Shown: piece after piece, positions 1-64,000 of the stretch
Numbering within the stretch: position 1 is the stretch's first letter
How the letters are laid out: the number at the start of each line of letters is the position of its first letter
NCBI GenBank assembly: GCA_964540625.1
Contig: CAZINO010000001.1
Location: forward strand, 3,448-67,447
DNA from: an uncultured Lishizhenia sp.
GTDB taxonomy: Bacteria > Bacteroidota > Bacteroidia > Flavobacteriales_D > Crocinitomicaceae
DNA length: 64,000 nucleotides
Direction of reading: 5' to 3'
Notes under the pieces: generated by a model
What the model was told of the DNA's origin: nothing
Seen by the model: only the letters and a program-made list of their open reading frames with translations
Databases searched by the model: none
Program-made: the position numbers and the translations under genes

Positions 1-751
1 CTTGTTGCCCCTGATGGTAGACGCTTGTGTAATCAGTGGTTTTGACCCAACAGCGCACTTTAATTTCGAGCGAAGACGTGGTAAGCTGCTGTACACCAAT
101 AAATGGTTCTGGCTTATTCTGAATACGCTTATCTTCAGATAATAGCGCTGAGAACGTATGCTGAATCCGCGCTATATCTACATCCTGTTCAAAATGAAAA
201 ATCCAAGTAATACATCTTGTTTTTTCTTTTGTATAATTAATGATGGTACCGTTGGCTAATGGTCCGTTCGGAAAAATCAATGTTTTGTTATCGGCAGTCC
301 GGAGGTAAGTATTGAAAATTTGGATTTCGGATACCACACCTTGATTTCCACTTGCTTGAATTTCATCTCCAACTTTGAATGGTTTGAGCACTAAAATCAT
401 AATGCCCCCAGCAAAATTAGATAAGGTGCCCGAAAAGGCCATACCGATGGCAATACCTGCAGCTCCTAAGAGTGTTAAAAAAGAGGTCATTTCAACGCCA
501 AGTTGCGTTATCGCTGAAATGGCAACCATGATTTTAAGCGCTAAAGACAGAAAGCTTGTCAGAAACGAAACCAAACCTGGATCTGTATCGCTTTTGCGTA
601 GCATCCGGTTGACAAAACGCGTGAGCACTCCGGTTAACCAAAAACCAACAACGGCTATGATAAGGGCCAAAATAATATTGGTGAGGAAGCCAAAAACAAT
701 TTTCCCAAAATCACCACTCTTGAGTTCAAAAAGCGAATCTATAAAATGCAT
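1..751 (-). CDS. Mechanosensitive ion channel family protein (MscS-like); C-terminus cut by the window edge
   Basis: Absent from the ORF track because it runs off the window. My translation from the minus-strand ATG at 749-751 reads MHFIDSLFELKSGDFGKIVFGFLTNIILALIIAVVGFWL...GAAGIAIGMAFSGTLSNFAGGIMILVLKPFKVGDEIQASGNQGVVSEIQIFNTYLRTADNKTLIFPNGPLANGTIINY. This gives TM helices followed by an MscS beta-domain signature. Confidence 0.75.
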   Translation of the reverse strand, partial: MHFIDSLFELKSGDFGKIVFGFLTNIILALIIAVVGFWLTGVLTRFVNRMLRKSDTDPGLVSFLTSFLSLALKIMVAISAITQLGVEMTSFLTLLGAAGIAIGMAFSGTLSNFAGGIMILVLKPFKVGDEIQASGNQGVVSEIQIFNTYLRTADNKTLIFPNGPLANGTIINYTKEKTRCITWIFHFEQDVDIARIQHTFSALLSEDKRIQNKPEPFIGVQQLTTSSLEIKVRCWVKTTDYTSVYHQGQQ

Positions 752-778
752 GTTGTAATTTTAGGTACAAAAATAGAA

Positions 779-1387
779 ATGTTTGCCGAGTACGAAAATT
801 CAGAGAAAATAGACCTCATCTCTACTGATGGCAGGGTCGTTTATTACCCGAAATTTTTAACCGATGCGCAAAGTAAAAGATTAATGCAGCACATCATGTC
901 TGAAGCGCTGCTGGAACAAAATGAAATTACCTTGTTTGGCAAGAAAATAAAAGTCCCTCGATTAGAGGCCTATTTTGCAATGAATGGCGAACAGTACGGT
1001 TATTCTGGTCAGACATTGACCGTTCATGCATTTCCGAGTTATCTAGATGAATTAAGACAAAAGGTCCAAAAACTTACCGGTCATCAGTACAACGCCCTTT
1101 TGATCAATTATTACCGAGACGGGCAAGATTCAAATGGTTGGCATGCCGATGACGAAAAAGCACTAGGAACCAATCCGAGCATTGCCTCATTAAGCCTAGG
1201 CGCCGCGAGACCCTTTGAATTCAAACATAAATTCAACGGATCTCGAAAAAAAATCGTTTTGGCTAACGGAAGTTTATTACTCATGGATGGTCCAGTTCAG
1301 CATTATTACAAACACCAACTTCCAAAAGTGAAAGAACACATTGAGGCACGCATCAATTTAACTTTTCGATGGGTACTTCCGCACTAA
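779..1387 (+). CDS. alkB: Fe(II)/2-oxoglutarate-dependent dioxygenase, AlkB-like DNA/RNA repair
   Basis: ORF 746..1387 carries NYYRDGQDSNGWHADDE ... HQLPK ... RINLTFR, the HxD...H...R core of AlkB. Start set at the second ATG (779, MFAEYENSE); ATG 746 is the alternative. Confidence 0.8.
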   Translation: MFAEYENSEKIDLISTDGRVVYYPKFLTDAQSKRLMQHIMSEALLEQNEITLFGKKIKVPRLEAYFAMNGEQYGYSGQTLTVHAFPSYLDELRQKVQKLTGHQYNALLINYYRDGQDSNGWHADDEKALGTNPSIASLSLGAARPFEFKHKFNGSRKKIVLANGSLLLMDGPVQHYYKHQLPKVKEHIEARINLTFRWVLPH

Positions 1388-1406
1388 AATCTATACCTTT
1401 GACACC

Positions 1407-2441
1407 ATGAAGCCCCAAGATTACATGCAGCGCTGCTTGGACCTAGCTCAACTCGGGCAAGGAGCAGTTGCACCCAACCCAATGGTAGGCTGCGTAATTG
1501 TAAAGGATGGACTCATTATTGGCGAAGGATACCACGCTTATTTTGGGGGTCCGCATGCTGAAGTAAATGCCATTTCGTCGGTTAAAAATCCAGAGGCGCT
1601 TAAAGGAGCGACTGTTTACGTCAGCCTAGAACCCTGTGCACACTTTGGAAAAACACCACCATGTAGCAACCTACTCATTGAAAAGCAAGTAGCAAAAGTT
1701 GTAGTCGCATGTAAAGACCCCAATCCGAAAGTGGCCGGTAAAGGTATTGAACGCCTCCAAAAAGCCGGCTTGGAAATTGAAGTTGGGCTTTTAGAAACAG
1801 CTGCCAAACAACTCAATAAGCGTTTTTTCTGTTACCATGAGAAACAGCGCCCACATGTGGTACTCAAATGGGCGCAAACCAAAGATGGTTTTTTAGACCG
1901 TTTACGCGATAAGAATCAAAAAGGGATCAACTGGATTTCCTCAGAAGAATCGCGTTCACTTGTTCACCATTGGCGCAGTCAAGAAATGAGCATTCTCGTG
2001 GGCAAACACACCGCGATCAACGACAACCCCTCACTTACTGTACGCGATATCAGTGGGCAAAATCCAATCAGAATTCTAATCGACAGCCAGCTTCAAGTTC
2101 AAAACAACATCAGTTTGTTCTCTACCGATGCGCCCACACTCATTTTCAATCGGCTAAAAAATGAGAAGAAAGATGGAATCGAATGGGTTAAAATCGCAGA
2201 GACCAACACAAAAAATATACTAGAAGAACTGTATAAACGCGGCATTCACTCCGTTATGGTAGAAGGCGGAAGCAGGACACTACAGTATTTTATCATCGAT
2301 AATGTTTGGGACGAAGCCTACGTTTTGGTAGGTGACCTCGTTTTTGGAGAAGGTGTGAAAGCACCTGTTCTCAATCGGGTACCAACACATGCGCATGCCT
2401 TTGGTACAGATCAAATTTATTATTTTAAAAGACGCTCGTGA
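1407..2441 (+). CDS. ribD: Bifunctional riboflavin biosynthesis protein RibD (pyrimidine deaminase / uracil reductase)
   Basis: Deaminase motif HAEVNAI...SLEPCAHFGKTPPC, followed by a reductase half (KWAQTKDGF...MVEGGSRTLQ). 344 aa, ATG start verified. Confidence 0.9.
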   Translation: MKPQDYMQRCLDLAQLGQGAVAPNPMVGCVIVKDGLIIGEGYHAYFGGPHAEVNAISSVKNPEALKGATVYVSLEPCAHFGKTPPCSNLLIEKQVAKVVVACKDPNPKVAGKGIERLQKAGLEIEVGLLETAAKQLNKRFFCYHEKQRPHVVLKWAQTKDGFLDRLRDKNQKGINWISSEESRSLVHHWRSQEMSILVGKHTAINDNPSLTVRDISGQNPIRILIDSQLQVQNNISLFSTDAPTLIFNRLKNEKKDGIEWVKIAETNTKNILEELYKRGIHSVMVEGGSRTLQYFIIDNVWDEAYVLVGDLVFGEGVKAPVLNRVPTHAHAFGTDQIYYFKRRS

Positions 2442-3088
2442 AAACTATTTTATTGCTTTGTATAGCTATTAGCTCCTTTTTTCAATTGCAAGCGCAAAGC
2501 TACCAACTAGCTGTGCTGAAATACAATGGTGGCGGCGATTACTATGCCAACCCAACGGCTTTACCCAACCTCATAAAGTTTTGCAACACTGAACTTGGAA
2601 TGAATATCGCTAAAGAAGTACCTTATGTTGCAGTGGGAAGTCCAGATATTTTTGAATATCCATTTTTACACATGACCGGTCATGGCAATGTCGTGTTTTC
2701 GAAGGCAGAAGCCCAAAACCTAAGAAACTATTTATTAGCTGGTGGCTTCTTGCACATCGATGACAACTATGGCATGGATGGATTTGTGCGTGCTGAGCTC
2801 AAAAAAGTATTTCCTGAGGCTACACTCACTGAACTACCGTCTTCACACCCGATTTTTAAAGAGCGCTATAACTTTACCAATGGCTTGCCAAAGATCCACG
2901 AACACGACGGAAAACAAGCCCAGGCTTTTGGAATAGTAATTGAAGGACGTTTGGTTTGCTTGTATACCTACGAAACCGATTTATCTGATGGCTGGGAAGA
3001 CCCACAAGTTCACAATGACCCACCAGAAAAAAGGCGCCAAGCTTTGCAGATGGGCGCCAATATTTTAAGTTATGCGTTCTCAAATTAA
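2438..3088 (+). CDS. DUF4159 domain-containing secreted protein
   Basis: Signal peptide, then [22 protein letters not shown]...[13 protein letters not shown]...[11 protein letters not shown], which is typical of the DUF4159 family. GTG start overlaps the ribD stop (GTGA). Confidence 0.7.
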
Positions 3089-4185
3089 TGCTGATGACCG
3101 TCGTGCTCACCATGAGGGTGATCATGTGCAGCCTCAGTAACTGAAAGCAATTCGATTTCAAAAACCAAGTCGGAGTAAGCCGGAATGGCACCCGGACGGC
3201 CCTGTTTGCCATAGGCATTATAGTAAGGAATGATAAGCAGGATTTTACCGCCTTCTTTAATGTAGGTAATCCCTTCTTCAAAACCGGGAATCATACGTTG
3301 CACTTTGTATTCAAACTCAAGCGGCATGTTGCGGTCTTTGGAAGAATCGAATTTTTTACCGCCACGACGCAAGGTTCCGGTATAGTGTAAACTTACTTTT
3401 TTACCTTCTTTGACTTCAGCTCCCTTACCGTTTTCAACAATGACATAAACCAACCCTGTTGGACTTTGAACCGCATTGGGGTAAGTCTTTTTTACCTCGT
3501 TAAACATATAGGCTTTGTAGTCTTCTTGGGAAAGCGCTGCAATTTTTGCAATTTCAGCTTGCTCTGCAGCATCTTGTGCTTTTTTGGTCAAATACACTTG
3601 ATCAAATGCTGCTTGCGCGTTCCATTTTTGGGCCTCACTTCCGATTCTAATGATTTCCACTTTGCGCATTGTGTCGTTTTGAGCAATCGCGTTAACGACA
3701 TCTTGCCCTTGTGTAACATGACCAAAAACGGTGTGCTTACCATCGAGCCAAGGTGTTTCTTTGTGGGTTATAAAAAACTGAGAGCCGTTGGTATTTGGAC
3801 CTGAATTGGCCATAGATAAAATGCCAGGCCCAGTATGTTTGAGTGTAGGGTCGATTTCATCATAGAACTTATAACCAGGATCACCGGTTCCGTTACCTAA
3901 TGGGTCACCACCTTGGATCATGAAATCAGCAATCACGCGGTGAAAAACCAAACCATCAAAAAAGGGCTTATCAATTGTGATGTTGTCAACTTTTAGGTTT
4001 CCTTCAGCCAAGCCCACAAAGTTACCGACCGTCATGGGCGCTTTTTGGTATTCAAGTTGGCATACAATAACGCCTTTATTCGTCGTAAAACGTGCGTAAA
4101 TTCCATTTGCTGGTTCTGAGGCATGCTGTGCAAGGCCTAGTGCTGAAAAAGAAAGGAACAATAAGGATAATAGCGATTTTTTCAT
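3085..4185 (-). CDS. Dual-family peptidyl-prolyl isomerase: N-terminal cyclophilin domain + C-terminal FKBP domain + His-rich tail, with signal peptide
   Basis: Cyclophilin motifs [15 protein letters not shown] and GSQFFIT...[13 protein letters not shown] motifs [15 protein letters not shown] and IPGFEEG...IPYYNAYG. Tail [15 protein letters not shown]. Start moved to ATG 4185 ([10 protein letters not shown] signal peptide). Confidence 0.85.
3088..3135 (-). other. His-rich C-terminal tail (7 His in 16 aa) of the dual PPIase
   Basis: Translated tail [16 protein letters not shown], immediately before the stop codon. Confidence 0.8.
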
Positions 4186-4189
4186 GGCT

Positions 4190-4906
4190 TTATTTTTCAA
4201 TATCAAGTAATTCAACTTCAAAAATAAGAACAGAATAAGGTGGTATGAGTTCTGTTGGAGATCCTGGTCCGTAGGCTAATTGCTGCGGAATATAAAATCG
4301 GTACTTGGAGCCAACACTCATGAGTTGTACGCCTTCGGTCCAGCCAGGTATAACGGCATTTAATGGGAAAGAAATCGGCTCTTTGCGTTCTACTGAGCTG
4401 TCAAATACTTGGCCGTCTATGTTTGTACCTGTATAATGAACTTTTACCGTTGAACTGGCAGTTGGTTTACTCCCTCGGCCTTTTTTAAGAACTTCATATT
4501 GCAAACCACTGGCAGTAGTTTGAATTTCTTTGCGCTTGGCGTTTTCTAAAAGAAATGCCTCCCCTTTTTCGCGATTGATACGACCAGCCTCTTTTTCTGC
4601 AGCTAAAGCTTCTTCGTTTACGGCTTGTTCAGCTTGCTGAATAGCTTGCATTTTCTCTTGAAAATAGGACATGACACATTGGTTAGTAGGGTCTTGAATC
4701 AGACCCGGACGCTGCATCATGGCGTCGCTGATGCCTTGAAGCAACAAAGACACATTGGCCTCGGGAAAATCTTTTAGGACGCTCTGAGCGATGTTTTGAC
4801 CAGCAAGATAACTAACTGAATCAATTCTGCTTTTTACTTGAGCATCTTGCGCCTGGGCAGATAGGGCTAAACTCCCAAAGAGGAGAAAATAAATTGGTTT
4901 TTTCAT
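4190..4906 (-). CDS. FKBP-type peptidyl-prolyl isomerase (FkpA/Mip-like, secreted)
   Basis: N-terminal helical dimerisation-like region plus FKBP core [18 protein letters not shown]...IPGWTEG...IPQQLAYG. Start at ATG 4906 ([19 protein letters not shown]). Confidence 0.85.
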
Positions 4907-4908
4907 AA

Positions 4909-5796
4909 TTAAAGTTCGTTGCGGGTATCTGAGCCCCATAACATTTTGTTTCGGATGGTGTCTAAAAAATTGTTGTCTTCAAATTTAACAACATTGATCA
5001 TAAATTCTGCTTTGGTAATCGTGACTTTTTCGCCTTGCTTGATGTGCTGTGAGTGGCCATCCAGCGAAAGCAAATAACTGCGGTCGCGGCCTTCAACTTC
5101 TAATGAAATGGGCATGTGATCAGGGACAACAACAGGCCTTACGTTGAGATTATGAGGTGCAATTGGCGTTAGGATATGGACTTGGCAGCCAGGTGTAATA
5201 ATTGGCCCACCGCAGCTTAGGCTGTATGCAGTAGAGCCTGTTGGTGTACCAACAATTAGGCCATCAGCCCAATACGTATTGAGAAATTTCTCGCCGAGGT
5301 ATGCGTGTACCTTGATCATGGACGAGGTATCTTTCTTTTGTAGGGTAAGCTCGTTGAGCGCAAAATTTTCGTCTCCGAAAAGTTCGTTTTCGGTATGTAC
5401 ACGCAACAGCGATCTTTTCTGAAATTCGTAATGACCCGCTGCAAATCGATCTAAGGTTTGACTGATTTGATCTTTGGATAAATTGGAGAGGAAACCCAAA
5501 CGCCCGGTGTTGATTCCGAGAATTGGAACATTCGAATCACGTACAAATGAAACGGCTTTCAGAAAAGTACCGTCACCGCCAACGCTAATCATGAGGTCAA
5601 CGTTTGATTTGAGGTCCTTGTGGGACTCAAAAACAGCAAACGATTGAGGCCACTGAAACTTATTTTGTAGTTGCAGTGCCAATTCGGTTTCCAATAGTGG
5701 TTGCCAACCCAGCTGGACGATACCGCTAAGGAGTGCTTCAAAAACGGGTACATCTGCCTTTGAAACTTTTTTGGCGTAAATAGCAATTTGTTTCAT
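4909..5796 (-). CDS. nadK: NAD+ kinase
   Basis: Motifs GGDGTFL, NTGRLGFL and TPTGSTAYSLSCGGPI. 295 aa. Confidence 0.9.
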   Translation of the reverse strand: MKQIAIYAKKVSKADVPVFEALLSGIVQLGWQPLLETELALQLQNKFQWPQSFAVFESHKDLKSNVDLMISVGGDGTFLKAVSFVRDSNVPILGINTGRLGFLSNLSKDQISQTLDRFAAGHYEFQKRSLLRVHTENELFGDENFALNELTLQKKDTSSMIKVHAYLGEKFLNTYWADGLIVGTPTGSTAYSLSCGGPIITPGCQVHILTPIAPHNLNVRPVVVPDHMPISLEVEGRDRSYLLSLDGHSQHIKQGEKVTITKAEFMINVVKFEDNNFLDTIRNKMLWGSDTRNEL

Positions 5797-6458
5797 TACA
5801 TGCTCAGATAATGCATGAGTTCTTGGTAGCGCTCCTGAAGTTCATTAGGCTGTTGGGTATTGTCAAAACTGGCGAGCACTTGGTAATCATAGCGCTCAAA
5901 GGTACGGATAATTGCGCGTAGGTTTTGCTGATTGATACGCAAGTTGACTTGTATTTTTGTGCTGTCAGGTAGATAGGTAACAAACAAGTTTAGAATCTTA
6001 GCTTGGTTGCTCTCCACAATTTGCGCAATTTGGGCTAAGGTATAGTCGTTGGCATTCATTTCCAAAACCAACACCGAACCGGTTTCGTGGAGCCCTCCGG
6101 TTTCTGCCAAAAGTTGCAACAACTCTTGTGCGCTGATTACGCCCAAAAACTGTTCTTGGCGGTCTAAAACAGGAAGTACTGTCAGTTTAAATAATGCAAA
6201 ATGCTGCAAGAGATCAAATAAATGTGCATCGGCATAAGCAAACGGACGAGGCAAGTGCTGAAAAAGCTCGTCAAGCGTTGGTTCTAAGGTTGTTTGATCG
6301 AGTAATTCCGATTCAGAGATAAGTCCGACAAAGTTGCCATTTTTGAGGACGGGCAAGTGATTCACTTGAAATTCGTCCATCCAAAAAAGCGCTTTTTCGC
6401 CAGAATCTGAGTGCAGAAGCGGCGGTATTTTTTCGGAGAGAATGGTTGAAGCGCGCAT
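5796..6458 (-). CDS. CBS domain-containing protein
   Basis: Two CBS-like segments (LPVLKNGNFVGLISESELL; LPVLDRQEQFLGVISAQELL). The stop overlaps the nadK start by 1 nt (TAATG). Confidence 0.7.
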   Translation of the reverse strand: MRASTILSEKIPPLLHSDSGEKALFWMDEFQVNHLPVLKNGNFVGLISESELLDQTTLEPTLDELFQHLPRPFAYADAHLFDLLQHFALFKLTVLPVLDRQEQFLGVISAQELLQLLAETGGLHETGSVLVLEMNANDYTLAQIAQIVESNQAKILNLFVTYLPDSTKIQVNLRINQQNLRAIIRTFERYDYQVLASFDNTQQPNELQERYQELMHYLSM

Positions 6459-6494
6459 AGTGGGTGCAAAATACTAAAATCCTTGAATGTTTTG

Positions 6495-6502
6495 TACTTT
6501 TG
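6495..6502 (+). promoter_or_regulatory. Bacteroidota sigma-A -7 box (TACTTTTG) upstream of pdxJ
   Basis: Matches the TAnnTTTG consensus, 18 nt upstream of ATG 6521. Confidence 0.4.
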
Positions 6503-6520
6503 CAACTCAATTATTGTGCC

Positions 6521-7243
6521 ATGACCAGACTCAGCGTGAATATCAATAAAATAGCGACCCTTCGCAATGCACGCGGTGGCCAAACACCTAATGTGGTTCA
6601 ATTTGCTATTGATGCCGAGCGCTTTGGCGCACAAGGCATTACCGTTCATCCGCGTCCGGACCAGCGGCATATCACTACACAAGATTGTTTTGACCTCGCA
6701 AAGGTAGTCACAACAGAGTTCAACATAGAAGGTTATCCCGACGAACGCTATTTGCAACTCATTGCAGCGCTCAGACCCGCTCAAGCTACACTCGTACCTG
6801 ACCCGCCAGGTGTGCTGACCTCTAATGCTGGTTGGAATTGCATCGAACAGACAAAATTCCTTCAACCCATCATTGCGCAAATAAAGGCTATGGGTGTTCG
6901 GGTTTCGTTGTTTATGGAAACAGACCTCGAACAAATTAGCTGCGCAGCTCAAATAGGCGCTGACCGCATTGAACTTTACACAGGTCCATATGCAGAAAAT
7001 TACAATGAAAACCCAGAGCAAGCTGTAGCGCAATACACAGCAGCAGCCCAGCACGCACATCAACTTGGATTAGGTATTAATGCCGGTCACGACCTCAACC
7101 TTGATAATTTAGCTTTTCTTAAAAAATCATTGGTGGGCCTAGATGAAGTCTCTATTGGCCACGCGCTCATTTCAGATGCGCTTTATCTAGGCATTGAAAA
7201 TACCATACAGCGCTACCTTTATGAATTACGCGAAGGGGCCTGA
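6521..7243 (+). CDS. pdxJ: Pyridoxine 5'-phosphate synthase
   Basis: [16 protein letters not shown]...[12 protein letters not shown]...EGYP...NAGHDLN. Start set at internal ATG 6521 (MTRLSVN). Confidence 0.9.
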
Positions 7244-8343
7244 TGTATGACACGCTGAGGATAAGGTATTTCTACGTTATAGGCACGGAACAAACGGTCG
7301 ATTTCTAACCTGATCTCGGATTTATAATTGTTGATATCCCAGCTTTGATCGGCCCAAAAAATGAGTTCTAATTCAAGGCCTGAATCGCCAAAATCAGATA
7401 GACGCATGACGACAGGTTGGTTTTTCTTCACTTTAGGATGCGCCAAAGCCGCTTGCTTGAGTAAGCGCTCAATGAGTAATAAATCCGAACCATAAGCGAC
7501 CGAAAGTTTGATGGAAAACCGAGTCAGTTCTGAGCCATGACTCCAGTTTTCAATGCGGTCTTGGGTCAAATGGGTGTTTGGAATGATCAGGACATTGCCC
7601 TCTCGGGTTTGAATTTGAGTGGTGCGCACATTGATCTTGACAATTTTAGCGACCATGACCTCGTTGTTCTGTCCGGTAATTTTAGATTTACCTGCTATTT
7701 CGACGATGTCACCAACCCTGAGATTCCCCTCAAAAAGCAGCACAATACCGGCAATCATGTCTTTGAATACATCTTGTAAACCCAAACCTAAACCCACCAA
7801 AAGCCCAACCGAACTGGTGAGCAGAATCATGAGGTCAATACCAAGCAAGCGAAAACTCAACAAGATAGAGGTGACGTAAATGATGTATTTGGCGATTTGA
7901 TTATAGACGAACTCGGTGCCGGTGTCAAAGTGTTGGCTTCCCTTAAAGCGGCGCGCAAAATAGAGTCTAGTTAAGTTAACAGTTATTTTGGCACCGAAGA
8001 AGACGGAAACAACTATTAAGATATCGGCAAAATCTATTTTAAATCGGTCAAAAGAAAGTAACTTGAATTGCAAAAAATCCTGAAAAGTAACATGGCCGTT
8101 GTTGTACCGAAAACTGAGCACCGCCACATAAATAGCTACTAAATAGACACTTTGACTCACGAGTTTAAGACGCGCCATTTGCTTGGCCTCTAGCTGTAAA
8201 TTGGCGCTGCGTACGTAACCCTTAAGTGCTTTATGAACCAAGCGCCTAAGTATAGCTGCAACTAAAAAAATGAGCAGTAAAAATATCAGGTTCCAAAAAC
8301 AAATTTTGTAAGGGCCGATGTAAAAAAGGGTTTCTGCTAACAT
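7219..8343 (-). CDS. Mechanosensitive ion channel family protein (MscS-like)
   Basis: Several TM helices, then [11 protein letters not shown]...[31 protein letters not shown], the MscS beta domain. The track start at 8349 is TTG; I use ATG 8343. Confidence 0.8.
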
Positions 8344-8345
8344 AC

Positions 8346-10304
8346 TCAACGAATTAGGGTTATGCCAATTTGTTGGGAAAGCAACATTTTAACTTTTTCC
8401 AAACTTACCAATTCAGAAAGTGCCAACAGAAGATCTTCTTCTTGCATTTGATTTTGTTCGATTTCTTTTCTGATATTGCCGATCTTTTGTTCGATAAAGG
8501 CCAATTTAAAGCGGTAAATTACTTGGACCACCGTTTGGTAGAGATCGTCAGCTTCGGTTTTGGTTTGAATTTTATAACGGGTTACCCAGTTGTGACTCAG
8601 TGCCTGTTCTTGGGACTCGATATCCGCAACAAATGAAACAATTTGTTGATTGGAATGACGCAAAAAATAAGTCGCTTCGTATAGGGTGTTTTCTTCGGTT
8701 AAGCCACGCTCGAAAATGTTGTAAATTTCTTGATGAAGTTCATTTTCAAAATGCAGCTCATCTTTTTGCAGCTCGTTCACAATCAGATCAATGACGCTTA
8801 ATTCTTGTTGTGGTTGACCCGGCTCCTGAAAAACCAGCATTCGGGTACCGTATTGAATCAACATGCGGATGATCTCTGCTTCGTAAAGCGCAGTATCCGA
8901 GGAATGTTCGGTTGTTGCTGTTTGGGCCTGTTGACGCGGTGTGCTGGGCATCTCGAGTTCAGCGAGGGCCGGATCTTGGTAAGTTTTGGCAATATTATTT
9001 TTGCGAAGCTGAAACAATTCAGACTGAACAATGGCTTCGTCGATATCAAATTTTTGTGCTAATTGCTGCACATATACAGATCTGGTGATTTGATCTGGAA
9101 TCAAAGAAACAGAATGAACGATATCCTTGATGAGACCTGCCCTGACAATCGGGTCATTGGCGCCATCTGCCAACAATACACCTGCTTTAAACGAAATGAA
9201 ATCTTGCTTGTGGGTATTGATATAAGTGCTGAGTTCTGCTGTAGATCTTGATTTGGCGAAAGAATCGGGGTCTTCTCCATCCGGGAAAAGCACCACCTTG
9301 ACATTGAGGCCTTCTTCTAAAATGAGGTCAATACCTCTAAAGCTAGCCTTAATACCCGCTGCATCGCCGTCGTAGAGAATAGTTAAGTTTTTTGTGTAGC
9401 GGCTCACGAGCTTGACTTGCTCTTTGGTGAGCGATGTGCCTGAAGACGAAACCACATTTTGAATACCTGCCTGATGCATGCTGATGACGTCTGTGTAGCC
9501 TTCGCACAATAAACATTCGTCGTATTTAACGATGTCGCCTTTGGCAAAATAGAGCCCGTAGAGAATTTCACTCTTATTGTAGATGATGCTCTCCGGGGAG
9601 TTAAAGTACTTTGCGACTTTTTTGTCCGAGAGCAAGGTGCGACCACCAAAACCCAACACACGACCCGACACGCTATGAATCGGGAACATGACCCTGCCTT
9701 TGAAAAAATCAAAATAGCGGTCTTCTTTGGTTTTGGTAAGGCCTATAGCTTCAAGGTAGGCTTTGTTATAACCTTTCTCAAGTGCTAAATCGGAAAATGC
9801 AGCACCCGTGTTTAGACAGTAACCCAATTGGAATTTTTCAATGGTTGCTGTTGAAAAACCTCTTTCCTGAAAGTAAGAAAGGCCTATGGCTTTGCCTTCT
9901 TGAGAATGCAGTAGCATGTCTGAAAAGGTGTTTTTTGCAAATTCATTGATGATCAAAAAACTTTCTCTTTCGTTGAGTGCGGCTATTTCTTCGGCGGTTG
10001 CTTCGCGTTCTTCTGGCACTTCAATGTTGTAACGCTTTGCCAACCAACGAAGTGCTTCGGGATAGCTAAAATGTTCCTTCTCCATCAAAAAACTAGCCGC
10101 ATTCCCGCCTTTTCCGGTCGAAAAACACTTGAAAATTTGCTTGGCTGGTGATACGACAAAAGAAGGTGTTTTTTCATCGGTGAAAGGACTCAGCCCTTTG
10201 AGGTTTGACCCGGCTCTTTTCAATTGAACAAATTCCCCTATAACCTCCTCTATACGAGCAGTTTGTAAAATTTGATCAACGATATGAGGCGGAATTTTAC
10301 TCAT
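8346..10304 (-). CDS. dnaG: DNA primase
   Basis: Zn-finger region SPFTDEKTPSFVVSPAKQIFKCFSTGKGGN and TOPRIM motifs EGYTDV and YDGDAAG. 652 aa. Confidence 0.92.
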   Translation of the reverse strand: MSKIPPHIVDQILQTARIEEVIGEFVQLKRAGSNLKGLSPFTDEKTPSFVVSPAKQIFKCFSTGKGGNAASFLMEKEHFSYPEALRWLAKRYNIEVPEEREATAEEIAALNERESFLIINEFAKNTFSDMLLHSQEGKAIGLSYFQERGFSTATIEKFQLGYCLNTGAAFSDLALEKGYNKAYLEAIGLTKTKEDRYFDFFKGRVMFPIHSVSGRVLGFGGRTLLSDKKVAKYFNSPESIIYNKSEILYGLYFAKGDIVKYDECLLCEGYTDVISMHQAGIQNVVSSSGTSLTKEQVKLVSRYTKNLTILYDGDAAGIKASFRGIDLILEEGLNVKVVLFPDGEDPDSFAKSRSTAELSTYINTHKQDFISFKAGVLLADGANDPIVRAGLIKDIVHSVSLIPDQITRSVYVQQLAQKFDIDEAIVQSELFQLRKNNIAKTYQDPALAELEMPSTPRQQAQTATTEHSSDTALYEAEIIRMLIQYGTRMLVFQEPGQPQQELSVIDLIVNELQKDELHFENELHQEIYNIFERGLTEENTLYEATYFLRHSNQQIVSFVADIESQEQALSHNWVTRYKIQTKTEADDLYQTVVQVIYRFKLAFIEQKIGNIRKEIEQNQMQEEDLLLALSELVSLEKVKMLLSQQIGITLIR

Positions 10305-10698
10305 AAAGTTTTACGGATTTATGACCTTTAAGGTCATAGGTTACCCACTCACCTACCATTTGGTCATTTTGATATTGACCATAATAGTGGATGCTGCCGT
10401 TTGGATATTTGACTACTGAATGTCCGTTTTTCTTACCTGCTTGGTAAAATGTAAAAGAGAGCAGCGTGCCTTTTTCGCTATAAAAATTCCATTTTCCTTC
10501 TCTGTCACCCTTTTTGTTGAGTGCACCTTGGTATTTAACCTGTTTTTTACCAGGATACCACTCTGTGTATTGGCCGTCTTTGATTTCAACAAGTTTTTCT
10601 GGGGCTTTTTCTTTTTGAGGTTTTGCGGAAGGCTCGTTGGAACAAGCGTTCAGCCCGATAAGTGCAATAATTAATAAGAGGTGTAAAAAGCGTTTCAT
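10297..10698 (-). CDS. MORN-repeat (YwqK-like) lipoprotein
   Basis: Lipobox LNAC, then repeated G-x-W/Y-x-x-Y-Y/F-x-x-G units (GKWNFYSEKG, GHSVVKYPNG, GEWVTYDLKG). Confidence 0.6.
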   Translation of the reverse strand: MKRFLHLLLIIALIGLNACSNEPSAKPQKEKAPEKLVEIKDGQYTEWYPGKKQVKYQGALNKKGDREGKWNFYSEKGTLLSFTFYQAGKKNGHSVVKYPNGSIHYYGQYQNDQMVGEWVTYDLKGHKSVKLYE

Positions 10699-10702
10699 GG
10701 TG

Positions 10703-11674
10703 TTATTTTTCTCGGTTCATTGTATAGGCTACTAGACCTATTAACGAAGATTTTGCCAGGCTATCGGGGTAAATATCTAAAATGGCCAATGCTTCGGATG
10801 CCAATGCCTCCATGCGCTGCTGGGCATATCGAACACCGCCAGAGGCCCAAACTAAGTCTATGGCACGCGCCACCTTATGGCTGACGTCGTATTCATTTTT
10901 AATAATGTACCTTAGTTCTTTTTGTACCGCAGGCGCCGCCTTTTGCAAAGCATATATGAGTGGCAACGTGAGTTTTTGTTCGCGGATATCAATGCCGGTT
11001 GGCTTGCCGATGTGTTCTCCTGATCCGTAATCAAAGATGTCATCTTTGATTTGAAAAGCAAGTCCGATTAACTCGCCGAATTTTCGCATCGAGGCGCGGT
11101 GTTCTTGTGCACCAACGCTTAGTGCACCTGCTTCACAGCAGGTGGCGATTAATGATGCTGTTTTCTTTCGGATAACTTCGTAGTAAACCTCTTCAGTGAT
11201 ATCTAAGTGGCGCGCTTTTTCAATTTGAAGTAATTCACCCTCGGACATTTCTTGCACCGCGCGGGCAACAATTTCGAGTAAGTCTAGATTTCGCTTTTCT
11301 ATGGAAAGGAGTAATATTCTAGAGAGCATATAGTCGCCGACCAGCACAGCAATTTTGTTTTTCCAAAGAGCGTTGACTGAGAAAAAACCCCTGCGCTCGG
11401 CTGCATCATCGACGACGTCGTCGTGAACGAGTGTTGCGGTATGCAAAAGCTCTACAAGCGTTGTGGCATCGAAGGTGGTTGGATTGACTTGACCCAACAT
11501 TTTGGCACACAAAAAAACAAACATTGGGCGCATTTGCTTGCCTTTGCGCTTGACAATGTAGCTGGTGACTTTGTCTAGCAATGCGACGTCGGCACGCATA
11601 GCGTTTTGAAAATGGATTTCAAAATCGATTAATTCTTGTTGAATTGGTGCGGTGATGTCGTCGAGGCGCTGCAT
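10703..11674 (-). CDS. Polyprenyl diphosphate synthase (IspB-like)
   Basis: First and second Asp-rich motifs LVHDDVVDD and FQIKDDIFD. 323 aa. Confidence 0.88.
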   Translation of the reverse strand: MQRLDDITAPIQQELIDFEIHFQNAMRADVALLDKVTSYIVKRKGKQMRPMFVFLCAKMLGQVNPTTFDATTLVELLHTATLVHDDVVDDAAERRGFFSVNALWKNKIAVLVGDYMLSRILLLSIEKRNLDLLEIVARAVQEMSEGELLQIEKARHLDITEEVYYEVIRKKTASLIATCCEAGALSVGAQEHRASMRKFGELIGLAFQIKDDIFDYGSGEHIGKPTGIDIREQKLTLPLIYALQKAAPAVQKELRYIIKNEYDVSHKVARAIDLVWASGGVRYAQQRMEALASEALAILDIYPDSLAKSSLIGLVAYTMNREK

Positions 11675-11685
11675 CTAACAAATAT

Positions 11686-11719
11686 ACGAAAAGCCTTGGC
11701 CTAATAAAAGACCAAGGCC
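11686..11719 (-). terminator. Possible intrinsic terminator after carB
   Basis: Stem gccttgg (11693-11699) pairs with ccaaggc (11712-11718) around a 12-nt loop. On the minus-strand RNA it is followed by UUUUCGUAUAUUU. Confidence 0.4.
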
Positions 11720-11725
11720 CGAAAC

Positions 11726-14542
11726 TTAACGCGAAAGGTGCATATTTCGCTCCGCGTAAATTTTGGTAAAGAACGGATCTTTTAAATCTTTGATAAAGCG
11801 AATGGCTTCACCGGTAGATTTCATCTCTGGACCCAACTCTTTTTTAACATCTGGAAATTTCTCGTATGAGAATACAGGTATTTTAATGGCGTAACCTTCT
11901 TTACGTGGTTTAAAGTCAAAATCGGTGACTTTGTTGTGACCAAGCATGACTTTTGTTGCGTAGTTCACGTAGGGCTCGTCGTAGGCTTTGGCTATAAAAG
12001 GCACAGTGCGCGATGCACGTGGGTTTGCTTCAATAACGTAGACTTTGTCATCTTTGATGGCAAATTGGATATTGAGCAAGCCAACGGTTCGGAGTTCTAC
12101 GGCAATTTTGCGGGTAATGTCTTCGATTTGCGTCATGACGAAATCGCCGAGATTGTAAGGAGGCAGCACCGCAAAGGAATCCCCGGAGTGTATACCCGCA
12201 GGCTCTATGTGCTGCATGATGCCGATGATGTACACGTTTTCACCATCGCAAATAGCGTCAGCTTCTGCTTCTATGGCACCGCCAAGGAAGTGATCGAGCA
12301 AGATTTGGTTGTTGCCCATTTCGTTGAGGATATCGACAACGTGGTGCTCAAGTTCTTCTTTATTGATGACGATTTTCATTTTTTGACCACCCAATACATA
12401 AGACGGGCGCACCAACAATGGGAATCCGAGGTCTTCTGAGAGTTCAATGGCTTGTTCGGCGCTTTCTACAACTCCATATTTTGGGAATGGCACATTGTTT
12501 TTCTCGAGTAGTTTAGAAAAACGACCGCGGTCCTCGGCTAAGTCAAGGGCTTCGTAAGAAGTGCCTAAAATGGGAATGCCATAGCGTTGTAGTTTTTCTG
12601 CTAGTTTGAGTGCTGTCTGGCCACCCAACTGAACAATAACGCCGATTGGTTTTTCGTGTTGAATGATATCGTAGATGTGTTCCCAGAATACGGGCTCAAA
12701 ATAGAGTTTGTCTGCTGTATCGAAATCTGTAGAGACTGTCTCGGGATTGCAGTTGATCATGATGGTTTCATAACCGCACTCTTTGGCAGCCAAAACACCG
12801 TGAACGCAAGAATAATCGAACTCGATTCCTTGTCCAATTCGGTTAGGGCCAGAACCCAAGACTACTACTTTCGGGCGCTCGGAGACAGCACTTTCGTTTT
12901 CGTATTCAAATGTTGAATAGTAATAAGGTGTTTGGGCTTCAAATTCTGCAGCGCAGGTATCTACGAGCTTATAGACGCGGTTAATACCAAGTTCTTTGCG
13001 TTTTTGAGATACTTCAGACTCAAGACAACGCAATAAATGGGCAATTTGACGGTCTGCATACCCCTTTTGTTTCGCTTCAAACAAAAGTGCTTCGGGCAAG
13101 TTTTCGAGGTGAAATTTCTCAATTTTGCGCTCGAGTTTAATCAGGTCCTCGATCTGCTTGAGAAACCAGATATCTATTTTTGTTTTTTCGACAATTGTTT
13201 TAAAAGGAATCCCTAGTTTGATGGCATCGTAAATATGGAAAAGACGATTCCAACTTGCGAATTCCAAGGAATGCAAGATTTCATTTTGATTGGTAAGCTC
13301 TTTACCGTCGGCACCAAGGCCATTTCGATTGATCTCTAAGGACTGACAAGCTTTTTGCAACGCTTCTTGGAAGCTGCGTCCGATACCCATGACCTCTCCG
13401 ACGGACTTCATTTGCAAGCCAAGCTGGCGGTTGGTCCCTGGGAATTTATTGAAATTCCAACGTGGAATCTTGACAATAACGTAGTCTAAGGTTGGTTCGA
13501 ATAATGCGGAAGTAGTTTTGGTAATCTGGTTACTGAGTTCGTTGAGGTGGTATCCGATGGCTAGTTTGGATGCAATTTTAGCAATTGGATAACCTGTTGC
13601 TTTGGAAGCCAACGCAGAAGAGCGCGAAACACGCGGGTTGATTTCGATGGCAATGATGTCTTCTTTGTCATCTGGGGAAACGGCAAATTGAACATTACAA
13701 CCACCTGCAAAATTACCGATGGAACGCATCATGTTGATGGCCATGTCTCGCATTTTTTGAAAGGTGGTGTCTGAGAGGGTCATGGCCGGCGCTACCGTAA
13801 TGGAATCTCCGGTGTGAATGCCCATTGGATCGAAGTTTTCTATAGAACAAATGATCACGACGTTGTCGTTGGCATCGCGCAGTAATTCGAGTTCATATTC
13901 TTTCCAACCCAATAGCGCTTTGTCGATCATGACCTCATGGATTGGAGAAAGTTGTAAGCCGCGCTCTAATAAATTATCGAATTCTTTAGGCTCGTGTAGT
14001 ATACTAGCTCCTGAACCCCCGAGGGTATAGGACGGGCGAATACAAAGTGGAAAACCAAATTCTTGAGCGATTTCCTTTCCTTCTAAAAATGATTTAGCCG
14101 TTTTTTGTGGTGCCATTGGCACGCCAATTTGGATCATGAGGTCGCGGAATGCCTCACGGTTTTCAGTGATTTCGATGGCTTTGATATCGACACCGATAAT
14201 GCGTACGTCGTATTTTTCCCAAATTCCCATTTCGTCGCACTGAATACATAAATTCAATGCGGTTTGACCGCCCATGGTTGGCAAAACGGCATCAATTTGG
14301 TGCTTTTCTAAGATCTGAATAATGCTTTCTGGTTCTAGAGGCTGAAGATAGACGTTGTCTGCAACCACTTTGTCGGTCATGATGGTTGCCGGGTTTGAGT
14401 TGATGAGCGTCACCTCAATTCCTTCTTCGCGCAGCGAGCGTGCTGCTTGGGAACCTGAGTAGTCGAATTCACAGGCTTGACCAATGACGATAGGACCACT
14501 ACCAATAATGAGAACGGATTTGATCGAGAGATCTTTTGGCAT
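11726..14542 (-). CDS. carB: Carbamoyl-phosphate synthase large subunit
   Basis: 938 aa with two ATP-grasp halves (IIGSGPIVIGQACEFDYSG and VLGSGPNRIGQGIEFDY) and an MGS-like C-terminus. Confidence 0.95.
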   Translation of the reverse strand: MPKDLSIKSVLIIGSGPIVIGQACEFDYSGSQAARSLREEGIEVTLINSNPATIMTDKVVADNVYLQPLEPESIIQILEKHQIDAVLPTMGGQTALNLCIQCDEMGIWEKYDVRIIGVDIKAIEITENREAFRDLMIQIGVPMAPQKTAKSFLEGKEIAQEFGFPLCIRPSYTLGGSGASILHEPKEFDNLLERGLQLSPIHEVMIDKALLGWKEYELELLRDANDNVVIICSIENFDPMGIHTGDSITVAPAMTLSDTTFQKMRDMAINMMRSIGNFAGGCNVQFAVSPDDKEDIIAIEINPRVSRSSALASKATGYPIAKIASKLAIGYHLNELSNQITKTTSALFEPTLDYVIVKIPRWNFNKFPGTNRQLGLQMKSVGEVMGIGRSFQEALQKACQSLEINRNGLGADGKELTNQNEILHSLEFASWNRLFHIYDAIKLGIPFKTIVEKTKIDIWFLKQIEDLIKLERKIEKFHLENLPEALLFEAKQKGYADRQIAHLLRCLESEVSQKRKELGINRVYKLVDTCAAEFEAQTPYYYSTFEYENESAVSERPKVVVLGSGPNRIGQGIEFDYSCVHGVLAAKECGYETIMINCNPETVSTDFDTADKLYFEPVFWEHIYDIIQHEKPIGVIVQLGGQTALKLAEKLQRYGIPILGTSYEALDLAEDRGRFSKLLEKNNVPFPKYGVVESAEQAIELSEDLGFPLLVRPSYVLGGQKMKIVINKEELEHHVVDILNEMGNNQILLDHFLGGAIEAEADAICDGENVYIIGIMQHIEPAGIHSGDSFAVLPPYNLGDFVMTQIEDITRKIAVELRTVGLLNIQFAIKDDKVYVIEANPRASRTVPFIAKAYDEPYVNYATKVMLGHNKVTDFDFKPRKEGYAIKIPVFSYEKFPDVKKELGPEMKSTGEAIRFIKDLKDPFFTKIYAERNMHLSR

Positions 14543-14682
14543 AGGAGCTTCAATTTACAAGTTTCTTTGAAGCGAAACCTTCGCTGCAAATTGAGCACAA
14601 ATTTAAGTTAAATTCGGTCGAGAGCGCCATTTTTTGGAGATTGTTTTTGAACAAATCGCGGCCAAAATGTTAATAGAAGCGA

Positions 14683-15465
14683 TTAAGCGCTGTGTTTAGA
14701 GATAAATTGCAGCGCAAGATCGTTGAAGGTTTCTGCTTGTTCAAAATTAACGACGTGCCCGCATTGTGGTACGACGCTTAATTCAGAGGCATAATCTTGA
14801 TGGATCAATAAACGGACCGGATTGAGAAACATATGGTCTTGTTCGCCCATCACATACAGAGTAGGAATGGTTTCGGGCGCGGCATTGATGTTTGTCAGGT
14901 AAGCGGTTAACCTTGCTGTAAGTTTAAACCAACGCTGGAATTCTTTGTCAACAATTTTCTTAGCCTCATTGACAAAGAGGTGGCGAGAGGCCTTGTGATT
15001 TGCGCGAGGCATCATGATGCGTGCCATTAGTTTGTACAATGACATTTGGGGCAAAATACTGTATAGAATTCTACCCGCCCTTAGGATAAGTCTAGAACGA
15101 ATGTTGAGCTTGGTTACCGCCCCCGCAAAGATCATGCTTTTGACTAAATCTGGTCTTTGGGCCCTGAGTGCTTTAATAACTATTGAACCCAAGGAGACGC
15201 CAACAAAATGCGCTTTACGAATGCCTTTTTGATCGAGTAATTCAATGACGTCCGAGGCAATAAGTTCGAAGGAATAATTTTTGGTTTGAGAGCGATCTAG
15301 TTTTTGACTTTTGCCGTGCCCTCGCAAATCTAGGACGAGGACATTGTGCTTTTCACAAAAATCTTTAAGCTGTTTGTGCCATATGGACGAGCTGCCTCCT
15401 GCCCCATGCACAAAAACAACCCATTCGGTGTTTTCTCGGTGAATAAAGGACTTGGAATAGAGCAT
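14683..15465 (-). CDS. Alpha/beta hydrolase
   Basis: HGAGGSS oxyanion region, nucleophile elbow GVSLGS, C-terminal GH. Start set at ATG 15465 (MLYSKSF) so that it does not overlap the dnaK terminator. Confidence 0.8.
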   Translation of the reverse strand: MLYSKSFIHRENTEWVVFVHGAGGSSSIWHKQLKDFCEKHNVLVLDLRGHGKSQKLDRSQTKNYSFELIASDVIELLDQKGIRKAHFVGVSLGSIVIKALRAQRPDLVKSMIFAGAVTKLNIRSRLILRAGRILYSILPQMSLYKLMARIMMPRANHKASRHLFVNEAKKIVDKEFQRWFKLTARLTAYLTNINAAPETIPTLYVMGEQDHMFLNPVRLLIHQDYASELSVVPQCGHVVNFEQAETFNDLALQFISKHSA

Positions 15466-15468
15466 TGG

Positions 15469-15476
15469 CAAATATA
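15469..15476 (-). promoter_or_regulatory. Perfect -7 box TATATTTG directly upstream of the hydrolase ATG
   Basis: The reverse complement of caaatata (15469-15476) is TATATTTG. It lies 3 nt from ATG 15465, implying a leaderless or near-leaderless mRNA. Confidence 0.4.
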
Positions 15477-15505
15477 AAAAAAACACCCGTCGAGAGGACG
15501 GGTGT
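15474..15505 (-). terminator. Intrinsic terminator of dnaK
   Basis: 9-bp stem acacccgtc (15483-15491) / gacgggtgt (15497-15505) with loop gagag. On the minus-strand RNA it is followed by a U run (A-run 15476-15482). Confidence 0.8.
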
Positions 15506-15532
15506 TTAGTAATTATTGAAAGAAACTGTTCT

Positions 15533-17434
15533 TTATTTGTCTTTCACTTCTTCGAAGTCGACATCGGTGACTTCGTCTTGTGGTGAACCCGCTGCTTGCT
15601 CTGCTCCAGCCTCAGCACCGCCACCTTGGGCATTTGCTGCGTTGTACATGTCCTGAGAAGCGGCACTAAATACTTCGTTTAATTTGTCCATTGCTGGCTG
15701 AAGATTGGCCATATTTTTGGCATCAAACTCTGTTTTAAGTGCGGCCAAGGCATCTTCGATTGGCTGTTTTTTATCGGCAGGGATTTTGTCGCCGTATTCT
15801 TTGAGTTGACGCTCTGTTTGGAAGATCAATGAATCAGCTTTATTGACTAACTCGGCTTCTTCGCGACGCTTGTTATCGGCCTCTGCATTGGCTTCTGCCT
15901 CAGCTTTCATGCGTTGGATTTCTTCATCAGATAAACCACTTGAAGCCTCAATTTTGATTGATTGCTGCTTGCCAGTTCCTTTATCTTTAGCAGAAATGTT
16001 CATGATTCCGTTGGCATCGATATCGAAAGTCACCTCAATTTGCGGTACACCGCGCTGTGCAGGTGGAATGTCGGTTAACTGAAAACGACCAAGTGTTTTG
16101 TTGTCGTTGGCCATGGCGCGTTCACCTTGCAATACATGGATTTCAACTGATGGCTGGTTGTCGGCAGCCGTTGAGAACACCTCAGATTTCTTAGTTGGAA
16201 TCGTGGTATTGGCGTCAATAAGTTTGGTGAAGACGCCACCCATAGTTTCGATACCAAGTGAGAGAGGAATGACATCCAAAAGCAATACATCTTTGACTTC
16301 TCCGGTAAGTACGCCACCTTGAATAGCTGCACCAACGGCAACAACTTCATCTGGATTTACACCTTTTGAAGGTGCTTTTCCAAAGAAACGCTCAACGGCT
16401 TCTTGGATCACAGGAATTCGGGTTGAACCACCAACAAGGATAACCTCATCGATGTCTGAAGGCTGAAGACCTGCATTTTGAAGTGCAGAGCGGCAAGGCG
16501 CAATGGTGCGTTCAACAATACTCGAGATGAGCTGCTCAAACTTGGCGCGTTGTAAGGTGCGCACAAGGTGCTTTGGAATGCCATTTACTGGCATAATGTA
16601 TGGCAAGTTGATCTCGGTTGTAGTTGTAGACGACAACTCGATTTTTGCTTTTTCAGCGGCTTCTTTTAGACGTTGTAGTGCCATTGGGTCTTGACGAAGA
16701 TCAAGGCCTTCTTCGGCTTTGAACTCTTCTGCCAACCAGGTGATGATGGCTTCATCGACGTCGTCTCCACCAAGGTGGGTATCACCGTCGGTAGATAAAA
16801 CTTCAAATACGCCGTCTCCTAATTCGAGAACAGAAACGTCGTGGGTACCACCCCCAAAGTCAAAAACAACGATTTTTTGATCTACACCTTTTTTGTCAAG
16901 TCCATAGGCAAGCGCCGCAGCTGTAGGTTCGTTGATGATGCGCTTAATGGTAAGACCTGCTATTTCACCGGCTTCTTTGGTTGCCTGGCGCTGTGCGTCA
17001 TTAAAATATGCCGGAACTGTTACAACTGCTTCTGTAACCTCTTGTCCGAGGTAATCTTCTGCTGTCTTCTTCATTTTTTGAAGAATCATGGCAGAAATTT
17101 CTTGTGGAGAGTAAAGGCGGTCGTCGATCTGAACACGCGGTGTGTTGTTGTCTCCTTTTACGACTGCATATGGCATACGTGAAACTTCTTTGGCAGACTC
17201 GTCAAAGCTAGAGCCCATGAAGCGCTTAATTGATGAAATGGTCTTGGTTGGATTGGTGATCGCTTGTCTTTTGGCAGGATCGCCAACTTTGCGCTCGCCA
17301 CCTTCTACGAATGCAACAACTGAAGGCGTGGTTCGCTTTCCTTCTGCATTGGCAATAACTACTGGCTCATTGCCTTCCATGACCGAAACACATGAGTTTG
17401 TGGTTCCGAGGTCGATTCCGATTATTTTTCCCAT
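15533..17434 (-). CDS. dnaK: Molecular chaperone DnaK (Hsp70)
   Basis: [33 protein letters not shown]. 633 aa. Confidence 0.97.
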
Positions 17435-17597
17435 TTGAATTTAAATTTTGATGTTTCTCGAAGGTCAATGATTGTGCCAGCTCAAAAAAACACAACTTTC
17501 CTGACATTTTGAGTAAGTCAAGCACTGAACAAATGTCTTTTTGTCAGTATTGCTGACATAAGTAACAAATGTTACGCATGAATGCCTCAAAAGCGCG

Positions 17598-17605
17598 TAA
17601 CTTTG
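17598..17605 (+). promoter_or_regulatory. -7 box TAACTTTG upstream of the DUF983 gene
   Basis: TAnnTTTG match, 28 nt upstream of ATG 17634. Confidence 0.4.
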
Positions 17606-17633
17606 GTTTATGATTTTAGGAAAAGGAACAAAA

Positions 17634-17999
17634 ATGTATAGCATTGCCAAAATCAAATGTCCGCAATGCCACGAAGGTCAGTTTTTAGTATCGCACCCCT
17701 ACGACCTCAAAAATCTTGGTGATGTCCGAACCGAATGCAATGTCTGTCAGCTAAAATACGAGCGTGAGCCTGGCTTTTTTTATGGCGCCATGTACGTTTC
17801 GTATGCATTAGGCGTCGCGCTTTTTGTCACCATTTGGACTTCATGTAATTTGTGGTTTCCTTGGCTCTCAGCCTGGAGTCAAATCGGGCTAGTTGTGTTT
17901 TTTACAATTGTGCTGTCGCCTTATCTTTTTGCACTTTCAAAAATCATTTGGGCCAATTTCTTCATTACTTTCGACCCCAATGCAAGCCAAAGAAAGTAA
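17634..17999 (+). CDS. DUF983 domain-containing membrane protein
   Basis: CPQCHEG...CNVCQL zinc-ribbon pair followed by two TM helices (FFYGAMYVSYALGVALFV). Start at ATG 17634 (MYSIAKIK). Confidence 0.65.
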   Translation: MYSIAKIKCPQCHEGQFLVSHPYDLKNLGDVRTECNVCQLKYEREPGFFYGAMYVSYALGVALFVTIWTSCNLWFPWLSAWSQIGLVVFFTIVLSPYLFALSKIIWANFFITFDPNASQRK

Positions 18000-18006
18000 A
18001 TTAAAA

Positions 18007-18630
18007 ATGCTCCAAGACCATTTAGGTTATGTTTTGGAGGACGCCTTACTTAATGAAATGGCAGCAGTTGCCAAATTAAGGGAGACGGCAACAGACGAAA
18101 TCATTGTCCACGTTGGAGATCACCTTCAAATGATTCCAATCGTTATAGAAGGTTCGATTAAAATTTCCCGGGAAAAGGAAGATGGCGAAGAAATACTCTT
18201 GTATTACATCGAAGGCGGTGATACCTGCGCGATGTCTTTGCAATGCTGCACACGTAAAATCGATTCTCAAATCAAGGCCACCTCTATGGAGCCTTCACTC
18301 TTATTGATGTTTCCGAGCGAATACATGGAGCGTTGGTTAGATCAATACAAAACGTGGAGACAATTCATCATGGATAGCTACCACACCCGCATGCTCGAAT
18401 TGATGGAGTCTATTGATGCCATTGCTTTTATGAACCTAGATCAGCGCTTGCTCAAATATCTATCGGACCAAGCAAAAATTCTAGGAAGTCTCGAAATTCA
18501 CCTCACGCACCAGCAAGTTGCCGACGATTTACACTCCTCTAGAGTCGTTATTTCAAGGCTGCTCAAGCAACTAGAGACCAAAGGCGAAATCAAATTGGCG
18601 CGCAACAAAATTATCCTTCGCAATTTTTAA
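18007..18630 (+). CDS. Crp/Fnr family transcriptional regulator
   Basis: cNMP-binding-like barrel (IIVHVGDHLQMIPIVIEGSIKISREKEDGEEILLYYIEGGDTCAMS) plus a C-terminal HTH (THQQVADDLHSSRVVISRLLKQLE). The start is ambiguous between ATG 17980 and ATG 18007. Confidence 0.8.
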   Translation: MLQDHLGYVLEDALLNEMAAVAKLRETATDEIIVHVGDHLQMIPIVIEGSIKISREKEDGEEILLYYIEGGDTCAMSLQCCTRKIDSQIKATSMEPSLLLMFPSEYMERWLDQYKTWRQFIMDSYHTRMLELMESIDAIAFMNLDQRLLKYLSDQAKILGSLEIHLTHQQVADDLHSSRVVISRLLKQLETKGEIKLARNKIILRNF

Positions 18631-18687
18631 ACTTTTCTAATAATAATTTGTTAACTTGTGGCTCATTAACCACAAAAACAAGCTATT

Positions 18688-21600
18688 ATGAAAAAAACTT
18701 TACACTTCTTGTATGCGCTCATTGCGCTTACGGTGGGGTGGCAGGCCAATGCACAGGGTCTAACTTGTGCCACTGCTTTGCCAGTAACCCCCGGAACTTT
18801 TACGGCCACTACTTTGGTAGGCACGCCATCCACACCAGGATTAAACGGTAATGGTGCTCCTCTGACAGCTGGTTGGTACGCATTCACACCTACATCAAAC
18901 GGCATACTCAATATCAACTCTTGTGGAGGTGGTGCAGATACCCGACTTTGGATTTGGTCTGGAAGCTGTGCGACCCTAGCTCCAGTGGCAAACAATGACG
19001 ACTTTGCAGGTTGTATTTCAACAGGCACCACTGCCTATGCATCCAAAATTGAAAATGTCATTTTAATGGCCGGCACCACCTACTATTTTGAATGGGACAA
19101 CCAATGGGAGGCAACTGGTTTTACTTGGAGCTTTACATTTGCGGCACTTCCGGCCAACAACGATGCCGGAATTACTTTTGTAACCAATAGAAACACGCGT
19201 ATTCCGATTACACAAGCAAGTTATGGAATTCCACTAGGTGCAACTGTTAAAAATTTCAGTGGTGCTTCACTCACAAATGTGGTATTAACAACAGAAATAT
19301 ACGAATTACCCAATACCACTACCCCTATTCAGACCTATGCAAGTACGCCAGTAACCCTTGGGATTGGTGCTGAACAAGTACTTACTTCCGGAACATGGGC
19401 GCCAGTCTTAACCTCGTCTAAGTCTTATTTGATTAAATATATCAAGACCCAGACCCAAATTGATGGCGTAACCAGCAATGACCAAACAACCCAAAACCTA
19501 ACCCTAGACTACAATTACACTGCCCGCGACAACAACGTATTCCAAGTCGCATACAACTGGTCTTCTACCTTAGAATATACCCAAGGTGTTGTACATACTG
19601 TTTACGGAGCCGATAACATGACTGGCGCTGCTTACTACATTCAATCATCCTCAACCACGCAGGTTTATAACGTTCAGGTTTTTCAGGTAACAAACGGTGT
19701 TGTAGGCACTACACCACTTTACACCTCTGCCAATATCACCGCAAATGGTGCAGGCTGGAAATACCATACTTTTCCTACACCTATTCCAGTAACCGCAGGA
19801 GAGTACCTCATCGCTATCAAGAAAACAGGAACAACATCGTTTCCTGTTGCTGCTGACCTTAACCTCTTTACCCCAGGTAAAAATTTGGTCAGAACGGGAG
19901 CCGCTGGCGCTTGGAACCCTGTTGAGGCCTACGGCGTTAGCCCTGCTTTCATGATCCGCCCGAAATTTGGTCCAGATCCATCTAACGAAATTGCCTTCTT
20001 GAACAACCGAAACCCAGGTGGAGAAAACACCAAAATTCATACGCGTCAATCCTTGACTGGTAATGACTTACAATTCTGGGCTCGGGCAATCAATAACGGT
20101 ACAAGTACGGTAACCGGTGTCACCATGACTGTCACTGTGAAAGACCCTTCAAATGCTGTAGTTTATACCGCAACCAGTACCGCGCAAGACCTCACAGCAG
20201 GACAAATCGACACCTTCACAGTTGCCAACTTTAATGTAACTGCGCTCGGTGCTTACACTATTGACTATGTATTCAACAATACCGGTGACCAAATACCGCA
20301 GAACAACAGTAAAACAACCACCTTTACCCGAACTACAGGAGAAATGTCAAAAACGGTTGGAATTACCGGGTCTCTTGGCGTGAGTTCAACAAGTGCCCCA
20401 GGTGCTACCAACATTGAGTTTGGCAACAATTATACACTCACTCAGAACGACTTCCTTGATTCGGTCATGTTTGTTTTGAACCCGGGTACTCCTGTTGGAT
20501 ATGTAGCAAGTGTGAAAATTTATGGTACAACAGCCAATGCCACTGGTGTAATGGTACCAAATACAACCGCTATTGCGACTACAATTAACTACACAACAAC
20601 GGCAGCAGACAACCTTAATGGTGCGGTAATTAAATTGCCAATTTCAACGGGTACGCTGAATATGGCGCCAGGGACTTATTACTTTGGTGTTTACCAAGCT
20701 GCAGTTGCAACGGGAAATATTCGTTTGGCAACTTCTACAGATTATGCCACTCCAAATACGGTATTCTACCGCTGGACAGGAAGTAATGGTGGCACTTACA
20801 CCACTTCAGCTTACTCTTTTGTGGTGAATCCTATTTTCAAGTCATGTGTAGCCTACAACCAAACGGTAAGCACAACAGCGGCTTCATGCGGAGCGAATGA
20901 CGGCGGTGCAAGCATAACCACAACTGGTGGTACAGGCACAGTCAATTTCTTGTGGTCAACCGGAGCGACAACCAACTCCATTTCTGGCGTAAGTGCAGGT
21001 CAGTACCCATGTATTTTAACAGATATCAATGGTTGTCCAGCAACTGTTAGTGTTATCGTGCCTAGCTTGTCTAACCTCACGGTAGCACCAACCACACAAA
21101 ACATTACATGTGGCGGTCAAGCAACCGGCTCAATCGCGTTAGCGGCAAGTTCAGGTATAGAGCCTTACACTTACAACTGGGCCAATAACCAAGGTACTAC
21201 AGCCTCACTATCTAACTTACCAGCTGGTACATACGAGTGTACTGTCACTGATGCAACGGGCTGTGTTGTCATCGTATCGAGCACACTTACAGAACTTTCA
21301 AATCTAACTGCTGTAGCGAATGGCACAGACGTGCTATGTAACAGCAGCCAAACCGGCAACTTAGAAATCAGCGCATCAAACGGTGTTAGCCCTTACACTT
21401 ATCAATGGACCGGCACTAGCAATACAAGTACTTACGTCACTTCAGTGGGTCCAGGCACCTACACTTGCGTTGTAACTGATGGACTTGGCTGTACCGATAC
21501 AGTTGTTACTGTTCTTGCCGTTAGCGATTTAGCAGCAAGCGCAAGCGCATCTAATCCGTTGTGTTATGGAACCAACACTGGTAGCGTGACGGTAGTCGCT

Positions 21601-22227
21601 ACCGGAGGTACAGCACCTTACAGTTATGATTGGGCTGGATCTACGGCAAGCAGTACCGTTTTGTCTGGTCTTGCTGAAGGTAGTTACTCTGTTGTTGTTA
21701 CAGATGCTTACGGTTGTACAACCTCTGCAGCAGCAACCGTTAGTGAGCCAGCAGCATGGTCTGTAAGTGCAGCTGTAACACCAGCTGTTTTCGGTACCGA
21801 TGGTGCAATTGACCTCTCAGTAAGCGGTGCAACCGGACCTTACACCTACAGTTGGGACAACAACGCCACTACGCAGGATCTAAACAACATCGATGGCGGC
21901 ACCTACGTGGTCACAATTACAGATTCATTGGGTTGTTCTTACACAGATTCAATTGTAGTTGCCTCAATTGTTGGCCTTGAAATAAGTGACCTCAATGCGG
22001 CTCAAGTATTCCCTAACCCAAGCACTGGTACTTTCTTTATTGCAAGCCCAGTTTTAGATGGGGCCGTACTTTACAACCAATTTGGTCAAAAAGTAAATAT
22101 GGAACTACTCATTATCGGTGAAGGCAAATACCAAATCAACACCAATCAGCTTGCAAATGGCAGTTACCTCCTTGAATTACAAGGTAATAATGCTATTGTT
22201 CGCAAAGCGATCCAGATCATTCACTAA
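18688..22227 (+). CDS. Large secreted adhesin-like protein with five SprB repeats and a T9SS type A C-terminal sorting domain
   Basis: Signal peptide, a long Thr/Asn-rich beta region, 5 tandem C-x-G-x(3)-G-S...PY-[TS]-Y-x-W...G-x-Y...TD..GC repeats, and C-terminal VFPNPSTGTFFI...GSYLLELQ. Confidence 0.85.
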   Translation: MKKTLHFLYALIALTVGWQANAQGLTCATALPVTPGTFTATTLVGTPSTPGLNGNGAPLTAGWYAFTPTSNGILNINSCGGGADTRLWIWSGSCATLAPVANNDDFAGCISTGTTAYASKIENVILMAGTTYYFEWDNQWEATGFTWSFTFAALPANNDAGITFVTNRNTRIPITQASYGIPLGATVKNFSGASLTNVVLTTEIYELPNTTTPIQTYASTPVTLGIGAEQVLTSGTWAPVLTSSKSYLIKYIKTQTQIDGVTSNDQTTQNLTLDYNYTARDNNVFQVAYNWSSTLEYTQGVVHTVYGADNMTGAAYYIQSSSTTQVYNVQVFQVTNGVVGTTPLYTSANITANGAGWKYHTFPTPIPVTAGEYLIAIKKTGTTSFPVAADLNLFTPGKNLVRTGAAGAWNPVEAYGVSPAFMIRPKFGPDPSNEIAFLNNRNPGGENTKIHTRQSLTGNDLQFWARAINNGTSTVTGVTMTVTVKDPSNAVVYTATSTAQDLTAGQIDTFTVANFNVTALGAYTIDYVFNNTGDQIPQNNSKTTTFTRTTGEMSKTVGITGSLGVSSTSAPGATNIEFGNNYTLTQNDFLDSVMFVLNPGTPVGYVASVKIYGTTANATGVMVPNTTAIATTINYTTTAADNLNGAVIKLPISTGTLNMAPGTYYFGVYQAAVATGNIRLATSTDYATPNTVFYRWTGSNGGTYTTSAYSFVVNPIFKSCVAYNQTVSTTAASCGANDGGASITTTGGTGTVNFLWSTGATTNSISGVSAGQYPCILTDINGCPATVSVIVPSLSNLTVAPTTQNITCGGQATGSIALAASSGIEPYTYNWANNQGTTASLSNLPAGTYECTVTDATGCVVIVSSTLTELSNLTAVANGTDVLCNSSQTGNLEISASNGVSPYTYQWTGTSNTSTYVTSVGPGTYTCVVTDGLGCTDTVVTVLAVSDLAASASASNPLCYGTNTGSVTVVATGGTAPYSYDWAGSTASSTVLSGLAEGSYSVVVTDAYGCTTSAAATVSEPAAWSVSAAVTPAVFGTDGAIDLSVSGATGPYTYSWDNNATTQDLNNIDGGTYVVTITDSLGCSYTDSIVVASIVGLEISDLNAAQVFPNPSTGTFFIASPVLDGAVLYNQFGQKVNMELLIIGEGKYQINTNQLANGSYLLELQGNNAIVRKAIQIIH
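20860..21963 (+). repeat. Five tandem SprB-type protein repeats (about 72-76 aa each)
   Basis: Examples: ITCGGQATGSIALAASSGIEPYTYNW...AGTYECTVTDATGC; VLCNSSQTGNLEISASNGVSPYTYQW...PGTYTCVVTDGLGC; PLCYGTNTGSVTVVATGGTAPYSYDW...GSYSVVVTDAYGC. Two flanking copies are more degenerate. Confidence 0.75.
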
Positions 22228-22253
22228 GCAATTGGTTCGATAACAAGTACAAA

Positions 22254-22281
22254 GACCCGGCGCATGCCGGGTCTTTTTTTT
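22254..22281 (+). terminator. Intrinsic terminator after the SprB-repeat gene
   Basis: Stem gacccggc (22254-22261) / gccgggtc (22266-22273), loop gcat, followed by T8 (22274-22281). Confidence 0.85.
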
Positions 22282-22294
22282 GTAAATTAGCCAA

Positions 22295-25294
22295 ATGAGA
22301 CTTTGCTCCTTTCTTCTTTTTTCATTTATCTTCTTCCACACTCAAGGGCAACTATTGCTCAATGAAGGCTGCAATAAAAATGCAACTGCTGCGCTCGATG
22401 AAAATGGCGACGCACCTGATTGGATAGAATTATACAATGCATCGCCATCGGCGATTAACTTAGCAAATTGGAAACTCGCCGATCAACTAAATGGTATTAA
22501 TGCATGGGTGCTGCCAAGTATAAATTTAGCGCCAAATGCATTTTTACGCATTTTCTGTAGTGGCAAAGATCGCTATGCAAGCACTCCATTCACTTTAAGC
22601 AACACCACACCTAATTTTAATCCAGTCAGCGGCTGGAATACGCACGTTTTTAATCAAGCGTATAACTGGGATGGCAGCTCAAATATTATTGTCAACATCT
22701 GTTCTTATAATAACAGTGGTTACACCGAAAACTCTGTTTTTTACCAAACAGCAACGCCATTTGTATCTTGTGTTGCGAGCTTTGTGGATGGTTCGGCTGC
22801 CGCTTGTAGCAATAACATGGGCCAAACCTATTCTCAAAGACCCAATTTAAAAATTAACAATGCGATTATCGGCAACGGTACAATTACCAATTCCAATACA
22901 GATTACCCAGCCCCATATGGAAATTGGTATTGGGGCGCCCGTCATCAGATACTCATTTTAGCCTCCGAATTACAAGCCGCAGGTCTTGTAGCCGGGCCAC
23001 TCAACTCCCTCGCTTTTCAGGTAGCCAGCACCAACAGCGAATTTTATGACTACATAGAAATTTCTTTAAATAGCACCTCTATTTCAAGTCTAGATGCGAG
23101 CTTTATTCCGCTGCAAGGCCAACAACTACACACCAATTTCAAACTCGACGGAACCGGAGAACATGTTTATTTATTTGATCCCAATAATCAAGTTCAAAGC
23201 CAACTTGAGATCAATAGCCCGCAGCCAAATATCTCTATTGGACATTACCCAAATGGCTCCGGTAACTTGACTTGGATGCAAGCCACTCCAGGGCTCTCAA
23301 ATAATGGCACACAAATCTATTCCGATACCCTACCAAGACCTCAAATCAGTATCCAAAGTGGTATTTATGCTAACAATTTGAGTGTAACCATCACAAGTAC
23401 AACCCCACCCAATATGGGAAAACTGGTTTACACACTTAACGGAGAAGATCCAACAATCAATTCTTCCACGTATATTGGCCCCATTAGCATTAGTTCGAAT
23501 AAGGTCTTACGCGCTAAAATTTTTCCAATCGGAAACCCCAATATTTTGCCCAGTGAACAAGCCGTTGCCACCTATTTATTCAATATCGATCACACCACTC
23601 CTATATTGTTGGTCAATACACCGAACCAAAATTTATATGGCGCCTCCGGGATCTTTGATAACTGGTGGACAGATTGGGTCAGACCAGCCTATGCCATATT
23701 GTTGGACACAGGCGCAACGCATCCGTTATTGCATCAGAGCAAAACCGCAATACGCATGGATGGTGGCGCAGGCGGAAGCCGCTCGCATCCGCAGCATTCT
23801 TTTCGTCTGAGTTGGGCACATGGAACGTTTGGCGAACAAGCTGTAAACTTAGGCGTGCTTCCGGACCGGCCAAACCGCTTCAAATACAGCGAATTTTACC
23901 TCAGGAATGGCTCCAATCAGTACCTCACGCTTCCCTACAAAGACGCGTGTCAGGTTCGAATGATGAGCGAAGGCTCCGCAAATTATTACTCGAGTTATCG
24001 TCCGGTAAGTGTTTATATCAATGGCAGTTATTTCGGTCTTTACGAATTGCGTGAAAAATTCAATCAAGAGTATTTTGAACAACATGACAATGCCACCCGT
24101 GATTCCATTGAATTGTTGTCATTAAGTTATTGGTACAACCTCATACTTAGGGCGGTCGAAGGAGATGTCGATCATTTTTGGTCAGATTACAGTTCGTTCA
24201 ATGACCTCAACCCTGACGCTCCTACCTATTGGCAAGAAGCTGACCAATTCTTTGACTTGAAACATTACACAGACTATATTATCGCAGAATCATGGATGGG
24301 CAATGTCGATTGGCCTGGTAATAACATCAAGATTTACCGCTCCGATGCGACACAAAACCGCTGGCGCTTCGCATTAATTGATTTGGAATTATCCATGCAG
24401 CCCAACGGTTGGACCAACTGTACAGACAACCATATTGCCTACATGATGGGGCAATCTGAAGACAATCCTTACATCAATATTTGGAAGCAAAGTATTCAAA
24501 ATTTGGCCTACCGCAATTACTTTATCAATCGTTTTGCAGACCAAATGAATACAAGCTACAAACAAGAGCAATTGTTGGCAACTGAACAACGTTTTTATGA
24601 GTCTATGTTGCCCGAAATGCCTTTGCAATTTGCGCGTTGGGGTGATCCTAATGACATTCCAGGTCAAATGACCGCTTTTGAGGCCAATCACGAACAATTT
24701 CAACAACAACTGTTGTGTCGTTCTACATTTGTTTTCAATCAGTTGCGTTTGCAATTTAACCTCACCAAAAAAGTTCAAGTTACACTTGCAGTTGAGCCAG
24801 AAGACGCTGGAGAAATTCACCTCAATACCATTCAACCAAGCGCTTATCCTTGGACCGGAACCTATTTTGATGGTGTTCCTATAGAAATGCAACCCATTGC
24901 GAAACCTGGTTATGAATTTTCACATTGGTTACCAGGGGCAAATATTGTCGATACGCTTATGGATAGCCTTACGGTTAATGTCAGTCAGAATACACAAACT
25001 TTTACAGCGGTGTTCAAAGCGATTCCATTACCACCAGATGGTCCAACCATTCATTTTAGCCTACAACCCAACCCAAGTAATGGCCTATTTACACTCATCA
25101 GTGACAACAAAACCATTGCCAAAGATTGCCGTTATCTCATTTATGACTTGCAAGGCAGAATGCTCTTTAAAGGCAGCGTATCAGAGACGAACAGTACCGA
25201 ACTTGATCTCTCGGCCCAAAGCCCTGGTATTTATTGGATCAGTATCTATAGAGGCAATGAAAAATTGCAACACTTGAAAATGCTCAAGTACTAA
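22295..25294 (+). CDS. CotH kinase-family protein with N-terminal lamin-tail-like domain and T9SS type A sorting domain
   Basis: N-terminus LLLNEGCNKN...DWIELYN (LTD-like). Central region (about nt 23590-24650) is CotH-like: MDGGAGGSRSHPQHSFRL...YLRNGSNQ...VYINGSYFGLYELREK...GNVDWPGNNIKIYR. C-terminus LQPNPSNGLFTL...PGIYWISI. Confidence 0.75.
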   Translation: MRLCSFLLFSFIFFHTQGQLLLNEGCNKNATAALDENGDAPDWIELYNASPSAINLANWKLADQLNGINAWVLPSINLAPNAFLRIFCSGKDRYASTPFTLSNTTPNFNPVSGWNTHVFNQAYNWDGSSNIIVNICSYNNSGYTENSVFYQTATPFVSCVASFVDGSAAACSNNMGQTYSQRPNLKINNAIIGNGTITNSNTDYPAPYGNWYWGARHQILILASELQAAGLVAGPLNSLAFQVASTNSEFYDYIEISLNSTSISSLDASFIPLQGQQLHTNFKLDGTGEHVYLFDPNNQVQSQLEINSPQPNISIGHYPNGSGNLTWMQATPGLSNNGTQIYSDTLPRPQISIQSGIYANNLSVTITSTTPPNMGKLVYTLNGEDPTINSSTYIGPISISSNKVLRAKIFPIGNPNILPSEQAVATYLFNIDHTTPILLVNTPNQNLYGASGIFDNWWTDWVRPAYAILLDTGATHPLLHQSKTAIRMDGGAGGSRSHPQHSFRLSWAHGTFGEQAVNLGVLPDRPNRFKYSEFYLRNGSNQYLTLPYKDACQVRMMSEGSANYYSSYRPVSVYINGSYFGLYELREKFNQEYFEQHDNATRDSIELLSLSYWYNLILRAVEGDVDHFWSDYSSFNDLNPDAPTYWQEADQFFDLKHYTDYIIAESWMGNVDWPGNNIKIYRSDATQNRWRFALIDLELSMQPNGWTNCTDNHIAYMMGQSEDNPYINIWKQSIQNLAYRNYFINRFADQMNTSYKQEQLLATEQRFYESMLPEMPLQFARWGDPNDIPGQMTAFEANHEQFQQQLLCRSTFVFNQLRLQFNLTKKVQVTLAVEPEDAGEIHLNTIQPSAYPWTGTYFDGVPIEMQPIAKPGYEFSHWLPGANIVDTLMDSLTVNVSQNTQTFTAVFKAIPLPPDGPTIHFSLQPNPSNGLFTLISDNKTIAKDCRYLIYDLQGRMLFKGSVSETNSTELDLSAQSPGIYWISIYRGNEKLQHLKMLKY

Positions 25295-26331
25295 CTAGTT
25301 GCTGAAGAAGCACTTAAAAATGCTGCAATCGCTTCATAAGCAAGCAAGTTTCCATCAGTGATTTCTTTTCGTAAGGCGTGGCATTTCTCCTGATTGCTTG
25401 GGTTTGCAAAAAATTGCCGCTGCAAAAATTCATTGAGTAAATGCTCAAATAATTGCAATTCTTGTTCTTGTCTTTTTTGAGATAGAAGGCCGTTGGCAGT
25501 GAGCTGAACAAAAAATGCTTCTATTTGCTCCCATAAAGCTGGAAGGCCCATACCGGTAAGACCAGAGGCACATAAAACACGAGGTATCCAGTCGTCTGGA
25601 CGCTGACCAAATACATGTATCGCGGCAGCATATTCGGTGCGCGCAGCTTTTGCGGCCGTTTCATTGGCACCATCGGCTTTGTTGATGACAATGAGGTCCG
25701 CAAGCTCCATTATTCCTCTTTTAATGCCTTGTAATTCATCGCCGGCGCCGGCTAACATGAGCAATAAAAAGAAATCGACCATTCCGTGAACGAGCGTTTC
25801 TGACTGGCCCACGCCTACCGTTTCAATTAATATGATGTCGTAGCCAGCGGCCTCACACAATGCAATGGCCTCTCTGGTATTTTTGGCAACTCCGCCGAGT
25901 GTGCGTCCGGCGGCTGTTGGTCGAATAAAAACATTTGGATGTTGCGAAAGACGCTCCATGCGGGTTTTGTCACCGAGAATGCTACCTCCTGTCCGAGAAG
26001 AGGATGGATCAATAGCCAATACAGCAACTTTGTGACCCGCCTCCACTAATAACAAGCCGAAATTTTCTATGAAAGTACTTTTTCCGACACCAGGTACACC
26101 AGTAATACCAATGCGCTTTGCTAATTTTTGGCTTACAGGTAAGGCTTGTAAAAGTTGTTGCGCTTGTTTTTGATCCGATAAGTTACTGCTTTCAATGAGC
26201 GTGATGGCTTGCCCGAGTGCGGTGCGTTCACCTTTCATTAAACCTGCAAGTAATGCACTTTCAGTGCGCTCCTCGCGCTGCTTCTTGCGTGCTGCAAGCC
26301 AACGGTCTATATGTGATTGATCAGGCTTCAA
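25291..26331 (-). CDS. meaB: Methylmalonyl-CoA mutase-associated GTPase MeaB/ArgK family
   Basis: ALGQAITLIES, P-loop GVPGVGKST, IETVGVGQSE, VINKAD. The start codon at 26331 is TTG; no in-frame ATG lies upstream of the conserved N-terminal helix. Confidence 0.82.
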   Translation of the reverse strand: MKPDQSHIDRWLAARKKQREERTESALLAGLMKGERTALGQAITLIESSNLSDQKQAQQLLQALPVSQKLAKRIGITGVPGVGKSTFIENFGLLLVEAGHKVAVLAIDPSSSRTGGSILGDKTRMERLSQHPNVFIRPTAAGRTLGGVAKNTREAIALCEAAGYDIILIETVGVGQSETLVHGMVDFFLLLMLAGAGDELQGIKRGIMELADLIVINKADGANETAAKAARTEYAAAIHVFGQRPDDWIPRVLCASGLTGMGLPALWEQIEAFFVQLTANGLLSQKRQEQELQLFEHLLNEFLQRQFFANPSNQEKCHALRKEITDGNLLAYEAIAAFLSASSATS

Positions 26332-27007
26332 GTAGCGTCTGTAAGGCTTTAAAGGCTTTCGAAATATTGTGCTGGAGCTCCGGCAAGGTGGCCTCGAGCA
26401 TATAACAAGGAGCCGTTATGATGCGGTTAGTGGTATCGATACAAATTTCATTGATATTACAATCTGTGGTTTGGACTCCTTTGAGTTGTAATCCGGCTTG
26501 AAAATCGGCTATGACATAAGGTGAAGCTGCTGATTTACTGCCAATAGTGAGTTGCTGTTGTATTGGCATCCCGTCAAAAGCCAAAGCAAGCAAAACTGGA
26601 CTCACGCAGAGGGCAACAATTGGCTTACCTACATTGTACATATTTACAAGCAGCAATTTGACGTCTGCTCTTATACTTCCCTCTGGACCTTCAAAAGCCC
26701 AAGTCGAAAAATTTTTTGCACTTCCGAAACCTCCAGGAATTACCAGTGCGTCGAGGTCTGCGGGCACAACCGAAGAAATCTCTGTGATCTGACCTCTTGC
26801 AATACGGGCTGCCTCTTCTAACATATTTCGAGATTGCGCTTGTTCTTGCCCATTGAGGTGATTGACGACATGATGTTGTGGTGCGTCGATGCCAATACAA
26901 ATGGGTTCATAACCTAGTCTTTGAATTTCCAGCAAGGTAAGCACGGCCTCATGAATTTCGGCTCCGTCAAAAACACCTGCTCCGGAGAGCAACACACCTA
27001 TTTTCAT
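26321..27007 (-). CDS. elbB: Isoprenoid biosynthesis glyoxalase ElbB (DJ-1/PfpI superfamily)
   Basis: MKIGVLLSGAGVFDGAEIHEAVLTLLEIQR...ALVIPGGFGSAKN...PIVALCVSP. Confidence 0.8.
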   Translation of the reverse strand: MKIGVLLSGAGVFDGAEIHEAVLTLLEIQRLGYEPICIGIDAPQHHVVNHLNGQEQAQSRNMLEEAARIARGQITEISSVVPADLDALVIPGGFGSAKNFSTWAFEGPEGSIRADVKLLLVNMYNVGKPIVALCVSPVLLALAFDGMPIQQQLTIGSKSAASPYVIADFQAGLQLKGVQTTDCNINEICIDTTNRIITAPCYMLEATLPELQHNISKAFKALQTLLEA

Positions 27008-27018
27008 TTGTATAAGTT

Positions 27019-28134
27019 TTAAACTAATTTACGATATAATTCTTCGTATAGCGGCAATACTTTTTCTAGACTAAATTGCGCAGCTGTTGCCAAGGCGCCT
27101 TGTTTAAAGCGTTGAAAGTTATTTGGATTTAGGATTTCAAGAACATCAGCGGCCATTTGTTCGGTGTCTCCAACATTGGAAAGCAAACCCGAAACACCGT
27201 GGTGATTCACTTCTGGAATACCGCCCGTATTGGAAGAAACAACCGGTACACCGACAGACATGGCCTCTAGTGCAGCCAAACCAAAACTTTCAGTTTCGGA
27301 GGGCAATATGAAAATATCTGCAATTTCAAGAACATGCGCAGTATCTCTTACTTTTCCGAGAAAAATGACGTCGTTACACAAATGAAGTTCTCGGCACAAA
27401 CGCTCGCAAGCGTAGCGATCCGGACCATCGCCCACCAAAATAAGTTTACAATCTTTTTGAGCCCTAACCCGTGCAAAAATACGAATCACATCTTCGGTAC
27501 GCTTTACAGGTCTAAAGTTGGAGATATGACAAAGAATGGCTTGGTCGTCGGTGGCATACTTACTTCGGATATAAGCCCGCTCCGGATCTTTTGGAGGCGT
27601 CGGGGGTACAAAGTTCGGTATGACTTGAATCGCTGAAGTGACTTTAAAATGAGCAAGTGTGTCTTGTTTGAGGCTTTCAGAGACAGTCGTAACGGCATTC
27701 GAATGATTGATGCAAAAAGTAATAACGGGCTCAAATGAAGGGTCTTTGCCAACTAAAGTAATGTCTGTACCGTGCAGTGTAGTCACGAAGGGAATTTGAA
27801 TGCCCTCAGCGCGTAAAATTTGTTGGGCCATAAATGCTGCAGAGGCATGTGGAATGGCATAGTGTACATGGAGAATATCTAATTTTTCATATTTGACGAC
27901 ATCTACCATTTTACTCGCGAGTTGTGTTTCGTAGGGTTGAAAATCGAAAAGCGGATAATCGGTTATAGAGACTTCGTGATAGTAAATATTTTCACGAAAA
28001 GAACCTAGTCGAACAGGCTGAGAATAAGTGATAAAATGTACTTCGTGGCCTTTGTTTGCTAGTGCTTTACCGAGCTCTGTGGCTACCACACCACTTCCAC
28101 CAAATGTGGGGTATAAGACAATGCCAATTTTCAT
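27019..28134 (-). CDS. bshA: N-acetyl-alpha-D-glucosaminyl L-malate synthase (bacillithiol biosynthesis glycosyltransferase, GT4)
   Basis: [35 protein letters not shown]...LHGTDITLVG...PSETESFGLAALEAM. Confidence 0.78.
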   Translation of the reverse strand: MKIGIVLYPTFGGSGVVATELGKALANKGHEVHFITYSQPVRLGSFRENIYYHEVSITDYPLFDFQPYETQLASKMVDVVKYEKLDILHVHYAIPHASAAFMAQQILRAEGIQIPFVTTLHGTDITLVGKDPSFEPVITFCINHSNAVTTVSESLKQDTLAHFKVTSAIQVIPNFVPPTPPKDPERAYIRSKYATDDQAILCHISNFRPVKRTEDVIRIFARVRAQKDCKLILVGDGPDRYACERLCRELHLCNDVIFLGKVRDTAHVLEIADIFILPSETESFGLAALEAMSVGVPVVSSNTGGIPEVNHHGVSGLLSNVGDTEQMAADVLEILNPNNFQRFKQGALATAAQFSLEKVLPLYEELYRKLV

Positions 28135-28712
28135 TATTGTTGATCGATTGGAATAAAGAAAGTAATGCGATAAATGATAGGCAAAATGCGGACAACTTGG
28201 CCGTATTCGTTTTTAATTTTGAAATTGTAACTGCTTCTAAAAGGACTATTTGGTGCATTGATGACGTCGTAGAATAAAGCCGCATTTAAGCGGATTTTAT
28301 CGGACAGTTTCAGGTAAAAACCGCCGCCTATCATCAAATTCGGCGACCATGGTTTCACAACTTCAAGTGGATTAACAAAACTAAAAGGACTTTTGAGGTA
28401 TTGAAACTCAAGGCCCCCAAAAATGATTTCTTGGTAACGGTAATGTGCAAAGACACCACCGCCCCATGTGGTCATGTTACTTTGAACACCTAAGTTGTTT
28501 GACCAATTGCGCTGTAGTCGAAAAGAGGGGCCAACCAATAAATTCTCCGAAAGGCGCGCAGCGTATTTGAGTTCACCACCCACAGAACCACCTAAATTTG
28601 AAAATCCGACATAAGGCTCTAGTCCGATTTCTGCACCTTGATAAGCAAGCTGGGCTTGTATTTGGGAAAAGCCGAAGAGGCTAATGATAAATAAGAACTT
28701 GCGCATAAGCAT
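28134..28712 (-). CDS. Hypothetical outer-membrane beta-barrel-like protein
   Basis: Signal peptide (FSQIQAQ) and alternating hydrophobic/aromatic beta-strand pattern. The stop overlaps the bshA start by 1 nt. No family recognised. Confidence 0.5.
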
Positions 28713-28718
28713 TTTTTA

Positions 28719-28726
28719 CAAAGATA
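28719..28726 (-). promoter_or_regulatory. -7 box TATCTTTG for the minus-strand unit that starts with the 192-aa gene
   Basis: The reverse complement of caaagata (28719-28726) is TATCTTTG, 6 nt from ATG 28712. Confidence 0.35.
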
Positions 28727-28754
28727 CGGGATTTGCAGCCACCGCGCTTCTTTG

Positions 28755-28762
28755 TATCTTTG
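28755..28762 (+). promoter_or_regulatory. -7 box TATCTTTG for folD
   Basis: TAnnTTTG match 12 nt upstream of ATG 28775. It forms an inverted repeat with the box at 28719-28726. Confidence 0.4.
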
Positions 28763-28774
28763 CAAAAAAAAGGA

Positions 28775-29653
28775 ATGAAGTTACTAGATGGCAAAGCAAC
28801 TGCTGCACAAATTCAAGAAGAACTCAGACAAGCAGTTCAACAGCGCAAAACGGATGGTAAAAAAATACCACACCTCGCAGCCATTCTAGTTGGTAACGAC
28901 GGCGGGTCGGTTTCTTATGTCACCGCTAAAGTCAAAGCTTGTGAGGCAATCGGATTTGAAAGTACGCTCATTCGCTACGACGAAACTGTCCCGGAAGACA
29001 TCCTTTTAGAAAAAGTAGAAAGCCTGAACCAAGACCGCAGTATTGATGGATTTATTGTTCAGCTACCCCTGCCCAAACACATCGATGAACTGAAAGTCAC
29101 ACAAGCCATAGACCCGAAAAAAGATGTGGACGGTTTTCATCCGCGCAATATCGGCAACATGATACTAAACCTTCCCGGATTTTTGCCTGCGACGCCCGCA
29201 GGTATTCTGGAACTCATCAGACGCAATGATATTCCGACAGAAGGTAAAAATTGTGTGATCATCGGGCGCAGCAATATCGTAGGCACCCCGCTTTCGATCA
29301 TGCTTGGGCGCAACAGCAACCCCGGAAACTGCACTGTCACGCTTGCGCATTCCAAAACACGTAATTTAAAAGCACTCTGTAAAGATGCCGATATCATCAT
29401 TGCTGCTATTGGTAAACCCAACTTTGTGACTGCCGATATGGTCAAAGACGGTGTGGTCATTATTGATGTGGGCACCACACGCGTAGATGACGCCTCTAGA
29501 GAACGCGGCTGGCGTTTGGTCGGGGACGTCAAATTTGATGAAGTCGCACCAAAATGCAGTTTTATATCACCCGTTCCGGGCGGTGTAGGCCCCATGACCA
29601 TTGCTTCGCTCATGATGAACACGCTCAAAGCAATGGAACTTAAAGCGAAATAA
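28775..29653 (+). CDS. folD: Bifunctional methylenetetrahydrofolate dehydrogenase / methenyl-THF cyclohydrolase
   Basis: [11 protein letters not shown]...[20 protein letters not shown]...GFIVQLPLP...DGFHP.N.G...PATP.G...GRSNIVG.P...[10 protein letters not shown]. Start at ATG 28775 (MKLLDGK). Confidence 0.92.
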
Positions 29654-29656
29654 CGC

Positions 29657-29863
29657 ATGCAAACTTTCCAGATCAACGGCCCATATATTGAACTCATTGG
29701 TTTACTAAAGGCGCTTGGTATTGCCGAAACGGGTGGCCATGCCAAAGCTATTGTGGACGACGGCTTTGTGCTCCGAAACGGTCAACCAGAACTGCGCAAG
29801 CGCGCCAAATTGGTGAGTGGAGACCTCATCGAATTAGCTGATTTAAAAATCCGCTTGGTCTAA
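29657..29863 (+). CDS. S4-domain RNA-binding protein (YbcJ-like)
   Basis: 68 aa: IELIGLLKALGIAETGGHAKAIVDDGFVLRNGQPELRKRAKLVSGDLI, an S4-like alpha-L motif. Confidence 0.65.
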   Translation: MQTFQINGPYIELIGLLKALGIAETGGHAKAIVDDGFVLRNGQPELRKRAKLVSGDLIELADLKIRLV

Positions 29864-29894
29864 AATTGTTTCGCCAAAAAAGTAAGCAACCAAG

Positions 29895-30974
29895 TTATTT
29901 AATGGCCCTAAAATCTTGTCCTGACTTGATGCGTAGTACCGTCTGGTAAATCAGGCGAATACAATTTTCAACATCATCTTTTTGCACCATTTCTACGGTG
30001 GTGTGCATGTAGCGCAAAGGCAAAGAAATGAGCGCCGAACTAACACCCTCATTGGAATAAGCAAATGCATCGGTATCGGTACCCGTTGACCGAGAAACCG
30101 CTGCGCGCTGAAACGGAATTTTTTCGGCTGCTGCCGTATCGATGATAAAACGCAACAAATTATTTTGGACCGCCGGGCCGTAGGTAAGTACGGGGCCTTT
30201 TCCACTTTGTTGGTCCCCATTTTCTATTTTATCGACCATTGGGGTTGCGGTGTCATGACAAACATCGGTAATGATGGCCAAATCTGGCTTGATACGATGT
30301 GCCATCATTTCTGCGCCGCGCAGCCCGATTTCTTCTTGAACGGAATTCACTACGTATAGTGTGAAGGGTAATTTTTTCTTTTGTTCAGCCAGTAAACGAG
30401 CTACCTCTGCTATCATAAAGCCACCTACCCGATTATCCAGTGCGCGTCCAACATATTTATTCTTGTTGAGTATCATGAATTCATCCTCAAAAGTAGCCAC
30501 ACAACCTACATGTACACCAAGTGCCTCTACTTCTTCTTTGGAACTACAACCGCAATCCAAGAAAATATTCTTCATGCTAGGGGTTTCTTCTTTTTGCTGA
30601 CGCATGTGAATGGCTGGCCAACCGAATACGGCCTTTACCAGGCCTTTATCGGTGTGAATATTCACGCGCTTTGAAGGCGCAATCATGTGATCTGAACCGC
30701 CATTGCGTCGCAAATAAATAAAACCGTCTTTGGTGATGTAATGAACAAACCAAGAAATCTCATCTGCATGCGCTTCGATGACCACCTTGTATGCTTGCCC
30801 TGGATTGATAACTGCTGCAACAGATCCGTAGGCATCTGTGATATAATCATCGATGTAGGGCCGAATATAATCTAGCCACATTTGTTGACCTGAGGTTTCA
30901 AAACCGGTTGGACTTGCGTTGTTGAGGTAAGCCTCTAAAAATTTTTCAGATTTGTTAGTGATGATTTTTTTCAT
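29895..30974 (-). CDS. M42 family metallopeptidase (glutamyl aminopeptidase / FrvX-like)
   Basis: EAHADEI, RALDNRVGG, VQEEIGLRGA, TDTDAF. 359 aa. Confidence 0.85.
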   Translation of the reverse strand: MKKIITNKSEKFLEAYLNNASPTGFETSGQQMWLDYIRPYIDDYITDAYGSVAAVINPGQAYKVVIEAHADEISWFVHYITKDGFIYLRRNGGSDHMIAPSKRVNIHTDKGLVKAVFGWPAIHMRQQKEETPSMKNIFLDCGCSSKEEVEALGVHVGCVATFEDEFMILNKNKYVGRALDNRVGGFMIAEVARLLAEQKKKLPFTLYVVNSVQEEIGLRGAEMMAHRIKPDLAIITDVCHDTATPMVDKIENGDQQSGKGPVLTYGPAVQNNLLRFIIDTAAAEKIPFQRAAVSRSTGTDTDAFAYSNEGVSSALISLPLRYMHTTVEMVQKDDVENCIRLIYQTVLRIKSGQDFRAIK

Positions 30975-30976
30975 GG

Positions 30977-33900
30977 TTAACGAATAAGCGTGATGTTTCC
31001 TTTAATGATATTTTGAAGACCGCCGACACACGTTGCTTGCAAATAATAGTCGTAGACATCGGGGTCTAAAAGTTTGCCACGGTAAGTGCCGTCCCAACCC
31101 TCAGCTAAAGAAGTGGTTTCCCAGACAAGCTCTCCCCAACGGTCATAGACACGAAAAACAAAAGATTCGATAAATGGACCGCGGACGTATAATTTGTCGT
31201 TCTGACCGTCTTTATTTGGTGAAAACGCATTGGGTACAAATACGAAAGGCGCACCACAAATGCTATCATAGACCTTAATCAAAACAGTATCTGAACCCGT
31301 GCAAAAACCGTCGCTAACGGTGAGCGTATAGGTTGTCGTTTCTTCTATGGTTGCTTGCGGATTCGAAACTTGTGGATTCGACAAGCCATTCGCCGGTGTC
31401 CAAGAATAGGTAAAATTACCCACGGGTATACCCGTTAATTGCGAACTCTCATTAGGTAAAATGATGGTGGGATCTGCACTCGCCGTTACCAAAAGCGGGT
31501 TGAGTGCTGAAACATTGATGAAAATTGAATCTTGGAGGGTGCAATTTTGATTGGTAAGCACCGTGACATTCATGAGTTGCCCCGAACTAACAGCAACGCT
31601 AACGGTGGGTAAATTGTTGGGCCCAATGACATTTGCTGGCGGCGTCCACAAAATACTTTGCGCGTTTACAGCCCCGGCTAAGCTGAGCTCAAATGGTGCC
31701 TGAGCGCAAACCAAATTGGGTCCAATAATCGAAAATGAATCCGATAACACCTGGACTTGAATACTGTCAGTGCTTACACAATAGCCGTTGGAAATCTGAA
31801 GATAATACCATCCAGATTGCGGGTCAACGAATGTCAATTCCGGGCTATTAATGGAATTCAAGGTGTCGTTAAATTGATTGGTACTCGACCAAATATATTG
31901 TGTTGGACTGCCGGTAATAGCCGGAATAATTGTCGTGTCAATTGAGGTACAAAGTGTGAATAAATCGGGGAGCACCACACCCAGCGCCGGACCAACCGTG
32001 ATTTGAATGCTTTGTTGGTCCGTGCCTAAACAAACAGAATCGGTGATGGTCAAAGAAAGCGTGTAGGTACCCGGTTGGGTATACGTAATGCTCGGTTCGA
32101 ATTGGTTGCTATCTAGCTGTCCGTTGCCGAAATCCCATAAGAATTGGCTTGAGAAGGTTGAGTTGTTGTTGATGTCAATAGTAAACGGCGCACAACCAAG
32201 CGTATCGGCAATTGAAAAGGTGGCGTTCAGCGGCACGTCGAACTGGACAAAAACCGAATCAATGGCACTGCAAAATCCGTTGCTGGCTTGGCAAAAATAC
32301 CAGCCACCTTGGGTCACCACAATACTGGATTGCTGCGGCGCGTTGATTGGATTACTGAGGTCGTTTTGTGTGGACCATATGTACTGACTAGCGGTGCCTT
32401 GTGTGTTGGCATTTAAAATAAATGGTGCTGAACTACACAAATTGATGGTGTCGGCAAGATTGAGTTGAATGGAATCGAGCACGAGAATTTGGATCTGAGC
32501 CGTATCGGTGAGTAAACAAACGCTGTCGGTAACGTATAACAAGACCTCATAAGTACCTGGCGAATCGTAAATAACGGTCGGATTGAAAACAATACTGGTG
32601 GTATCACCATTGCCAAAATCCCAGAGATAGGCATCTCCTTGGGTTGAGGTATTTTGGAACGTAACGCTGAGGTCTTCGCAACCTTGGACATTGGAGCTTG
32701 TAAATTGAGCACTCGGAATCAGTTGAAAATCGAATTTAAAGACCAAGTTATTGCAATTGCTGCTGTTGTTCGTGTTGGACCATGCACCTTGCGAGGTAGG
32801 AAAATCGGAATGTCCGCCACAACCACCACACACAGACTGATAAACTACCCCGTTTTTATCAAAACGCGAGGTGCCGCCATCGACATGTTCTTGTGCAATA
32901 GCACCACCTAGATAACTTGCATAGAGCAAGCCACCAAAATTGGCTTGCAACACCATGAGGTAAAAATCGAAGCCTGAAGTAGTCGACTGAAAAGCATTAG
33001 GAGATATTGGCATGCCACTGAGCGGCGTGGATTGTAAAATATTGGCACCCCAACCAGAAATGTAAATATTACCACAGATATCAACGAGGAATGCAGCAGG
33101 TGAAATATTGATTTGGCTGGCACCATTGCCAATAACGGTGGAGGCTAAATTAGTGGTAAGAGCTGCATTGAGTTTCAAGACAAATTGACTACTGCCAGGG
33201 TTGCTGTAAGCGGCGTTATTCACGACAAAACCTCCGGCATTGGCTTGACCCAACAGAAATACATTGTTGTTGCGGTCTATTTCGACAAAAAAGACTTGAT
33301 CGTAATTGGGAGTCCCGACATAACTTGCTTTTTGAATGTTGGTGCCTTGTGCATTGAGTTTAACGACAAAACCGTCTGTTTTACCACCGTTGTAATTACT
33401 TTGATAAGCGGCGGTGGTTCCAGCTAAATTATTGGACCCTGTGGCGCCTGCAAATACGATTGCCCCTAGTGTATCGACCTTGACCGAATAGGCGGCGTCG
33501 TCCTTATTTCCGCCATAGTATGAAGCAAATTGGAATGCAGAGAAACTCGGATTCAATTGAAAGATAACGGCATCTTGGCCGGTACCTTTAGTTGCTTGAA
33601 ACGGATTTTGCGTGGGGAAATTGGTTGACCTGCTGCAACTGGCTACAAGCACCGAACCATTTGCATTTAAGTATATTTCACCTCTAAATTGGTCTCCATA
33701 ATTGGTGGTAAGGGAGTCATAAGCCGCGACATTATTGTATGGCAAACCTAAAGTTCTGTAATTCACGCCGTCGTTGGCACTTCCGCCGACGTAGGTCGAG
33801 GCCAATAAATTTTGACCATTCGCACTTAATTTAGTTACAAAAAGATCTGTGCCTTGGGTGCCAAAGTAAACCCCATTGAAATAAAAGTTAGCGTTGGGCG

Positions 33901-35017
33901 TTCCGCCGGCATGATTGCTTTGCAGGGCCCCGGCTGTGGTCGGGAAGTCGGTACTCGAGGTGGCGCCGAATAGGTAAATATTGTTGAGCGAATCACAAAT
34001 GAGACTGTGTGCGGTTTCGGTTCCTTGGTTGTTGTCGCCGCCACCTAAAAAACCCGACCACAGCATGGTGCTGCCATCTGGGGCATAGCGCGTTACGAAA
34101 ACATCTGTAATGCCGTATGCGCCAGCCAATGAAGTAAAATTGGAGGTGATATCAAAACTTGCGAGGCTCGGCAACGGAAAATTGTTACCGTAAACCATTC
34201 CGGCTGCGTAGGCTGATCCGTCGTAGCCATAAGTAGCGGTCATGCCGAAGTTGTCTGAGTTAGCGCCATTGTAGGTAGCAAAAACAAGTACGGGATCTAT
34301 AAAAAGCGGAAGGCCTGCATTATAAGCGCCGAGTTCATAGGTGTACACACCTGGTGCGACGTTGATGTAATTGCAAGGAATGAGCTTTTTGACACCATTG
34401 ACCACCTGGTAAGCCACCGGCCGCTCCTCTACAACCTCACCAATTGGCGTACGTAGACGGATAGCGCCATTTTTGAGTTGAATATCAGTTGTTCCTTGAT
34501 ATTGCCATTGTACCAAAGACGGATCTGCACCAGCAGCCAACTCAAAAGTGTATTTAAAATGTCCTTGGCTTGCCACCCAATGCAAATTGGTTTTTGGGTA
34601 ATATTCTTTGTACACAACCTCTTGGAAAGCACTTACATTCTGAGCCCATTTTTTTTGATCCTTTCCTTGAAAAAAATGATAGGTATGTGCTTTGGGCAAC
34701 ATTCCTTCAGCAAGCGCCTGTTGATTGGCGCCAATAAACTGCTGGCCTAAAAAATAACTTGGCACTTGGGGATTATCTAGGACTTTTTGTTGGTGATGGG
34801 CCTGCTCTAAGGCAGAAAAATCAGTAAGCTGGTAAAGTAGACGGTCTTGACCCATCCAAATTTTAGCGGCGCCGTCTTTGGCCATAAACTGGATATCTGC
34901 TGGCCATTGACCTTTATTTTGAACAAATTCTTGCCCTTGAAACTGCGCATACCCGTTTTGGTTCAGTAGCAAACCAAAAATGCAAGCAAATAAAAAGCGA
35001 TACCACCTCGACTTCAT
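30977..35017 (-). CDS. Giant secreted protein: beta-propeller (SBBP-like) repeats + 2 PKD domains + T9SS type B (gliding motility-associated) C-terminal domain
   Basis: PKD motifs WDFGNGDTT...PGTYEVLLYVTDSVC and WDFGNGQLD...PGTYTLSLTITDSVC. C-terminus FVPNAFSPNKDGQNDKLYV...VYDRWGELVWE...GWDGTYRGK...DVYDYYL...GNITLIR. Start set at ATG 35017 (MKSRWYRFLF). Confidence 0.85.
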   Translation of the reverse strand: MKSRWYRFLFACIFGLLLNQNGYAQFQGQEFVQNKGQWPADIQFMAKDGAAKIWMGQDRLLYQLTDFSALEQAHHQQKVLDNPQVPSYFLGQQFIGANQQALAEGMLPKAHTYHFFQGKDQKKWAQNVSAFQEVVYKEYYPKTNLHWVASQGHFKYTFELAAGADPSLVQWQYQGTTDIQLKNGAIRLRTPIGEVVEERPVAYQVVNGVKKLIPCNYINVAPGVYTYELGAYNAGLPLFIDPVLVFATYNGANSDNFGMTATYGYDGSAYAAGMVYGNNFPLPSLASFDITSNFTSLAGAYGITDVFVTRYAPDGSTMLWSGFLGGGDNNQGTETAHSLICDSLNNIYLFGATSSTDFPTTAGALQSNHAGGTPNANFYFNGVYFGTQGTDLFVTKLSANGQNLLASTYVGGSANDGVNYRTLGLPYNNVAAYDSLTTNYGDQFRGEIYLNANGSVLVASCSRSTNFPTQNPFQATKGTGQDAVIFQLNPSFSAFQFASYYGGNKDDAAYSVKVDTLGAIVFAGATGSNNLAGTTAAYQSNYNGGKTDGFVVKLNAQGTNIQKASYVGTPNYDQVFFVEIDRNNNVFLLGQANAGGFVVNNAAYSNPGSSQFVLKLNAALTTNLASTVIGNGASQINISPAAFLVDICGNIYISGWGANILQSTPLSGMPISPNAFQSTTSGFDFYLMVLQANFGGLLYASYLGGAIAQEHVDGGTSRFDKNGVVYQSVCGGCGGHSDFPTSQGAWSNTNNSSNCNNLVFKFDFQLIPSAQFTSSNVQGCEDLSVTFQNTSTQGDAYLWDFGNGDTTSIVFNPTVIYDSPGTYEVLLYVTDSVCLLTDTAQIQILVLDSIQLNLADTINLCSSAPFILNANTQGTASQYIWSTQNDLSNPINAPQQSSIVVTQGGWYFCQASNGFCSAIDSVFVQFDVPLNATFSIADTLGCAPFTIDINNNSTFSSQFLWDFGNGQLDSNQFEPSITYTQPGTYTLSLTITDSVCLGTDQQSIQITVGPALGVVLPDLFTLCTSIDTTIIPAITGSPTQYIWSSTNQFNDTLNSINSPELTFVDPQSGWYYLQISNGYCVSTDSIQVQVLSDSFSIIGPNLVCAQAPFELSLAGAVNAQSILWTPPANVIGPNNLPTVSVAVSSGQLMNVTVLTNQNCTLQDSIFINVSALNPLLVTASADPTIILPNESSQLTGIPVGNFTYSWTPANGLSNPQVSNPQATIEETTTYTLTVSDGFCTGSDTVLIKVYDSICGAPFVFVPNAFSPNKDGQNDKLYVRGPFIESFVFRVYDRWGELVWETTSLAEGWDGTYRGKLLDPDVYDYYLQATCVGGLQNIIKGNITLIR

Positions 35018-35065
35018 CCTCGCTAAGTTAAGCATTTCGACTAATTTTGTAAGAAGCAATTTGAC

Positions 35066-36022
35066 ATGACAACAACTCCCAATAAAATCTGTTCCCTTTT
35101 TAATATCCAATATCCGTTAATTCAAGGTGGAATGATCTGGTGTGCAGGTTGGGAACTCGCGGCGGCGGTTTCCAATGCAGGCGGACTTGGTCTACTAGGC
35201 GCCGGCTCTATGTACCCAGAGGTACTCGATGCACAAATTCAAAAATGCAAAGCTGCCACTGCCAAACCTTTTGGCGTGAATCTTCCGCTTCTTTACCCAA
35301 ACATTGAAGCGCATATACAAACAATCATCAAACACAAAGTGCCCATCGTTTTTACGAGTGCTGGAAACCCAAAAATTTGGACAGAAACACTTCAGAAAGA
35401 AGGCATTAAGGTTGTGCATGTGGTGTCTAGTGTCAAATTTGCCCTCAAAGCCCAAGCGGCCGGCGTAGATGCCATTGTTGCCGAAGGCTTTGAAGCAGGT
35501 GGACACAACGGTCGCGATGAAACCACAACACTCTGCCTGATTCCGATGGTGCGCAAAGCCATTTCTATTCCGCTCATTGCCGCTGGCGGCATCGGCGATG
35601 GCCGCGCCATGCTGGCCGTCATGAATCTCGGCGCCGATGGCGCCCAAGTTGGCAGCCGTTTTGTAGCCTCTTTGGAATCAAGTGCGCACCCACAATTCAA
35701 GCAAGCCGTCATCGATAGCCAAGAAGGCGATACACTGCTGACCCTCAAAGAACTTACGCCGGTCAGGTTGCTTAAAAACCCATTTTTTGAACAAGTTCAG
35801 GCTGCCTACCAGAATGGGGCCAGCCCTGAGGAGCTGGCCACATTACTCGGCCGCGGTCGAGCCAAAAAAGGTATGTTCGAAGGTGATCTCGAAGCCGGAG
35901 AACTTGAAATCGGGCAAATTGCCGGTAATTTCGATGCCATTTTGCCTGCAGCCGAAATTGTCCGAGGGTTCATTACAGATTTCAATACGGCAATCAGCAC
36001 ACAATCCCCATTTACCCTATGA
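35066..36022 (+). CDS. NAD(P)H-dependent flavin oxidoreductase (nitronate monooxygenase / FabK-like)
   Basis: YPLIQGGMIWCAGWELAAAVSNAGGLG...VAEGFEAGGH...IPLIAAGGIGDGR. Confidence 0.85.
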   Translation: MTTTPNKICSLFNIQYPLIQGGMIWCAGWELAAAVSNAGGLGLLGAGSMYPEVLDAQIQKCKAATAKPFGVNLPLLYPNIEAHIQTIIKHKVPIVFTSAGNPKIWTETLQKEGIKVVHVVSSVKFALKAQAAGVDAIVAEGFEAGGHNGRDETTTLCLIPMVRKAISIPLIAAGGIGDGRAMLAVMNLGADGAQVGSRFVASLESSAHPQFKQAVIDSQEGDTLLTLKELTPVRLLKNPFFEQVQAAYQNGASPEELATLLGRGRAKKGMFEGDLEAGELEIGQIAGNFDAILPAAEIVRGFITDFNTAISTQSPFTL

Positions 36023-37254
36023 TCCATTTCGAACGCTTTACGCTGGCCAATGGCTTGCGCGTTTTGTTTCACAAAGAACCTTCCACACCAATGGCAGTGG
36101 TCAATGTCTTGTACGACGTCGGGGCGCGCGACGAAAATCCGAATCAAACAGGTTTTGCGCATTTGTTTGAGCACCTCATGTTTGGAGGCTCTAAGCATAT
36201 TCCGGACTTCGATGCACCATTGCAAGCCGCAGGTGGCCAGAGCAATGCATTTACCTCCAACGACATCACTAACTACTACGATGTTTTGCCCGCACACAAC
36301 CTCGATACCGCCTTGTGGCTTGAGTCTGACCGCATGTTGTCTTTGGCTTTTACACCCAAAAGTCTCGAAGTTCAACGCCAAGTCGTTATCGAGGAATTCA
36401 AGCAGCGCTACCTCAACCAACCTTACGGCGATGCCTGGTTGCATTTGCGTCCGCTCGCTTACCGAAAGCACCCCTATCGCTGGGCCACTATTGGTAAAAA
36501 TATTCAGCATATCGAAACGGCTACCATGGACGACGTCCGTGCTTTTTTTCAAAAACACTATCACCCTGGAAACGCTATCCTATGTATAGTTGGTAATTTC
36601 GAATTGGATTTCATACAACAAAAAGTACAACACTATTTCGGGTCTATTCCGGGCAGCACCAAAGCGACACGAAACCTACCAAAAGAACCTCAACAAAAGC
36701 AATTTAGAAAGAAAAAAATAAGTCGAAACGTGCCCTCAGGTGCGTTTTACTATGCTTTTCCAATGGGCGGCAGAATGGATGCGTCTTACTATTTAGCCGA
36801 TTTACTCTCCGATCATATCGGCAACGAAAAAACAGGACTTCTGTATACCGAGCTGCAGCGCAAAAAAAAGCTCGTTTCGGAAATAACAGCCTACATAACG
36901 GGGTCTCTGGACAACGGACTTTTGGTACTGACCGGCAAACTCAACCCCGGTCGTACTTTTGAGCAACTCGATGCCGCGCTTTGGCAAACCTTGGACAAAT
37001 ATACCTCGCGACCCATTTCCAAGTCTGCACTCAAAGAATTGTTACTCAAAATGCAGACCGCCAAAGCTTTTCAAGATCAAGGCTTGCTGAACCGCGCCAT
37101 GAATCTATGCTTTTTCGAATTACTCGGAGATGCCAATTTACTCAACCAAGAACCTGAATATTATCAACAGGTCAAGCCAATTGAACTCCAACAATTTGCC
37201 AAAGCAATTTTTAGTAAAAACCACTGCTCCTTGCTGCAAATTCAAGCCAAATGA
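36019..37254 (+). CDS. M16 (pitrilysin) family zinc peptidase, catalytic-type subunit
   Basis: Inverted zinc motif HLFEHLMF (HxxEH). ATGA overlap with the upstream gene. Confidence 0.85.
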   Translation: MIHFERFTLANGLRVLFHKEPSTPMAVVNVLYDVGARDENPNQTGFAHLFEHLMFGGSKHIPDFDAPLQAAGGQSNAFTSNDITNYYDVLPAHNLDTALWLESDRMLSLAFTPKSLEVQRQVVIEEFKQRYLNQPYGDAWLHLRPLAYRKHPYRWATIGKNIQHIETATMDDVRAFFQKHYHPGNAILCIVGNFELDFIQQKVQHYFGSIPGSTKATRNLPKEPQQKQFRKKKISRNVPSGAFYYAFPMGGRMDASYYLADLLSDHIGNEKTGLLYTELQRKKKLVSEITAYITGSLDNGLLVLTGKLNPGRTFEQLDAALWQTLDKYTSRPISKSALKELLLKMQTAKAFQDQGLLNRAMNLCFFELLGDANLLNQEPEYYQQVKPIELQQFAKAIFSKNHCSLLQIQAK

Positions 37255-38537
37255 AAATGAGAAATTCGAATGCACAAACAGCGCTTGATCGCACCATTGC
37301 ACCACCATTGCTACCAATCGAACACATTCTTTTTATTGCGCCAGAAAGCAACAGATTGTCAAATGGCGCAACACTACATTGGAGACACGGATTACAAAAC
37401 CAAACCAGTAAAATCGAACTGCATTTTGCTGCGGGTTCGGCTCGCTTAGATCCATTGAGCGCAAGCCTTTGTGCCGGCCTTCTGATCAACGGCAGCAAAG
37501 GGAAAACCGCCAAACAAATTCAAAAAGCCCTCGATGCGGTTGGTGCCTATTACGACGTATCACTCGGGCAAGATAACTGCGTAGTGAGCTTGTATGCGCT
37601 CAATAGCCAATTGCTCAACGCATACAAAATATTTCATGCCAGCTTATTTGAGGCTGAATTTCCACAAAAAGAAATCAATCAATTGGTACATGAGCGCAAG
37701 CAAAAGTTTAAAATACAAGCGCAAAAAGTCAACTTTTTAGCGCAGCGCCTTTTTCAGCGTAATTTACTTTCTGGCTCGGTATATGCCCAACAAATTCAAC
37801 TCGAAGATTTTGACCGTGCCGATCGTACTGCTATTCAGGCTTTTCATGGAAGCTATTATTTAAATGGACTACAAAAGGTATACTTAATTGGTGATTTCGA
37901 TCAAAAAACAATGAGCGCGTTTATCGATTTACTCAATGAGTACCAACTATTTAAAGGAAACAAACTTCCTTTTACCTGGAATCCAAACCAAGGCGCAGTC
38001 CACCATGAGCAGTCGGGGGCTTTGCAAAGTGCGATTCGTATTGGCAGGCCCTTATTTAATAAAACACACCCTGATTTCATTGCATTTACTGTACTTAATA
38101 CCATCCTCGGCGATTATTTTGGAAGCAGGCTCATGAGTAATATCCGCGAAGACAAAGGTTATACCTACGGCATAGGTTCACACATTGTAGAAAATCAGCA
38201 ATTTGGTTATTTCGTTATTGGCACTGAGGTTGGTGTCGACACCAGAACCGCAACCTTTCGTGAAATACAATATGAAATGGAGCGCTTACAAACTGAACTT
38301 GTTTCTCAAGAAGAACTCGAATTAGTCAAAAGTTACTTGTTGGGGCAGTTGCTCAAAAGTGCAGATGGGCCCTACGCTATGCTCGATTTATTTGCAAACG
38401 TAGAAATACACGGCCTCGATCTACAATTTTACGAACAGTATATAGCAGAAGTGAAAGCGGTAAGTGCCCAAAAACTACAGGATTTAGCAGTCAAATACCT
38501 CAATTGGGACGACATGCTGATTATTTCTGCAGGATAG
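37251..38537 (+). CDS. M16 family peptidase-like protein lacking the HxxEH motif
   Basis: M16 C-terminal-domain-like sequence (REDKGYTYGIGS...). No HxxEH seen. ATGA overlap with the preceding M16 gene. Confidence 0.78.
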   Translation: MKMRNSNAQTALDRTIAPPLLPIEHILFIAPESNRLSNGATLHWRHGLQNQTSKIELHFAAGSARLDPLSASLCAGLLINGSKGKTAKQIQKALDAVGAYYDVSLGQDNCVVSLYALNSQLLNAYKIFHASLFEAEFPQKEINQLVHERKQKFKIQAQKVNFLAQRLFQRNLLSGSVYAQQIQLEDFDRADRTAIQAFHGSYYLNGLQKVYLIGDFDQKTMSAFIDLLNEYQLFKGNKLPFTWNPNQGAVHHEQSGALQSAIRIGRPLFNKTHPDFIAFTVLNTILGDYFGSRLMSNIREDKGYTYGIGSHIVENQQFGYFVIGTEVGVDTRTATFREIQYEMERLQTELVSQEELELVKSYLLGQLLKSADGPYAMLDLFANVEIHGLDLQFYEQYIAEVKAVSAQKLQDLAVKYLNWDDMLIISAG

Positions 38538-38596
38538 CAACCTTTACAGGCCTTTCGCCGTTATACTAAAAGTATAAAAACCGCGTTATTCAACGG

Positions 38597-41500
38597 ATGC
38601 CAAGAGCTTTTATTGTCTTCTTTTTTCTCTTCCTGGCTTTTGTGAGCCATGCATCGCACGTGATGGGTGGTGAAATCACCTACAAGCACCTCGGCAACAA
38701 TAATTATCAATTTGAATTGGTTTTTTACCGCGACTGCAACGGTGCTGATGTCAATGCCGTTTCAGAAACGCTGCGTGTCTGGAATCATCCGAGCCTAAGC
38801 ACCATTCCTGTTTTGTTTGTGCAAAGACAAGATTTATCGCCAAGTTGTACCCAAGTTCCTGGGGGTGCTGGCCCTTTACTTTGCGGAACCGGCAACAACG
38901 GAGGCAACGGCATTGGTGCCATCGAAAAAGTCATTTACCGCAGTGCGCCTGTTGCCCTCACTGGCGCTCCACCCGCTCAGGGCTGGGCATTTACCTACGA
39001 AAATTTCTCGAGAAGTGGGGCCCTTACCAACCTCAGCAATCCTTCGACTTACGGCATCACGCTTGTAGCCAAAATTTTCAATTTAAGCCAACCGGATAGC
39101 TCTCCTGTTTTCAATGAAGATCCCAATTTTGTCAGTTGTGCTGGACTACCTTATCAATACAACAGCGCGGTCAGCGACCCCAACCTCGACTCTCTACATT
39201 TTGAGTTTGGCATTCCCTACGATCATTTCCCAACCGGAGCCTTCAACCCGCCAAGCAATCCAGCGCCCATACCTTTTGTAAGTGGTTTTTCTTACCTCAG
39301 CCCCACGCCGGGCCCAGCCATCAATGCCAGCAACACCGCAGCTGTGCTCAACCCACTCAATGGCAACCTGACTTTTAATAGTTTCACTGTAGGGAATTAT
39401 GCACTTAAAATTGTAGTCAAGGCCTATCGGGGCGGTTTGCTCATCTCAGAAACCGAACGAGAAATACAATTGGTGCTGCAACCTTGTAACAGCAGTAATT
39501 TCCCACCGGTAATTGCACCGCCATTTGCCGGCGGCACCTCTTACGAACTCACGGTCAATGCCGGTGACCTTGTCAATTTTGACCTGCTCATTACAGACCC
39601 CGATACACAAATCAACGGAAGCGCCCAAAACATTACCTTGGAAGGCAATTTACCCTGCGCTGTGGGCCCTTGTCCGTCTTTAAATGTCGGGCTTCCATTT
39701 ACGGCATCCGGCCAGATCCAAACCCAGTTCACGTGGCAAACAACCTGTGACCACATCCTGGACGGACAAGGGCAAGCACAGGCACAAAAAACCTATCATT
39801 TTGTCTTCAAAGCCTCAGACGACGTCTGTCCGATTCCCCAAGTGCAATATGCCACAATTACCATTCATGTACTCAATACAGGCATTATTACCGCGCCTGA
39901 AATTGCCTGTATCCAAACCAACAATGCAAATGAACTCAACATTTACTGGCCTTCGATTACCGGGAGTGCAACTGCTGGCTTTAGCGCATTTCAGTTGTAT
40001 TCGATACAAAACGGCTTACTTGCAGATACACTTGATGTCAATGCCACCTCCTTCACGATTCCTCCTATTTTCAATAGCCACGATTTTTACCTAACCGTTG
40101 CCTCGGGTTGCGGTGGCACTTTCTTGAGTAATTCGGATACCGTCAAAAATATTTACCTCACACTCAATAATCCAAATAATGGCACGGCCGTCTTGAATTG
40201 GAATAAGCCCAAGGCACAACCTTCGCCTCAGTACGCGAGCTACTATTACATCTACAGAGAATACCCAACCAACTTTTTCAACTTTCTAGACAGCGTACCC
40301 TACAACCAAACATCCTACACCGATACGATTGATTTATGTCATGAATTTTTGCGATATCGGGTCAACCTGAAAACCACTACCTGTAATTTCAATTCCAACA
40401 GACCTGGCGACTCTTTGACCGACATGATGACGCCCTTCATTCCTGTTTTATATAGTGTAGGTTTTGATACCAGCACCCAACAAATGCAAATACAATGGAA
40501 TGCCAATGCCGCTCCTGATACCTACGGTTATGTCGTGTATACCTATGATGCCAACGGTTTTCTCATTGAACTCGACACCATCTATGGACAAAACAACACC
40601 TCTTACCTATACAGTGTTCCTTTTGACGGTGGGCCCTACACTTATACGGTAGCAGCGTTTGACTCCTGCTTTACTTCAAATAATCCGCCTTCGTTTCAGA
40701 CCTCAGCCAAAGCTAACTTACACACCTCTATACACGCCAGCTACCTTATAGATATGTGTCCGCAGCGCGTAGACCTCACCTGGAGTCTATATGGTGGAAA
40801 TACGGTTATTTCTTACGAAATCTGGTGTAAACACAACAATACTTGGGCACTGCTCGGCACAAGTACTGATACCACCGCAAGTATAAACCTTGTCAAAAAC
40901 GAAAACTATTGTATCTACATCAAAGCCAATCTTCAAAATGGTTACTTTGCATTTTCCAACCCAATGTGCTTCTTGATGCCCCAACCGACGCCGCCCGCCT
41001 TTCATTATTTTAGTGTGGCGAGTGTCAAAGGAAAAGACATTGAGCTCAAGGCTTGGGTTGATCAAAGTGTAGGTATAACCAGCGTCCTATTTGAAAGAAA
41101 AGATACGAATGGCGTTTGGGCGCCAATCGGGGAAGGACCCATTCTCAATAATAACGCCTACCTCTTAGATGATGACGTCGATCCGAATTGGGGGCCCTGG
41201 ACCTACCGCAGCATGTACATCGATAGCTGTGGCAATCCAGGTGCTTATGCCAATGAAAACACCACCATTTTTGTGCAAGGTTCGGCAGACCAATACAACA
41301 TGATCAACGATCTCAATTGGACCCCCTACACCTTATTTAATGGCGGCATAGCCAATTACAAAATTTACCGCAACACCTACGGAACTTGGGAAAGCGTTCC
41401 TTTTCAAATTTTACCCGATGGTAGCTTTAGCCTCACTGATGACGTTTCTCAAATGCGAAACAAAGGAGAAGTTTGTTACCAAGTAATGGCGCTAGAAAAC

Positions 41501-41839
41501 CTGAATCAATTTGGTTTTGCAGATAGCAGTTTTTCGAATGAATTTTGTTTGCCATACGACCCACTCATGTTTGTGCCAAATGCATTTACACCCGATGGCC
41601 TCAACCCTATCTTTTTACCGGTCGTTCAGAACGTAGACCCTGAAAAATATACCTTTAGTATCATTGATCGCTGGGGCAAAATCGTTTTCGAAACCTCAGA
41701 TCCGACCCAAGGATGGGATGGCATCATTAGCAGTTCTGGTCTTGCGGCTTCCAACGATGTGTTTCAATACCGCATTGAGCTCATCATTAATAAAACAGAC
41801 GCCATCGTCAAACAAGGCTACGTTACGCTCATCCGATGA
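38597..41839 (+). CDS. Giant secreted protein with T9SS type B (gliding motility-associated) C-terminal domain
   Basis: N-terminus SHVMGGEITYKHLGNNNYQFELVFYRDCNG. C-terminus FVPNAFTPDGLNPIFLP...IIDRWGKIVFE...GWDG...DVFQYRI...GYVTLIR. Confidence 0.85.
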   Translation: MPRAFIVFFFLFLAFVSHASHVMGGEITYKHLGNNNYQFELVFYRDCNGADVNAVSETLRVWNHPSLSTIPVLFVQRQDLSPSCTQVPGGAGPLLCGTGNNGGNGIGAIEKVIYRSAPVALTGAPPAQGWAFTYENFSRSGALTNLSNPSTYGITLVAKIFNLSQPDSSPVFNEDPNFVSCAGLPYQYNSAVSDPNLDSLHFEFGIPYDHFPTGAFNPPSNPAPIPFVSGFSYLSPTPGPAINASNTAAVLNPLNGNLTFNSFTVGNYALKIVVKAYRGGLLISETEREIQLVLQPCNSSNFPPVIAPPFAGGTSYELTVNAGDLVNFDLLITDPDTQINGSAQNITLEGNLPCAVGPCPSLNVGLPFTASGQIQTQFTWQTTCDHILDGQGQAQAQKTYHFVFKASDDVCPIPQVQYATITIHVLNTGIITAPEIACIQTNNANELNIYWPSITGSATAGFSAFQLYSIQNGLLADTLDVNATSFTIPPIFNSHDFYLTVASGCGGTFLSNSDTVKNIYLTLNNPNNGTAVLNWNKPKAQPSPQYASYYYIYREYPTNFFNFLDSVPYNQTSYTDTIDLCHEFLRYRVNLKTTTCNFNSNRPGDSLTDMMTPFIPVLYSVGFDTSTQQMQIQWNANAAPDTYGYVVYTYDANGFLIELDTIYGQNNTSYLYSVPFDGGPYTYTVAAFDSCFTSNNPPSFQTSAKANLHTSIHASYLIDMCPQRVDLTWSLYGGNTVISYEIWCKHNNTWALLGTSTDTTASINLVKNENYCIYIKANLQNGYFAFSNPMCFLMPQPTPPAFHYFSVASVKGKDIELKAWVDQSVGITSVLFERKDTNGVWAPIGEGPILNNNAYLLDDDVDPNWGPWTYRSMYIDSCGNPGAYANENTTIFVQGSADQYNMINDLNWTPYTLFNGGIANYKIYRNTYGTWESVPFQILPDGSFSLTDDVSQMRNKGEVCYQVMALENLNQFGFADSSFSNEFCLPYDPLMFVPNAFTPDGLNPIFLPVVQNVDPEKYTFSIIDRWGKIVFETSDPTQGWDGIISSSGLAASNDVFQYRIELIINKTDAIVKQGYVTLIR

Positions 41840-42810
41840 ATTTAGACCGTATTCTCGTTATTCAGACCGCATTCTTAGGAGATGTAATTCTAGCCTCCGT
41901 TGTGTGGGAAAACCTTCATCGAAAATATCCGCTTGCACAAATTGATGTCGTGGTTAAAAAAGGAAATGAGAGCCTACTGCATGCGCATCCGTTTATCAAA
42001 GAAGTTTTCATCTTTGACAAACAACATAAATTCAAGAATTTATTGGGTCTAGGTAAAACTTTACGAGAAAAAAAATACGACCTCATTATCAATTTACAAC
42101 GCTTTGCGAGTTCAGGTCTCTTGACACTTTTGGCCGGCGGCAAAGAAAGTCGTGGGTTCAAGAAGAATCCGTTATCTATCTTTTATTCAAAAAGATTTGC
42201 ACACGAACTTAAAGCCAATTGGCACGAAGTCGATCGGAATCTACAGCTCATTGCTGACTTAATCGAGACACCTATTCGTCGGCCGCAACTCTACCCTAGT
42301 CATTTCGATCGAGACAAGGTAAAAGCGTTGCAAAACAACACATATTACTGTTTGGCGCCAACAAGTGTTTGGTTTACCAAACAAGCACCGGAACACATTT
42401 GGCTTCAATTAATTGAAAAATTAAATCAACCCAATATCACCTTTTATCTTTTGGGGGCGCCTTCGGACTACAAAACGCTTGAGGCACTTAAAATCAAAGC
42501 GCCTGATGCCCATGTAGTGAATTTAGCTGGCGAACTTTCGCTATTGCAATCAGCTGCACTTATGGTAGGCGCTCAGCGCAGTTTTGTCAACGACTCAGGA
42601 CCCTTACATTTGGCTTCTGCAACCAATGCGCCCGTAACTGCTTTTTTCTGTTCAACTGTACCAGAATTCGGGTTTGGACCGCTTTCTGATAACGCTCAGC
42701 TGATAGAAGTTCAAAATTTAGCCTGCAGACCTTGTGGTTTACACGGATACAAATCTTGCCCTAAAGGACATTTTAAATGTGGTTTTGATTTAGTCGTACC
42801 TACTGTTTAA
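41836..42810 (+). CDS. Glycosyltransferase family 9 (LPS heptosyltransferase-like)
   Basis: ILVIQTAFLGDVIL...GAPSD...LAGELSLLQSAALM...VNDSGPLHLASA. ATGA start/stop overlap with the 1080-aa T9SS gene. Confidence 0.78.
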   Translation: MNLDRILVIQTAFLGDVILASVVWENLHRKYPLAQIDVVVKKGNESLLHAHPFIKEVFIFDKQHKFKNLLGLGKTLREKKYDLIINLQRFASSGLLTLLAGGKESRGFKKNPLSIFYSKRFAHELKANWHEVDRNLQLIADLIETPIRRPQLYPSHFDRDKVKALQNNTYYCLAPTSVWFTKQAPEHIWLQLIEKLNQPNITFYLLGAPSDYKTLEALKIKAPDAHVVNLAGELSLLQSAALMVGAQRSFVNDSGPLHLASATNAPVTAFFCSTVPEFGFGPLSDNAQLIEVQNLACRPCGLHGYKSCPKGHFKCGFDLVVPTV

Positions 42811-43307
42811 GCACCCAACGGAAAAGCCGGGTCTGAGAGCTGCTCTTTTTCAAGTGCCGTCAACTGCAAGTCGTTAGCGATGGAACGCACGCTAGGAAGA
42901 ACAGATAAATAAACAACTAAAGAAATGAAAGCCATCGCTAAATATAGCGGATTATCGGTAAGAAAATAGGCAGCCAAAACCATTAAATTTGGTCCTTCTA
43001 AAAGTGCAAATCTGGTCATCAGTGCCGACTTATAACAATCTAATTTCTGTTTAAAAACGGTTTTTTCATTGACCATTTGCAGACGTTGTTTAAAGATAAG
43101 TTGCGAGGCAATGAGGCCGCCAAGGGCGACGGTTGGAATAAAATAGACCATGATGTCATTGGGATGAAACCTTCCAAAATCAATAGGTTGGCGCCAATTG
43201 ACTAAAAAAGCAAAAAGGGCCACGCCTGTTTGCACAGCAAAAATGGTCCAGTAGGTCAGGCGGGTACTACGGAGGTAACCTCCGCTGGTTTGAATAAATG
43301 TTGCCAT
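42807..43307 (-). CDS. Hypothetical membrane protein (4 predicted TM helices)
   Basis: Hydrophobic segments YWTIFAVQTGVALFAFLV, VYFIPTVALGGLIASQLIF, LMVLAAYFL and LYLAMAFISLVVYLSVL. No family recognised. Confidence 0.45.
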   Translation of the reverse strand: MATFIQTSGGYLRSTRLTYWTIFAVQTGVALFAFLVNWRQPIDFGRFHPNDIMVYFIPTVALGGLIASQLIFKQRLQMVNEKTVFKQKLDCYKSALMTRFALLEGPNLMVLAAYFLTDNPLYLAMAFISLVVYLSVLPSVRSIANDLQLTALEKEQLSDPAFPLGA

Positions 43308-43368
43308 AGTTTGTTAATTTTAACGTAGTTGAGTATGAAAGCTTTAGCTACTACTAAAATAGAAATTT

Positions 43369-44721
43369 CTAGCAAATTTCAACCTGCTGACCACGCACCT
43401 CTGAAAAAACTTGTCCGTCATTATACACGAGTTGACCATTTACAAAAGTTTTTTCGATGGTTGCCGAAAAGGTATGCCCTTCAAAAACTGACCATCCGCA
43501 TTTGGAGAATAATTGCTCTTTGGAGACTTTAAATGGTGTTTGTAAATCGACCAAAACACAATCAGCAAAATAGCCCTCTTTGATAAAACCGCGTCCTTGA
43601 ATTCCGTAAAATAAAGCGGGGTTCTCGCAGGTCTTCTCGACAATTTTTTCCAAACTAAAAAAGCCAGCCTCAGCTAAACTCAGAAGCATTTGCAATAAAT
43701 GCTGAACCATCGGACCTCCGGATTTTGATTGCATATAAGGCTGCTCCTTTTCTTCTAAAGTATGTGGAGAATGATCTGTGGTAATAAAGTCAATATAGTT
43801 TTCATTGAGCGCCTTGATTAAACCCAGTCGATCAGCTTTTGTCTTGATAGATGGATTGTATTTAATTTTTGGTCCAAAGCGCTGGTAATCTTCTTGAGAA
43901 AAAAACAAATGCGGGATACTCACTTCGCATGTTTGCCGCTTCTGATGAAGTGGCAACTCGTTGTCAAACAACAACGCCTCCTTATAGGTCGTAAGGTGCA
44001 AAATATGTAACCTGGCATTGTGTTTTTTAGCCAAATCAAGACATCTTTTGGTCGCTACATAACAAGCCTCCTCTGATCGAATTTGGGCATGTGCATCAAA
44101 GGGGATGTTTTGGCCATACTGCGCACTGTAGGCTATTTCATTTTGTTCAATTATGGCTGAATCCTCACTGTGTATGGCAACAATGCGATCGGTTTGCTGC
44201 CAAACTTGTTCAAAGGCCTCCGGATGATCTGCCAACAATTGATTGGCACCTGAAAAATAGAGTCCGTCATCGGTGAGTGCAACAAAGCGTTTGTCTGAGA
44301 GATCGTAATCTGCAAGTAGCGCTAGATTGCTGGCCGAAACACCAAGAAAGACGCCATAATTACAAAGTGAATTTGCTTTTGCAAGTGCCAATTTCTCTTG
44401 AACCAGAGCCGGGCTCAGTGTTGGCGGATCGGTATTGGGCATATCAAAAACGGTTGTAACGCCGCCCGCTACCGCAGCGGCACTTTCCGTTGCCCAGGTC
44501 GCTTTATAACTTAGACCGGGTTCCCGAAAGTGGACATGCGTATCAATAAGCCCTGGAAATAAATATTTTCCTTTAGCATCGATGATGGTTTCATTGGCTT
44601 CTGGAACTATATGAGTCGCTATTGCCGAAAACTTATTATCAGAAATACGGACATCGCAAATCCGGATTCCTTCGGAGCAAACGATATTTGCCTCCTTTAT
44701 TAAAAATGAACTCAAATTCAT
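43369..44721 (-). CDS. pyrC: Dihydroorotase-like cyclic amidohydrolase
   Basis: GLIDTHVHFREPG, FDMPNT, TTDHSPH. 450 aa. Dihydroorotase cannot be separated from allantoinase or hydantoinase by eye. Confidence 0.8.
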   Translation of the reverse strand: MNLSSFLIKEANIVCSEGIRICDVRISDNKFSAIATHIVPEANETIIDAKGKYLFPGLIDTHVHFREPGLSYKATWATESAAAVAGGVTTVFDMPNTDPPTLSPALVQEKLALAKANSLCNYGVFLGVSASNLALLADYDLSDKRFVALTDDGLYFSGANQLLADHPEAFEQVWQQTDRIVAIHSEDSAIIEQNEIAYSAQYGQNIPFDAHAQIRSEEACYVATKRCLDLAKKHNARLHILHLTTYKEALLFDNELPLHQKRQTCEVSIPHLFFSQEDYQRFGPKIKYNPSIKTKADRLGLIKALNENYIDFITTDHSPHTLEEKEQPYMQSKSGGPMVQHLLQMLLSLAEAGFFSLEKIVEKTCENPALFYGIQGRGFIKEGYFADCVLVDLQTPFKVSKEQLFSKCGWSVFEGHTFSATIEKTFVNGQLVYNDGQVFSEVRGQQVEIC

Positions 44722-44864
44722 TTCGCTTGACTTTTATTAATTCTTTTGAGCATAAAAAGAGATACCATAACAGTAAATGCCGCTAACAGCGAAGACCACC
44801 ATTGTGCATCGTTCAGAACAGCCAAGATCATCAATAAAAACAAAGCCAAAAGAAGGATTTTCAT
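44718..44864 (-). CDS. Possible small membrane protein (48 aa)
   Basis: My translation: MKILLLALFLLMILAVLNDAQWWSSLLAAFTVMVSLFMLKRINKSQAK. It fills the icd-pyrC gap, and its stop overlaps the pyrC start (ATGA). Below the ORF-track size cut-off. Confidence 0.3.
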   Translation of the reverse strand: MKILLLALFLLMILAVLNDAQWWSSLLAAFTVMVSLFMLKRINKSQAK

Positions 44865-44873
44865 GTCTCAATT

Positions 44874-46310
44874 CTACTGACCTTGCCCCAATGAATAAGC
44901 CGCTTTTCCGTTGAAGGCATACAAATTCTCTGTCTTGACCACGTCGATACCCGCAGTTTCAGAAGCACTGAGTAAGTCAATAATGCCGTTTTTAGTGGCC
45001 TGCTCGGCATTTTTAGCCATGAAACGACAGCGCCAGTGATCAGTGCAGAATGTCTCCGGAAAGCCTCCGGGATAAACTTTTATTCCTCGGTTGGTGATCA
45101 GCGCCAATTCAAATTCAGAAGAAGCAATTGTTTTCAGTTTTTCGGCCAATTTATCGACCTCAGTGCCTGACCAGTGCACAAATAAATCAATGCCCTGAAG
45201 TGTTTTTTGCTTCGGTGCTTTGCGCTCGTATTTCGGCAATTGAATTCTGGCATTCTCTCGGTAAGCCACTGCCGGGAAATTTTGTGGCACCTGCCCTAAA
45301 TTGGCAATCACTGCCGCAGCAAATTCTTGCGTATTGACACGCTGAGAACTCACCCCTTCTTTGTAAATATCAAAAGTATGAATGCCGTCTTCTATGGTTT
45401 TAAGCCAAGCGTTTTGGATTTTTTCGGCAATTTGTGTTTGACCTACGTGACTAAGCATTTGAACCGCACCAAGTAGTAAACCTGACGGATTGGCAATACC
45501 TTGGCCCGCAATCATAGGTGCAGATCCATGAATGGCTTCAAACATAGCGCATTCTTCGCCGATATTGGCAGAACCCGCTAAACCAACAGAACCTGCAATC
45601 TCTGCAGCAATATCAGAAATGATGTCTCCGTAAAGATTGAGCGTGACGATCACTTCAAAATCTTGAGGTGCGTCGGCCAATTTCGCTGCGCCAATGTCGA
45701 TGATCCAGTGGTCGTTGGCAATTTCAGGGTATTCTGCAGCAATTTCATTAAAGACCTCTCTGAACAAACCGTCGGTCTGCTTCATGATGTTGTCTTTGGT
45801 GAAGCAGGTTACCTTTTTGCGGCCATAAAGTTTGGCATATTCAAAAGCATAGCGGATAATTTTCTCACAACCAGGGCGGCTAATAAGTTTCAAGCACTGC
45901 ACGACCTCATCTGTTTGCTGGTGCTCAATACCAGCATAAAGGTCTTCTTCGTTTTCACGAATAATTACCAAATCCATTTTCGGATGTTTGGTAGACACAT
46001 ACGGATGCAAACTAAAACAAGGACGGATATTGGCATACAAACCCAGAAACTTGCGTGTAGAAACGTTCAAGCTCTTGTAACCGCCACCCTGAGGTGTAGT
46101 TATGGGGGCTTTTAAAAATACTTTGTTGCGTCTGATGGTATCCCAGGCTTCTGGACTGATTCCGGCGGTATTGCCTGCCAAATATACCTTCTCTCCAATC
46201 TCAATTTCATCGTAAGCCAACTGCGCGCCAGCTGCTTCTAGTATAGAAAGTGTGGCATCCATGATTTCTGGCCCGATGCCATCCCCTTTTGCTATCGTAA
46301 TTCGTGTCAT
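44874..46310 (-). CDS. icd: NADP-dependent isocitrate dehydrogenase (about 480-aa dimeric type)
   Basis: ITIAKGDGIGPEIMDA, NLYGDIISD, GSVGLAGSANIGE, FEAIHGSAP. Start at ATG 46310 (MTRITIA). Confidence 0.9.
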   Translation of the reverse strand: MTRITIAKGDGIGPEIMDATLSILEAAGAQLAYDEIEIGEKVYLAGNTAGISPEAWDTIRRNKVFLKAPITTPQGGGYKSLNVSTRKFLGLYANIRPCFSLHPYVSTKHPKMDLVIIRENEEDLYAGIEHQQTDEVVQCLKLISRPGCEKIIRYAFEYAKLYGRKKVTCFTKDNIMKQTDGLFREVFNEIAAEYPEIANDHWIIDIGAAKLADAPQDFEVIVTLNLYGDIISDIAAEIAGSVGLAGSANIGEECAMFEAIHGSAPMIAGQGIANPSGLLLGAVQMLSHVGQTQIAEKIQNAWLKTIEDGIHTFDIYKEGVSSQRVNTQEFAAAVIANLGQVPQNFPAVAYRENARIQLPKYERKAPKQKTLQGIDLFVHWSGTEVDKLAEKLKTIASSEFELALITNRGIKVYPGGFPETFCTDHWRCRFMAKNAEQATKNGIIDLLSASETAGIDVVKTENLYAFNGKAAYSLGQGQ

Positions 46311-46380
46311 AAAAGTCAATTTTTTGGCAAAATTCACTTTTTTCTGTCATTTGGTTTTATTTATATGTTTTATGATGAAC

Positions 46381-46408
46381 ATAAAAAAAGCCATCCGAAG
46401 ATGGCTTT
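46381..46408 (-). terminator. Intrinsic terminator with cUUCGg tetraloop; left copy of a 29-nt identical direct repeat (46380-46408)
   Basis: Minus-strand RNA AAAGCCAUC-UUCG-GAUGGCUUU followed by U7. Identical in sequence to 61537-61565. Confidence 0.85.
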
Positions 46409-46415
46409 GGGAATT

Positions 46416-47639
46416 TTAATTTTTGATGAAGGGGTAGGGTTGGTTTTTTAAGTATAAGTTGTATTGGCCTGAGGCCAATCCATCAATTAGGATTACAGCT
46501 TTTAAGCCTGACTCAAATCCTTTCATGATACATTTTCCTGCCAAATCATAAATTTCATAACCTTCTATAGACCTATCTGAAATTACATGCAATTTACTAG
46601 CAGTAGGATTTGGATAGATCTCTAATTTCAACATTGAGGCCTCTTCTAATCCAATGGTTGAAATATTCGCAACAGCAGAATTCTGACAGCCGTTGTCTGC
46701 CGTAACAGTTAGCATCACCGGATAGGTATCCGCACCAGGAAAATTATGAGTTGGATTGGGTACAGTTGAAGAGGTACCATCGCCAAAATCCCAGGAATAA
46801 GTGGTGATGATACCGCCAGAAAATGTAGAGGTATTGGTAAAGATATACTCTGTTTGCGAAGAACCTTGAACAGTTGTAAAACTGGCAATAGGGCCTTCCA
46901 TAATTTCAATCGGAAGCGTTTGAGTATAAGTGCAACCATCAACGGTGTTTACTTCAAGTGTAACGACATAATTTCCAGCACTGGCATAATGCGTAGAGTC
47001 TGACTGCATGTTTGAGGTAGCACCATTACCAAAATCCCAGTTATAATTACTGATTTGCTTACCGGAATACAAAGAATCATAAGTAAATGTGATTTCGTTG
47101 TTTGTGCAAGTGGGTAAAGGGCTCGTCACTTGTATGGGCGCAGGAACTGGCGCAGTGAACTTATAGCTACTCACAATTCCGTCAAATAAAGTAGTCACAT
47201 TCGAAAAGTCTTGGCTATTGATTAAATTACATGCTGAAGAAAGCTGAAATGTAAGTTTAACCACTGGAATATTGATTGGGATATTAAAAGTTATAGAGGT
47301 ACCTGAGGACGTATTGCTTAGGTAAAAATTGGCTTGGTTAAAATTACTGAATGCATCTAAACCTGTAACCAATGAGGTGGTAGAAACATAGGTAAGTTCT
47401 GTTTGATTGAATTGAAACCAAAAATCAAAGGAGTTGATATTTGGGTTGCTTGATTTGAGTAGGACTGGTATTTCTATATAATTTGAACCCGCATTACTGT
47501 AATAATTGGCATTTAATATATCAAAGACAATTGTGTCGTTGAGGGCTTTATTTGATTGCGCAATAATTGGTTTAGAGGCTTGACCAAAAACATGGGCACT
47601 CATAAAAATAGCTGCTGCAAGTGATAAAATATTTTTCAT
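46416..47639 (-). CDS. Secreted protein: cohesin-like module + 2 PKD domains + T9SS type A sorting domain
   Basis: PKD motifs NWDFGNGATS...AGNYVVTLEVNTVDGC and SWDFGDGTSS...ADTYPVMLTVTADNGC. CTD LEIYPNPTASKLHV...GQYNLYLK. N-terminal module YIEIPVLLKSSNPNINSFDFWFQFNQTELTYVS. Confidence 0.8.
   Translation of the reverse strand: MKNILSLAAAIFMSAHVFGQASKPIIAQSNKALNDTIVFDILNANYYSNAGSNYIEIPVLLKSSNPNINSFDFWFQFNQTELTYVSTTSLVTGLDAFSNFNQANFYLSNTSSGTSITFNIPINIPVVKLTFQLSSACNLINSQDFSNVTTLFDGIVSSYKFTAPVPAPIQVTSPLPTCTNNEITFTYDSLYSGKQISNYNWDFGNGATSNMQSDSTHYASAGNYVVTLEVNTVDGCTYTQTLPIEIMEGPIASFTTVQGSSQTEYIFTNTSTFSGGIITTYSWDFGDGTSSTVPNPTHNFPGADTYPVMLTVTADNGCQNSAVANISTIGLEEASMLKLEIYPNPTASKLHVISDRSIEGYEIYDLAGKCIMKGFESGLKAVILIDGLASGQYNLYLKNQPYPFIKN
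47160..47540 (-). other. Cohesin-like module of the 407-aa protein (aa about 34-160)
   Basis: Pattern x-[IV]-x-IPV-x(8-12)-[IV]-x-x-[FY]-D-F-x-[FL]-x-[FY]-[DN]-x(3)-L, as in type I cohesins. By-eye call only. Confidence 0.4.
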
Positions 47640-47660
47640 CTTTTAAGTTTTTATTTACAA

Positions 47661-47687
47661 GAAAAGCCGCGTTCCGAAGAACGCGAC
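47661..47687 (-). terminator. Hairpin with cUUCGg tetraloop between the 1207-aa and 407-aa genes (terminator or attenuator)
   Basis: 7-bp stem cgcgttc (47668-47674) / gaacgcg (47679-47685). The minus-strand RNA loop is UUCG, followed by CUUUUCUU. It lies only 28 nt upstream of ATG 47639. Confidence 0.6.
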
Positions 47688-47714
47688 TTTTTTGTAAATG
47701 AGTTGATCAAATGA

Positions 47715-50700
47715 TTAATCAATAATAACCTTCTTCATTGTGCTGAAGTTTGCATTTTGTACGCGCACAAAATAAACTCCTGCATTTACGTTTGGAAGGG
47801 TAATTGCTAATTTACCTGAAGCTGGGATTTGACCAACTTCAGCAATTAAGCGGCCGTTCATGTCACAAACCGATACAGATGCACCTTCAACAGATTCAAC
47901 AGAGAATGTACCGTTGTTCGGGTTAGGATAAACTTGAACGTTCAACACATGTTGGATGGCTTCTGAAGATTTTGCAAACTTCATATCTACTGGCTTACCA
48001 TTCAAGATAGCAAGTTCAGTTTGGAAGTTTTTCTCAGATAATTGACCGTTTTCAGTGGTAACGATAAGTTCAGCTACATTGGCACCAGTTGCAAAGTTTG
48101 AAACATTGAAACCAGAGAAACGCAATGTCTGGTCAGCGTTGTTCATGAATGCAGTTGCCTCTGCAGTTTGGTCTAAAGACGCAACCTCTGAGTAGTTTGC
48201 ATTGTTGAATTTCACTGCAAAGTCTAAAGCATTTACTTGCTCAGTAGCTTCAAAAGAAACCGGGATGCGGAAAGTATTACCTTCTTGTTGAGCAGCAGTG
48301 AGGTCAAGAACAACAGCGCCTTCTGACTTCAACAATCCATCTGCAGTGTAGGTTGCATAGCTTGCGTTTACATCACCTAACATGATACCATAGTAAGTCT
48401 CTGTTTGGATTTCAGGACATGTTGCATAGTTACTCACGTTTGCAGCAATGCTGAAAGGAACGACTGGAACTTTTGCCTTCGAATACCCTACGTTATCGTT
48501 CGCTGGGAAAGTAGCTGAAATTTGGTAGGCAGCGTTACTTGTAGCTGTTGTTTTATCAACAAAGATCCAGTCTTTCGAAGGATGACCATTAGACACCCCA
48601 GCTGCAGAATAGTTCCAAGCCTGACGATACTCGGGAATAGCCAAAGTTGCACGTTGCTTGATTTGAGAAATATCACCAGCAGAAACAACACCATCTAGGT
48701 TGACATCAAGTGCAATGATCTGGTACACGTTTGGTGTAAAGCTACCATTCAACAACAATGTTTTGCCTAGAACGGCATCGGCAGCATTCACCAGCAACTG
48801 TACTGAGTTATTGTTAGAAATGTCACGAGAAATATTCAATTTCTGACCGTTGGTAAGTACGTGTGTAAATACGCCAGTAGTATTTGGCTGAACAGCTGTA
48901 GCAGAAATAAATGTAACTGGTGTTGCACTTAACGCAGCTGTTGTGGCAGTTGATAAGGTAACGGTAGTTCCTGAAATACTAGCCACAGTAGCGGTTGAAG
49001 GAACACCGTCGGCAACAACTTTCATACCAGCAACAACACCCGTAACAGTATTTGGAATAGTTAATGCAGTAGATGCAGAAGTAGCAGTTCCTGTTGTTGT
49101 AACGGCACCGTTAACGTTAGTAATCAAGAATGCGTTCGGGTTAGACGCGTTATACTTTATAGCTTGGTTATCAGACCAGAACAATAACGTGGCCGGGTAA
49201 TTCTGATCTTTGATAGAATACGCTTTGCCTGAATTAGCTGTTTTATTCAAAACTCCTGTAATGTAACTTTCTTGGATAGAAGAAATTGCAACAGTTGCTG
49301 AATCTAAACCTGCGAAAGCACTTGTTTTGGTAAACTGAACCGTGAAGATATCGGCGTTGGTTCCATTGAACTCAGCATTAGCTGGCGCATTACCGTTGAA
49401 GTTCAAAGAAATTTGCATGGTGCCGTTACTACCACTTGGTGTACCGATTGCAGTTGCGGTTTCAATATGCGAAGCATTTGAATAAAGTGTATTAGCTACA
49501 AATACATTTCCTGTAGGAGTCAATTTGGAAGCATCGTACGTAAGCGAAATGTCATAACCAATTACATTATCAACAGTGTATGTATTCGAAACGGCAACTG
49601 GCATTAAGTAGACCGTTTGATCACAGTTTTGAGTAACGTTTTTCACTTTGTATGGAAGCGCGTTCGGGTCAGCGATATCCAAAGTCACAGCAGCTGAAGT
49701 TGCTGTTGCTTGGAAGTTATCTGTTGCAATGGCAGTAAAAGTTTTGACACCTGGTGTGCTTGTCCAAGCATAAGACCAAGTATTACCAGATGTATTTGTA
49801 CCAGCTCCAACCAAGGTGCCGTTGACGTAGAAATTCACACCACTAATACCATCCACGTCTGTGGCTGTGGCCGTAATTGTAATTACTGTAGGGGCAGAAA
49901 TCAATTGGCTAGCTGTAGGATTTGTGAGTGTAACCGTTGGAGGGGTGTTTGCAATCACGTTCATAGAGGTTGTTGCAAAAGAACCTGTTAATCCAAGATT
50001 GTCTGTCGCTTTTGCTTGAACTGAATACGTACCATTCACGTTAGAAGGAACCGCATACGTTTTAGAATATGTACTACCTGAAAGCGTACCGTTACCGATT
50101 GACACAGAGTTAACAAAGAACTCAACAGATGCAACTGTACCATCGACGTCGTTAGCTGAACATGTAAAAGTAACGTTAGAACCTAGATAAGCTGTTGCCG
50201 GGGCAGTTAAGCTAGAAACGGTAGGCGCTTGGTTAGCCGCAACTGTAAAGTTATGGGCTGTAGATGTTGTAGTAGCACAATCATTGTCTGTTGCTTTGGC
50301 TGTAATCGCATGCGCACCATTTACAGAAGCAGTGTAAGAATAAGTGTAAGTTGAACCCGTGTTTGTAACTGTACCAGTTAATAACACACCATTATCATAG
50401 AATTCAACACCAGTAATAGTTCCGTTGTCGTTAGCAGTTGCGGTAAATGTCATTGACGTTCCTGTAATGATACCAGAAGTTGATGGCGATGAAGCCAAAG
50501 TAATTGTAGGAGGTGTATTTGCAACAAGCGTTAATGTTGAATGTGTGAAGTTTGTACTTCCACTTGGTGGATTAGAAGCATAATAGTTTTCAACAGCACC
50601 AGAGGTAGCATTTTGGATTTGAACATTTAATGCAAAGCTCAACTGACCAGTTGTTGTAAATTGGCCTATCAATACCATATTTGAAGATGTAGCACCAGTA

Positions 50701-51338
50701 ATACCACCTAAAACGGCCAAGGCACCATCAGTAATCGTTATTGAACCACTCGTTGAAGCATCTAATGCCGCAATACTTCCGAAACCACCTAAGCCATTTG
50801 TGGAAATGTTCGGAGACACAGGTAAATAACCATCTTGTGCACCAGATCCTTTAATTGGTAGACCAAAACATCCACCAGGGTTGTTGGTTAACAAACCATT
50901 TGATTGCGTAAAAACTGATCCATCAGTATCTTGAGACTTCAATACGCCTACTTTGCCAGTTTGTGTCATTCCCATGGTAAACCAAGAATCTAAAGAAGAA
51001 TGCGTATTTGCATTATTTCCTGATGAAAGTGTTGGTGTTGTTTGTACTGAGTTCGAAGGGTGATTGTAAAAACCTGTGGTAGAGTTTACAGTAAGAGAAT
51101 TACCAGGTACTGCAAAGATTTGATTTAACTTCCAACCAGCATTCATGTCAACAAATACGCGATAGGTAACAGAAGAAGTGGTAAGTGGAACCGCCGCACC
51201 TGTCTCTTGGCCAGCTACGTCAGCAGAATTAGCTTGATAGTATTTTTCAACTACTATGCCTTGTAACCCAACTTGCGAAAACGCTGTGCCTGCAAGCAGA
51301 AAAAAGCATAAATTTGTAAGTAAACGAAGTGTTTTCAT
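47715..51338 (-). CDS. 1207-aa surface protein: VEKYY domain + 3 Ig-like repeats + cohesin-like module + dockerin-like loop + second cohesin-like module + T9SS type A sorting domain
   Basis: Signal peptide, then the N-terminal domain shared with ORFs at 55114, 59523 and 60614. Repeats PPT[IV]TL...A.A.D.DG.I..VEF[YF]..G. IGYDISLTYDASKLTPTG. DVNLDGVVSAGD. CTD VYPNPNNGTFSV...AGVYFVRV. Confidence 0.85.
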   Translation of the reverse strand: MKTLRLLTNLCFFLLAGTAFSQVGLQGIVVEKYYQANSADVAGQETGAAVPLTTSSVTYRVFVDMNAGWKLNQIFAVPGNSLTVNSTTGFYNHPSNSVQTTPTLSSGNNANTHSSLDSWFTMGMTQTGKVGVLKSQDTDGSVFTQSNGLLTNNPGGCFGLPIKGSGAQDGYLPVSPNISTNGLGGFGSIAALDASTSGSITITDGALAVLGGITGATSSNMVLIGQFTTTGQLSFALNVQIQNATSGAVENYYASNPPSGSTNFTHSTLTLVANTPPTITLASSPSTSGIITGTSMTFTATANDNGTITGVEFYDNGVLLTGTVTNTGSTYTYSYTASVNGAHAITAKATDNDCATTTSTAHNFTVAANQAPTVSSLTAPATAYLGSNVTFTCSANDVDGTVASVEFFVNSVSIGNGTLSGSTYSKTYAVPSNVNGTYSVQAKATDNLGLTGSFATTSMNVIANTPPTVTLTNPTASQLISAPTVITITATATDVDGISGVNFYVNGTLVGAGTNTSGNTWSYAWTSTPGVKTFTAIATDNFQATATSAAVTLDIADPNALPYKVKNVTQNCDQTVYLMPVAVSNTYTVDNVIGYDISLTYDASKLTPTGNVFVANTLYSNASHIETATAIGTPSGSNGTMQISLNFNGNAPANAEFNGTNADIFTVQFTKTSAFAGLDSATVAISSIQESYITGVLNKTANSGKAYSIKDQNYPATLLFWSDNQAIKYNASNPNAFLITNVNGAVTTTGTATSASTALTIPNTVTGVVAGMKVVADGVPSTATVASISGTTVTLSTATTAALSATPVTFISATAVQPNTTGVFTHVLTNGQKLNISRDISNNNSVQLLVNAADAVLGKTLLLNGSFTPNVYQIIALDVNLDGVVSAGDISQIKQRATLAIPEYRQAWNYSAAGVSNGHPSKDWIFVDKTTATSNAAYQISATFPANDNVGYSKAKVPVVPFSIAANVSNYATCPEIQTETYYGIMLGDVNASYATYTADGLLKSEGAVVLDLTAAQQEGNTFRIPVSFEATEQVNALDFAVKFNNANYSEVASLDQTAEATAFMNNADQTLRFSGFNVSNFATGANVAELIVTTENGQLSEKNFQTELAILNGKPVDMKFAKSSEAIQHVLNVQVYPNPNNGTFSVESVEGASVSVCDMNGRLIAEVGQIPASGKLAITLPNVNAGVYFVRVQNANFSTMKKVIID
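47964..48326 (-). other. Cohesin-like module 2 of the 1207-aa protein (aa about 1005-1125)
   Basis: TFRIPVSFEATEQVNALDFAVKFNNANYSEVAS...QTLRFSGFNVS...NVAELIVTT. By-eye similarity to cohesin strand order. Confidence 0.4.
48648..48707 (-). other. Single dockerin/EF-hand-like Ca-binding loop plus helix in the 1207-aa protein (aa 878-897)
   Basis: DVNLDGVVSAGDISQIKQRA fits D-x-N-x-D-G-x(5)-D followed by an amphipathic helix. Confidence 0.45.
49203..49661 (-). other. Cohesin-like module 1 of the 1207-aa protein (aa about 560-712)
   Basis: VYLMPVAVSNTYTVDNVIGYDISLTYDASKLTPTG...GTMQISLNF...DIFTVQFTKTS parallels VEIPVYF...IANCDFVFRYDPNVLEIIG...IIVFLF...VFAKIRATVKS of clostridial type I cohesins (recalled from memory). 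Confidence 0.45.
49674..50516 (-). repeat. Three tandem Ig-like (bacterial Ig, about 92 aa) protein repeats in the 1207-aa protein
   Basis: Each copy reads PPT[IV]xL...F[TS]A.A.D.[ND]G.I..VEF[YF].NG...G......Y.Y......G.[HY].[IV].A.ATDN. Confidence 0.6.
50523..51272 (-). other. VEKYY domain, copy 4 (1207-aa protein, aa 23-272)
   Basis: GLQGIVVEKYY..VTYRVFVDM..GFYNHP..LDSWFTMG..GVLKSQDTDGS..ITDGALAVLGG..VLIGQFTTTGQLSFALNVQIQ. Confidence 0.7.
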
Positions 51339-51353
51339 AATATTTTGTTTTTA

Positions 51354-51398
51354 AAAAGAAGCGCCCACCGAAAAAGATGAAAAGAACAGTGGGCGCTT
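51354..51398 (-). terminator. Hairpin between the 727-aa and 1207-aa genes (terminator or attenuator)
   Basis: 10-bp stem aagcgcccac (51359-51368) / gtgggcgctt (51389-51398) with a 20-nt loop, followed on the minus-strand RNA by CUUUUU. It lies only 20 nt upstream of ATG 51338. Confidence 0.55.
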
Positions 51399-51422
51399 TG
51401 CCTTTATATTTAGGACTTATTA

Positions 51423-53606
51423 TTAATTACAGCTTGTACCGAATGCAGGAGCAAAGATCAAGAAGTCTGCTGTGTTGGTAGTACCATCACCATTCAAGTC
51501 TGTAGGGCAAGCCTGAACACCAGTTGTTGAACCAAGTATTTGTGAGTAAGACCAATCAGACAACCAATTATCACCAGCTACTGAAGAAAACGCACCACGG
51601 TAATTAGCTGGCTCAAAGAAACCATCCATTGGCGCTTGTGAACAACCAGAGCCTAGCGTAAGTGCAGGATTTGGTACTACATCGTTCTTTTGAGTTACTG
51701 CATTGGTTCCACCATTGATTGTAAAATCATAATTGAAGCCAGGCAATGTGTTACCTGTTACAATTACATTTCCGTCTGCACCGAACTGGGTTGTTGAAGC
51801 AGCAGGCGTAACAACTGAAGTTGTTGCGGCAAGCGATGACGCGCCAATTACGAATGGATTCGCCATTCCAATAAAGTGATTACATTTTACAATTAAGCTA
51901 GGTGTAGGTGTAGAACCAATTCCTTCAAGGGCAGCCAATGATGAACCAGACTGCGGTATAGTAGACCAATACTGAAAAGAGTTACCTTGACCTGCTGCAC
52001 CACGGTTAGTTAAAGAATTCTCTAAATTCAAACCATTTTTAAAATTCGCAAAAACAGAATTTGCAATTGTACCTTGTGCAGCTTCTTTCATGTTAATGGC
52101 AGCCAAACCACGGTTATCAGCAGAACCTGTAGCTTTAGCATTCCCCATAATTGTCGCATTGTAAATTTTTGGGTTGGACTTTAATGCAGCATTCGAAGTG
52201 TTGTCATCAGAATCACACTCAAAGCCATTATCGTTATCGAAAGAAATAGCATTCGTTTCTGTAGAAGATCCTGCCTGCTGCGCTTTCATTCCAAATAGAA
52301 ACTGTGCACGTCCTGACCAACCTAGATCGTAGTCATACATATCATCGTTACCGAAAAGCGTCGTGCAGTATTTGAGGTCAACAGTACCACCAAAAAGCTC
52401 GATATTATCATCGGCACAAGAAACAATCTCGATGTGCTCAATTTTAGTACCACGACCTACAGATGCAAGCGTTAAACCGTTGATCTCAGAACCAACAAGA
52501 AGGTTTGCACCAGAGTGGCGAATCGAAACATAAGTCATGACACCTGAGTTATCATTATCATTAAATGTAGCTGTTGAAGTATAATATGCACCTACATAGG
52601 ATGCGACAGACCCACTAGTTCCTGATACAGGAGCAGAACCAGAATTAGGTGCTACGTAAGTGATAGAAGTGAAGTAACCTGTTTGGCCACCATTTGGATA
52701 TGTTCCGTCAAAGGTGATTTCTGCACCAGCAGCAATTGCACCTGTAAGAGCAGCGGACAAGGTTAATTGCTTTGCTGAAATACTCAAAATGGTGGTACCT
52801 GCAGGAATACCTGAACCGGACACAGCCTGACCTTGAACAACATAACCAGGAGCATTACTTGCCAATTCGATTTTTGTATTACCTATTCCATTGCATCCAG
52901 AGGCCGGAGTAGCAGATGTTGCCAATAGTCCAAATGTATATGCACCTGAAGGCGAGGTAGCTTGAACTGTTCCTGATGGAACATTAAGAGCCACACCAAA
53001 CTGATCTTGTGGATAAGAAGAAGCAAAGCCTTCTAATACACCTAATCCGTCTGCAATAGCCATTTTACCACCTTGTCCCGGAATGAATGGACCATTTGCA
53101 GCAAGTGTTAAATTGTTTGATGCTGTACCGCAAATCAAGATACCACCCCACTTACCTTTATTTGCAACTCCATAAGAACCATTCAATGGATCTGCTGCTG
53201 CTGTAAATACAATTGGGCAATCTTCAACCCCAGGAGCGATAATTTTACCACCTCTTTCAATGATCAAGGCGCGAGCTGCAGCAACATTTGTCCCTGCATC
53301 AGAGGCTTTAATTACTGTGCCAGGTTCAATCGTAATTGTGGCACCAGAACCGATATATAGCTTTTCATCAAGAGTCCAAATTGTACCACATGTTAAAGTT
53401 ACATTTCCAGAAGTCAATTCTTTACCGTAAGCAGCTGCGGGAAGATTGGTCCAAGATCCTACTGAAGTGATCGAAGCAGAAGGCCTTGAAGAAACCGTCG
53501 GACAGCCACAGGCGGCACCTAAGTTTTGTTGAGCAAACAAGGAGTTGCTCATTGTGGCTAATCCGAGCATGGAAAATAAGCCAACAAGTAAATTTCTTTT
53601 TTTCAT
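51423..53606 (-). CDS. 727-aa secreted beta-helix-like protein with a Cys-bracketed dockerin-like C-terminus and no T9SS CTD
   Basis: Signal peptide. Gly/Thr/Asn-rich repetitive beta pattern with HIEIVSCADDNIELFGGTVDLKYC...GNDDMYDYDLGWSG. Near the C-terminus ANYRGAF...NWLSDW. Terminal ACPTDLNGDGTTNTADFLIFAPAFGTSCN. Confidence 0.8.
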   Translation of the reverse strand: MKKRNLLVGLFSMLGLATMSNSLFAQQNLGAACGCPTVSSRPSASITSVGSWTNLPAAAYGKELTSGNVTLTCGTIWTLDEKLYIGSGATITIEPGTVIKASDAGTNVAAARALIIERGGKIIAPGVEDCPIVFTAAADPLNGSYGVANKGKWGGILICGTASNNLTLAANGPFIPGQGGKMAIADGLGVLEGFASSYPQDQFGVALNVPSGTVQATSPSGAYTFGLLATSATPASGCNGIGNTKIELASNAPGYVVQGQAVSGSGIPAGTTILSISAKQLTLSAALTGAIAAGAEITFDGTYPNGGQTGYFTSITYVAPNSGSAPVSGTSGSVASYVGAYYTSTATFNDNDNSGVMTYVSIRHSGANLLVGSEINGLTLASVGRGTKIEHIEIVSCADDNIELFGGTVDLKYCTTLFGNDDMYDYDLGWSGRAQFLFGMKAQQAGSSTETNAISFDNDNGFECDSDDNTSNAALKSNPKIYNATIMGNAKATGSADNRGLAAINMKEAAQGTIANSVFANFKNGLNLENSLTNRGAAGQGNSFQYWSTIPQSGSSLAALEGIGSTPTPSLIVKCNHFIGMANPFVIGASSLAATTSVVTPAASTTQFGADGNVIVTGNTLPGFNYDFTINGGTNAVTQKNDVVPNPALTLGSGCSQAPMDGFFEPANYRGAFSSVAGDNWLSDWSYSQILGSTTGVQACPTDLNGDGTTNTADFLIFAPAFGTSCN
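51426..51509 (-). other. C-terminal dockerin-like module C-x2-D-x-N-x-D-G-x5-D-F-L-x-F-x(6-7)-C (aa 700-727)
   Basis: CPTDLNGDGTTNTADFLIFAPAFGTSCN is a 12-residue EF-hand-type loop plus helix enclosed by two Cys. I recall the same layout in C-terminal 'GC-type dockerin' anchors of other phyla. Confidence 0.5.
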
Positions 53607-53642
53607 TTTTAAATGTTTTTAGTTGATGTAAAATTAGACCAC

Positions 53643-53669
53643 AAAAAAAAGTTGGCTGTGAAGCCAACT
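53643..53669 (-). terminator. Intrinsic terminator ending the six-gene operon
   Basis: 8-bp stem agttggct (53650-53657) / agccaact (53662-53669), 4-nt loop, followed on the minus-strand RNA by U8 (A-run 53643-53650). Confidence 0.8.
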
Positions 53670-53752
53670 TTATCTGTTTAAAAAGTTTGATGTCTATTTG
53701 AATTTGCTCAGGATTAAGCCAATGTTAGTATCAACAATTTGAGTCTTTAATT

Positions 53753-54409
53753 TTAAAAATTATAGAGCACGGCGGTCTGGAAAGCCAGTTGATATGGGCG
53801 TTGTGGCACATTACTTGCGCCTAGAGAGTTCAGAGAATAGCTTAACATTAAACTTGGCTTGATGCTCCATTTGAGCGTGACTGGTAGCTGGGCACCCAAA
53901 TGAACAGCCGCACTGAATTGCCAAGTTGTATTTGGTGTGTATGCCGTTGTCTGCACTTCATTCCAACCCTCTTGCAGAATATAAGACATCTGGCTACCGA
54001 TTAGTTTGGATGACAGCACAGAAAAACCTACGAATGGCTGCCAAGTTTCGGTTATTACATTGTATTCCATTCCTAAAGGTATACTCATATAATTCAAAAT
54101 ATGCTGATAAGTATTGATACCAGGCAGACTATTTGCTAGAAAATTATAACGGCAATTCTGAAAGCGTAAACCACCCACAAATGTCAATTCTCTGGTCAAA
54201 CGACGCGCATATGTCAGGCCAAGTTCTTGAGCCATACCGCCGGTTTGTAAACTATCCATGATGCGGTTGAAACCAGGATTTTCCGTAGATTTCTGGTAAC
54301 TCATGGCTGTATAACCCAATTGATAAAAAGCACCAATTTGATTTTTTTCTTGCACCTGTGCAAAAGCGATAGTGCCTAAGAAAACGAAGAATAAGAGTAG
54401 CTTTTTCAT
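53753..54409 (-). CDS. Small outer-membrane beta-barrel (porin-family-like) protein
   Basis: Signal peptide (IAFAQ), alternating beta-strand pattern, C-terminal aromatic residue (...AVLYNF). 218 aa. Confidence 0.6.
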   Translation of the reverse strand: MKKLLLFFVFLGTIAFAQVQEKNQIGAFYQLGYTAMSYQKSTENPGFNRIMDSLQTGGMAQELGLTYARRLTRELTFVGGLRFQNCRYNFLANSLPGINTYQHILNYMSIPLGMEYNVITETWQPFVGFSVLSSKLIGSQMSYILQEGWNEVQTTAYTPNTTWQFSAAVHLGAQLPVTLKWSIKPSLMLSYSLNSLGASNVPQRPYQLAFQTAVLYNF

Positions 54410-54412
54410 GAT

Positions 54413-55117
54413 TTAATTTTTGACGCAACGGATACTCATGCCATAACGCTGATCTGCAAATTGTCTGAAAATTTGAGTGCGTTGGTGGCTGATTGAACGA
54501 TAAATAGCTTTGTTTGGCTGCTGAGTCGCCGTCCAAAAATAAGCTTCTAAACCATTTGCTGAAATTTGGCCATTGTATAAAACAACACCACCCGGATTGA
54601 TATTCAAAGCGTATTTGTTATTTCCAAAATGAATGCTGGCTGTTGGCCAGTTGTTCGAATTCTGGGGTAGAATTCCATTAACCTCATCTTGCCCGCGCCA
54701 AGCCATTAAGTCTGTTTCAGCACTATCCATACCGATAGAACGCTCTAGTTTTTTCCAATCTTCGTCGGTTGCAATATGCCAACCTTCGGGGGCTAACCCT
54801 CTGGGGTCAAGTACGGTTGCATAATTATAAAGTTGACCATAAAGGCTATCTGCAATAGTTTTGTACCCTGGACCTGCTTGCCAACCAGTTGTATCATTTG
54901 TTGCAAAAAAAGGGATTAAAGTACCATCGTTAAAACGCGTTGTTTTGAGATTCTCGCACATCCACCATTGGTCATTTATTTTAACCGTTTGATAGGAATT
55001 ACCATCAATATCCGTAACTGTACCATATTCCAATACGATTTCTTTGGGTGTATCTTTGTTGCACGAGACCAAGCCAACAAGACCTAAAAAAATAAGTACG
55101 ACGATTGAATTTTTCAT
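54413..55117 (-). CDS. Lipoprotein with Fibrobacter succinogenes major paralogous domain (TIGR02145-like)
   Basis: Lipobox LVSC. DIDGNSYQTVKINDQWWMCENLKTTRFNDG...YGQLYNYATV...APEGWHIATDEDWKKLE...FWTAT...SIRCVKN. Confidence 0.8.
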   Translation of the reverse strand: MKNSIVVLIFLGLVGLVSCNKDTPKEIVLEYGTVTDIDGNSYQTVKINDQWWMCENLKTTRFNDGTLIPFFATNDTTGWQAGPGYKTIADSLYGQLYNYATVLDPRGLAPEGWHIATDEDWKKLERSIGMDSAETDLMAWRGQDEVNGILPQNSNNWPTASIHFGNNKYALNINPGGVVLYNGQISANGLEAYFWTATQQPNKAIYRSISHQRTQIFRQFADQRYGMSIRCVKN

Positions 55118-56448
55118 TTTGTCTTGATAAGAATTTCTGATTTTGTGAGCTCACCAACTGTAAAGTCAAGGAAATACACGCCTGCTTCTTGTTCAGCCAG
55201 GCCCATATTTATCTCTAAATTATTTTCTGTAGCCATACTTGTGTCTGTTGCCAAAACAACACCGAAAGCATTATATAATTTCCAAGAAATTTGTTGTCCT
55301 TCAAAATTACCGTTGGCTACAAGTTGTGTCTCGCCGTCAGTAGGATTCGGCACCATCTTGATTTCAAAGTTACTCTGCCATAATTCTGGGCAAACTACAG
55401 CAATATCTCTTCCACCGCAAGCCCCAGGGTAACAACAAAGCCCCGGAACATTGATGTTTACAGATGGGTCATAGTTACAAGCATTGGTGTCCATACAACC
55501 CATTACAACCGGTGTGATACATGCGCCATCAAGTAGACAGGCAAATGCTGGGCTAAATTCTAGATAATTTGGATCGGTACACCCACACTGAAATGGATAG
55601 CTTAAAAATGGGCTGAATACTTCGTTTGCAGCAAGTAAGGTATCTTTAGCTACATACTTCAAAGTACTTGGCGTCCCATTTGTATTTACTTCTACTTCGA
55701 TATTTAATTCAAAAGATAGTTCTCCTGCTGTTGTGAGTTGAGCAATAAGAACCTGATTCTCTTGTGGATCAACACCTGTTACACCACTATTTTGCATTAA
55801 AAACTCCTCGGAGTTGAATGAAGTTCCGCTGGTTACTGATCCGAAAATTGTATTGTCTTGACCTGTGGCAATGTCTACTAGACCAACTGTAAGCCAATTA
55901 CTTGGTACATTTACCATTGTATCCATTCCATCGGCAGTCGGTAATGAAATCCCTAATTGCGTGTCTGAATTATTAAGTAGCCCTGAAGCAATACCCGCGC
56001 TCCCACCATCGTTATTTGTACCGCCGATAAAAGAACCATCGGTATCAGCAACTTTAGGAATCCCAAAATATGTTTTTCCAGCTTGCGTTTTTGTAGTTTG
56101 GCCGAGAGTCATCCAGGTATCCAAAGCTACCAAGCCTTCACTGTAACGGTTTTTTAAAAACTCTTTGGCATATGTTTGTCCATCAGTTGCATGATTATAA
56201 AAAGGTGCGGTGCTTTCGAATACAACTGGATGTCCAGTACTGCCATAGACAGATTTCAAACGCGTGTTCGGCAATAAATCAATGTAGATCCTGTAAGTAG
56301 TGGTTCCAGCTTGAATTGTTCCTCCAGTAACATCTGTGGCGTCATTAGCATCTGTTATATAATATTTTTCAACGATAACCTTTTCCAATTGCGCCTTTAA
56401 AAGTGAAAAGCTACAAATGGCAATCAATGTGTAAAGTATTTTATTCAT
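55114..56448 (-). CDS. 444-aa secreted protein: VEKYY domain + Cys-rich linker + T9SS type A sorting domain
   Basis: LEKVIVEKYY..TTYRIYIDL..PFYNHA..LDTWMTLG..ADTDGS..VLIAQLTTAGELSFELNIEV. 10 Cys in aa 288-353. CTD MVPNPTDGETQL...AGVYFLDF. Confidence 0.8.
   Translation of the reverse strand: MNKILYTLIAICSFSLLKAQLEKVIVEKYYITDANDATDVTGGTIQAGTTTYRIYIDLLPNTRLKSVYGSTGHPVVFESTAPFYNHATDGQTYAKEFLKNRYSEGLVALDTWMTLGQTTKTQAGKTYFGIPKVADTDGSFIGGTNNDGGSAGIASGLLNNSDTQLGISLPTADGMDTMVNVPSNWLTVGLVDIATGQDNTIFGSVTSGTSFNSEEFLMQNSGVTGVDPQENQVLIAQLTTAGELSFELNIEVEVNTNGTPSTLKYVAKDTLLAANEVFSPFLSYPFQCGCTDPNYLEFSPAFACLLDGACITPVVMGCMDTNACNYDPSVNINVPGLCCYPGACGGRDIAVVCPELWQSNFEIKMVPNPTDGETQLVANGNFEGQQISWKLYNAFGVVLATDTSMATENNLEINMGLAEQEAGVYFLDFTVGELTKSEILIKTK
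55390..55587 (-). other. Cys-rich linker with two copies of a GC[TM]D-x(2-3)-[AY]-x-NY/-like motif
   Basis: QCGCTDPNYLEFSPAFACLLDGACITPVVMGCMDTNACNYDPSVNINVPGLCCYPGACGGRDIAVVC. Confidence 0.5.
55594..56388 (-). other. VEKYY domain, copy 3 (444-aa protein, aa 21-285)
   Basis: See the alignment blocks listed in findings. Confidence 0.7.
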
Positions 56449-59400
56449 TATTGAATTTTATAAGAGAAACCAAATTGGAAAGTAGTTCCATAACGGAAGC
56501 GGTCAAAATCAACATAAGAGCCGTCCGAAAGTTGATATGCCCTGCGAACAGGTGCATTAAGTATATCTCTCACAGTTAAGCTCATGGCGTAATGTTTGCC
56601 AAGTGTTTTTGAAACTTTAAAATCAACAGTATGGCGAGGCATTTCGTATACATTGGCAAAGCCTTTTAAAATACCGGCAATTACCAAGCGTGGGCCTTGA
56701 ACATTGTATGAAACAGTTGCTGTGAGGCCAAGTGAATCTGAATTATAGCTTAGAATTCCATTGACAATGTATGGCGCTTGCCCAAACATGGTGCGCACTA
56801 CAGTATCAACGGGGAAATACTCAATTTGATTATTATTCAAGATGATAAAGTCCTTTCTAACAAACTGAGATTGCGACTTAACAACCGTCACATTAGACCT
56901 AAACTCCAGGTGCTTACCAAAATTTTTACCGACCTCAAATTCTAGTCCAGCTACGTATGAATTCTCGTTGTTGTCCCAGGTGATACCTGAGCTACCAAAA
57001 CCCATTTCAATGTGGTTCAAGAAGGTCTTGTAAAAAGCACTGACAGAGAAATTGTCTTTATTTGCAAAGTATGACTCATAACGCAAGTCGTAATTGGTAA
57101 TGTTGGTCAGCTTCAAGTTAGAATTCCCATAAATTAAAGTACGGAATTCATTGTCATATACAGCCGCATCGTTCATTTCGCGAATGTTTGGGCGTGCTAC
57201 ACTTTTGCTGTAATTCAAACGCAAATTGGTGATGGTATTCTTTTCGGATTGAAACTTAAAAATCATACTTCCCGACGGCAAGAAAGACCATTCATCTAAA
57301 ATCCCCGGATTGATGATTGGGTAGCCCGGTACACTCACCCTTCGGCCGTCATTGCGCTCATAACCGAGCACATGGTATTTATATACATCTGAAAAAAGTG
57401 CAACGTGCTCAGCGCGTAAACCGCCATTGAAGCGAATGATTTTATTGAACTCAAAATCCAAAAGGCCATATGCTGCAGTAATGGCATTGGTACCAATGGT
57501 GTGGTTCCAATCCCAATTGCGAGGATCGTAATAATAATTGAGGAAGCCGTTTTGCATGACCATTTGGTTCGTATCCAAAAATGCATCCAAATCTTCATTT
57601 TGAAGTGTGGTCGGAATCGCATTACCAGCCATCAAAAAGTACTCCTCCATTTTAGAGTTACGGTCGGTACTTTGAAAAGCACCACCAAATTTGAGCTTTC
57701 GGATCAGCTTCACGCTGTCAGCAGCTAATGGCACTTCGAGTGATAATCGAGAATCAAAAAGGTTTTCATCTAAATAGCGGTTATAGCGGCGTATGCCATC
57801 GCCTGCATTCGGAGAAAACTGGTAACTACCTATGAGTTCATTAAATGAGGAGAATGCAACATATTCTGTCAACTTAAAATCTGGCACGACGCTAGAACCG
57901 TCGGTGTAAGAAGCATTAGCATCTATTTTGATACGCAACCTCGGAACATAGTGCTGAGAGGCATATTGGTAAATGCGCTGCTGACGCTGCTCATAAAAAA
58001 TATTCTTTCTTACACTCAACTCTTCATTGGATTCTCCGATGGGTTGAGTCATAAATGAAGCCACATCATTCGTCCCTGAAACATTTGGCATGAGAAGTAA
58101 TGAAAACTTATTGTTGTCATTGATTTTATAGGCCAAATTCAACAACATGCTCCACGAATTTATCTCGCGACTCATGAGTGCATCATCGGTAAACAAGATT
58201 TGATAGTCGAGGTCTTCCGGACCAATTCTTTGAGAAATTCCATTAGGGTCGAATCGCACACTGTTTCCGTATCTAAAACCAAAGATGTAGCCCAAGGGCT
58301 TCCCAAGGAAATCTACTTGGTTACCGATACTGAAACTTTGCGTGAAATTGATGGGCGCTCTTCTAAACTTTGTGTTCCAAGAATTGGAAAAACCATTATT
58401 ATAACTTGTGCCATTGGGATTGATGAGCGACCAGGCCTGCGGCTTCAACGTTGAATTGAAGGTGGTAAGGGCAGCCAAAACAGCCGTTGGGTCATTAACT
58501 TGCGACGGATTAAGCAGTCCCAACTCAACCATACCCAATGCCATGTAGGTTTGGTTTTCATTACTCGCATCTTGCCATCCTGTCACACCTAAATTGGCAT
58601 AAAATTCGCCTAAACCTAGTGCAACCATTGTTTGGTAATTGCTTGGACTTAGATTTGGTTTGGCAAAATTGATACCATCATTGAAACCTCTAAAACCGTT
58701 GTCAAAGCCTAACCAGTCTGTGCCGCTTCTGTCAGAAGTAATGAAATCCTTGAAAGTAGACTGCACGTTGTAACCAAACTGAGACTCCACATTCACCATC
58801 AATTTATCCGGATAATCTTTAGTCTCGACTGAAATATAAGCCCCGGCCCAATCGCCAGGTAAATCTGGGGCTTGTGTTTTGGAGATTACTATATTATCAA
58901 TTAATGCCGTAGGGAAAATGTCTAACTTGATGTTATTAGTCAGTGGGTCTAGCGTTGGAATGCGTGAACCATTGAAATTGGTGCGAATGTAGCGGTCTCC
59001 AATACCACGCACGGTAATCATACCGCCGTTGGTAGAAACACCAGAAACCCTAGCTACAGCATTGGTAACGTTGGCATCGCCGGTTTTCTTCATGGTTTCG
59101 CTCGAAATGTAGTCAATCGAAACAGGTGAACTCACCTTCACGCGCTCCATATAATAGTCATTTGCTTTGGTGGCTTTACGCGTTACGGTGGTTCCTTTTA
59201 CTTCTTGAATTTTTTCGCGTTCTTTCATAGTGAAGTCTTGGACCACGACTTCATTATTTTGAAGTTGTAATACTTTGGATAGTGTATCATAACCTAAAAG
59301 TGTGATGCGCAATTGATGCGGTTTGGCATCTGGGAACTTCAAGGAATAAAGGCCATCCATGTCGGTTTTACCAAGAAATCCGGAGGTATCAGAAAGAATT

Positions 59401-59519
59401 ACTTTGGCTCCGTTTACTGGCTCACCATTGACATCAACCACTTTACCTCTTACCGTACCCTGAGCAAAAGAAACAACCCCTACCAAAAGGCAGATAAAAA
59501 ATAATTTGAAACGCAACAT
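56448..59519 (-). CDS. TonB-dependent receptor with N-terminal carboxypeptidase-regulatory-like domain; no adjacent SusD/RagB gene
   Basis: GTVRGKVVDVNGEPVNGAKVIL...GLYSL (CarbopepD_reg-like). Plug VSIDYISSETMKKTGDANVTNAVARVSGVS...ITVRGIGDRYIRTNFNGSRIPTLDP...LDIFPTALIDNIVISKTQAPDLPGDWAGAYISVETK. A long beta-barrel follows. 1023 aa. Confidence 0.88.
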   Translation of the reverse strand: MLRFKLFFICLLVGVVSFAQGTVRGKVVDVNGEPVNGAKVILSDTSGFLGKTDMDGLYSLKFPDAKPHQLRITLLGYDTLSKVLQLQNNEVVVQDFTMKEREKIQEVKGTTVTRKATKANDYYMERVKVSSPVSIDYISSETMKKTGDANVTNAVARVSGVSTNGGMITVRGIGDRYIRTNFNGSRIPTLDPLTNNIKLDIFPTALIDNIVISKTQAPDLPGDWAGAYISVETKDYPDKLMVNVESQFGYNVQSTFKDFITSDRSGTDWLGFDNGFRGFNDGINFAKPNLSPSNYQTMVALGLGEFYANLGVTGWQDASNENQTYMALGMVELGLLNPSQVNDPTAVLAALTTFNSTLKPQAWSLINPNGTSYNNGFSNSWNTKFRRAPINFTQSFSIGNQVDFLGKPLGYIFGFRYGNSVRFDPNGISQRIGPEDLDYQILFTDDALMSREINSWSMLLNLAYKINDNNKFSLLLMPNVSGTNDVASFMTQPIGESNEELSVRKNIFYEQRQQRIYQYASQHYVPRLRIKIDANASYTDGSSVVPDFKLTEYVAFSSFNELIGSYQFSPNAGDGIRRYNRYLDENLFDSRLSLEVPLAADSVKLIRKLKFGGAFQSTDRNSKMEEYFLMAGNAIPTTLQNEDLDAFLDTNQMVMQNGFLNYYYDPRNWDWNHTIGTNAITAAYGLLDFEFNKIIRFNGGLRAEHVALFSDVYKYHVLGYERNDGRRVSVPGYPIINPGILDEWSFLPSGSMIFKFQSEKNTITNLRLNYSKSVARPNIREMNDAAVYDNEFRTLIYGNSNLKLTNITNYDLRYESYFANKDNFSVSAFYKTFLNHIEMGFGSSGITWDNNENSYVAGLEFEVGKNFGKHLEFRSNVTVVKSQSQFVRKDFIILNNNQIEYFPVDTVVRTMFGQAPYIVNGILSYNSDSLGLTATVSYNVQGPRLVIAGILKGFANVYEMPRHTVDFKVSKTLGKHYAMSLTVRDILNAPVRRAYQLSDGSYVDFDRFRYGTTFQFGFSYKIQ

Positions 59520-59522
59520 GAA

Positions 59523-60617
59523 TTAAAGTTTGATGATTCTTTGGGTTGCTTGGCTTTTTGTACCTTTTACCTTAAGGATATAAACACCGGCAGGTAAAGT
59601 TTGAACATCCAATTTTTGACTGTTCGTCATAAATGGTACAGCCATGAGTGTTTTACCTTCAAGGTCTAACACTTCAAGTTGGTATGTGTCCATTTGTTCT
59701 TGTGTTAACCAATTTAGCTGCAATAGATCAGCCGTAGGGTTCGGAAATACAACTAGGTTATTCATTGGGTCAGGAATTAAATTTTCGTCAACACTAGCAC
59801 TAGGATTTGAGTTATAGATGAGCGTAGAATCCGTAAATTCACCAGTGCCTGGGAAATTGGCAACATACGTTTCACTGCCACCGGCAATTGGTGTTGCAAT
59901 CTGCAAATTGAGTTCAAAAGAGAAGTCACCGTCGGTCGTAAACTGCCCGAGTAAAACATGATTGGAAGGCGTTACACCTTCTACACCACCCAGCGCTGCA
60001 ATTGCGCCATCACTAATGACTATAATACCTCCAACAACTTGGTCTATTACATCCAACTCATTTGTTACGCCCAACACATTCGGGACAATTGGTGTACCAG
60101 GCATTAGACCATCTACACCGTTAGCACCCATAATTGGAGCACCCATTGCAGCCACAAAATTGGTGAGTATTCCCTGATTATTTCCAATGGTACCATCTGT
60201 GTCTTCTGATTTGAGAACACCAACCTGACCTGAGCAAACACCACCAATTGTCAAATACGAGTCGATGAGTGTGGTATTTTTCTTGGTGTTATTTAAACTT
60301 GTTCCTTGATAAACAGAAACACCGTAATTTGGGTCATTAAAAAAAGCTGTAGTTGTGTTGAACTTCAATTCATGACCAGGTAAGCCAAACATTTGAATCA
60401 CTTTATATCCGGGTAATAGATTCGCGTAAATGCGATATGTCACAGATCCGGTACGAAGCGGATAGGCAGCCAACTGGTCTACAGCGTTCATGGAATCTGC
60501 CATATCAGATACATAGTATTTTTCTACGACTATGCCTTCTAATCCTTGTTGAGCAAATGAATTGTAATTAAAACATACAGCTAAAAATGCACCAATAGTA
60601 ATTTTTATATTTTTCAT
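59523..60617 (-). CDS. 364-aa secreted protein: VEKYY domain + T9SS type A sorting domain
   Basis: GLEGIVVEKYY..VTYRIYANL..AFFNDP..IDSYLTIGG..GVLKSEDTDGT..ISDGAIAALGG..VLLGQFTTDGDFSFELNLQIA. CTD VVFPNPTADLLQL...AGVYILKV. Confidence 0.8.
   Translation of the reverse strand: MKNIKITIGAFLAVCFNYNSFAQQGLEGIVVEKYYVSDMADSMNAVDQLAAYPLRTGSVTYRIYANLLPGYKVIQMFGLPGHELKFNTTTAFFNDPNYGVSVYQGTSLNNTKKNTTLIDSYLTIGGVCSGQVGVLKSEDTDGTIGNNQGILTNFVAAMGAPIMGANGVDGLMPGTPIVPNVLGVTNELDVIDQVVGGIIVISDGAIAALGGVEGVTPSNHVLLGQFTTDGDFSFELNLQIATPIAGGSETYVANFPGTGEFTDSTLIYNSNPSASVDENLIPDPMNNLVVFPNPTADLLQLNWLTQEQMDTYQLEVLDLEGKTLMAVPFMTNSQKLDVQTLPAGVYILKVKGTKSQATQRIIKL
59808..60548 (-). other. VEKYY domain, copy 2 (364-aa protein, aa 24-270)
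   Basis: Closest paralogue of the copy in the 1207-aa protein. Confidence 0.7.
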
Positions 60618-61432
60618 TTTTTGGGTTTTTGTATAAGTGTTGGGTGGGTTAATTCCTCCGCGCTTGGGTTGGTTGCTACGTAGCGAATAGATTTACCGTC
60701 AGGCGTCCCAATTTGAATATTCAATTCATAAGAGAGCTTTCCTGCGGTGGTGAGCTGAGCAATCAATATAGCGTTCTTGTATGGTTTAGGAGCAGCTGCG
60801 CCTTTGCCCAAACACGCCCATGCGCCATCGGTAACTATAACTTCACTTTGATTAGACTCAGCAAACAAGCCTTTTAAGGGCTCATCCAATTGATAAATGG
60901 TCAACTGCGGCAAACTATCTGAACCTCGGTAAATCATACCTGGTGCATCGCGGAATGAAAATTCAGCATCACGATCTTTCGTATTTTCAAAATAACCCTT
61001 CTCCCATTCGATAACCACCGGTAACGGTTTAGTCTGGTATTTCAACGGTACAGCAAAAAATGATTCCGCGCAAGCTCCAATTGTAATCCAAGAATCTAGT
61101 ATCGTTAAGTTTTTCTTTAATGACTTATCTGGTATCACGTTTGGATGTGAATTTCCAATTCCAGGATGGTTATAAAAGTTTTTAGTACTGGTTAATCTCA
61201 ATGGATGTTCTGGCATCCCATAAACTGCCTGAAGGGTGTAGCCACTATCAAGCTCGACAAAGATGCGGTAAGTAACAAGTCCTTTTTCTTTGGCACCGCT
61301 TACGTTACTTTTCTGATAATCGTTTTTAGAAAGCGTATAATATTTTTCAACAAAAACTTCCTTCAAACCAACTTGGGCTGAAACAAAATTTGAGACAATA
61401 ACTACTAGTGTAAAAAGTACAATTCTAAGCAT
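60614..61432 (-). CDS. 272-aa secreted protein consisting only of a signal peptide and a VEKYY domain (no anchor)
   Basis: GLKEVFVEKYY..VTYRIFVEL..NFYNHP..LDSWITIG..VTDGAWACLG..ILIAQLTTAGKLSYELNIQIG. The track start at 61438 is TTG; I use ATG 61432 (MLRIVLFTLVV). Confidence 0.75.
   Translation of the reverse strand: MLRIVLFTLVVIVSNFVSAQVGLKEVFVEKYYTLSKNDYQKSNVSGAKEKGLVTYRIFVELDSGYTLQAVYGMPEHPLRLTSTKNFYNHPGIGNSHPNVIPDKSLKKNLTILDSWITIGACAESFFAVPLKYQTKPLPVVIEWEKGYFENTKDRDAEFSFRDAPGMIYRGSDSLPQLTIYQLDEPLKGLFAESNQSEVIVTDGAWACLGKGAAAPKPYKNAILIAQLTTAGKLSYELNIQIGTPDGKSIRYVATNPSAEELTHPTLIQKPKK
60635..61372 (-). other. VEKYY domain, copy 1
   Basis: Most divergent copy. The central Gly/Asp-rich segment is replaced by a Lys/Glu-rich one (KYQTKPLPVVIEWEKGYFENTKDRDAEF). 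Confidence 0.65.
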
Positions 61433-61435
61433 GTG

Positions 61436-61443
61436 CAAGTTTA
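61436..61443 (-). promoter_or_regulatory. Near-consensus -7 box TAAACTTG directly upstream of the first operon gene
   Basis: The reverse complement of caagttta (61436-61443) is TAAACTTG, with one mismatch to TAnnTTTG. It lies 3 nt before ATG 61432, the same geometry as the perfect box before the hydrolase gene at 15469. Confidence 0.3.
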
Positions 61444-61537
61444 CGCACGCTAAATTTAAAGTACTTTACCGGCTTATTAAGATTAGTTTAGCAATTGGTC
61501 AATGGATTGTTAGGGCATTAAAAGTCCTATTCTGTGC

Positions 61538-61565
61538 ATAAAAAAAGCCATCCGAAGATGGCTTT
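61538..61565 (-). terminator. Intrinsic terminator of sucC with cUUCGg tetraloop; right copy of the 29-nt identical direct repeat (61537-61565)
   Basis: cataaaaaaagccatccgaagatggcttt is identical to 46380-46408. Confidence 0.85.
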
Positions 61566-61587
61566 CAATTATTTATGAGTTTGGTGC

Positions 61588-62799
61588 TTACGCCAATACT
61601 TCTTTTACCAAATCGGCAGCTTCTTGGAGTTGTACTGCTGAATGTACGTTGAGGCCAGATTCGTCGATGAGGCGCTTGGCTTCTTCGGCGTTTGTGCCCT
61701 GAAGGCGAACGATAATTGGAACAGGGATTTCACCGATGTTTTTGTAGGCGTCTACGATACCTTGTGCAACGCGATCACAGCGAACGATACCACCAAAAAT
61801 ATTGATGAGGATGGCTTTGACGTTCGGATCTTTCAAGATGATATGAAAAGCTTTTTCTACGCGCTCAGCGTTTGCAGTACCTCCAACATCAAGGAAGTTG
61901 GCCGGGTTACCACCTGATAGTTTAATGATGTCCATGGTAGCCATTGCGAGGCCTGCGCCGTTGACCATACAACCAACGTTACCGTCGAGTTTAACGAAAT
62001 TAAGGCCAGCTTCGTCGGCTTCGACTTCGGTTGGGTCTTCTTCTGATTTATCGCGCAATGCAGCGAGGTCTGGATGACGGAATAAACCGTTGCCATCTAG
62101 GCTTACTTTGGCATCGACAGCAATGATTTTGTCGTCAGAGGTCTTGAAAAGTGGGTTGATTTCAAACATAGATGCGTCGATACCCACATATGCATTGTAA
62201 AGTGCAGGAACGAATTTAACCATGTTCTTAAAGGCCTCGCCTGAAAGGCCAAGGTTGAAAGCTATTTTGCGTGCTTGGAAACCTTGAAGGCCGACGCGCG
62301 GATCAATATGTTCTTTGAAAAGTTTTTCTGGGGTGTGCTCGGCGACGTGCTCGATGTCCATACCGCCTTCTGTGGAGTAAATGATCACATTGCGGCCAGA
62401 CTCGCGGTCCAACAACACAGACATATAAAATTCTTGTACTTCTGATGGGCCAGGATAGTAAACATCTTGGGCAATGAGCACTTGGTTTACTTTTTTGCCT
62501 TTTCCGTTGGTTTGAAGCGTAGTGAGGTGCCCACCTAGGATACCAGCAACTTTTTCTTCGACTTGATCGATGCCTTTGGCCAGAACAACACCATGCGAAC
62601 CTGTTTCTTCGACAGTACCTTTACCACGGCCACCGGCGTGAATTTGGGCTTTAACTACATACCAAGAGGTACCTGTTTCTTCTGTGAGTTGTTTAGCGGC
62701 AGGCACTGCTTTTTCAATGCTGTCAACTACAATACCTTCTTGAACGGCCACGCCGTATTTTTTGAGAATTGCTTTTCCTTGGAATTCGTGTAAGTTCAT
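61588..62799 (-). CDS. sucC: Succinate--CoA ligase (ADP-forming) beta subunit
   Basis: MNLHEFQGKAILKKYGV...VVKAQIHAGGRGK...GNVGCMVNGAGLAMATMD...NIFGGI.RCD. Start at ATG 62799. Confidence 0.93.
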   Translation of the reverse strand: MNLHEFQGKAILKKYGVAVQEGIVVDSIEKAVPAAKQLTEETGTSWYVVKAQIHAGGRGKGTVEETGSHGVVLAKGIDQVEEKVAGILGGHLTTLQTNGKGKKVNQVLIAQDVYYPGPSEVQEFYMSVLLDRESGRNVIIYSTEGGMDIEHVAEHTPEKLFKEHIDPRVGLQGFQARKIAFNLGLSGEAFKNMVKFVPALYNAYVGIDASMFEINPLFKTSDDKIIAVDAKVSLDGNGLFRHPDLAALRDKSEEDPTEVEADEAGLNFVKLDGNVGCMVNGAGLAMATMDIIKLSGGNPANFLDVGGTANAERVEKAFHIILKDPNVKAILINIFGGIVRCDRVAQGIVDAYKNIGEIPVPIIVRLQGTNAEEAKRLIDESGLNVHSAVQLQEAADLVKEVLA

Positions 62800-62865
62800 A
62801 CTGTCAAATTTGCGCCGTAAAAGTACGTTTTTTTCAAGAGCCAAAAACGGCTCATCTTAAATATT

Positions 62866-64000
62866 TTATCTGATTTGGTTTTTCCATGAAGAGGTGATGT
62901 CTCTGGATGCAAATGCTTTTTGCTTCATGGCTTGTACATCTTGCCAAATGGTATCGAGTGCAAATACCAATGCGCGTTCTTCTTCTTGCATGGCCTCTTT
63001 CAGTAAATTGGGGTCAGCAAAATGCGTCTTGACAAAATTGGTATCAAATTTACCACTCTGAAATGCTGGATGCTTGAGTACAAACTTACCAAAATCAAGG
63101 GTTGTTTTGACGCCAGAAATTTGGTAATTATCTATCGCTGCAATGCAGCGATCTATGGCTTCTTGACGCGTTTTACCCCAAACCACTAATTTGGCAATCA
63201 TTGGATCGTAATAAATAGGAATCTCCATGCCCTCCTCAAATGCGTCGTCAACGCGAATATAACGGCCAGACGGAATGCGGTAGCGGTCGAGGGTACCGAT
63301 GTCAGGCGTAAAGCCGTTGAGGGTGTCTTCGGCATAAACGCGGACTTCTATGGCGTGGCCATTGATTTGTAATTCATCTTGAAGCTTTGGTAAACGCTCG
63401 CCACGCGCTACGCGAATTTGCCATTCAACGAGGTCTAGGCCGGTAATTTCTTCGGTAACCGGATGCTCTACTTGCAAACGGGTATTCATTTCCAAGAAAT
63501 AAAAATTCAGACCTGCATCAATCAGAAATTCTACCGTACCCGCTCCTTCGTAAGCGCAAGCCTTACAAACGGCCACAGCTGCCTCGCCCATTTGTCGGCG
63601 GATTTCAGGGGTGAGTACCGCACTTGGTGCTTCTTCCACGACTTTCTGGTGACGGCGCTGTACAGAGCACTCGCGCTCAAATAAGTACACTACGTTTCCG
63701 TGTTGGTCTGCGAATACTTGTATTTCGATGTGTCTGGGTTGATCGACAAATTTTTCAATGAAAACAGCGTCGTCGCCAAAAGAAGAACGCGCTTCGTTTT
63801 GTGCGAGCGTCATTTGCTCTTCGAATTCGGCTTCATTCTGGACCAAGCGCATGCCTTTTCCACCGCCACCTGCCGAAGCCTTAATGAGGATCGGATAACC
63901 AACTTCTGCGGCAATTTTCTTGGCGGCTGAAACATCGGAAATCGCTTCGTCTACGCCCGGAACGAGTGGTACGTTGTACGATTTTACCGCTTGTTTGGCC
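62866..64000 (-). CDS. accC: Biotin carboxylase subunit (acetyl-CoA carboxylase type); N-terminus beyond the window edge
   Basis: The frame stays open upstream of the track start. My translation of 63853-64000 gives AKQAVKSYNVPLVPGVDEAISDVSAAKKIAAEVGYPILIKASAGGGGKGMRLV (ATP-grasp), followed by EMNTRLQVEHPVTE. Confidence 0.9.
   Translation of the reverse strand, partial: AKQAVKSYNVPLVPGVDEAISDVSAAKKIAAEVGYPILIKASAGGGGKGMRLVQNEAEFEEQMTLAQNEARSSFGDDAVFIEKFVDQPRHIEIQVFADQHGNVVYLFERECSVQRRHQKVVEEAPSAVLTPEIRRQMGEAAVAVCKACAYEGAGTVEFLIDAGLNFYFLEMNTRLQVEHPVTEEITGLDLVEWQIRVARGERLPKLQDELQINGHAIEVRVYAEDTLNGFTPDIGTLDRYRIPSGRYIRVDDAFEEGMEIPIYYDPMIAKLVVWGKTRQEAIDRCIAAIDNYQISGVKTTLDFGKFVLKHPAFQSGKFDTNFVKTHFADPNLLKEAMQEEERALVFALDTIWQDVQAMKQKAFASRDITSSWKNQIR

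What the first reader, a model, noticed from the sequence alone, without database searches (positions are those of the whole stretch)
46416..53606. Cohesin-like and dockerin-like modules spread over three consecutive surface proteins, suggesting a T9SS-anchored scaffold
The 1207-aa T9SS protein has two modules whose strand pattern matches type I cohesins. Examples are VYLMPVAVS...VIGYDISLTYDASKLTPTG...MQISLNF...IFTVQFTKTS and FRIPVSFEATEQVNALDFAVKFNNANYSEVAS...LRFSGFNVS. The 407-aa T9SS protein downstream has a third (YIEIPVLLKSSNPNINSFDFWFQFNQTELTYVS). Two dockerin/EF-hand-type loops fit D-x-N-x-D-G-x5-D plus a helix. One is internal to the 1207-aa protein (DVNLDGVVSAGDISQIKQRA). The other forms the extreme C-terminus of the 727-aa protein (CPTDLNGDGTTNTADFLIFAPAFGTSCN, bracketed by two Cys). 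Established knowledge: cohesin-dockerin pairs assemble cellulosomes, and related modules occur widely outside cellulosomes with mostly unknown function. Inference: the 727-aa beta-helix-like protein has no T9SS CTD and no lipobox. It could be held at the surface by docking onto the cohesin-like modules of the two T9SS-anchored proteins.
Basis: partly seen in the sequence, partly recalled or inferred. Interest (0 to 1): 0.65.

Follow-up and report, generated by a model that had tools for sequence, protein, structure and literature searches.

The report
Cohesin-dockerin surface assembly on T9SS proteins
Three neighbouring genes of a freshwater Flavobacteriales bacterium encode two surface-anchored proteins with genuine cohesin modules and a beta-helix enzyme ending in a one-repeat, disulfide-bracketed dockerin. 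This looks like a cellulosome-style docking system moved to a Gram-negative outer membrane, but no binding has been shown.

Summary
The three minus-strand ORFs exist as described.

**Cohesins.** The 1207-aa protein has two cohesin modules and the 407-aa protein has one.
- The window's own Pfam Cohesin scores are below threshold, and COH2 gets no hit.
- The AF2 model (pLDDT 89) matches solved cohesins (TM about 0.7).
- Orthologous modules at the same positions pass Pfam's Cohesin cutoff.

**Dockerins.**
- The internal dockerin is a real type-I-like dockerin (profile E 2e-6 to a C. thermocellum dockerin).
- The last 28 residues of the 727-aa beta-helix protein are one dockerin repeat between two invariant cysteines.
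- That tail is conserved in essentially the whole family. It is a half-size variant of NCBIfam's "GC-type dockerin".

**Docking idea: plausible, unproven.**
- In 37 of 45 informative loci the beta-helix gene sits next to the cohesin genes.
- In a variant cluster the third cohesin is tethered by two such repeats instead of a T9SS CTD.
- Single-loop dockerins are known to work in Ruminococcus.
- Against: seven lineages keep the tail without neighbouring cohesins.
- Against: the scaffold's own dockerin is a rival partner.
- Against: how a protein without a CTD crosses the outer membrane is unexplained.

Verdict: new variant of a known kind, moderately high interest.

The parts
51423..53606 (-). 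727-aa secreted right-handed beta-helix protein (Pfam PF28492 Beta_helix_4 family). It has a Sec-type signal peptide, no T9SS CTD and no lipobox.
   Evidence: ORF. No hits in the local Pfam or NCBIfam. Homologs at 97-99% identity are tagged PF28492 Beta_helix_4. AF2 pLDDT 78, pTM 0.80. Foldseek matches polysaccharide lyases, depolymerases and GH110 at E 1e-5 to 1e-4.
51426..51509 (-). Half-dockerin tail, residues 700-727: CPTDLNGDGTTNTADFLIFAPAFGTSCN. One 12-residue Ca-binding loop plus a helix, bracketed by two invariant Cys, at the extreme C-terminus after a flexible linker (residues 692-699).
   Evidence: Conserved in 120 of 120 top homologs, with invariant Cys, Asp and Gly positions in 118 distinct tails. 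Profile hits dockerin 2y3n_B at E 1.4e-12. The same profile retrieves proteins of which 81 of 107 hit NCBIfam dockerin_GC and 88 of 107 hit Pfam Dockerin_1. Window copy scores: dockerin_GC 16.3 bits, Dockerin_1 15 bits. pLDDT is below 50 for the linker and 41-61 for the tail.
47715..51338 (-). 1207-aa T9SS-anchored scaffold-like protein. Order: signal, N-terminal domain, 3x Big_7, COH1, small beta domain, dockerin, conserved POST module, COH2, type A CTD.
49170..49661 (-). COH1, cohesin module 1 (residues 560-723).
   Evidence: Pfam Cohesin 14.2 bits, E 0.052. All-beta in the AF2 model. Foldseek cohesin hits with about 155 aligned columns. Ortholog modules in P0067 and P0053 contain above-threshold Pfam Cohesin hits.
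48642..48800 (-). Internal dockerin (residues 847-899). The first Ca loop is degenerate and the second is canonical (DVNLDGVVSAGD). Three helices in the model.
   Evidence: Dockerin_1 26.8 bits alone against a cutoff of 22.9. Orthologs P0045, P0072 and P0073 score 26.7-28.6 bits. Profile hits 4fl4_A at E 1.9e-6, plus CelD, XynY and ScaB dockerins. Alignment.
48324..48638 (-). POST module (residues 901-1005). The most conserved stretch of the family, always between the dockerin and COH2. Function unknown; possibly an X-module-like stabiliser.
   Evidence: Invariant columns cluster here. pLDDT is above 90. The DOC-POST-COH2 order is kept in all homologs.
47967..48320 (-). COH2, cohesin module 2 (residues 1007-1124).
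   Evidence: No direct Pfam hit. Orthologous modules pass Pfam Cohesin: P0049, P0058, P0068. Profile A4 best PDB hit is cohesin 2xdh at E 0.0033. Beta-sandwich in the model.
47718..47933 (-). T9SS type A C-terminal sorting domain of the 1207-aa protein.
   Evidence: TIGR04183 48.9 bits, PF18962 48.7 bits.
46416..47639 (-). 407-aa T9SS-anchored protein: signal, COH2-type cohesin module, 2x PKD, type A CTD.
47154..47540 (-). COH2-type cohesin module of the 407-aa protein (residues 34-162).
   Evidence: Pfam Cohesin 16.3 bits, E 0.011. COH2 HMM E 1e-20. phmmer E 1e-21 to the COH2 position of P0067.
46419..46619 (-). T9SS type A CTD of the 407-aa protein.
   Evidence: TIGR04183 28.8 bits (cutoff 23), PF18962 27.9 bits (cutoff 27).
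53648..53671 (-). Terminator-like hairpin (10-bp stem plus T run) between the OM beta-barrel gene and the beta-helix gene. Upstream boundary of the three-gene unit.
46387..46408 (-). Terminator-like hairpin (9-bp stem plus T run) directly after the 407-aa gene. Downstream boundary of the unit and of the cluster.
53753..61438 (-). Conserved upstream part of the nine-gene cluster: 274-aa N-terminal-domain protein, 364-aa N-terminal domain plus CTD, 1023-aa TonB-dependent receptor, 444-aa N-terminal domain plus CTD, 234-aa FISUMP lipoprotein, 218-aa OM beta-barrel.
   Evidence: Synteny holds in 65 genome loci.

Best explanation
The three genes encode a cohesin-dockerin assembly built on type IX secretion (T9SS) cargo.

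**Shown**
- The 1207-aa and 407-aa proteins carry type A CTDs and, between them, three true cohesin homologs.
- The 727-aa beta-helix protein, a probable polysaccharide lyase or hydrolase, has a signal peptide, no CTD, and ends in one dockerin repeat stapled by a Cys-Cys bracket.
- The genes are adjacent, conserved and expressed.

**Inferred**
- After T9SS export, the two CTD proteins sit on the outer face of the outer membrane and act as scaffolds.
- The beta-helix enzyme is held there by Ca-dependent binding of its half-dockerin to one of the cohesin modules. Two tails may share one cohesin, as in Ruminococcus flavefaciens group-2 dockerins.
- The scaffold's internal dockerin links scaffold molecules to each other, or links the 1207-aa protein to the 407-aa protein.
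- The assembly sits beside a TonB-dependent receptor, a FISUMP lipoprotein and an OM barrel encoded in the same cluster. It probably processes a polymer whose products that receptor imports.

**Not explained**
- How the beta-helix protein crosses the outer membrane is unknown.
For: - **Modules are genuine.** Foldseek gives cohesin hits at probability 1.00 and target TM about 0.7. Orthologous modules pass Pfam Cohesin and Dockerin_1 cutoffs (mapped). Profile-to-PDB hits are 2xdh for COH2, 4fl4_A for the dockerin and 2y3n_B for the tail.
- **The tail is a selected, partner-type module.** It is invariant across the family, sits after a low-confidence linker, and belongs to the GC-type dockerin repeat class. 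That class is found at the C-termini of very diverse enzymes.
- **Linkage.** 37 of 45 loci have beta-helix, then COH1-DOC-COH2 protein, then COH2-PKD protein. Hairpins bracket the three genes. RNA contigs cross the 727/1207 gap.
- **Fusion and substitution evidence.** P0229, P0244 and P0221 are signal peptide + 2 tail-type repeats + COH2. P0200 and L072 are COH2 + 4 repeats. P0229 is encoded inside the same cluster, right after the 1207 ortholog. So a cohesin of this cluster can be tethered either by a CTD or by this dockerin type.
- **Precedent.** Single-loop dockerins bind cohesins. The isolated C-terminal half of the B. cellulosolvens Cel48 dockerin keeps wild-type affinity (PMC12270676).
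Against: - No binding was tested, and no multimer model could be run.
- Seven of 45 loci keep the tail although the neighbouring T9SS protein has no cohesin or dockerin (Ig/PKD plus MopE repeats instead).
- The window's own cohesin modules score below Pfam's cutoff, and COH2 gets no hit.
- The COH1 profile finds no cohesin by sequence. COH1 against COH2 by hhalign is not significant.
- The tail is half a domain and fails both curated dockerin cutoffs.
- The scaffold has its own dockerin, which could occupy the cohesins.
- The mirror-tree test gave no specific tail-cohesin signal: partial r 0.52 for the 407-type cohesin against 0.46 for the non-cohesin POST module.
- The topological problem is unsolved. 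The cohesins are exported by the T9SS, but the beta-helix protein has no CTD, and no precedent for co-export was found.
Confidence: 0.5

Rival explanations
1. The cohesin modules are occupied by the scaffold's own internal dockerin, in cis or between 1207-aa and 407-aa molecules, building a surface lattice or fibre. The beta-helix tail does something else: lone EF-hand or dockerin repeats tend to pair, so it may drive Ca-dependent homo-oligomerisation of the beta-helix enzyme.
For: - The internal dockerin is the only full dockerin in the unit.
- DOC-POST-COH2 is an invariant, rigidly modelled block, with pTM 0.80 for a five-domain segment.
- Seven lineages keep the tail without neighbouring cohesins.
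- Two-repeat variants of the tail with only an outer Cys pair exist (P0205, P0222). This shows that two repeats naturally pack together.
- Beta-helix depolymerases found by Foldseek are often oligomers (the oligomer point is my own knowledge).
Against: - The P0229 adaptor (2 tail-type repeats + COH2) sits in the same cluster. That argues this repeat type is a tether to something in the cluster, not only an oligomerisation device.
- GC-type dockerin repeats decorate many unrelated enzymes, as a docking tag would.
- There are three cohesins for one internal dockerin, so free sites remain.
Confidence: 0.22
2. There is no docking at all. The cohesin-fold modules are passive beta-sandwich spacers or carbohydrate-binding domains of surface adhesins. 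The tail is a disulfide-stapled Ca-binding cap that only stabilises the C-terminal end of the beta-helix.
For: - Window cohesin scores are below threshold.
- Non-cellulosomal cohesin and dockerin modules are widespread, mostly with unknown function (Peer et al. 2009, as cited in PMC6487960).
- The tail persists without cohesin neighbours in seven lineages.
Against: - The tail is separated from the beta-helix by a linker of pLDDT below 50, so it is not packed as a cap.
- The same repeat is appended to unrelated catalytic domains.
- Recurrent fusions of this repeat with COH2-type modules, and the in-cluster adaptor, are hard to explain without an interaction system.
Confidence: 0.13
3. Chance resemblance: the strand patterns and D-x-N-x-D-G loops are coincidental matches in low-complexity surface proteins.
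Against: Structure search, orthologs above Pfam cutoffs, profile E-values of 1.9e-6 and 1.4e-12 to solved dockerins, and family-wide conservation exclude chance.
Confidence: 0.01

Closest known systems
Cellulosome type I cohesin-dockerin system (Clostridium/Acetivibrio/Ruminococcus)
   Same: Cohesin beta-sandwich modules sit on non-catalytic, cell-anchored scaffold proteins. A dockerin Ca-loop/helix module sits at the extreme C-terminus of an enzyme-like protein. One scaffold carries both cohesins and a dockerin. A cluster variant has an adaptor (dockerin + cohesin).
   Different: The host is Gram-negative. Scaffolds are anchored through T9SS type A CTDs, not SLH domains or sortase. There is one dedicated enzyme rather than dozens. 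The enzyme's dockerin has one repeat and a disulfide bracket. No cellulase or CBM is present. The unit is linked to a TonB-dependent receptor. Binding is not demonstrated.
Ruminococcus flavefaciens group-2 truncated dockerins (Duarte et al., JBC 2025, PMC12270676)
   Same: A natural dockerin with only one Ca-coordinating loop. In that system it is functional, and two units can occupy one cohesin.
   Different: There is no specific sequence relationship. The tail here is shorter (28 aa), is closed by a Cys-Cys bracket, and belongs to the GC-type dockerin repeat class.
NCBIfam NF041540 GC-type dockerin domain-anchored protein
   Same: The same Cys-bracketed repeat (C-P-x-D-x-N-x-D-G-...-D-F-L-x-F-...-G-x-x-C) at the extreme C-terminus. 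The tail profile retrieves this family (81 of 107 top representatives).
   Different: The model is 67 positions, corresponding to the two repeats seen in the hits. The window tail has one repeat and scores 16.3 bits against a cutoff of 29. I found no paper on this family.
Non-cellulosomal cohesin of Archaeoglobus fulgidus (PDB 2xdh)
   Same: It is the best sequence-profile match of the COH2 type (E 0.0033, near full length) and is among the Foldseek hits. It is a cohesin outside any cellulosome.
   Different: It is archaeal, with a different domain context and no T9SS.
T9SS type A CTD cargo anchoring (e.g. Porphyromonas gingivalis gingipains, Flavobacterium johnsoniae adhesins)
   Same: The 1207-aa and 407-aa proteins have N-terminal signal peptides and type A CTDs that pass curated cutoffs.
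   Different: Known T9SS cargo are not described as cohesin scaffolds that recruit proteins lacking a CTD.

Membership tests
Cohesin (Pfam PF00963) | Sequence score at or above the Pfam gathering score (24.1 bits) | tested here: not met
   Window modules: COH1 14.2 bits, 407-aa module 16.3 bits, COH2 no hit. Orthologous modules at the same positions do pass (27.4-38.2 bits). Membership therefore rests on homology by transitivity.
Cohesin (Pfam PF00963) | Nine-stranded jelly-roll beta-sandwich fold like solved cohesins | tested here: met
   An AF2 model of pLDDT 89 matches many solved cohesins at probability 1.00 and target TM 0.69-0.73. The tool does not report which query module aligned. About 155 aligned columns points to COH1. 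COH2 is supported separately by the profile hit to 2xdh.
Cohesin (Pfam PF00963) | Binds a dockerin partner | not testable with these tools
   No multimer prediction or experiment was available.
Dockerin type I (Pfam PF00404): internal module of the 1207-aa protein | Score at or above the gathering score (22.9 bits) | tested here: met
   26.8 bits when the 70-aa segment is scored alone, 19.3 bits in the full protein. Orthologs score 26.7-28.6 bits. Profile hit to 4fl4_A at E 1.9e-6.
Dockerin type I (Pfam PF00404): internal module of the 1207-aa protein | Two duplicated F-hand segments, each with a 12-residue Ca loop | tested here: inconclusive
   The second loop is canonical (DVNLDGVVSAGD). The first is degenerate (N-N-S-V-Q-L-L-V-N-A-A-D), although helix 1 is kept. 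This holds family-wide.
Dockerin type I (Pfam PF00404): tail of the 727-aa protein | Two duplicated F-hand segments, and a score at or above the gathering score | tested here: not met
   One repeat only. 15 bits, matching profile positions 35-51 of 57. The repeat itself is dockerin-like.
GC-type dockerin (NCBIfam NF041540): tail of the 727-aa protein | Score at or above the curated cutoff (29 bits) over the 67-position model | tested here: not met
   16.3 bits, E 0.0095. 26 residues span model positions 1-66, so the middle of the model is missing.
GC-type dockerin (NCBIfam NF041540): tail of the 727-aa protein | Cys-bracketed Ca-loop/helix repeat at the extreme C-terminus | tested here: met
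   Cys700 and Cys726 are invariant, and the protein ends C-N-stop. The tail profile retrieves dockerin_GC proteins.
T9SS type A sorting domain (TIGR04183 / PF18962) | C-terminal domain above the curated cutoff | tested here: met
   1207-aa protein 48.9 bits and 407-aa protein 28.8 bits (cutoff 23). The 727-aa protein has no hit.
Beta_helix_4 (Pfam PF28492): 727-aa protein | Match to the family model | tested here: inconclusive
   The model is absent from the local Pfam copy. Homologs at 97-99% identity carry the precomputed tag. The AF2 fold is a right-handed beta-helix.
Cellulosome | Many dockerin-bearing plant-cell-wall CAZymes assembled on a cohesin scaffoldin with a CBM | tested here: not met
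   Only one dockerin-tailed enzyme and no other cohesin or dockerin modules in the 64-kb window. No CBM or cellulase family was detected.

The most novel reading that the evidence does not exclude
GC-type dockerin repeats are a general alternative to the T9SS CTD. On this reading, a protein lacking a CTD binds, in the periplasm, a cohesin module on CTD-bearing cargo. It is then carried through the SprA translocon as a folded complex (piggyback export) and stays docked on the surface. The unit found here would be the minimal case: one enzyme with a half-dockerin and two anchored scaffolds, coupled to a TonB-dependent receptor. The thousands of GC-dockerin-tailed peptidases, nucleases and hydrolases would use the same route.
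Probability: 0.12. Interest if true: 0.88.

Novelty: new variant of a known kind. Interest (0 to 1): 0.62.

Why it matters
Cohesin-dockerin assembly is understood almost entirely from Gram-positive cellulosomes. Cohesin and dockerin modules elsewhere are catalogued but functionally blank.

This unit is compact, conserved and expressed, and it is testable:
- The cohesins sit on T9SS-anchored proteins.
- The candidate ligand is a 28-residue, disulfide-stapled single dockerin repeat.
- A natural adaptor variant shows the same repeat type tethering a cohesin of the same cluster.

If the interaction is real, three things follow:
- A docking-based layer of Bacteroidota surface organisation would be defined.
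- The uncharacterised GC-type dockerin family (17,546 representative proteins match the repeat profile) would gain a function.
- A very small Ca-dependent affinity tag would become available.

It would also raise the question of how partners without a CTD cross the outer membrane.

Tried and rejected
- **COH1 profile against PDB sequences.** No cohesin hit; only a spurious potassium-channel match at E 0.67.
- **hhalign COH1 against COH2.** Probability 8.5%, not significant. I treat them as two cohesin subtypes, each linked to Pfam Cohesin separately.
- **Partial Mantel (mirror-tree) test of tail against each module over 42 loci.** All pairs correlate at the minimum p. The 407-type cohesin is highest (0.52), but POST (0.46) and the dockerin (0.43) are similar. 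The control does not remove phylogeny, so the test is inconclusive.
- **Apparent beta-helix genes ending in a T9SS CTD (L063, L065).** Artefacts of overlapping ORFs; both end in the Cys-loop.
- **Weak cohesin signal in the seven exception proteins.** None, even with HMMER filters off.
- **Homology search with the COH2 profile.** Only 13 short hits, little added.
- **Context of P0200.** Only a 2.8-kb contig was found.
- **Literature.** Nothing on 'GC-type dockerin', T9SS piggyback export or T9SS-linked cohesins.
- **Intramolecular packing of the internal dockerin.** I could not find out whether it packs on COH1 or COH2 in the AF2 model, because coordinates and PAE are not returned.
- **Tail as a lipoprotein or T9SS signal.** Rejected. 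It is too short for a CTD fold, and no lipobox follows the signal peptide (read from the sequence).

Full report
**1. What is in the sequence**

- The 1207-aa protein has a T9SS type A sorting domain (TIGR04183 48.9 bits, cutoff 23) and three Big_7 Ig domains.
- The 407-aa protein has two PKD domains and a type A CTD (28.8 bits).
- The 727-aa protein has no hit in the local Pfam or NCBIfam.

The three genes are the distal end of a nine-gene, same-strand cluster (61438-46416). Upstream lie:
- a 274-aa protein and a 364-aa T9SS protein;
- a 1023-aa TonB-dependent receptor;
- a 444-aa T9SS protein;
- a FISUMP lipoprotein;
- a 218-aa OM beta-barrel.

Four proteins of the cluster share an unannotated N-terminal domain of about 260 aa. 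Terminator-like hairpins on the coding strand lie just upstream of the 727-aa gene (53671-53648) and just after the 407-aa gene (46408-46387).

**2. Are the modules real cohesins?**

Scored directly, the window's modules fall below Pfam's Cohesin gathering score of 24.1 bits. COH1 (residues 560-723) scores 14.2 bits at E 0.052. The 407-aa module (34-162) scores 16.3 bits at E 0.011. COH2 (1007-1124) gets no hit. Three further lines settle the question.

- **Structure.** An AlphaFold2 model of residues 556-1135, built on 48 homologs, has mean pLDDT 89.4 and pTM 0.80. It resolves five units: an all-beta COH1, a small beta domain, a three-helix dockerin, a conserved irregular module (POST) and a beta-sandwich COH2. 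Foldseek against the PDB returns mostly solved cohesins of types I, II and III and the archaeal non-cellulosomal one. These have probability 1.00, E about 1e-6 and target TM 0.69-0.73. The tool does not say which query module aligned. About 155 aligned columns fits the 160-residue COH1.
- **Homology by transitivity.** Orthologous modules at the COH2 position pass Pfam Cohesin (P0049 30.4, P0058 32.1, P0068 28.3 bits). Extra N-terminal COH2-type copies score 36.7-38.2 bits (P0047, P0050). At the COH1 position P0067 scores 27.4 bits. My module HMMs confirm that these stretches are the orthologous modules, for example COH1 HMM against P0067 residues 164-319 at E 9e-52.
- **Profile search.** The COH2-type profile, which includes the 407-aa module, has the Archaeoglobus fulgidus cohesin 2xdh as its best PDB sequence hit (E 0.0033, near full length).

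The 407-aa module is clearly of the COH2 type (phmmer E 1e-21). COH1 and COH2 are not significantly related to each other by hhalign. The COH1 profile alone finds no cohesin by sequence. I therefore treat them as two divergent cohesin subtypes.

**3. The dockerins**

*Internal module (residues 847-899).* It scores 26.8 bits on Pfam Dockerin_1 when scored alone (cutoff 22.9) but 19.3 bits within the full protein. Orthologs pass the cutoff. Its family profile hits canonical type I dockerins in the PDB: 4fl4_A at E 1.9e-6, then the CelD, XynY and ScaB dockerins. Family-wide, the second Ca loop is canonical (DVNLDGVVSAGD) and the first is degenerate.

*Tail of the 727-aa protein (residues 700-727, CPTDLNGDGTTNTADFLIFAPAFGTSCN).*
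- All 120 best homologs end the same way.
- In 118 distinct tails the two Cys, the Asp at loop positions 1, 5 and 12, and the Gly at position 6 are invariant.
- The tail profile's best PDB hit is the Pseudobacteroides cellulosolvens GH48 dockerin 2y3n_B (E 1.4e-12). The tail aligns over 23 residues to each of that dockerin's two repeats. Other dockerins follow, and ordinary EF-hand proteins score lower.
- The whole-protein family profile has exactly one PDB sequence hit, the same dockerin, at the tail.

So the tail is one dockerin repeat, which explains why it fails the curated cutoffs. It scores 15 bits on Dockerin_1, matching half the profile. On NCBIfam dockerin_GC it scores 16.3 bits against a cutoff of 29, with the middle of the model skipped.

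In the AF2 model of the whole protein (pLDDT 78), residues 692-701 have pLDDT below 50 and the tail has 41-61, with a helix at 712-722. That is a flexible linker plus a module not packed on the beta-helix. The body is a right-handed beta-helix closest to polysaccharide lyases, phage depolymerases and GH110 (E 1e-5 to 1e-4). Close homologs are tagged Pfam PF28492 Beta_helix_4.

**4. The repeat class**

An exhaustive HMM search of 1.84 billion representative proteins with the tail profile found 17,546 proteins at E up to 0.001. Of 107 top representatives, 88 hit Dockerin_1 and 81 hit dockerin_GC. Typically two Cys-bracketed repeats sit at the extreme C-terminus of unrelated catalytic domains:
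- C25, C11 and M10 peptidases;
- endonuclease I;
- GH9;
- GDSL lipases;
- PQQ dehydrogenase;
- giant adhesins.

Only 5-6 of the 107 also have a T9SS CTD. This is how a docking tag is distributed. I found no paper on this family.

**5. Linkage between tail and cohesins**

A scan of 185,579 species genomes returned 65 loci. Nearly all are freshwater Flavobacteriales MAGs (Crocinitomicaceae, Cryomorphaceae). The closest is an uncultured Lishizhenia at 85% identity. Metagenome look-ups show the same nine-gene order down to 53% identity of the beta-helix protein.

Of 45 loci with at least 6.5 kb downstream, 37 have the COH1-DOC-POST-COH2-CTD protein and a COH2-PKD-CTD protein next to the beta-helix gene.

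The strongest evidence comes from fusion proteins.
- P0229, P0244 and P0221 are complete secreted proteins of about 210 aa. Each consists of a signal peptide, two tail-type repeats and a COH2-type module, with no CTD.
- P0200 and L072 have a COH2-type module followed by four repeats, and P0200 passes both curated dockerin cutoffs.
- P0229 is encoded inside the same cluster type, immediately after the 1207 ortholog. A COH2-PKD-CHU_C protein with its PorP/SprF partner follows it.

So a cohesin module of this cluster can be tethered either by its own T9SS CTD, as in the window's 407-aa protein, or by this dockerin type. That is the logic of an adaptor scaffoldin.

Metatranscriptome contigs from four runs cover the cluster, and the beta-helix gene has the highest depth. 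Two contigs cross the 727/1207 intergenic gap. These runs can contain DNA, so this is only consistent with co-transcription.

**6. Precedent**

Duarte et al. (JBC 2025, PMC12270676) showed that R. flavefaciens group-2 dockerins naturally have a single Ca loop and are functional. Two units can occupy one cohesin. The isolated C-terminal half of the B. cellulosolvens Cel48 dockerin, the best PDB match of the tail here, keeps wild-type affinity. A one-repeat dockerin is therefore mechanistically credible. The Cys-Cys bracket plausibly replaces the stabilisation normally given by the second repeat (inference).

**7. What argues against docking, or is missing**

- Seven of the 45 loci have, in place of the cohesin proteins, a single T9SS protein. 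It carries the shared N-terminal domain, Ig/PKD domains and MopE-type repeats, and shows no cohesin or dockerin signal even with filters off. The beta-helix tail is nevertheless fully conserved there. Cohesins could lie elsewhere in those genomes, but I could not check.
- One locus (L070) has the loop without either Cys.
- The scaffold's own dockerin is a rival ligand. I could not read whether it packs on a cohesin in the model.
- A partial Mantel test over 42 loci gave no specific tail-cohesin co-evolution signal.
- The beta-helix protein has only a Sec signal, yet the cohesins are on T9SS cargo outside the outer membrane. The T9SS does export folded proteins through the 36-strand SprA barrel (PMC9251779). 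Co-export of a docked partner is therefore conceivable, but no precedent was found.

**8. Verdict**

- I put about 0.9 on the modules being true cohesin and dockerin homologs.
- I put about 0.5 on the tail docking to a cohesin of the neighbouring proteins.
- The main rival (0.22) is that the cohesins serve the internal dockerin and the tail mediates oligomerisation.
- A purely structural reading gets 0.13.

Relative to what is known, this is a new variant of a known kind. The known pieces are cellulosomes, non-cellulosomal cohesins and dockerins, the NCBIfam GC-type dockerin model and truncated Ruminococcus dockerins. The new combination is cohesins on T9SS-anchored proteins, a half-size disulfide-stapled dockerin on a dedicated beta-helix enzyme, and embedding in a TonB-receptor cluster. 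Searches of the literature found no description of cohesin-dockerin assemblies linked to the T9SS.

Noticed in passing
window 50487-51275 (1207-aa), 55114-56448 (444-aa), 59523-60617 (364-aa), 60614-61438 (274-aa): Four proteins of the cluster share an N-terminal domain of about 260 aa (motifs VVEKYY...TYR[IV]..., LDSW.T.G, L[IV][AG]Q.TT.G.LSF.LN[IV]Q[IV]). It has no Pfam or NCBIfam model and no PDB sequence relative. It is kept even in lineages where the cohesin part is replaced.
   Followed up: partly
window 48819-49127 (1207-aa residues 738-840) and 52713-52880 (727-aa residues 243-298): A small beta domain with the motif G..V.G.GIP.GTT[IV].SIS..T.TLS.A.T occurs in the scaffold between COH1 and the dockerin. 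It also occurs as an insertion in the beta-helix protein (HMM E 1.8e-5). Short-form beta-helix orthologs (about 570 aa) lack it, and L065 has several copies.
   Followed up: partly
window 48324-48638: The POST module between the dockerin and COH2 is the most conserved part of the 1207-aa family, with many invariant residues. It has no family assignment and ends in a dockerin-like GDVN motif. It may act like an X-module supporting the dockerin.
   Followed up: no
L031, L034, L037, L040, L054, L056, L058 (downstream of the beta-helix gene): In seven lineages one T9SS protein replaces the cohesin-bearing proteins. It has the shared N-terminal domain, Ig/PKD domains and, in four of the seven, Cu-binding_MopE-type repeats. 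The beta-helix tail is unchanged.
   Followed up: yes
L070:9917-11917 and L070:17023-18997: The most divergent beta-helix ortholog (39% identity) keeps the Ca loop but has lost both bracketing Cys. The same locus carries an Ig-repeat protein ending in two Cys-bracketed repeats among extra COH2-CTD genes. The ORF appears split, which may be a frameshift.
   Followed up: partly
P0205, P0222 (representative proteins): Two-repeat variants of the tail exist in which only the outer Cys pair is kept (C...FGTT-linker-PTD...FGTxC). P0205 is a Beta_helix_4 fragment, so both one- and two-repeat tails occur within the family.
   Followed up: no
window 51423-53606: The beta-helix family has nine invariant cysteines, including a C-G-C at the mature N-terminus (residues 33-35), and acidic motifs (NDDM.DYDLGW, DNDNGFE.DSDDN) that may form the active or metal site. 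In four metatranscriptomes it is the most highly represented gene of the cluster.
   Followed up: partly
window 53753-59519: A TonB-dependent receptor (TonB-Xanth-Caul type with a CarboxypepD_reg N-domain), a FISUMP lipoprotein and a small OM beta-barrel are invariably linked with the beta-helix gene. They suggest an uptake system of unknown substrate that is not a SusC/SusD-type PUL.
   Followed up: no
L073:10915-14504: In the adaptor-containing cluster variant, the distal COH2-PKD protein ends in a CHU_C (type B) CTD and is followed by a PorP/SprF gene. The cohesin scaffolds can therefore use either T9SS CTD type.
   Followed up: partly

Follow-up and report, generated by a model that had tools for sequence, protein, structure and literature searches.

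To our knowledge, outer-membrane nutrient capture in Bacteroidota is understood almost entirely through the SusC/SusD systems of gut species. SusC/SusD PULs, with their 'utilisomes' and surface glycan-binding proteins, have a TonB-dependent transporter (TBDT) that carries an N-terminal CarboxypepD_reg extension, a partner gene directly downstream of the transporter gene, a tight operon with several surface-exposed proteins lacking an enzymatic signature, and accessory binders and a possible depolymerase in the same locus. These traits recur, as far as they can be predicted, in a 15-kb locus found in the window, the stretch of 64,000 nucleotides from an uncultured Lishizhenia sp. Four genes for proteins that begin with the same domain, here called the head, belong to this conserved locus around one TBDT, a context that was absent from the earlier sequence-only reading. 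The locus differs from SusC/SusD PULs in several respects. No SusD family (PF07980, PF12771 and related; Pfam, NCBIfam) matched any of the eight locus proteins at E ≤ 0.01, and the transporter is not SusC/RagA, with a partial match to TIGR01782 only. The head-bearing partners are predicted T9SS cargo with a CTD and not lipoproteins, similarity of the head to SusD, SusE/F or any CBM could not be detected, and no CAZyme was recognised in this locus.

The arrangement also resembles the NEAT relay (IsdH/B/A/C) and the HasA/HasR and HmuY/HmuR systems, in which one binding domain is repeated in paralogues beside a transporter, anchored at different depths or released in a manner that suggests a hand-over chain. 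The likeness is by analogy and concerns gene organisation only. The head has no sequence or fold similarity to these proteins (no Pfam match to NEAT, PF05031, HmuY or HasA, and none among the Foldseek matches), there is no sign here of haem or iron regulation, and anchoring would be by T9SS CTD, as opposed to sortase or lipid. Tandem CBM or lectin domains on T9SS cargo (e.g. PF23759, GBD_T9SS_assoc) are similar in being extracellular, in their beta-rich predicted fold, in the combination of Ig/PKD spacers with a T9SS CTD, and in tandem amplification. However, PF23759 matched a single head, as its sole Pfam listing, and insignificantly so, with 14.6 bits (E = 0.042) where the cut-off is 27. Neither families nor structures of CBMs or lectins matched, and the head, at ~250 aa, is about twice the typical CBM size, with an ordered loop insert of ~100 residues.

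The head domain and its family

The same ~250-aa domain was found directly after the signal peptide in four minus-strand ORFs of 272, 364, 444 and 1207 aa (Table 1), and the signal peptide is followed by Gln in all four proteins. The sequence-only reading had described a domain common to four proteins with seven conserved blocks, and both claims held. Pairwise BLASTP gave E values of 7e-24 to 9e-61 and identities of 28.6-43.7% over 248-273 columns, and the blocks were recovered in a four-way alignment with 33 invariant columns. Blocks 5 and 6 each occur in three of the four copies, block 5 (DTDG; K..DTDG) missing only from the 272-aa copy and block 6 ([TS]DGA) only from the 444-aa copy. The head limits, taken from a profile built on the four window heads, are practically the same as those first proposed. 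Among the other ORFs of the window with 150 aa or more (counted from the first ATG), none matched this profile at E ≤ 10.

Table 1. Positions of the genes, domains and flanking elements of the locus within the window.
Feature	Position	Strand	Remarks
272-aa gene	60614-61432	-	272 aa counted from ATG; 274 aa from upstream TTG
Head copy A	60617..61372	-	aa 21-272 of 272-aa protein; signal peptide, without CTD or anchor
364-aa gene	59523-60617	-	
Head copy B	59799..60548	-	aa 24-273 of 364-aa protein; AF2 models made
T9SS type A CTD of 364-aa protein	59529..59750	-	aa 290-363, after ~15-aa low-confidence linker
TBDT, 1023 aa	56448..59519	-	CarboxypepD_reg aa 22-107, Plug aa 129-218, barrel partly matching TIGR01782
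444-aa gene	55114-56448	-	
Head copy C	55582..56394	-	aa 19-289 of 444-aa protein
Cys-rich linker of 444-aa protein	55351..55581	-	aa 290-366; GCTDPNY / CNYDP motifs
T9SS type A CTD of 444-aa protein	55123..55350	-	aa 367-442
FISUMP (Fib_succ_major) lipoprotein, 234 aa	54413..55117	-	lipobox LVSC
218-aa protein	53753..54409	-	signal peptide, C-terminal Phe
Terminator-like hairpin	53648..53671	-	10-bp stem and T run
727-aa beta-helix protein	51423..53606	-	signal peptide, no CTD, dockerin-like Ca loop aa 702-725
1207-aa gene	47715-51338	-	
Head copy D	50511..51272	-	aa 23-276 of 1207-aa protein
Stalk and anchor of 1207-aa protein	47721..50471	-	three Big_7 Ig domains, further modules, T9SS type A CTD aa 1136-1206
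407-aa protein	46416..47639	-	within repeat-bounded block; two PKD domains, T9SS CTD
Duplicated 30-nt sucC terminator, upstream copy	61536..61565	.	brackets locus
Duplicated 30-nt sucC terminator, downstream copy	46379..46408	.	15157 nt from upstream copy

The suggestion that the domain lacks a known family was supported by every search. In Pfam, three of the four heads had no match at E ≤ 10, NCBIfam had no match over the head in any of the four, and profiles of 4 and 81 sequences compared with the PDB matched CTD chains only. Precomputed Pfam annotation of more than 200 relatives placed no family over the head and contained only CTD, Ig or DUF3244 families; its inclusion of PF28492 shows that it postdates the local library. 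The head-only AF2 model (pLDDT 94.7, pTM 0.91) gave 0 Foldseek matches in the PDB at E ≤ 1e-3 (best E 0.43, TM ≤ 0.28), nothing was found for the head in BFVD, and the full-length model matched through its CTD only. Beta-jelly-roll polysaccharide lyases (PL7-like) were absent from both the Foldseek and the Pfam matches. No description of the head domain or the locus was found in the literature on T9SS cargo and TonB transporters, FISUMP function or PF28492. No confident HMM or structural match to a described domain, which would remove its novelty, was found. The 'VEKYY ... QxTTxGxLSFxLN' module represents a real, so far unnamed family of extracytoplasmic Bacteroidota domains. In the predicted structure the head ends at a disordered linker preceding the CTD. 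Its beta strands cluster towards the two ends, which would fit a beta-sandwich core, and the strand-rich ends are separated by an ordered, loop-rich stretch of ~100 residues containing the K..DTDG block. On the Ca-binding speculated about in the sequence-only reading, the head sequence offers no more than conserved K..D.DG, D and N residues.

Proteins with a Sec signal peptide and a C-terminal CTD of ~70-80 aa matching PF18962/TIGR04183 were assigned to T9SS type A cargo. By sequence, the 1207-, 364- and 444-aa proteins belong to this class; the 272-aa protein, with no CTD by Pfam or NCBIfam, does not. The CTDs of the 1207-aa protein (Pfam E 9e-13; PF18962/TIGR04183 48.7 and 48.9 bits) and the 364-aa protein (7e-13; 49.0 and 50.3 bits) were clear of any threshold quoted here, and that of the 444-aa protein scored 29.4 bits with TIGR04183 (cut-off 23) and 25.3 bits with Pfam, just below the cut-off of 27. 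The modelled CTD of the 364-aa protein aligns structurally with solved CTDs (TM 0.76-0.79). The CTD proteins would be retained at the cell surface, and the 272-aa copy, without a CTD, may be periplasmic rather than surface-located. Among the C-terminal contexts first proposed, the CTDs, the Ig modules (as three Big_7 domains) and the bare 272-aa copy were confirmed. The cohesin-like identity of the 1207-aa tail, at best marginal, was not supported, as Cohesin (PF00963) had no match there. The stalk has ~590 aa of modules without family assignment, which include a borderline dockerin-like segment (aa 850-896); Dockerin_1 (PF00404) scored 22.3 bits in this tail, just short of its cut-off of 22.9. 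No Pfam family matches the Cys-rich linker of the 444-aa protein.

Beyond the window, the head family is large, with 1420 clusters at 50% identity at E ≤ 1e-3 and 554 at E ≤ 1e-30. Of 211 complete relatives, 202 have a head that starts no later than residue 40. A T9SS CTD (Por_Secre_tail) forms the C-terminus of 42 among 46 long relatives, the other partner domains are Big_7, TSP3, PKD and EF-hand, so that partners are stalks and Ca-binding modules, and no enzyme domain recurs, so that the constant head with variable anchoring first noted in four proteins extends to the family. Four ancient orthologue groups could be distinguished, each with a fixed architecture. In L047, P0233 and P0234, the group-B protein carries two to four heads separated by ~4-residue spacers and followed by a CTD, a pattern of multivalent binding modules. 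A Rosetta-stone fusion of different paralogues was rejected, since the four L047 heads all belong to group B and are 57-64% mutually identical; the L047 tandem protein is, judging from these identities, an internal amplification. Representatives clustered at 50% identity supplied 166 copies of the domain, in which conservation reaches 96% or more at ~15 polar or aromatic positions (E, Y, Y, D, Y, R, F, N, D, K, D, N, Q, T, T, N); this points to one defined site common to all paralogues. Only one His is nearly invariant, and neither Cys nor His residues form a conserved cluster. No relatives were found in viral contigs, and a phage origin was rejected on this basis.

The transporter and its neighbouring genes

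The 364-aa gene stops 4 nt before the TBDT gene starts, and the TBDT stop in turn overlaps with the beginning of the 444-aa gene. In NCBIfam, the protein scored 144.5 bits with TIGR01782, for which the cut-off is 310; there was one unrelated weak match besides and no others, SusC/RagA (TIGR04056) included. Compared with the PDB, it resembles a SusC homologue in the N-terminal extension only, and it is accordingly classed, by these profile comparisons, as non-SusC. TIGR01782, the subfamily nearest to its barrel, is one that we take to contain oligosaccharide importers.

Gene order was compared across 76 related loci, all from uncultured MAGs. Because these loci match this window best, the figures on synteny may not apply to the remotest members of the family. 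The order is head-only, head with CTD, TBDT, head with Cys-rich linker and CTD, FISUMP, (small OMP), beta-helix and long head protein. Among 57 complete TBDT genes in this set, a head gene lies directly upstream of 54, directly downstream of 53 and on both sides of 51. The association is kept even in L068, where the locus is rearranged and divergently oriented. The FISUMP lipoprotein is present in 58 of the 76 loci and the beta-helix protein in 60. FISUMP domains have been reported as targets of diversity-generating retroelements, i.e. as ligand-binding modules (PMC11661182). The 218-aa protein matched no family in Pfam or NCBIfam and is presumed, from its sequence features, to be a small outer-membrane beta-barrel. 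PF28492 (Beta_helix_4) is annotated in relatives of the 727-aa protein, whose C-terminus gave an E value of 0.008 with a dockerin chain.

Possible functions of the head

The sequence-only reading had expected a ligand-binding or catalytic module. A locus centred on a TBDT turns this into a specific hypothesis: as the head genes are encoded around one transporter, their role is most likely nutrient capture for it. We give an even chance to the full statement, that the heads are the working end of a T9SS-linked surface protein set capturing a nutrient for the TBDT. On this view, the four proteins would present one kind of head at four distances from the outer membrane: free and without an anchor in the 272-aa protein, on a ~15-residue linker and T9SS CTD in the 364-aa protein, on a ~80-residue Cys-rich stalk and CTD in the 444-aa protein, and on a ~860-residue Ig-rich stalk and CTD in the 1207-aa protein. 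Captured ligand would be handed inward to the TBDT, with the FISUMP lipoprotein as an additional binder, and the beta-helix protein could be a depolymerase. The ligand would most likely be a glycan or other polymer fragment, its binding possibly assisted by Ca2+. A glycan substrate is only weakly indicated, because neither Pfam nor NCBIfam recognised a glycoside hydrolase or a lyase in the locus, nor did they recognise SusD, a regulator or an inner-membrane transporter.

The many invariant charged and polar residues are equally typical of an active site, which tells against a binding role. The main rival, which we nevertheless consider unlikely, is that the head is a new catalytic domain, e.g. 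a polysaccharide lyase or hydrolase that depends on Ca, or some other enzyme of the cell surface, which would cut a polymer for import by the TBDT, the paralogues being isoenzymes at different positions. The near-invariant set includes E, D, D, K, R, Y, N and Q and is maintained across paralogues and tandem copies, and the locus has no other recognisable enzyme. An N-terminal catalytic domain followed by Ig spacers and a CTD is moreover a common T9SS cargo architecture, which counts in favour of an enzyme. However, arrays of two to four heads with 4-residue linkers would be unusual for catalytic domains, K..DTDG and DGA have each been lost from one window copy, the confident model is unlike any solved enzyme fold, and the beta-helix protein is the better depolymerase candidate. 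Less probable again is binding of a small defined nutrient (a metal chelate, haem, a vitamin or a phosphorylated compound), relayed by the paralogues to the TBDT in the manner of NEAT-domain Isd proteins or a HasA-type hemophore. The invariant polar constellation would suit one chemically defined ligand throughout the family, the anchors form a graded series around the transporter, and no depolymerase of a recognised family is present. PhoD, Pit or DUF47 genes adjoin two related loci, L063 and L020, but as these are only two of 76 (tblastn), a phosphate link was rejected. Rfam gave 0 matches at gathering thresholds in the whole window, riboswitches included. Inspection by eye of 29 regions upstream of the first gene for a conserved operator, without statistics, showed only recurring AT-rich TTAAT-like strings and no obvious shared metal-regulator box. 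The lack of a Cys/His cluster, the oligosaccharide-type subfamily nearest to the barrel and the multivalent tandem heads, which suit polymers better, also argue against a small ligand.

It is improbable that the head is an adhesin or a structural surface-layer module, for attachment to algae, particles or other cells, with a merely genomic link to the TBDT. Ig, PKD, TSP3, MAM and cohesin/dockerin-like partners are typical of adhesins, tandem arrays occur, and the window has T9SS surface proteins in abundance. The very tight synteny with the TBDT, with overlapping start and stop codons, would nonetheless be difficult to account for unless head and TBDT shared a function, the head-only paralogue is unanchored, and phage contigs, where adhesin modules often circulate, yielded no relatives. 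We regard as very improbable an outward-working TBDT that exports the CTD-less 272-aa head-only and 727-aa beta-helix proteins, as Oar does for PopC in Myxococcus. Oar also carries CarboxypepD_reg, as does the N-terminus of this TBDT, and these two secreted-looking proteins have no T9SS signal. The same extension is, however, standard in importing SusC-type transporters, and Oar-dependent secretion, described in PMC6434023, is a lone precedent from a different phylum.

Returning to nutrient capture for the TBDT, a wider proposal can be made only tentatively, and we hold it to be rather doubtful: that the locus encodes a new type of outer-membrane uptake machine. A non-SusC TBDT would work with T9SS-delivered paralogues instead of a SusD lipoprotein, presenting the same binding site, in a new fold, at graded distances, with a lectin-like FISUMP lipoprotein and a beta-helix protein docking alongside. 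If true, this would be a second, independent 'utilisome' solution, common in abundant uncultured freshwater Flavobacteriales. A large unnamed secreted family is in any case tied gene by gene to a different kind of TBDT in uncultured, mostly freshwater Flavobacteriales. Should the head be a substrate receptor, it would define a new binding fold, link the T9SS directly to transporter-mediated uptake and, with four soluble domains and one transporter, offer a handle on the diet of abundant lake bacteria. At minimum, a family entry is warranted, which would give informative annotation to thousands of proteins now listed as 'hypothetical' or 'T9SS sorting domain-containing'.

Boundaries and mobility of the locus

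The first six genes (272/364/TBDT/444/FISUMP/218) have starts and stops that overlap or lie 4 nt apart, and a strong terminator-like hairpin after the sixth closes this first unit. The flanks of the locus are housekeeping genes that differ between genomes, with no regulators or catabolic enzymes. The locus behaves as a unit and has moved as one block in this genome. It is bracketed here by two copies of the sucC terminator; L077 has a single 30-nt copy, between sucC and icd, and in a 79%-identical relative the locus occupies a different site. The bracketed block also holds the 407-aa protein, the N-terminus of which is weakly cohesin-like (Pfam Cohesin E 0.015). The genome window as a whole is rich in T9SS surface proteins.

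Four proteins sharing an N-terminal domain

The sequence-only reading had placed the same domain of about 245 residues (the head) after the signal peptide of four window proteins, and this was borne out by alignment, profile and pairwise BLASTP. A four-head profile set the head limits at residues 21-272, 24-273, 19-289 and 23-276 of the 272-, 364-, 444- and 1207-aa proteins, respectively. Head-to-head BLASTP comparisons gave E-values of 7e-24 to 9e-61, and the four-way alignment contained 33 invariant columns, with identities of 27-44% to the 1207-aa head. Every conserved block read from the translations was found in this alignment; of the two listed for three copies only, DTDG was absent in the 272-aa protein and [TS]DGA in the 444-aa protein. 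No fifth copy was detected with the four-head profile (E<=10) among the other window ORFs of at least 150 aa. In each of the four proteins the predicted signal-peptidase cut exposes a Gln, and the head starts 1-3 residues after the cut. Gln at the mature N-terminus is the 'Q-rule' of Bacteroidota, which these predicted cuts fit.

T9SS type A C-terminal sorting domains (CTDs) were identified by Pfam and NCBIfam in the three longer proteins and not in the 272-aa protein, as had been claimed. The 1207-aa stalk had been described as Ig/cohesin-like; the Ig component stood, as Big_7 domains, and the cohesin component was not confirmed, the remainder of the stalk giving no Pfam match to Cohesin and a borderline one to Dockerin_1. 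The Cys-rich linker of the 444-aa protein matched no Pfam family; it carries repeated GC[TM]D..A.NY-like motifs that are kept across its orthologue group. At the position of the family's LK..DTDG, the window head-only copy has LKYQTKPLP. As its own orthologue group mostly retains the K and first D, this copy is degenerate at the block.

Features of the head-protein locus and its surroundings in the window
Feature	Position	Strand	Remarks
Other large T9SS cargo genes	18688-22227, 22295-25294, 30977-35110, 38597-41839		
sucC terminator hairpin, 30 nt, two exact copies	46379-46408 and 61536-61565		15157 nt apart; bracket whole locus
407-aa protein	46416-47639	minus	inside repeat-bounded block; weakly cohesin-like N-terminus (E 0.015), two PKD, T9SS CTD
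Long head protein, 1207 aa	47715-51338	minus	ORF; three Big_7 Ig domains (Pfam), T9SS type A CTD
Beta-helix protein, 727 aa	51423-53606	minus	signal peptide, no T9SS CTD, dockerin-like C-terminal loop
Strong terminator	53671-53648	minus	3' of first six genes
218-aa protein	53753-54409	minus	signal peptide, C-terminal Phe
Head + Cys-rich linker + CTD protein, 444 aa	55114-56448	minus	ORF; T9SS type A CTD
Cys-rich linker of 444-aa protein	55351-55581	minus	
Head + CTD protein, 364 aa	59523-60617	minus	ORF; T9SS type A CTD
Head-only protein, 272 aa (274 aa from upstream TTG)	60614-61432	minus	ORF; no CTD

The head as a domain family and its predicted fold

The head had been left without a family, and this held in Pfam, NCBIfam, PDB sequence profiles and Foldseek (PDB and BFVD). 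Pfam returned no significant match over the heads even at E<=10, the single listing being GBD_T9SS_assoc at E 0.042, far under the cut-off, and NCBIfam returned none. PDB sequence searches with head profiles of 4 and 81 sequences matched CTD chains only. The precomputed Pfam column, which includes PF28492 (Beta_helix_4) and so postdates the local library, listed CTD, Ig or DUF3244 families and no head family for more than 200 relatives, which were annotated at source as 'hypothetical' or 'T9SS type A sorting domain-containing'. SusD, SusE/F, CBM, NEAT and hemophore families or structures were likewise not matched (Pfam, NCBIfam, Foldseek). The head is a real, widespread domain whose description is absent from every library queried.

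Structure prediction, proposed earlier as a check, gave a confident AlphaFold2 model with no PDB or BFVD match to the head. The whole 364-aa protein (81-sequence alignment) reached pLDDT 91.2, with residues 275-280 forming a disordered link from head to CTD; the head alone reached pLDDT 94.7 and pTM 0.91. Strands formed by VEKYY, TYR[IV]Y and two further segments at the N-terminal end, and by [TS]DGA, [GA]Q[FL]TT, SFxLN and others at the C-terminal end, suggest a beta-sandwich core. A mid-head stretch of about 100 residues, holding LDSW and K..DTDG, was ordered (pLDDT >90) with little regular structure. Foldseek with the head-only model found no match at E<=1e-3 (best E 0.43, TM <=0.28), the top non-significant matches being assorted beta-sandwich proteins, among them YcnI, cohesins and SdrC. 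The full 364-aa model matched through its CTD only (mirolase CTD, T9SS substrate CTDs, DUF3244). As modelled, the head is apparently built on a new fold.

Conservation was assessed over 166 domain copies (147 representatives clustered at 50% identity). Positions conserved in at least 96% of copies were, in the N-terminal part, the E and both Y of VEKYY, a later D, Y-R of TYR and F-x-N; in the middle, the D of LDSW and the K and first D of K..DTDG; and in the C-terminal part, the N, Q, T-T and G of N.vL..Q.TT.G and the N of LN. Numbered on the 364-aa protein, the invariant set comprises E32, Y35, D41, R62, F92, N94, D119, N219, Q225, T227 and N237, together with the K..DTDG block. An exhaustive profile search gave 1420 clusters (50% identity) with a cut-off of E<=1e-3, of which 554 reached E<=1e-30. 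No relatives were found in viral contigs. Among 211 complete relatives encoded in related loci, 202 had a head starting no later than residue 40; 16 of the 147 best representatives carried 2-4 heads. Partner domains in 46 long members were Por_Secre_tail (42), Big_7 (14), TSP3_bac (6), DUF4982 (4), EF-hand (4) and PKD (3); no enzyme domain recurred among them.

The four head proteins fall into separate orthologue groups, and each of these four groups has a distinct architecture and consensus. One related locus (L047, 413-3778) encodes a 1121-aa protein of four tandem heads of the 364-aa group (57-64% mutual identity, linkers of about 4 residues) and one CTD; its gene immediately precedes that of the transporter, replacing the usual head-only and head+CTD genes.

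A locus centred on a TonB-dependent transporter

The genomic logic of the head genes was clearer than the sequence-only reading could show. Between them lies a 1023-aa TonB-dependent transporter (TBDT), not a SusC, whose CarboxypepD_reg and Plug domains precede a barrel that TIGR01782 matches in part; among them is also a FISUMP lipoprotein (Pfam, NCBIfam). Across 76 best loci, all from uncultured Bacteroidota MAGs (mostly Flavobacteriales, Cryomorphaceae and Crocinitomicaceae) and, judged by isolate and sample names, largely from lakes, ponds and rivers, the recurring gene order was head-only, head+CTD, TBDT, head+Cys+CTD, FISUMP, (small outer-membrane protein), beta-helix, long head protein. 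Of these loci, 65 contained the TBDT, 60 the beta-helix protein and 58 FISUMP. A head gene lay directly upstream of 54 of 57 complete transporter genes, directly downstream of 53 and on both sides of 51. Stops and starts of the first six genes in the window overlap or lie 4 nt apart.

The 218-aa protein, matching no Pfam or NCBIfam family, is presumably a small outer-membrane beta-barrel, judging from its sequence. It was found by tblastn in 9 of the 76 loci; others (such as L031 and L041) have similar-sized ORFs at the same position. Relatives of the 727-aa protein carry PF28492, a family missing from the local Pfam copy. Two loci (L060, L067) adjoin a second, partial transporter-plus-beta-helix pair, and beta-helix proteins of this type may therefore be transporter-linked in general.

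The block bracketed by the terminator copies takes in the 407-aa protein gene as well. In a related locus whose 364-aa orthologue is 79% identical (L077), sucC and icd are adjacent with a single hairpin copy (6180-6201), and the locus lies elsewhere. Together these observations indicate that the 15-kb locus was relocated in one piece; moving together in this way marks its genes as a functional unit.

Genes labelled PhoD-like phosphatase, DUF47/PhoU-like and Pit phosphate transporter, from a reading of N-terminal sequences alone, lie just upstream of two loci (L063, 954-4690; L020, 1572-3822). A phosphate link was rejected, as such genes did not recur at the others.

Possible roles of the head

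For the function of the head proteins, we infer, with about even confidence, a ligand-capture domain feeding the TBDT. This reading draws on a secreted, mostly T9SS-anchored constant module that flanks the transporter on both sides, lacks an enzyme signature and occurs in tandem and on graded stalks. Amplification to 2-4 heads on one CTD anchor would favour a multivalent-style capture module, and the stalks that would carry the heads measure about 0, 15, 80 and 860 residues. A new enzyme is unlikely, though the large set of invariant polar residues and a locus with no other recognised enzyme speak for it. Less probable again is a small-ligand relay of the hemophore or NEAT type, which the locus resembles functionally without being a member. 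That the heads are adhesin or surface-layer modules seems improbable, and that the transporter they flank works outward, Oar-like, very improbable.

The locus is also functionally similar to SusC/SusD PULs that include accessory surface glycan-binding proteins. It is not one of these, having no SusD, a transporter outside the SusC family and partners that are T9SS cargo and not lipoproteins. If the heads do capture ligand for the TBDT, the locus would be a variant of transporter-linked surface capture, a principle already known, with a head fold that is apparently new.

The nearest subfamily of the TBDT, the beta-helix protein, which could act as a depolymerase, and the partner FISUMP, a ligand-binding fold serving as a DGR target (PMC11661182), are weak clues that faintly suggest a glycan or other polymer as the ligand. 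Ca dependence of the head is plausible, given the acidic K..DTDG block and the frequent Ca-binding partners (TSP3, EF-hand, dockerin-like). The cohesin-like N-terminus of the 407-aa protein and the dockerin-like loops of the 727- and 1207-aa proteins are hints of a possible cohesin-dockerin-type surface assembly.

Large T9SS cargo genes are also numerous elsewhere in the window, with architectures of SprB repeats and a type A CTD; LTD, CotH and a CTD; DUF7948, PKD and CHU_C (type B); and an fn3-like protein with CHU_C.

Follow-up and report, generated by a model that had tools for sequence, protein, structure and literature searches.

A nine-gene block around a TonB-dependent receptor

Nine minus-strand genes lie side by side in the window, the 64,000-nucleotide stretch of DNA from an uncultured Lishizhenia species that was analysed here. 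The first six encode V1 (60614–61432; 272 amino acids), a protein with a signal peptide and a domain called VEKYY; V2 (59523–60617; 364 amino acids), which joins a VEKYY domain to a T9SS type A sorting domain; a TonB-dependent receptor (56448–59519; 1023 amino acids) with a SusC-type N-terminal extension, a Plug and a TonB-Xanth-Caul-type barrel; V3 (55114–56448; 444 amino acids), in which a Cys-rich spacer accompanies the VEKYY domain and a T9SS type A sorting domain; a possibly surface-exposed FISUMP (Fib_succ_major) lipoprotein (54413–55117; 234 amino acids); and a small outer-membrane beta-barrel protein (53753–54409; 218 amino acids). The coordinates of these six reading frames match exactly those of a first-pass annotation of this DNA, where the start of V1 is taken as the conventional ATG at 61432 and not as the TTG at 61438 that appears in the list of open reading frames. 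Downstream on the same strand follow p727 (51423–53606), a secreted beta-helix protein (Beta_helix_4) with a dockerin-like C-terminal loop; V4 (47715–51338; 1207 amino acids), a fourth paralogue, in which three Big_7 domains and dockerin-like and cohesin-like modules accompany the VEKYY domain and a T9SS type A sorting domain; and p407 (46416–47639), which pairs two PKD domains with a T9SS sorting domain. The six-gene unit proposed earlier holds as a conserved, tightly coupled set, but the full unit comprises nine genes.

On re-reading, the five junctions within the set of six proved to be ATGA, TAA-TTC-ATG, TAATG, ATGA and TAA-ATC-ATG, in agreement with the first-pass annotation. Across 77 related loci, the median gaps at the same junctions are 5, 20, 5, 1.5 and 3 nt, whereas 144 nt or more separate the barrel gene from its downstream neighbour in every one of the 20 loci with both genes detected. 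Because these short medians persist over so many loci and are followed by a clear break, the tightness of the junctions is, judged from the sequences compared, greater than chance or common descent would produce.

An intrinsic terminator (53640–53671, minus strand), with a 10-bp stem and a T8 run at 53648–53671, ends the six-gene unit, as had been proposed. Its stem is retained in five close relatives save for one or two substitutions, while the preceding sequence diverges, and a conserved TAATTTTA box lies between the terminator and the next gene. A '-7 box' had also been claimed upstream of V1. The sequence there, TAAATTTA, does fit TAnnTTTG at seven of eight positions, but its counterparts in relatives differ (TAAATGTA, TAAATGAA, TAAATGTT and GAAAAGTT), which makes the call weak. 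The edges of the locus are marked on the minus strand by a 29-nt terminator hairpin, present upstream as the sucC terminator (61537–61565) and downstream after p407 (46380–46408); the window holds two exact copies, where none is expected.

Conservation of the gene order

Related loci were retrieved with a VEKYY query, and 80 of 270 relatives were inspected, all of them related Flavobacteriales metagenome-assembled genomes (MAGs) from one order-level lineage. The hosts of the locus are uncultured freshwater Flavobacteriales. Roughly 70 species-level MAGs share the nine-gene order, with identities as low as about 41% and with unrelated flanks. A survey of the receptor, VEKYY and FISUMP neighbourhood had been set beforehand as a possible refutation, and the association emerged as strongly conserved: 39 of the 41 complete receptors with sufficient flanking sequence have VEKYY genes on both sides and a FISUMP gene within 2.5 kb downstream, and the remaining two represent a single tandem receptor duplication. 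The identical nine-gene order was also present, between unrelated flanks, in a locus of 53% identity found independently via the beta-helix gene. Flanking sucC and accC genes are common to the five closest loci only, and even there the block is shifted relative to icd-pyrC.

The downstream genes share in this conservation. In 27 of 30 loci a p727 gene occurs no more than 9 kb downstream of the receptor, p727 is followed by V4 in 36 gene pairs, and p407 comes after V4 in loci L026, L048, L050, L060, L062 and L080, so that it is the final gene of the block in some of the loci. Each of the V1 to V4 types keeps its own length class and its own position across genomes, which indicates non-redundant roles.

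An undescribed domain on secreted proteins

V1, V2 and V3 share 31–33% identity with one another over about 270 amino acids, with an invariant VEKYY motif, and a VEKYY profile scores 421 bits against V1 and 400 bits against V4. The first-pass annotation described three paralogues with a common domain that it did not recognise. The domain is indeed shared and matches no characterised family in Pfam, NCBIfam, PADLOC, PDB sequences or PDB folds, but the paralogues number four, and V1 conservedly carries no sorting domain. The family amounts to 1445 representative clusters among 1.84 billion representatives, with the domain at residues 1–270 in most of the matches listed. Among 15 long members sampled, 14 carry a T9SS sorting domain; these proteins further contain Ig, fn3, TSP3, EF-hand, MAM and dockerin domains, of adhesion or calcium-binding type, and in none of the 15 does an enzyme domain accompany VEKYY. 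By these searches, VEKYY is an undescribed family located at the mature N terminus of T9SS cargo proteins. An AlphaFold2 (AF2) model that includes the domain reaches a pLDDT of 75.8 and has disordered loops, and the domain itself offers no pointer to a ligand.

A T9SS type A sorting domain had been assigned to two of the three original paralogues, and profile scores bear this out. V2 matches Por_Secre_tail (PF18962; 7e-13, 49 bits) and TIGR04183 (1.7e-13), and the C-terminal domain of its AF2 model superposes on the solved T9SS sorting domains 8qb1 and 8glk_D with target-normalised TM-scores of 0.75–0.83; the VEKYY part of the same model has no fold match. V3 passes the TIGR04183 cutoff of 23 with 29.4 bits and falls short of the PF18962 cutoff of 27 with 25.3 bits. 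Precomputed annotation assigns PF18962 to many of its 444–445-amino-acid orthologues, one of which bears the name 'T9SS type A sorting domain-containing protein'. V1 has no Pfam or NCBIfam match; it carries neither a T9SS sorting domain nor a lipobox, and its C terminus is a short basic tail. Its 41 orthologues span 264–292 amino acids, none with a C-terminal extension of sorting-domain length, and the C terminus is Lys-rich in about two thirds of them. In Flavobacteriia, soluble release is the fate of many type A cargoes. Covalent surface display of V2 and V3 is a premise borrowed from Porphyromonas, and the cargo of Flavobacteriia may be released instead.

V4 combines matches to Big_7 (6.6e-26), PF18962 (9e-13) and Dockerin_1 (0.0014), and a profile of its C-terminal half matched dockerins and one cohesin below threshold. 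Another VEKYY family member, P0264, reaches 24.6 bits on Dockerin_1 against a cutoff of 22.9. The Beta_helix_4 assignment of p727 derives from PF28492 in the precomputed annotation of the 99%-identical P0121 and of positional orthologues. Residues 702–725 of p727 resemble the dockerin 2y3n_B (E = 0.008, or 0.0025 with a profile). Its AF2 model is poor (pLDDT 65.5), and Foldseek matches to beta-helix depolymerases are weak (E of at least 7.7e-4, TM-score of at most 0.2). For p407, the matches are to PKD_4 (1e-27) and PF18962 (3e-6).

The receptor, the lipoprotein and the small barrel

The N-terminal part of the receptor matches PF13715 and PF13620 (CarboxypepD_reg) and the Plug PF07715. Testing against the SusC and TonB-Xanth-Caul models, as had been suggested, gave no match to TIGR04056 and a best barrel match to TIGR01782 (144.5 bits against a cutoff of 310); no subfamily model gives the receptor a score that reaches its trusted cutoff. 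Similarly, TIGR01782 is the top model for 19 of 19 orthologues, whereas only three touch TIGR04056, weakly. A PDB profile search matched only the N-terminal extension of SusC and RagA chains (SusC homologues 8aa4 and 5t3r; RagA 6sli). The Plug is intact and contains the motif ITVRGIGDRY...NGSRIP, which is of Xanthomonas/Caulobacter type; many invariant Plug positions and the periplasmic N-terminal extension are kept across the 19 orthologues. No SusD-family match was found among the locus proteins scanned, in line with the earlier description of the receptor as SusD-less.

The Fib_succ lipoprotein call also holds: the protein matches PF09603 (2.3e-42) and TIGR02145 (3.7e-27), and the signal-peptide Cys is present in all 54 orthologues. 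Its lipobox, LVSC, is followed by NKDTPKE. A K-(D/E)2 motif after the lipobox Cys is a surface export signal for lipoproteins (PMC5080379); the exact motif occurs in 19 of 54 orthologues, and 41 have an acidic stretch (at least two acidic residues in the seven after the Cys). The lipoprotein may therefore reach the cell surface, and as a candidate cap for the receptor it would be no weaker than the T9SS proteins. The small barrel, which ends in ...LYNF, has no Pfam match of its own, and the earlier call is recognisable only through positional orthologues, of which 14 of 20 match PF13568 (OMP_b-brl_2; best 4e-19) and PF13505.

Relation to known systems

The locus resembles SusC/SusD loci (the Sus paradigm, RagAB) in that one operon encodes both several accessory proteins of the surface and an outer-membrane TonB-dependent transporter whose N-terminal extension is carboxypeptidase-regulatory-like. 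It differs in that SusD is absent and the barrel is not TIGR04056; that there is no CAZyme, regulator or inner-membrane transporter, unlike in most characterised utilisation loci; and that the accessory proteins are mostly T9SS cargo with an undescribed domain, not lipoproteins. TIGR01782 receptors of carbohydrate loci in Xanthomonas, Caulobacter and marine Gammaproteobacteria (SuxA, MalA, NagA) also work without SusD. The present receptor shares with them its best barrel and plug model and a plug motif of the RG(I/L)G...NG(S/R) type, but its score is far below the cutoff, those receptors have no SusC-type extension, and their gene neighbours are glycoside hydrolases, regulators and inner-membrane transporters, whereas this one is surrounded by T9SS cargo.

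The chitin locus of F. johnsoniae, with ChiA, is a Flavobacteriia utilisation locus that needs T9SS-secreted components. In such loci (for T9SS reviews, see PMC5445135 and PMC11205867), T9SS cargo is likewise encoded beside a TonB-dependent transporter, with the presumed task of acting on or binding substrate extracellularly, but they have SusC/SusD pairs and recognisable enzyme cargo. The dockerin-like loop of p727 and the Dockerin_1-like segments and cohesin-like stretch of V4 recall cohesin–dockerin (cellulosome-like) assemblies, although all such matches in the window are below threshold and there are no cellulosomal enzymes.

A precedent for Bacteroidota TonB-dependent transporters that work with surface proteins other than SusD is given by BtuBG, the cobamide relay and Xus (PMC10404256, PMC13616437, PMC13142918). 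BtuB-BtuG(-BtuH/J) and XusAB of gut Bacteroides likewise pair a SusD-free transporter with dedicated surface proteins for ligand capture and relay (PMC10404256, PMC13616437, PMC13142918, PMC6143338), in loci without degradative enzymes. Their accessory proteins are lipoproteins with known folds and ligands, whereas the present locus has one FISUMP lipoprotein and three or four T9SS-routed VEKYY paralogues; by sequence, none of the locus proteins was found to resemble BtuG, BtuH or XusB.

A putative capture-and-import apparatus

We consider that the nine genes, spanning about 15 kb, on balance probably encode a SusD-independent TonB-dependent apparatus for capture and import at the outer membrane. 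The receptor, with its intact Plug and SusC-like periplasmic extension, would be the importer. V2, V3 and V4 would be exported by Sec and then T9SS and would present VEKYY as the module farthest from the cell, where it might bind ligand by analogy with SusE/F-type glycan-binding or BtuH/J relay proteins. The FISUMP lipoprotein, of C-type-lectin fold, would be flipped to the cell surface, where it may serve as a cap or feeder of the receptor; the small barrel would anchor or scaffold the assembly; and V1, with its basic tail, would stay periplasmic or membrane-held. The second gene set, with a terminator-like hairpin after each gene, would add a beta-helix protein that may dock onto V4 as an Ig/cohesin/dockerin-like scaffold. 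The barrel type and the beta-helix neighbour make us lean towards an oligosaccharide or polymer-derived substrate. The ligand may instead be a scarce small nutrient, because the locus has no recognisable hydrolytic or lytic enzyme (glycoside hydrolase, lyase or peptidase), no regulator and no inner-membrane transporter.

A more specific proposal, the strict form of an idea in the first-pass annotation, is that the T9SS-displayed VEKYY proteins are SusD equivalents forming a lid on the extracellular face of the receptor and handing over substrate; it seems unlikely. In nearly all loci their genes do border the receptor gene on either side, at distances of 0–20 nt, SusD is absent, and the domain is a distal module of surface cargo. 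Yet a single lid is not what three to four non-redundant paralogues look like, the more so as one lacks a sorting domain; C-terminally anchored or released cargo differs in geometry from an N-terminally lipidated cap; and the FISUMP protein, if surface-exposed, fits the known lipoprotein caps SusD, BtuG and XusB better (PMC10404256).

The adhesin-like company that VEKYY keeps (Ig, fn3, TSP3, EF-hand, MAM and dockerin modules), the scaffold-like dockerin-like and cohesin-like modules of V4 and a locus free of catabolic genes, regulator and inner-membrane transporter could instead point to a surface adhesion or coat structure, by which the cell might, for example, hold on to algae, particles or other cells, with both barrels as anchors and no import. 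We regard this as quite improbable: the invariant Plug positions and conserved periplasmic extension are hard to square with a passive anchor, and adhesins do not normally need a 1023-amino-acid gated barrel coupled by overlapping stop and start codons. That the genes are adjacent merely by shared descent in one lineage, with no joint function, is very improbable; every locus does come from related Flavobacteriales MAGs, but gene order and very short junctions persist to about 41% protein identity in a block whose flanks are unrelated and whose position has demonstrably changed. If the capture-and-import reading is true, the locus would be a nutrient-capture machine of undescribed composition, built with secreted proteins whose shared domain is absent from databases.

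Organization of the locus

The ORF listing of the window contains six minus-strand genes at the positions reported in the first-pass annotation: V1 (60614-61432) and V2 (59523-60617), a TonB-dependent receptor (56448-59519), V3 (55114-56448), a Fib_succ_major lipoprotein called FISUMP (54413-55117) and a small barrel (53753-54409). V1, V2 and V3 are secreted paralogues that share a domain named VEKYY after its invariant motif. The junctions also read as claimed, with ATGA at V1/V2, TAA-TTC-ATG at V2/receptor, TAATG at receptor/V3, ATGA at V3/FISUMP and TAA-ATC-ATG at FISUMP/barrel. The terminator proposed 3′ of the last gene is present as a hairpin (53648-53671) with a 10-bp stem followed by a T8 run. 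This hairpin and the TAATTTTA box that follows it are kept in five close relatives, where the stem differs by one or two substitutions; the intergenic sequence preceding the hairpin is diverged among the same five. A ‘-7 box’ 5′ of V1 (TAAATTTA) agrees with the Bacteroidota consensus at seven of eight positions, but it is given little weight because relatives do not keep the exact sequence. A sigma-70 promoter scan was set aside, as it returned 45 sites versus 40 in shuffled sequence, which is no excess, and the model is not appropriate for Bacteroidota.

The six genes are indeed coupled, but the unit was drawn too short, as three more conserved genes follow on the minus strand: p727 (51423-53606), a fourth VEKYY paralogue called V4 (47715-51338, 1207 aa) and p407 (46416-47639). 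GC-rich, terminator-like hairpins followed by T-runs lie at p727/V4 (51339-51422) and V4/p407 (47640-47714). The genes 3′ of the six-gene operon may be transcribed separately or under read-through control, and the hairpins between p727, V4 and p407 make it likely that the downstream genes are transcribed on their own. All signal peptides across this nine-gene locus are followed by Gln, a pattern known for signal peptidase I substrates in Bacteroidota as the ‘Q-rule’.

Conservation of the locus

One genome per GTDB species was scanned, which gave 270 relatives, and the best 80 of these 270 yielded 77 loci in about 70 assemblies. Every assembly with the locus is a MAG, the sources being lakes, rivers, ponds and bioreactors, and the taxon given is Cryomorphaceae, Crocinitomicaceae, Flavobacteriales, Bacteroidia or Bacteroidota, with a few bearing automatic-looking species names. 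The order V1-V2-receptor-V3-FISUMP-(barrel)-p727-V4 recurs in nearly every locus of sufficient length, down to roughly 41% identity. Median gaps at the operon junctions are 5, 20, 5, 1.5 and 3 nt (77 loci), and barrel and p727 are never less than 144 nt apart in the 20 loci where both genes were detected. Most loci were retrieved with a VEKYY query, and thus the presence of VEKYY genes is by construction, whereas the presence of the receptor, FISUMP, barrel and p727 genes is not.

The association of receptor, VEKYY and FISUMP genes proposed in the first-pass annotation holds in other genomes. Among the best 80 of 270 relatives, 41 receptor genes are complete and have at least 2.5 kb on both sides; for 39 of these, a VEKYY gene lies directly on each side and FISUMP is found within 2.5 kb downstream. 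The remaining two receptors are the copies of one gene duplicated in tandem in a single related locus, L058 (4995-11130), which is otherwise standard and carries three VEKYY genes upstream. The p727 gene lies within 9 kb downstream of the receptor in 27 of 30 loci. Starting independently from a homologue of the beta-helix protein (53% identity), a look-up recovered the same nine genes, PKD/T9SS gene included, between unrelated flanks (polyphosphate kinase, Ppx-GppA and glycosyltransferase).

The accC and sucC flanks of the window are common to just the five closest loci, and in two of these five icd-pyrC sits between sucC and V1 rather than beyond the locus. The related loci L002 and L003 have the order sucC-terminator-icd-pyrC-V1, compared with sucC-terminator-locus-terminator-icd-pyrC in the window, and therefore either the locus block or icd-pyrC has moved between close relatives. 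Two identical copies of a 29-nt terminator hairpin (AAAGCCATCTTCGGATGGCTTTTTTTATG) lie on the minus strand, after sucC (61537-61565) and after p407 (46380-46408), where no such repeat is expected by chance. The two copies bracket the entire 15.1-kb locus, and the move possibly took place by recombination at this repeat. Elsewhere in the window, two very large proteins (30977-35110, 1377 aa; 38597-41839, 1080 aa) end in FVPNAF(S/T)P...-type sequence, and these ends resemble T9SS type B (gliding-associated) C-terminal domains.

The receptor

The receptor carries a Plug domain (PF07715, 39.5 bits versus a cutoff of 23.9, residues 129-218) N-terminal to a large beta-barrel, and its C-terminal 400 residues align to the TIGR01782 (TonB-Xanth-Caul) barrel. 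An N-terminal extension is carboxypeptidase-regulatory-like (PF13715, 6e-12; PF13620, 2e-10), and direct reading of the sequence places a candidate TonB-box beta-strand segment, QEVKGTTVTRKA, between this extension and the plug. The comparison with the SusC model suggested earlier gave no TIGR04056 match for the window protein at E ≤ 0.01, and just 3 of 19 receptor orthologues have any match to this model. TIGR01782 is the best model in all 19 orthologues (best E-value 1.5e-56); it matches the window protein at 144.5 bits, below its curated cutoff of 310. Matches to solved SusC and RagA chains in a PDB profile search are confined to the N-terminal extension, which, together with TIGR01782 as the sole barrel match, argues that the receptor is a hybrid with a SusC-like extension on a non-SusC barrel.

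The reported lack of SusD is borne out, as no SusD Pfam family matches any of the nine locus proteins. Likewise, no SusD-family match was found in any neighbour at the related loci L078-L080. The locus, having neither a TIGR04056 match nor SusD, is not a member of the SusC/SusD family.

The VEKYY paralogues

V1, V2 and V3 have about 270 residues in common at 31-33% identity, and a window-wide profile search of all ORFs found exactly four VEKYY genes, every one inside the locus. The T9SS type A sorting domain ascribed to V2 is recognized by both models (TIGR04183, 50.3 bits; PF18962, 49 bits), and the C-terminal domain of the V2 AF2 model superposes on 8qb1 and 8glk_D. The one ascribed to V3 is recognized by TIGR04183 (29.4 bits, cutoff 23) but falls under the Pfam cutoff (25.3 versus 27). 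Besides its VEKYY domain, V4 has three Big_7 domains and a Dockerin_1 segment that stays below the cutoff, and it too carries a T9SS sorting domain (48.9 and 48.7 bits with TIGR04183 and PF18962, respectively). The VEKYY and sorting domains of V3 are separated, at about residues 288-345, by a Cys-rich spacer in which GC(T/M)D..ACNYDP-like motifs recur and which has no Pfam match.

Pfam and NCBIfam scans find no sorting domain in V1, and none of 41 V1 orthologues (264-292 aa) has an extension of sorting-domain length. Roughly two-thirds of these orthologues (L004-L069) have a Lys-rich C-terminal tail, for example NSENKKNKSKKK or TTKKEKRKKKKK; the C terminus of V1 in the window (60614-60640) reads LIQKPKK. 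Such a tail may serve as a sorting signal, or it may hold the protein electrostatically to the membrane or to LPS.

The VEKYY domain family

The shared domain, which the first-pass annotation did not recognize, is indeed uncharacterized: Pfam, NCBIfam, PADLOC, PDB and fold searches matched nothing beyond the C-terminal sorting domain. Pfam was consulted both as a local copy and as a newer precomputed release, the latter matching the sorting domain alone. NCBIfam and PADLOC searches matched nothing, and PDB searches with two sequence profiles, one made from 4 sequences and the other from 35, matched sorting domains and nothing else. Foldseek comparison of the V2 model with PDB and BFVD returned sorting-domain or Ig-like matches alone, with TM ≤0.2 for alignments covering VEKYY. 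Three candidate families were rejected: HL_N-beta, which gave short sub-threshold matches at residues ~33-65 (at most 17.5 bits versus a cutoff of 27) in a lenient Pfam search with 35 members, and TcfC and DUF3244, for which both matches fall in the C-terminal sorting domain. The V2 model (pLDDT 75.8) has a beta-rich core made from N-terminal (26-88) and C-terminal (198-269) strands, enclosing a loop-rich insert in which several Asp, Asn and Gly residues are invariant.

When 1.84 billion representatives were searched exhaustively with HMMER, 1445 clusters matched at E ≤ 1e-3, and 575 did so at E ≤ 1e-30. In most of the matches listed, the domain occupies residues 1-270, right after the signal peptide. 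Among the family representatives P0241, P0242, P0248 and P0250, some have two to four tandem copies, and others hold the domain internally in ~2000-aa proteins with MAM, TSP3 and EF-hand modules. A T9SS sorting domain terminates 14 of 15 long members scanned; the partner modules in these 15 proteins are Big_7, fn3, TSP3, EF-hand, MAM and dockerin, and enzyme domains are absent. Cargo held at its C terminus would place the N-terminal VEKYY domain farthest from the cell, like a binding head.

FISUMP, the small barrel and the downstream genes

FISUMP proteins are often found in type V pilus or fimbrial operons. Such an operon was considered and rejected here, as no fimbrillin or Mfa family was matched in Pfam or NCBIfam, and a defence system was rejected with no PADLOC match. 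The assignment of the 234-aa window protein as a Fib_succ lipoprotein is secure (PF09603, 145.8 bits, cutoff 33.9, 2e-42; TIGR02145, 96.1 bits, cutoff 41.65), and the signal-peptide Cys is kept in all 54 orthologues. The sequence after the lipobox reads C-NKDTPKE in the window, and at least two of the seven residues following the Cys are acidic in 41 of the 54 orthologues. The exact K-(D/E)2 lipoprotein export signal, as defined previously (PMC5080379), is present in 19 of them. Surface exposure of FISUMP is thus plausible. Literature on diversity-generating retroelements counts FISUMP among their C-type-lectin-like targets, which fits a ligand-binding role.

The putative small outer-membrane barrel (218 aa) has no Pfam match in the window protein itself; 14 of 20 positional orthologues match PF13568 (OMP_b-brl_2, best 4e-19). 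Its candidacy as a T9SS component was dismissed, as matches to PorT, PorG and PorP are sporadic, weak and inconsistent.

Newer precomputed annotation assigns p727 to Beta_helix_4 (PF28492), matching P0121, a protein 99% identical to p727, and all 120 homologues listed. This model is absent from the older Pfam copy, with which the p727 scan was blank even at E 10; other annotations could be hidden by the same version gap. At residues 702-725, p727 is similar to a dockerin loop (E 0.008 and 0.0025), and aside from this tail p727 has no PDB sequence relative. Its AF2 model is poor (pLDDT 65.5) and Foldseek lists beta-helix tailspikes and lyases alone with weak scores, so no enzyme is claimed. The p407 protein has PKD domains and a T9SS sorting domain (27.9 bits).

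Cohesin and dockerin PDB matches across the locus range from E 0.0025 to 0.7. The Dockerin_1 segment of V4 scores 19.3 bits versus a cutoff of 22.9, a profile of the C-terminal half of V4 places dockerins and one cohesin at the top of its PDB list, all below threshold (E 0.05-0.7), and p407 has a weak Cohesin match (E 0.47). These are hints of a possible cohesin-dockerin-type assembly between p727 and V4. By eye, p727 (~240-300, 700-727) and V4 (~745-800, 850-896) have in common a ~55-aa module, G..V.G.GIP.GTT..SIS...TLS.A.T, plus dockerin-like EF-hand loops.

A putative capture-and-import apparatus

The best-supported reading of the locus, to which we give somewhat better than even chances, is a putative TonB-dependent capture-and-import apparatus that operates without SusD. 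The receptor would import the ligand, and the T9SS-routed VEKYY paralogues together with the FISUMP lipoprotein would form an extracellular binding layer. The small barrel would anchor or scaffold the assembly, to which the downstream genes would contribute a beta-helix protein and a scaffold-like paralogue. Export of V2, V3, V4 and p407 by the T9SS, and their attachment to the surface, are predicted from the sorting domains. A plug and barrel of TIGR01782 type, and a beta-helix protein encoded nearby, would favour an oligosaccharide as the ligand. No hydrolase, regulator or inner-membrane transporter was recognized in the locus, a lack reminiscent of micronutrient systems.

The first-pass annotation had gone further in suggesting that VEKYY proteins may be a strict substitute for SusD. 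Two VEKYY paralogues do flank the receptor, but the FISUMP lipoprotein competes for the role of receptor cap, and we consider a strict substitution unlikely. That the locus encodes a purely adhesive surface structure, with no part in uptake, seems quite improbable, and we give very little credence to the view that its shared gene order is non-functional synteny. A more detailed form of the capture-and-import reading is less likely than not. In it, the locus would encode a TonB-dependent uptake machine of a class so far undescribed, characteristic of Flavobacteriales that abound in fresh water, and the extracellular capture layer would be delivered by the T9SS rather than the lipoprotein pathway. 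Its cargo paralogues would bind ligand with a novel N-terminal VEKYY head, its beta-helix protein would dock on the cohesin/dockerin-like scaffold paralogue, and V1, which lacks a sorting domain, would use the same fold periplasmically or ride out with a partner.

Relation to known systems and significance

The locus would work most like members of the growing group of Bacteroidota transporters paired with dedicated surface proteins, and it resembles the micronutrient systems BtuBG and XusAB in having no hydrolase, regulator or inner-membrane transporter (PMC10404256, PMC13142918, PMC13616437). It differs from this group in that most of its helpers are predicted to be T9SS-routed and an undescribed domain occurs in four non-redundant paralogues. 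No description of the locus was found in the literature on TonB-dependent receptor and T9SS-cargo systems, FISUMP function or TIGR01782 in Bacteroidota. As a general principle, the pairing of a transporter with surface helpers is not new.

Bacteroidota acquire large or scarce nutrients mainly through TonB-dependent transporters, and the SusC/SusD pair is the marker used to find such loci in genomes and metagenomes. Pipelines based on SusC/SusD cannot see a deeply conserved receptor locus that lacks SusD or any recognizable enzyme and carries an unannotated domain four times, yet this one occurs in about 70 species-level genomes of Flavobacteriales from lakes and rivers. We regard it as robust, conserved and ecologically widespread dark matter with a predicted function and a testable hypothesis, and its proteins form a concrete set on which to run structure prediction and binding assays. 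Should the VEKYY proteins prove to be the capture layer, then the T9SS can supply accessory proteins to transporters, a family of about 1400 representative clusters would gain a function, and the locus would point to a substrate class relevant to freshwater carbon or micronutrient turnover.
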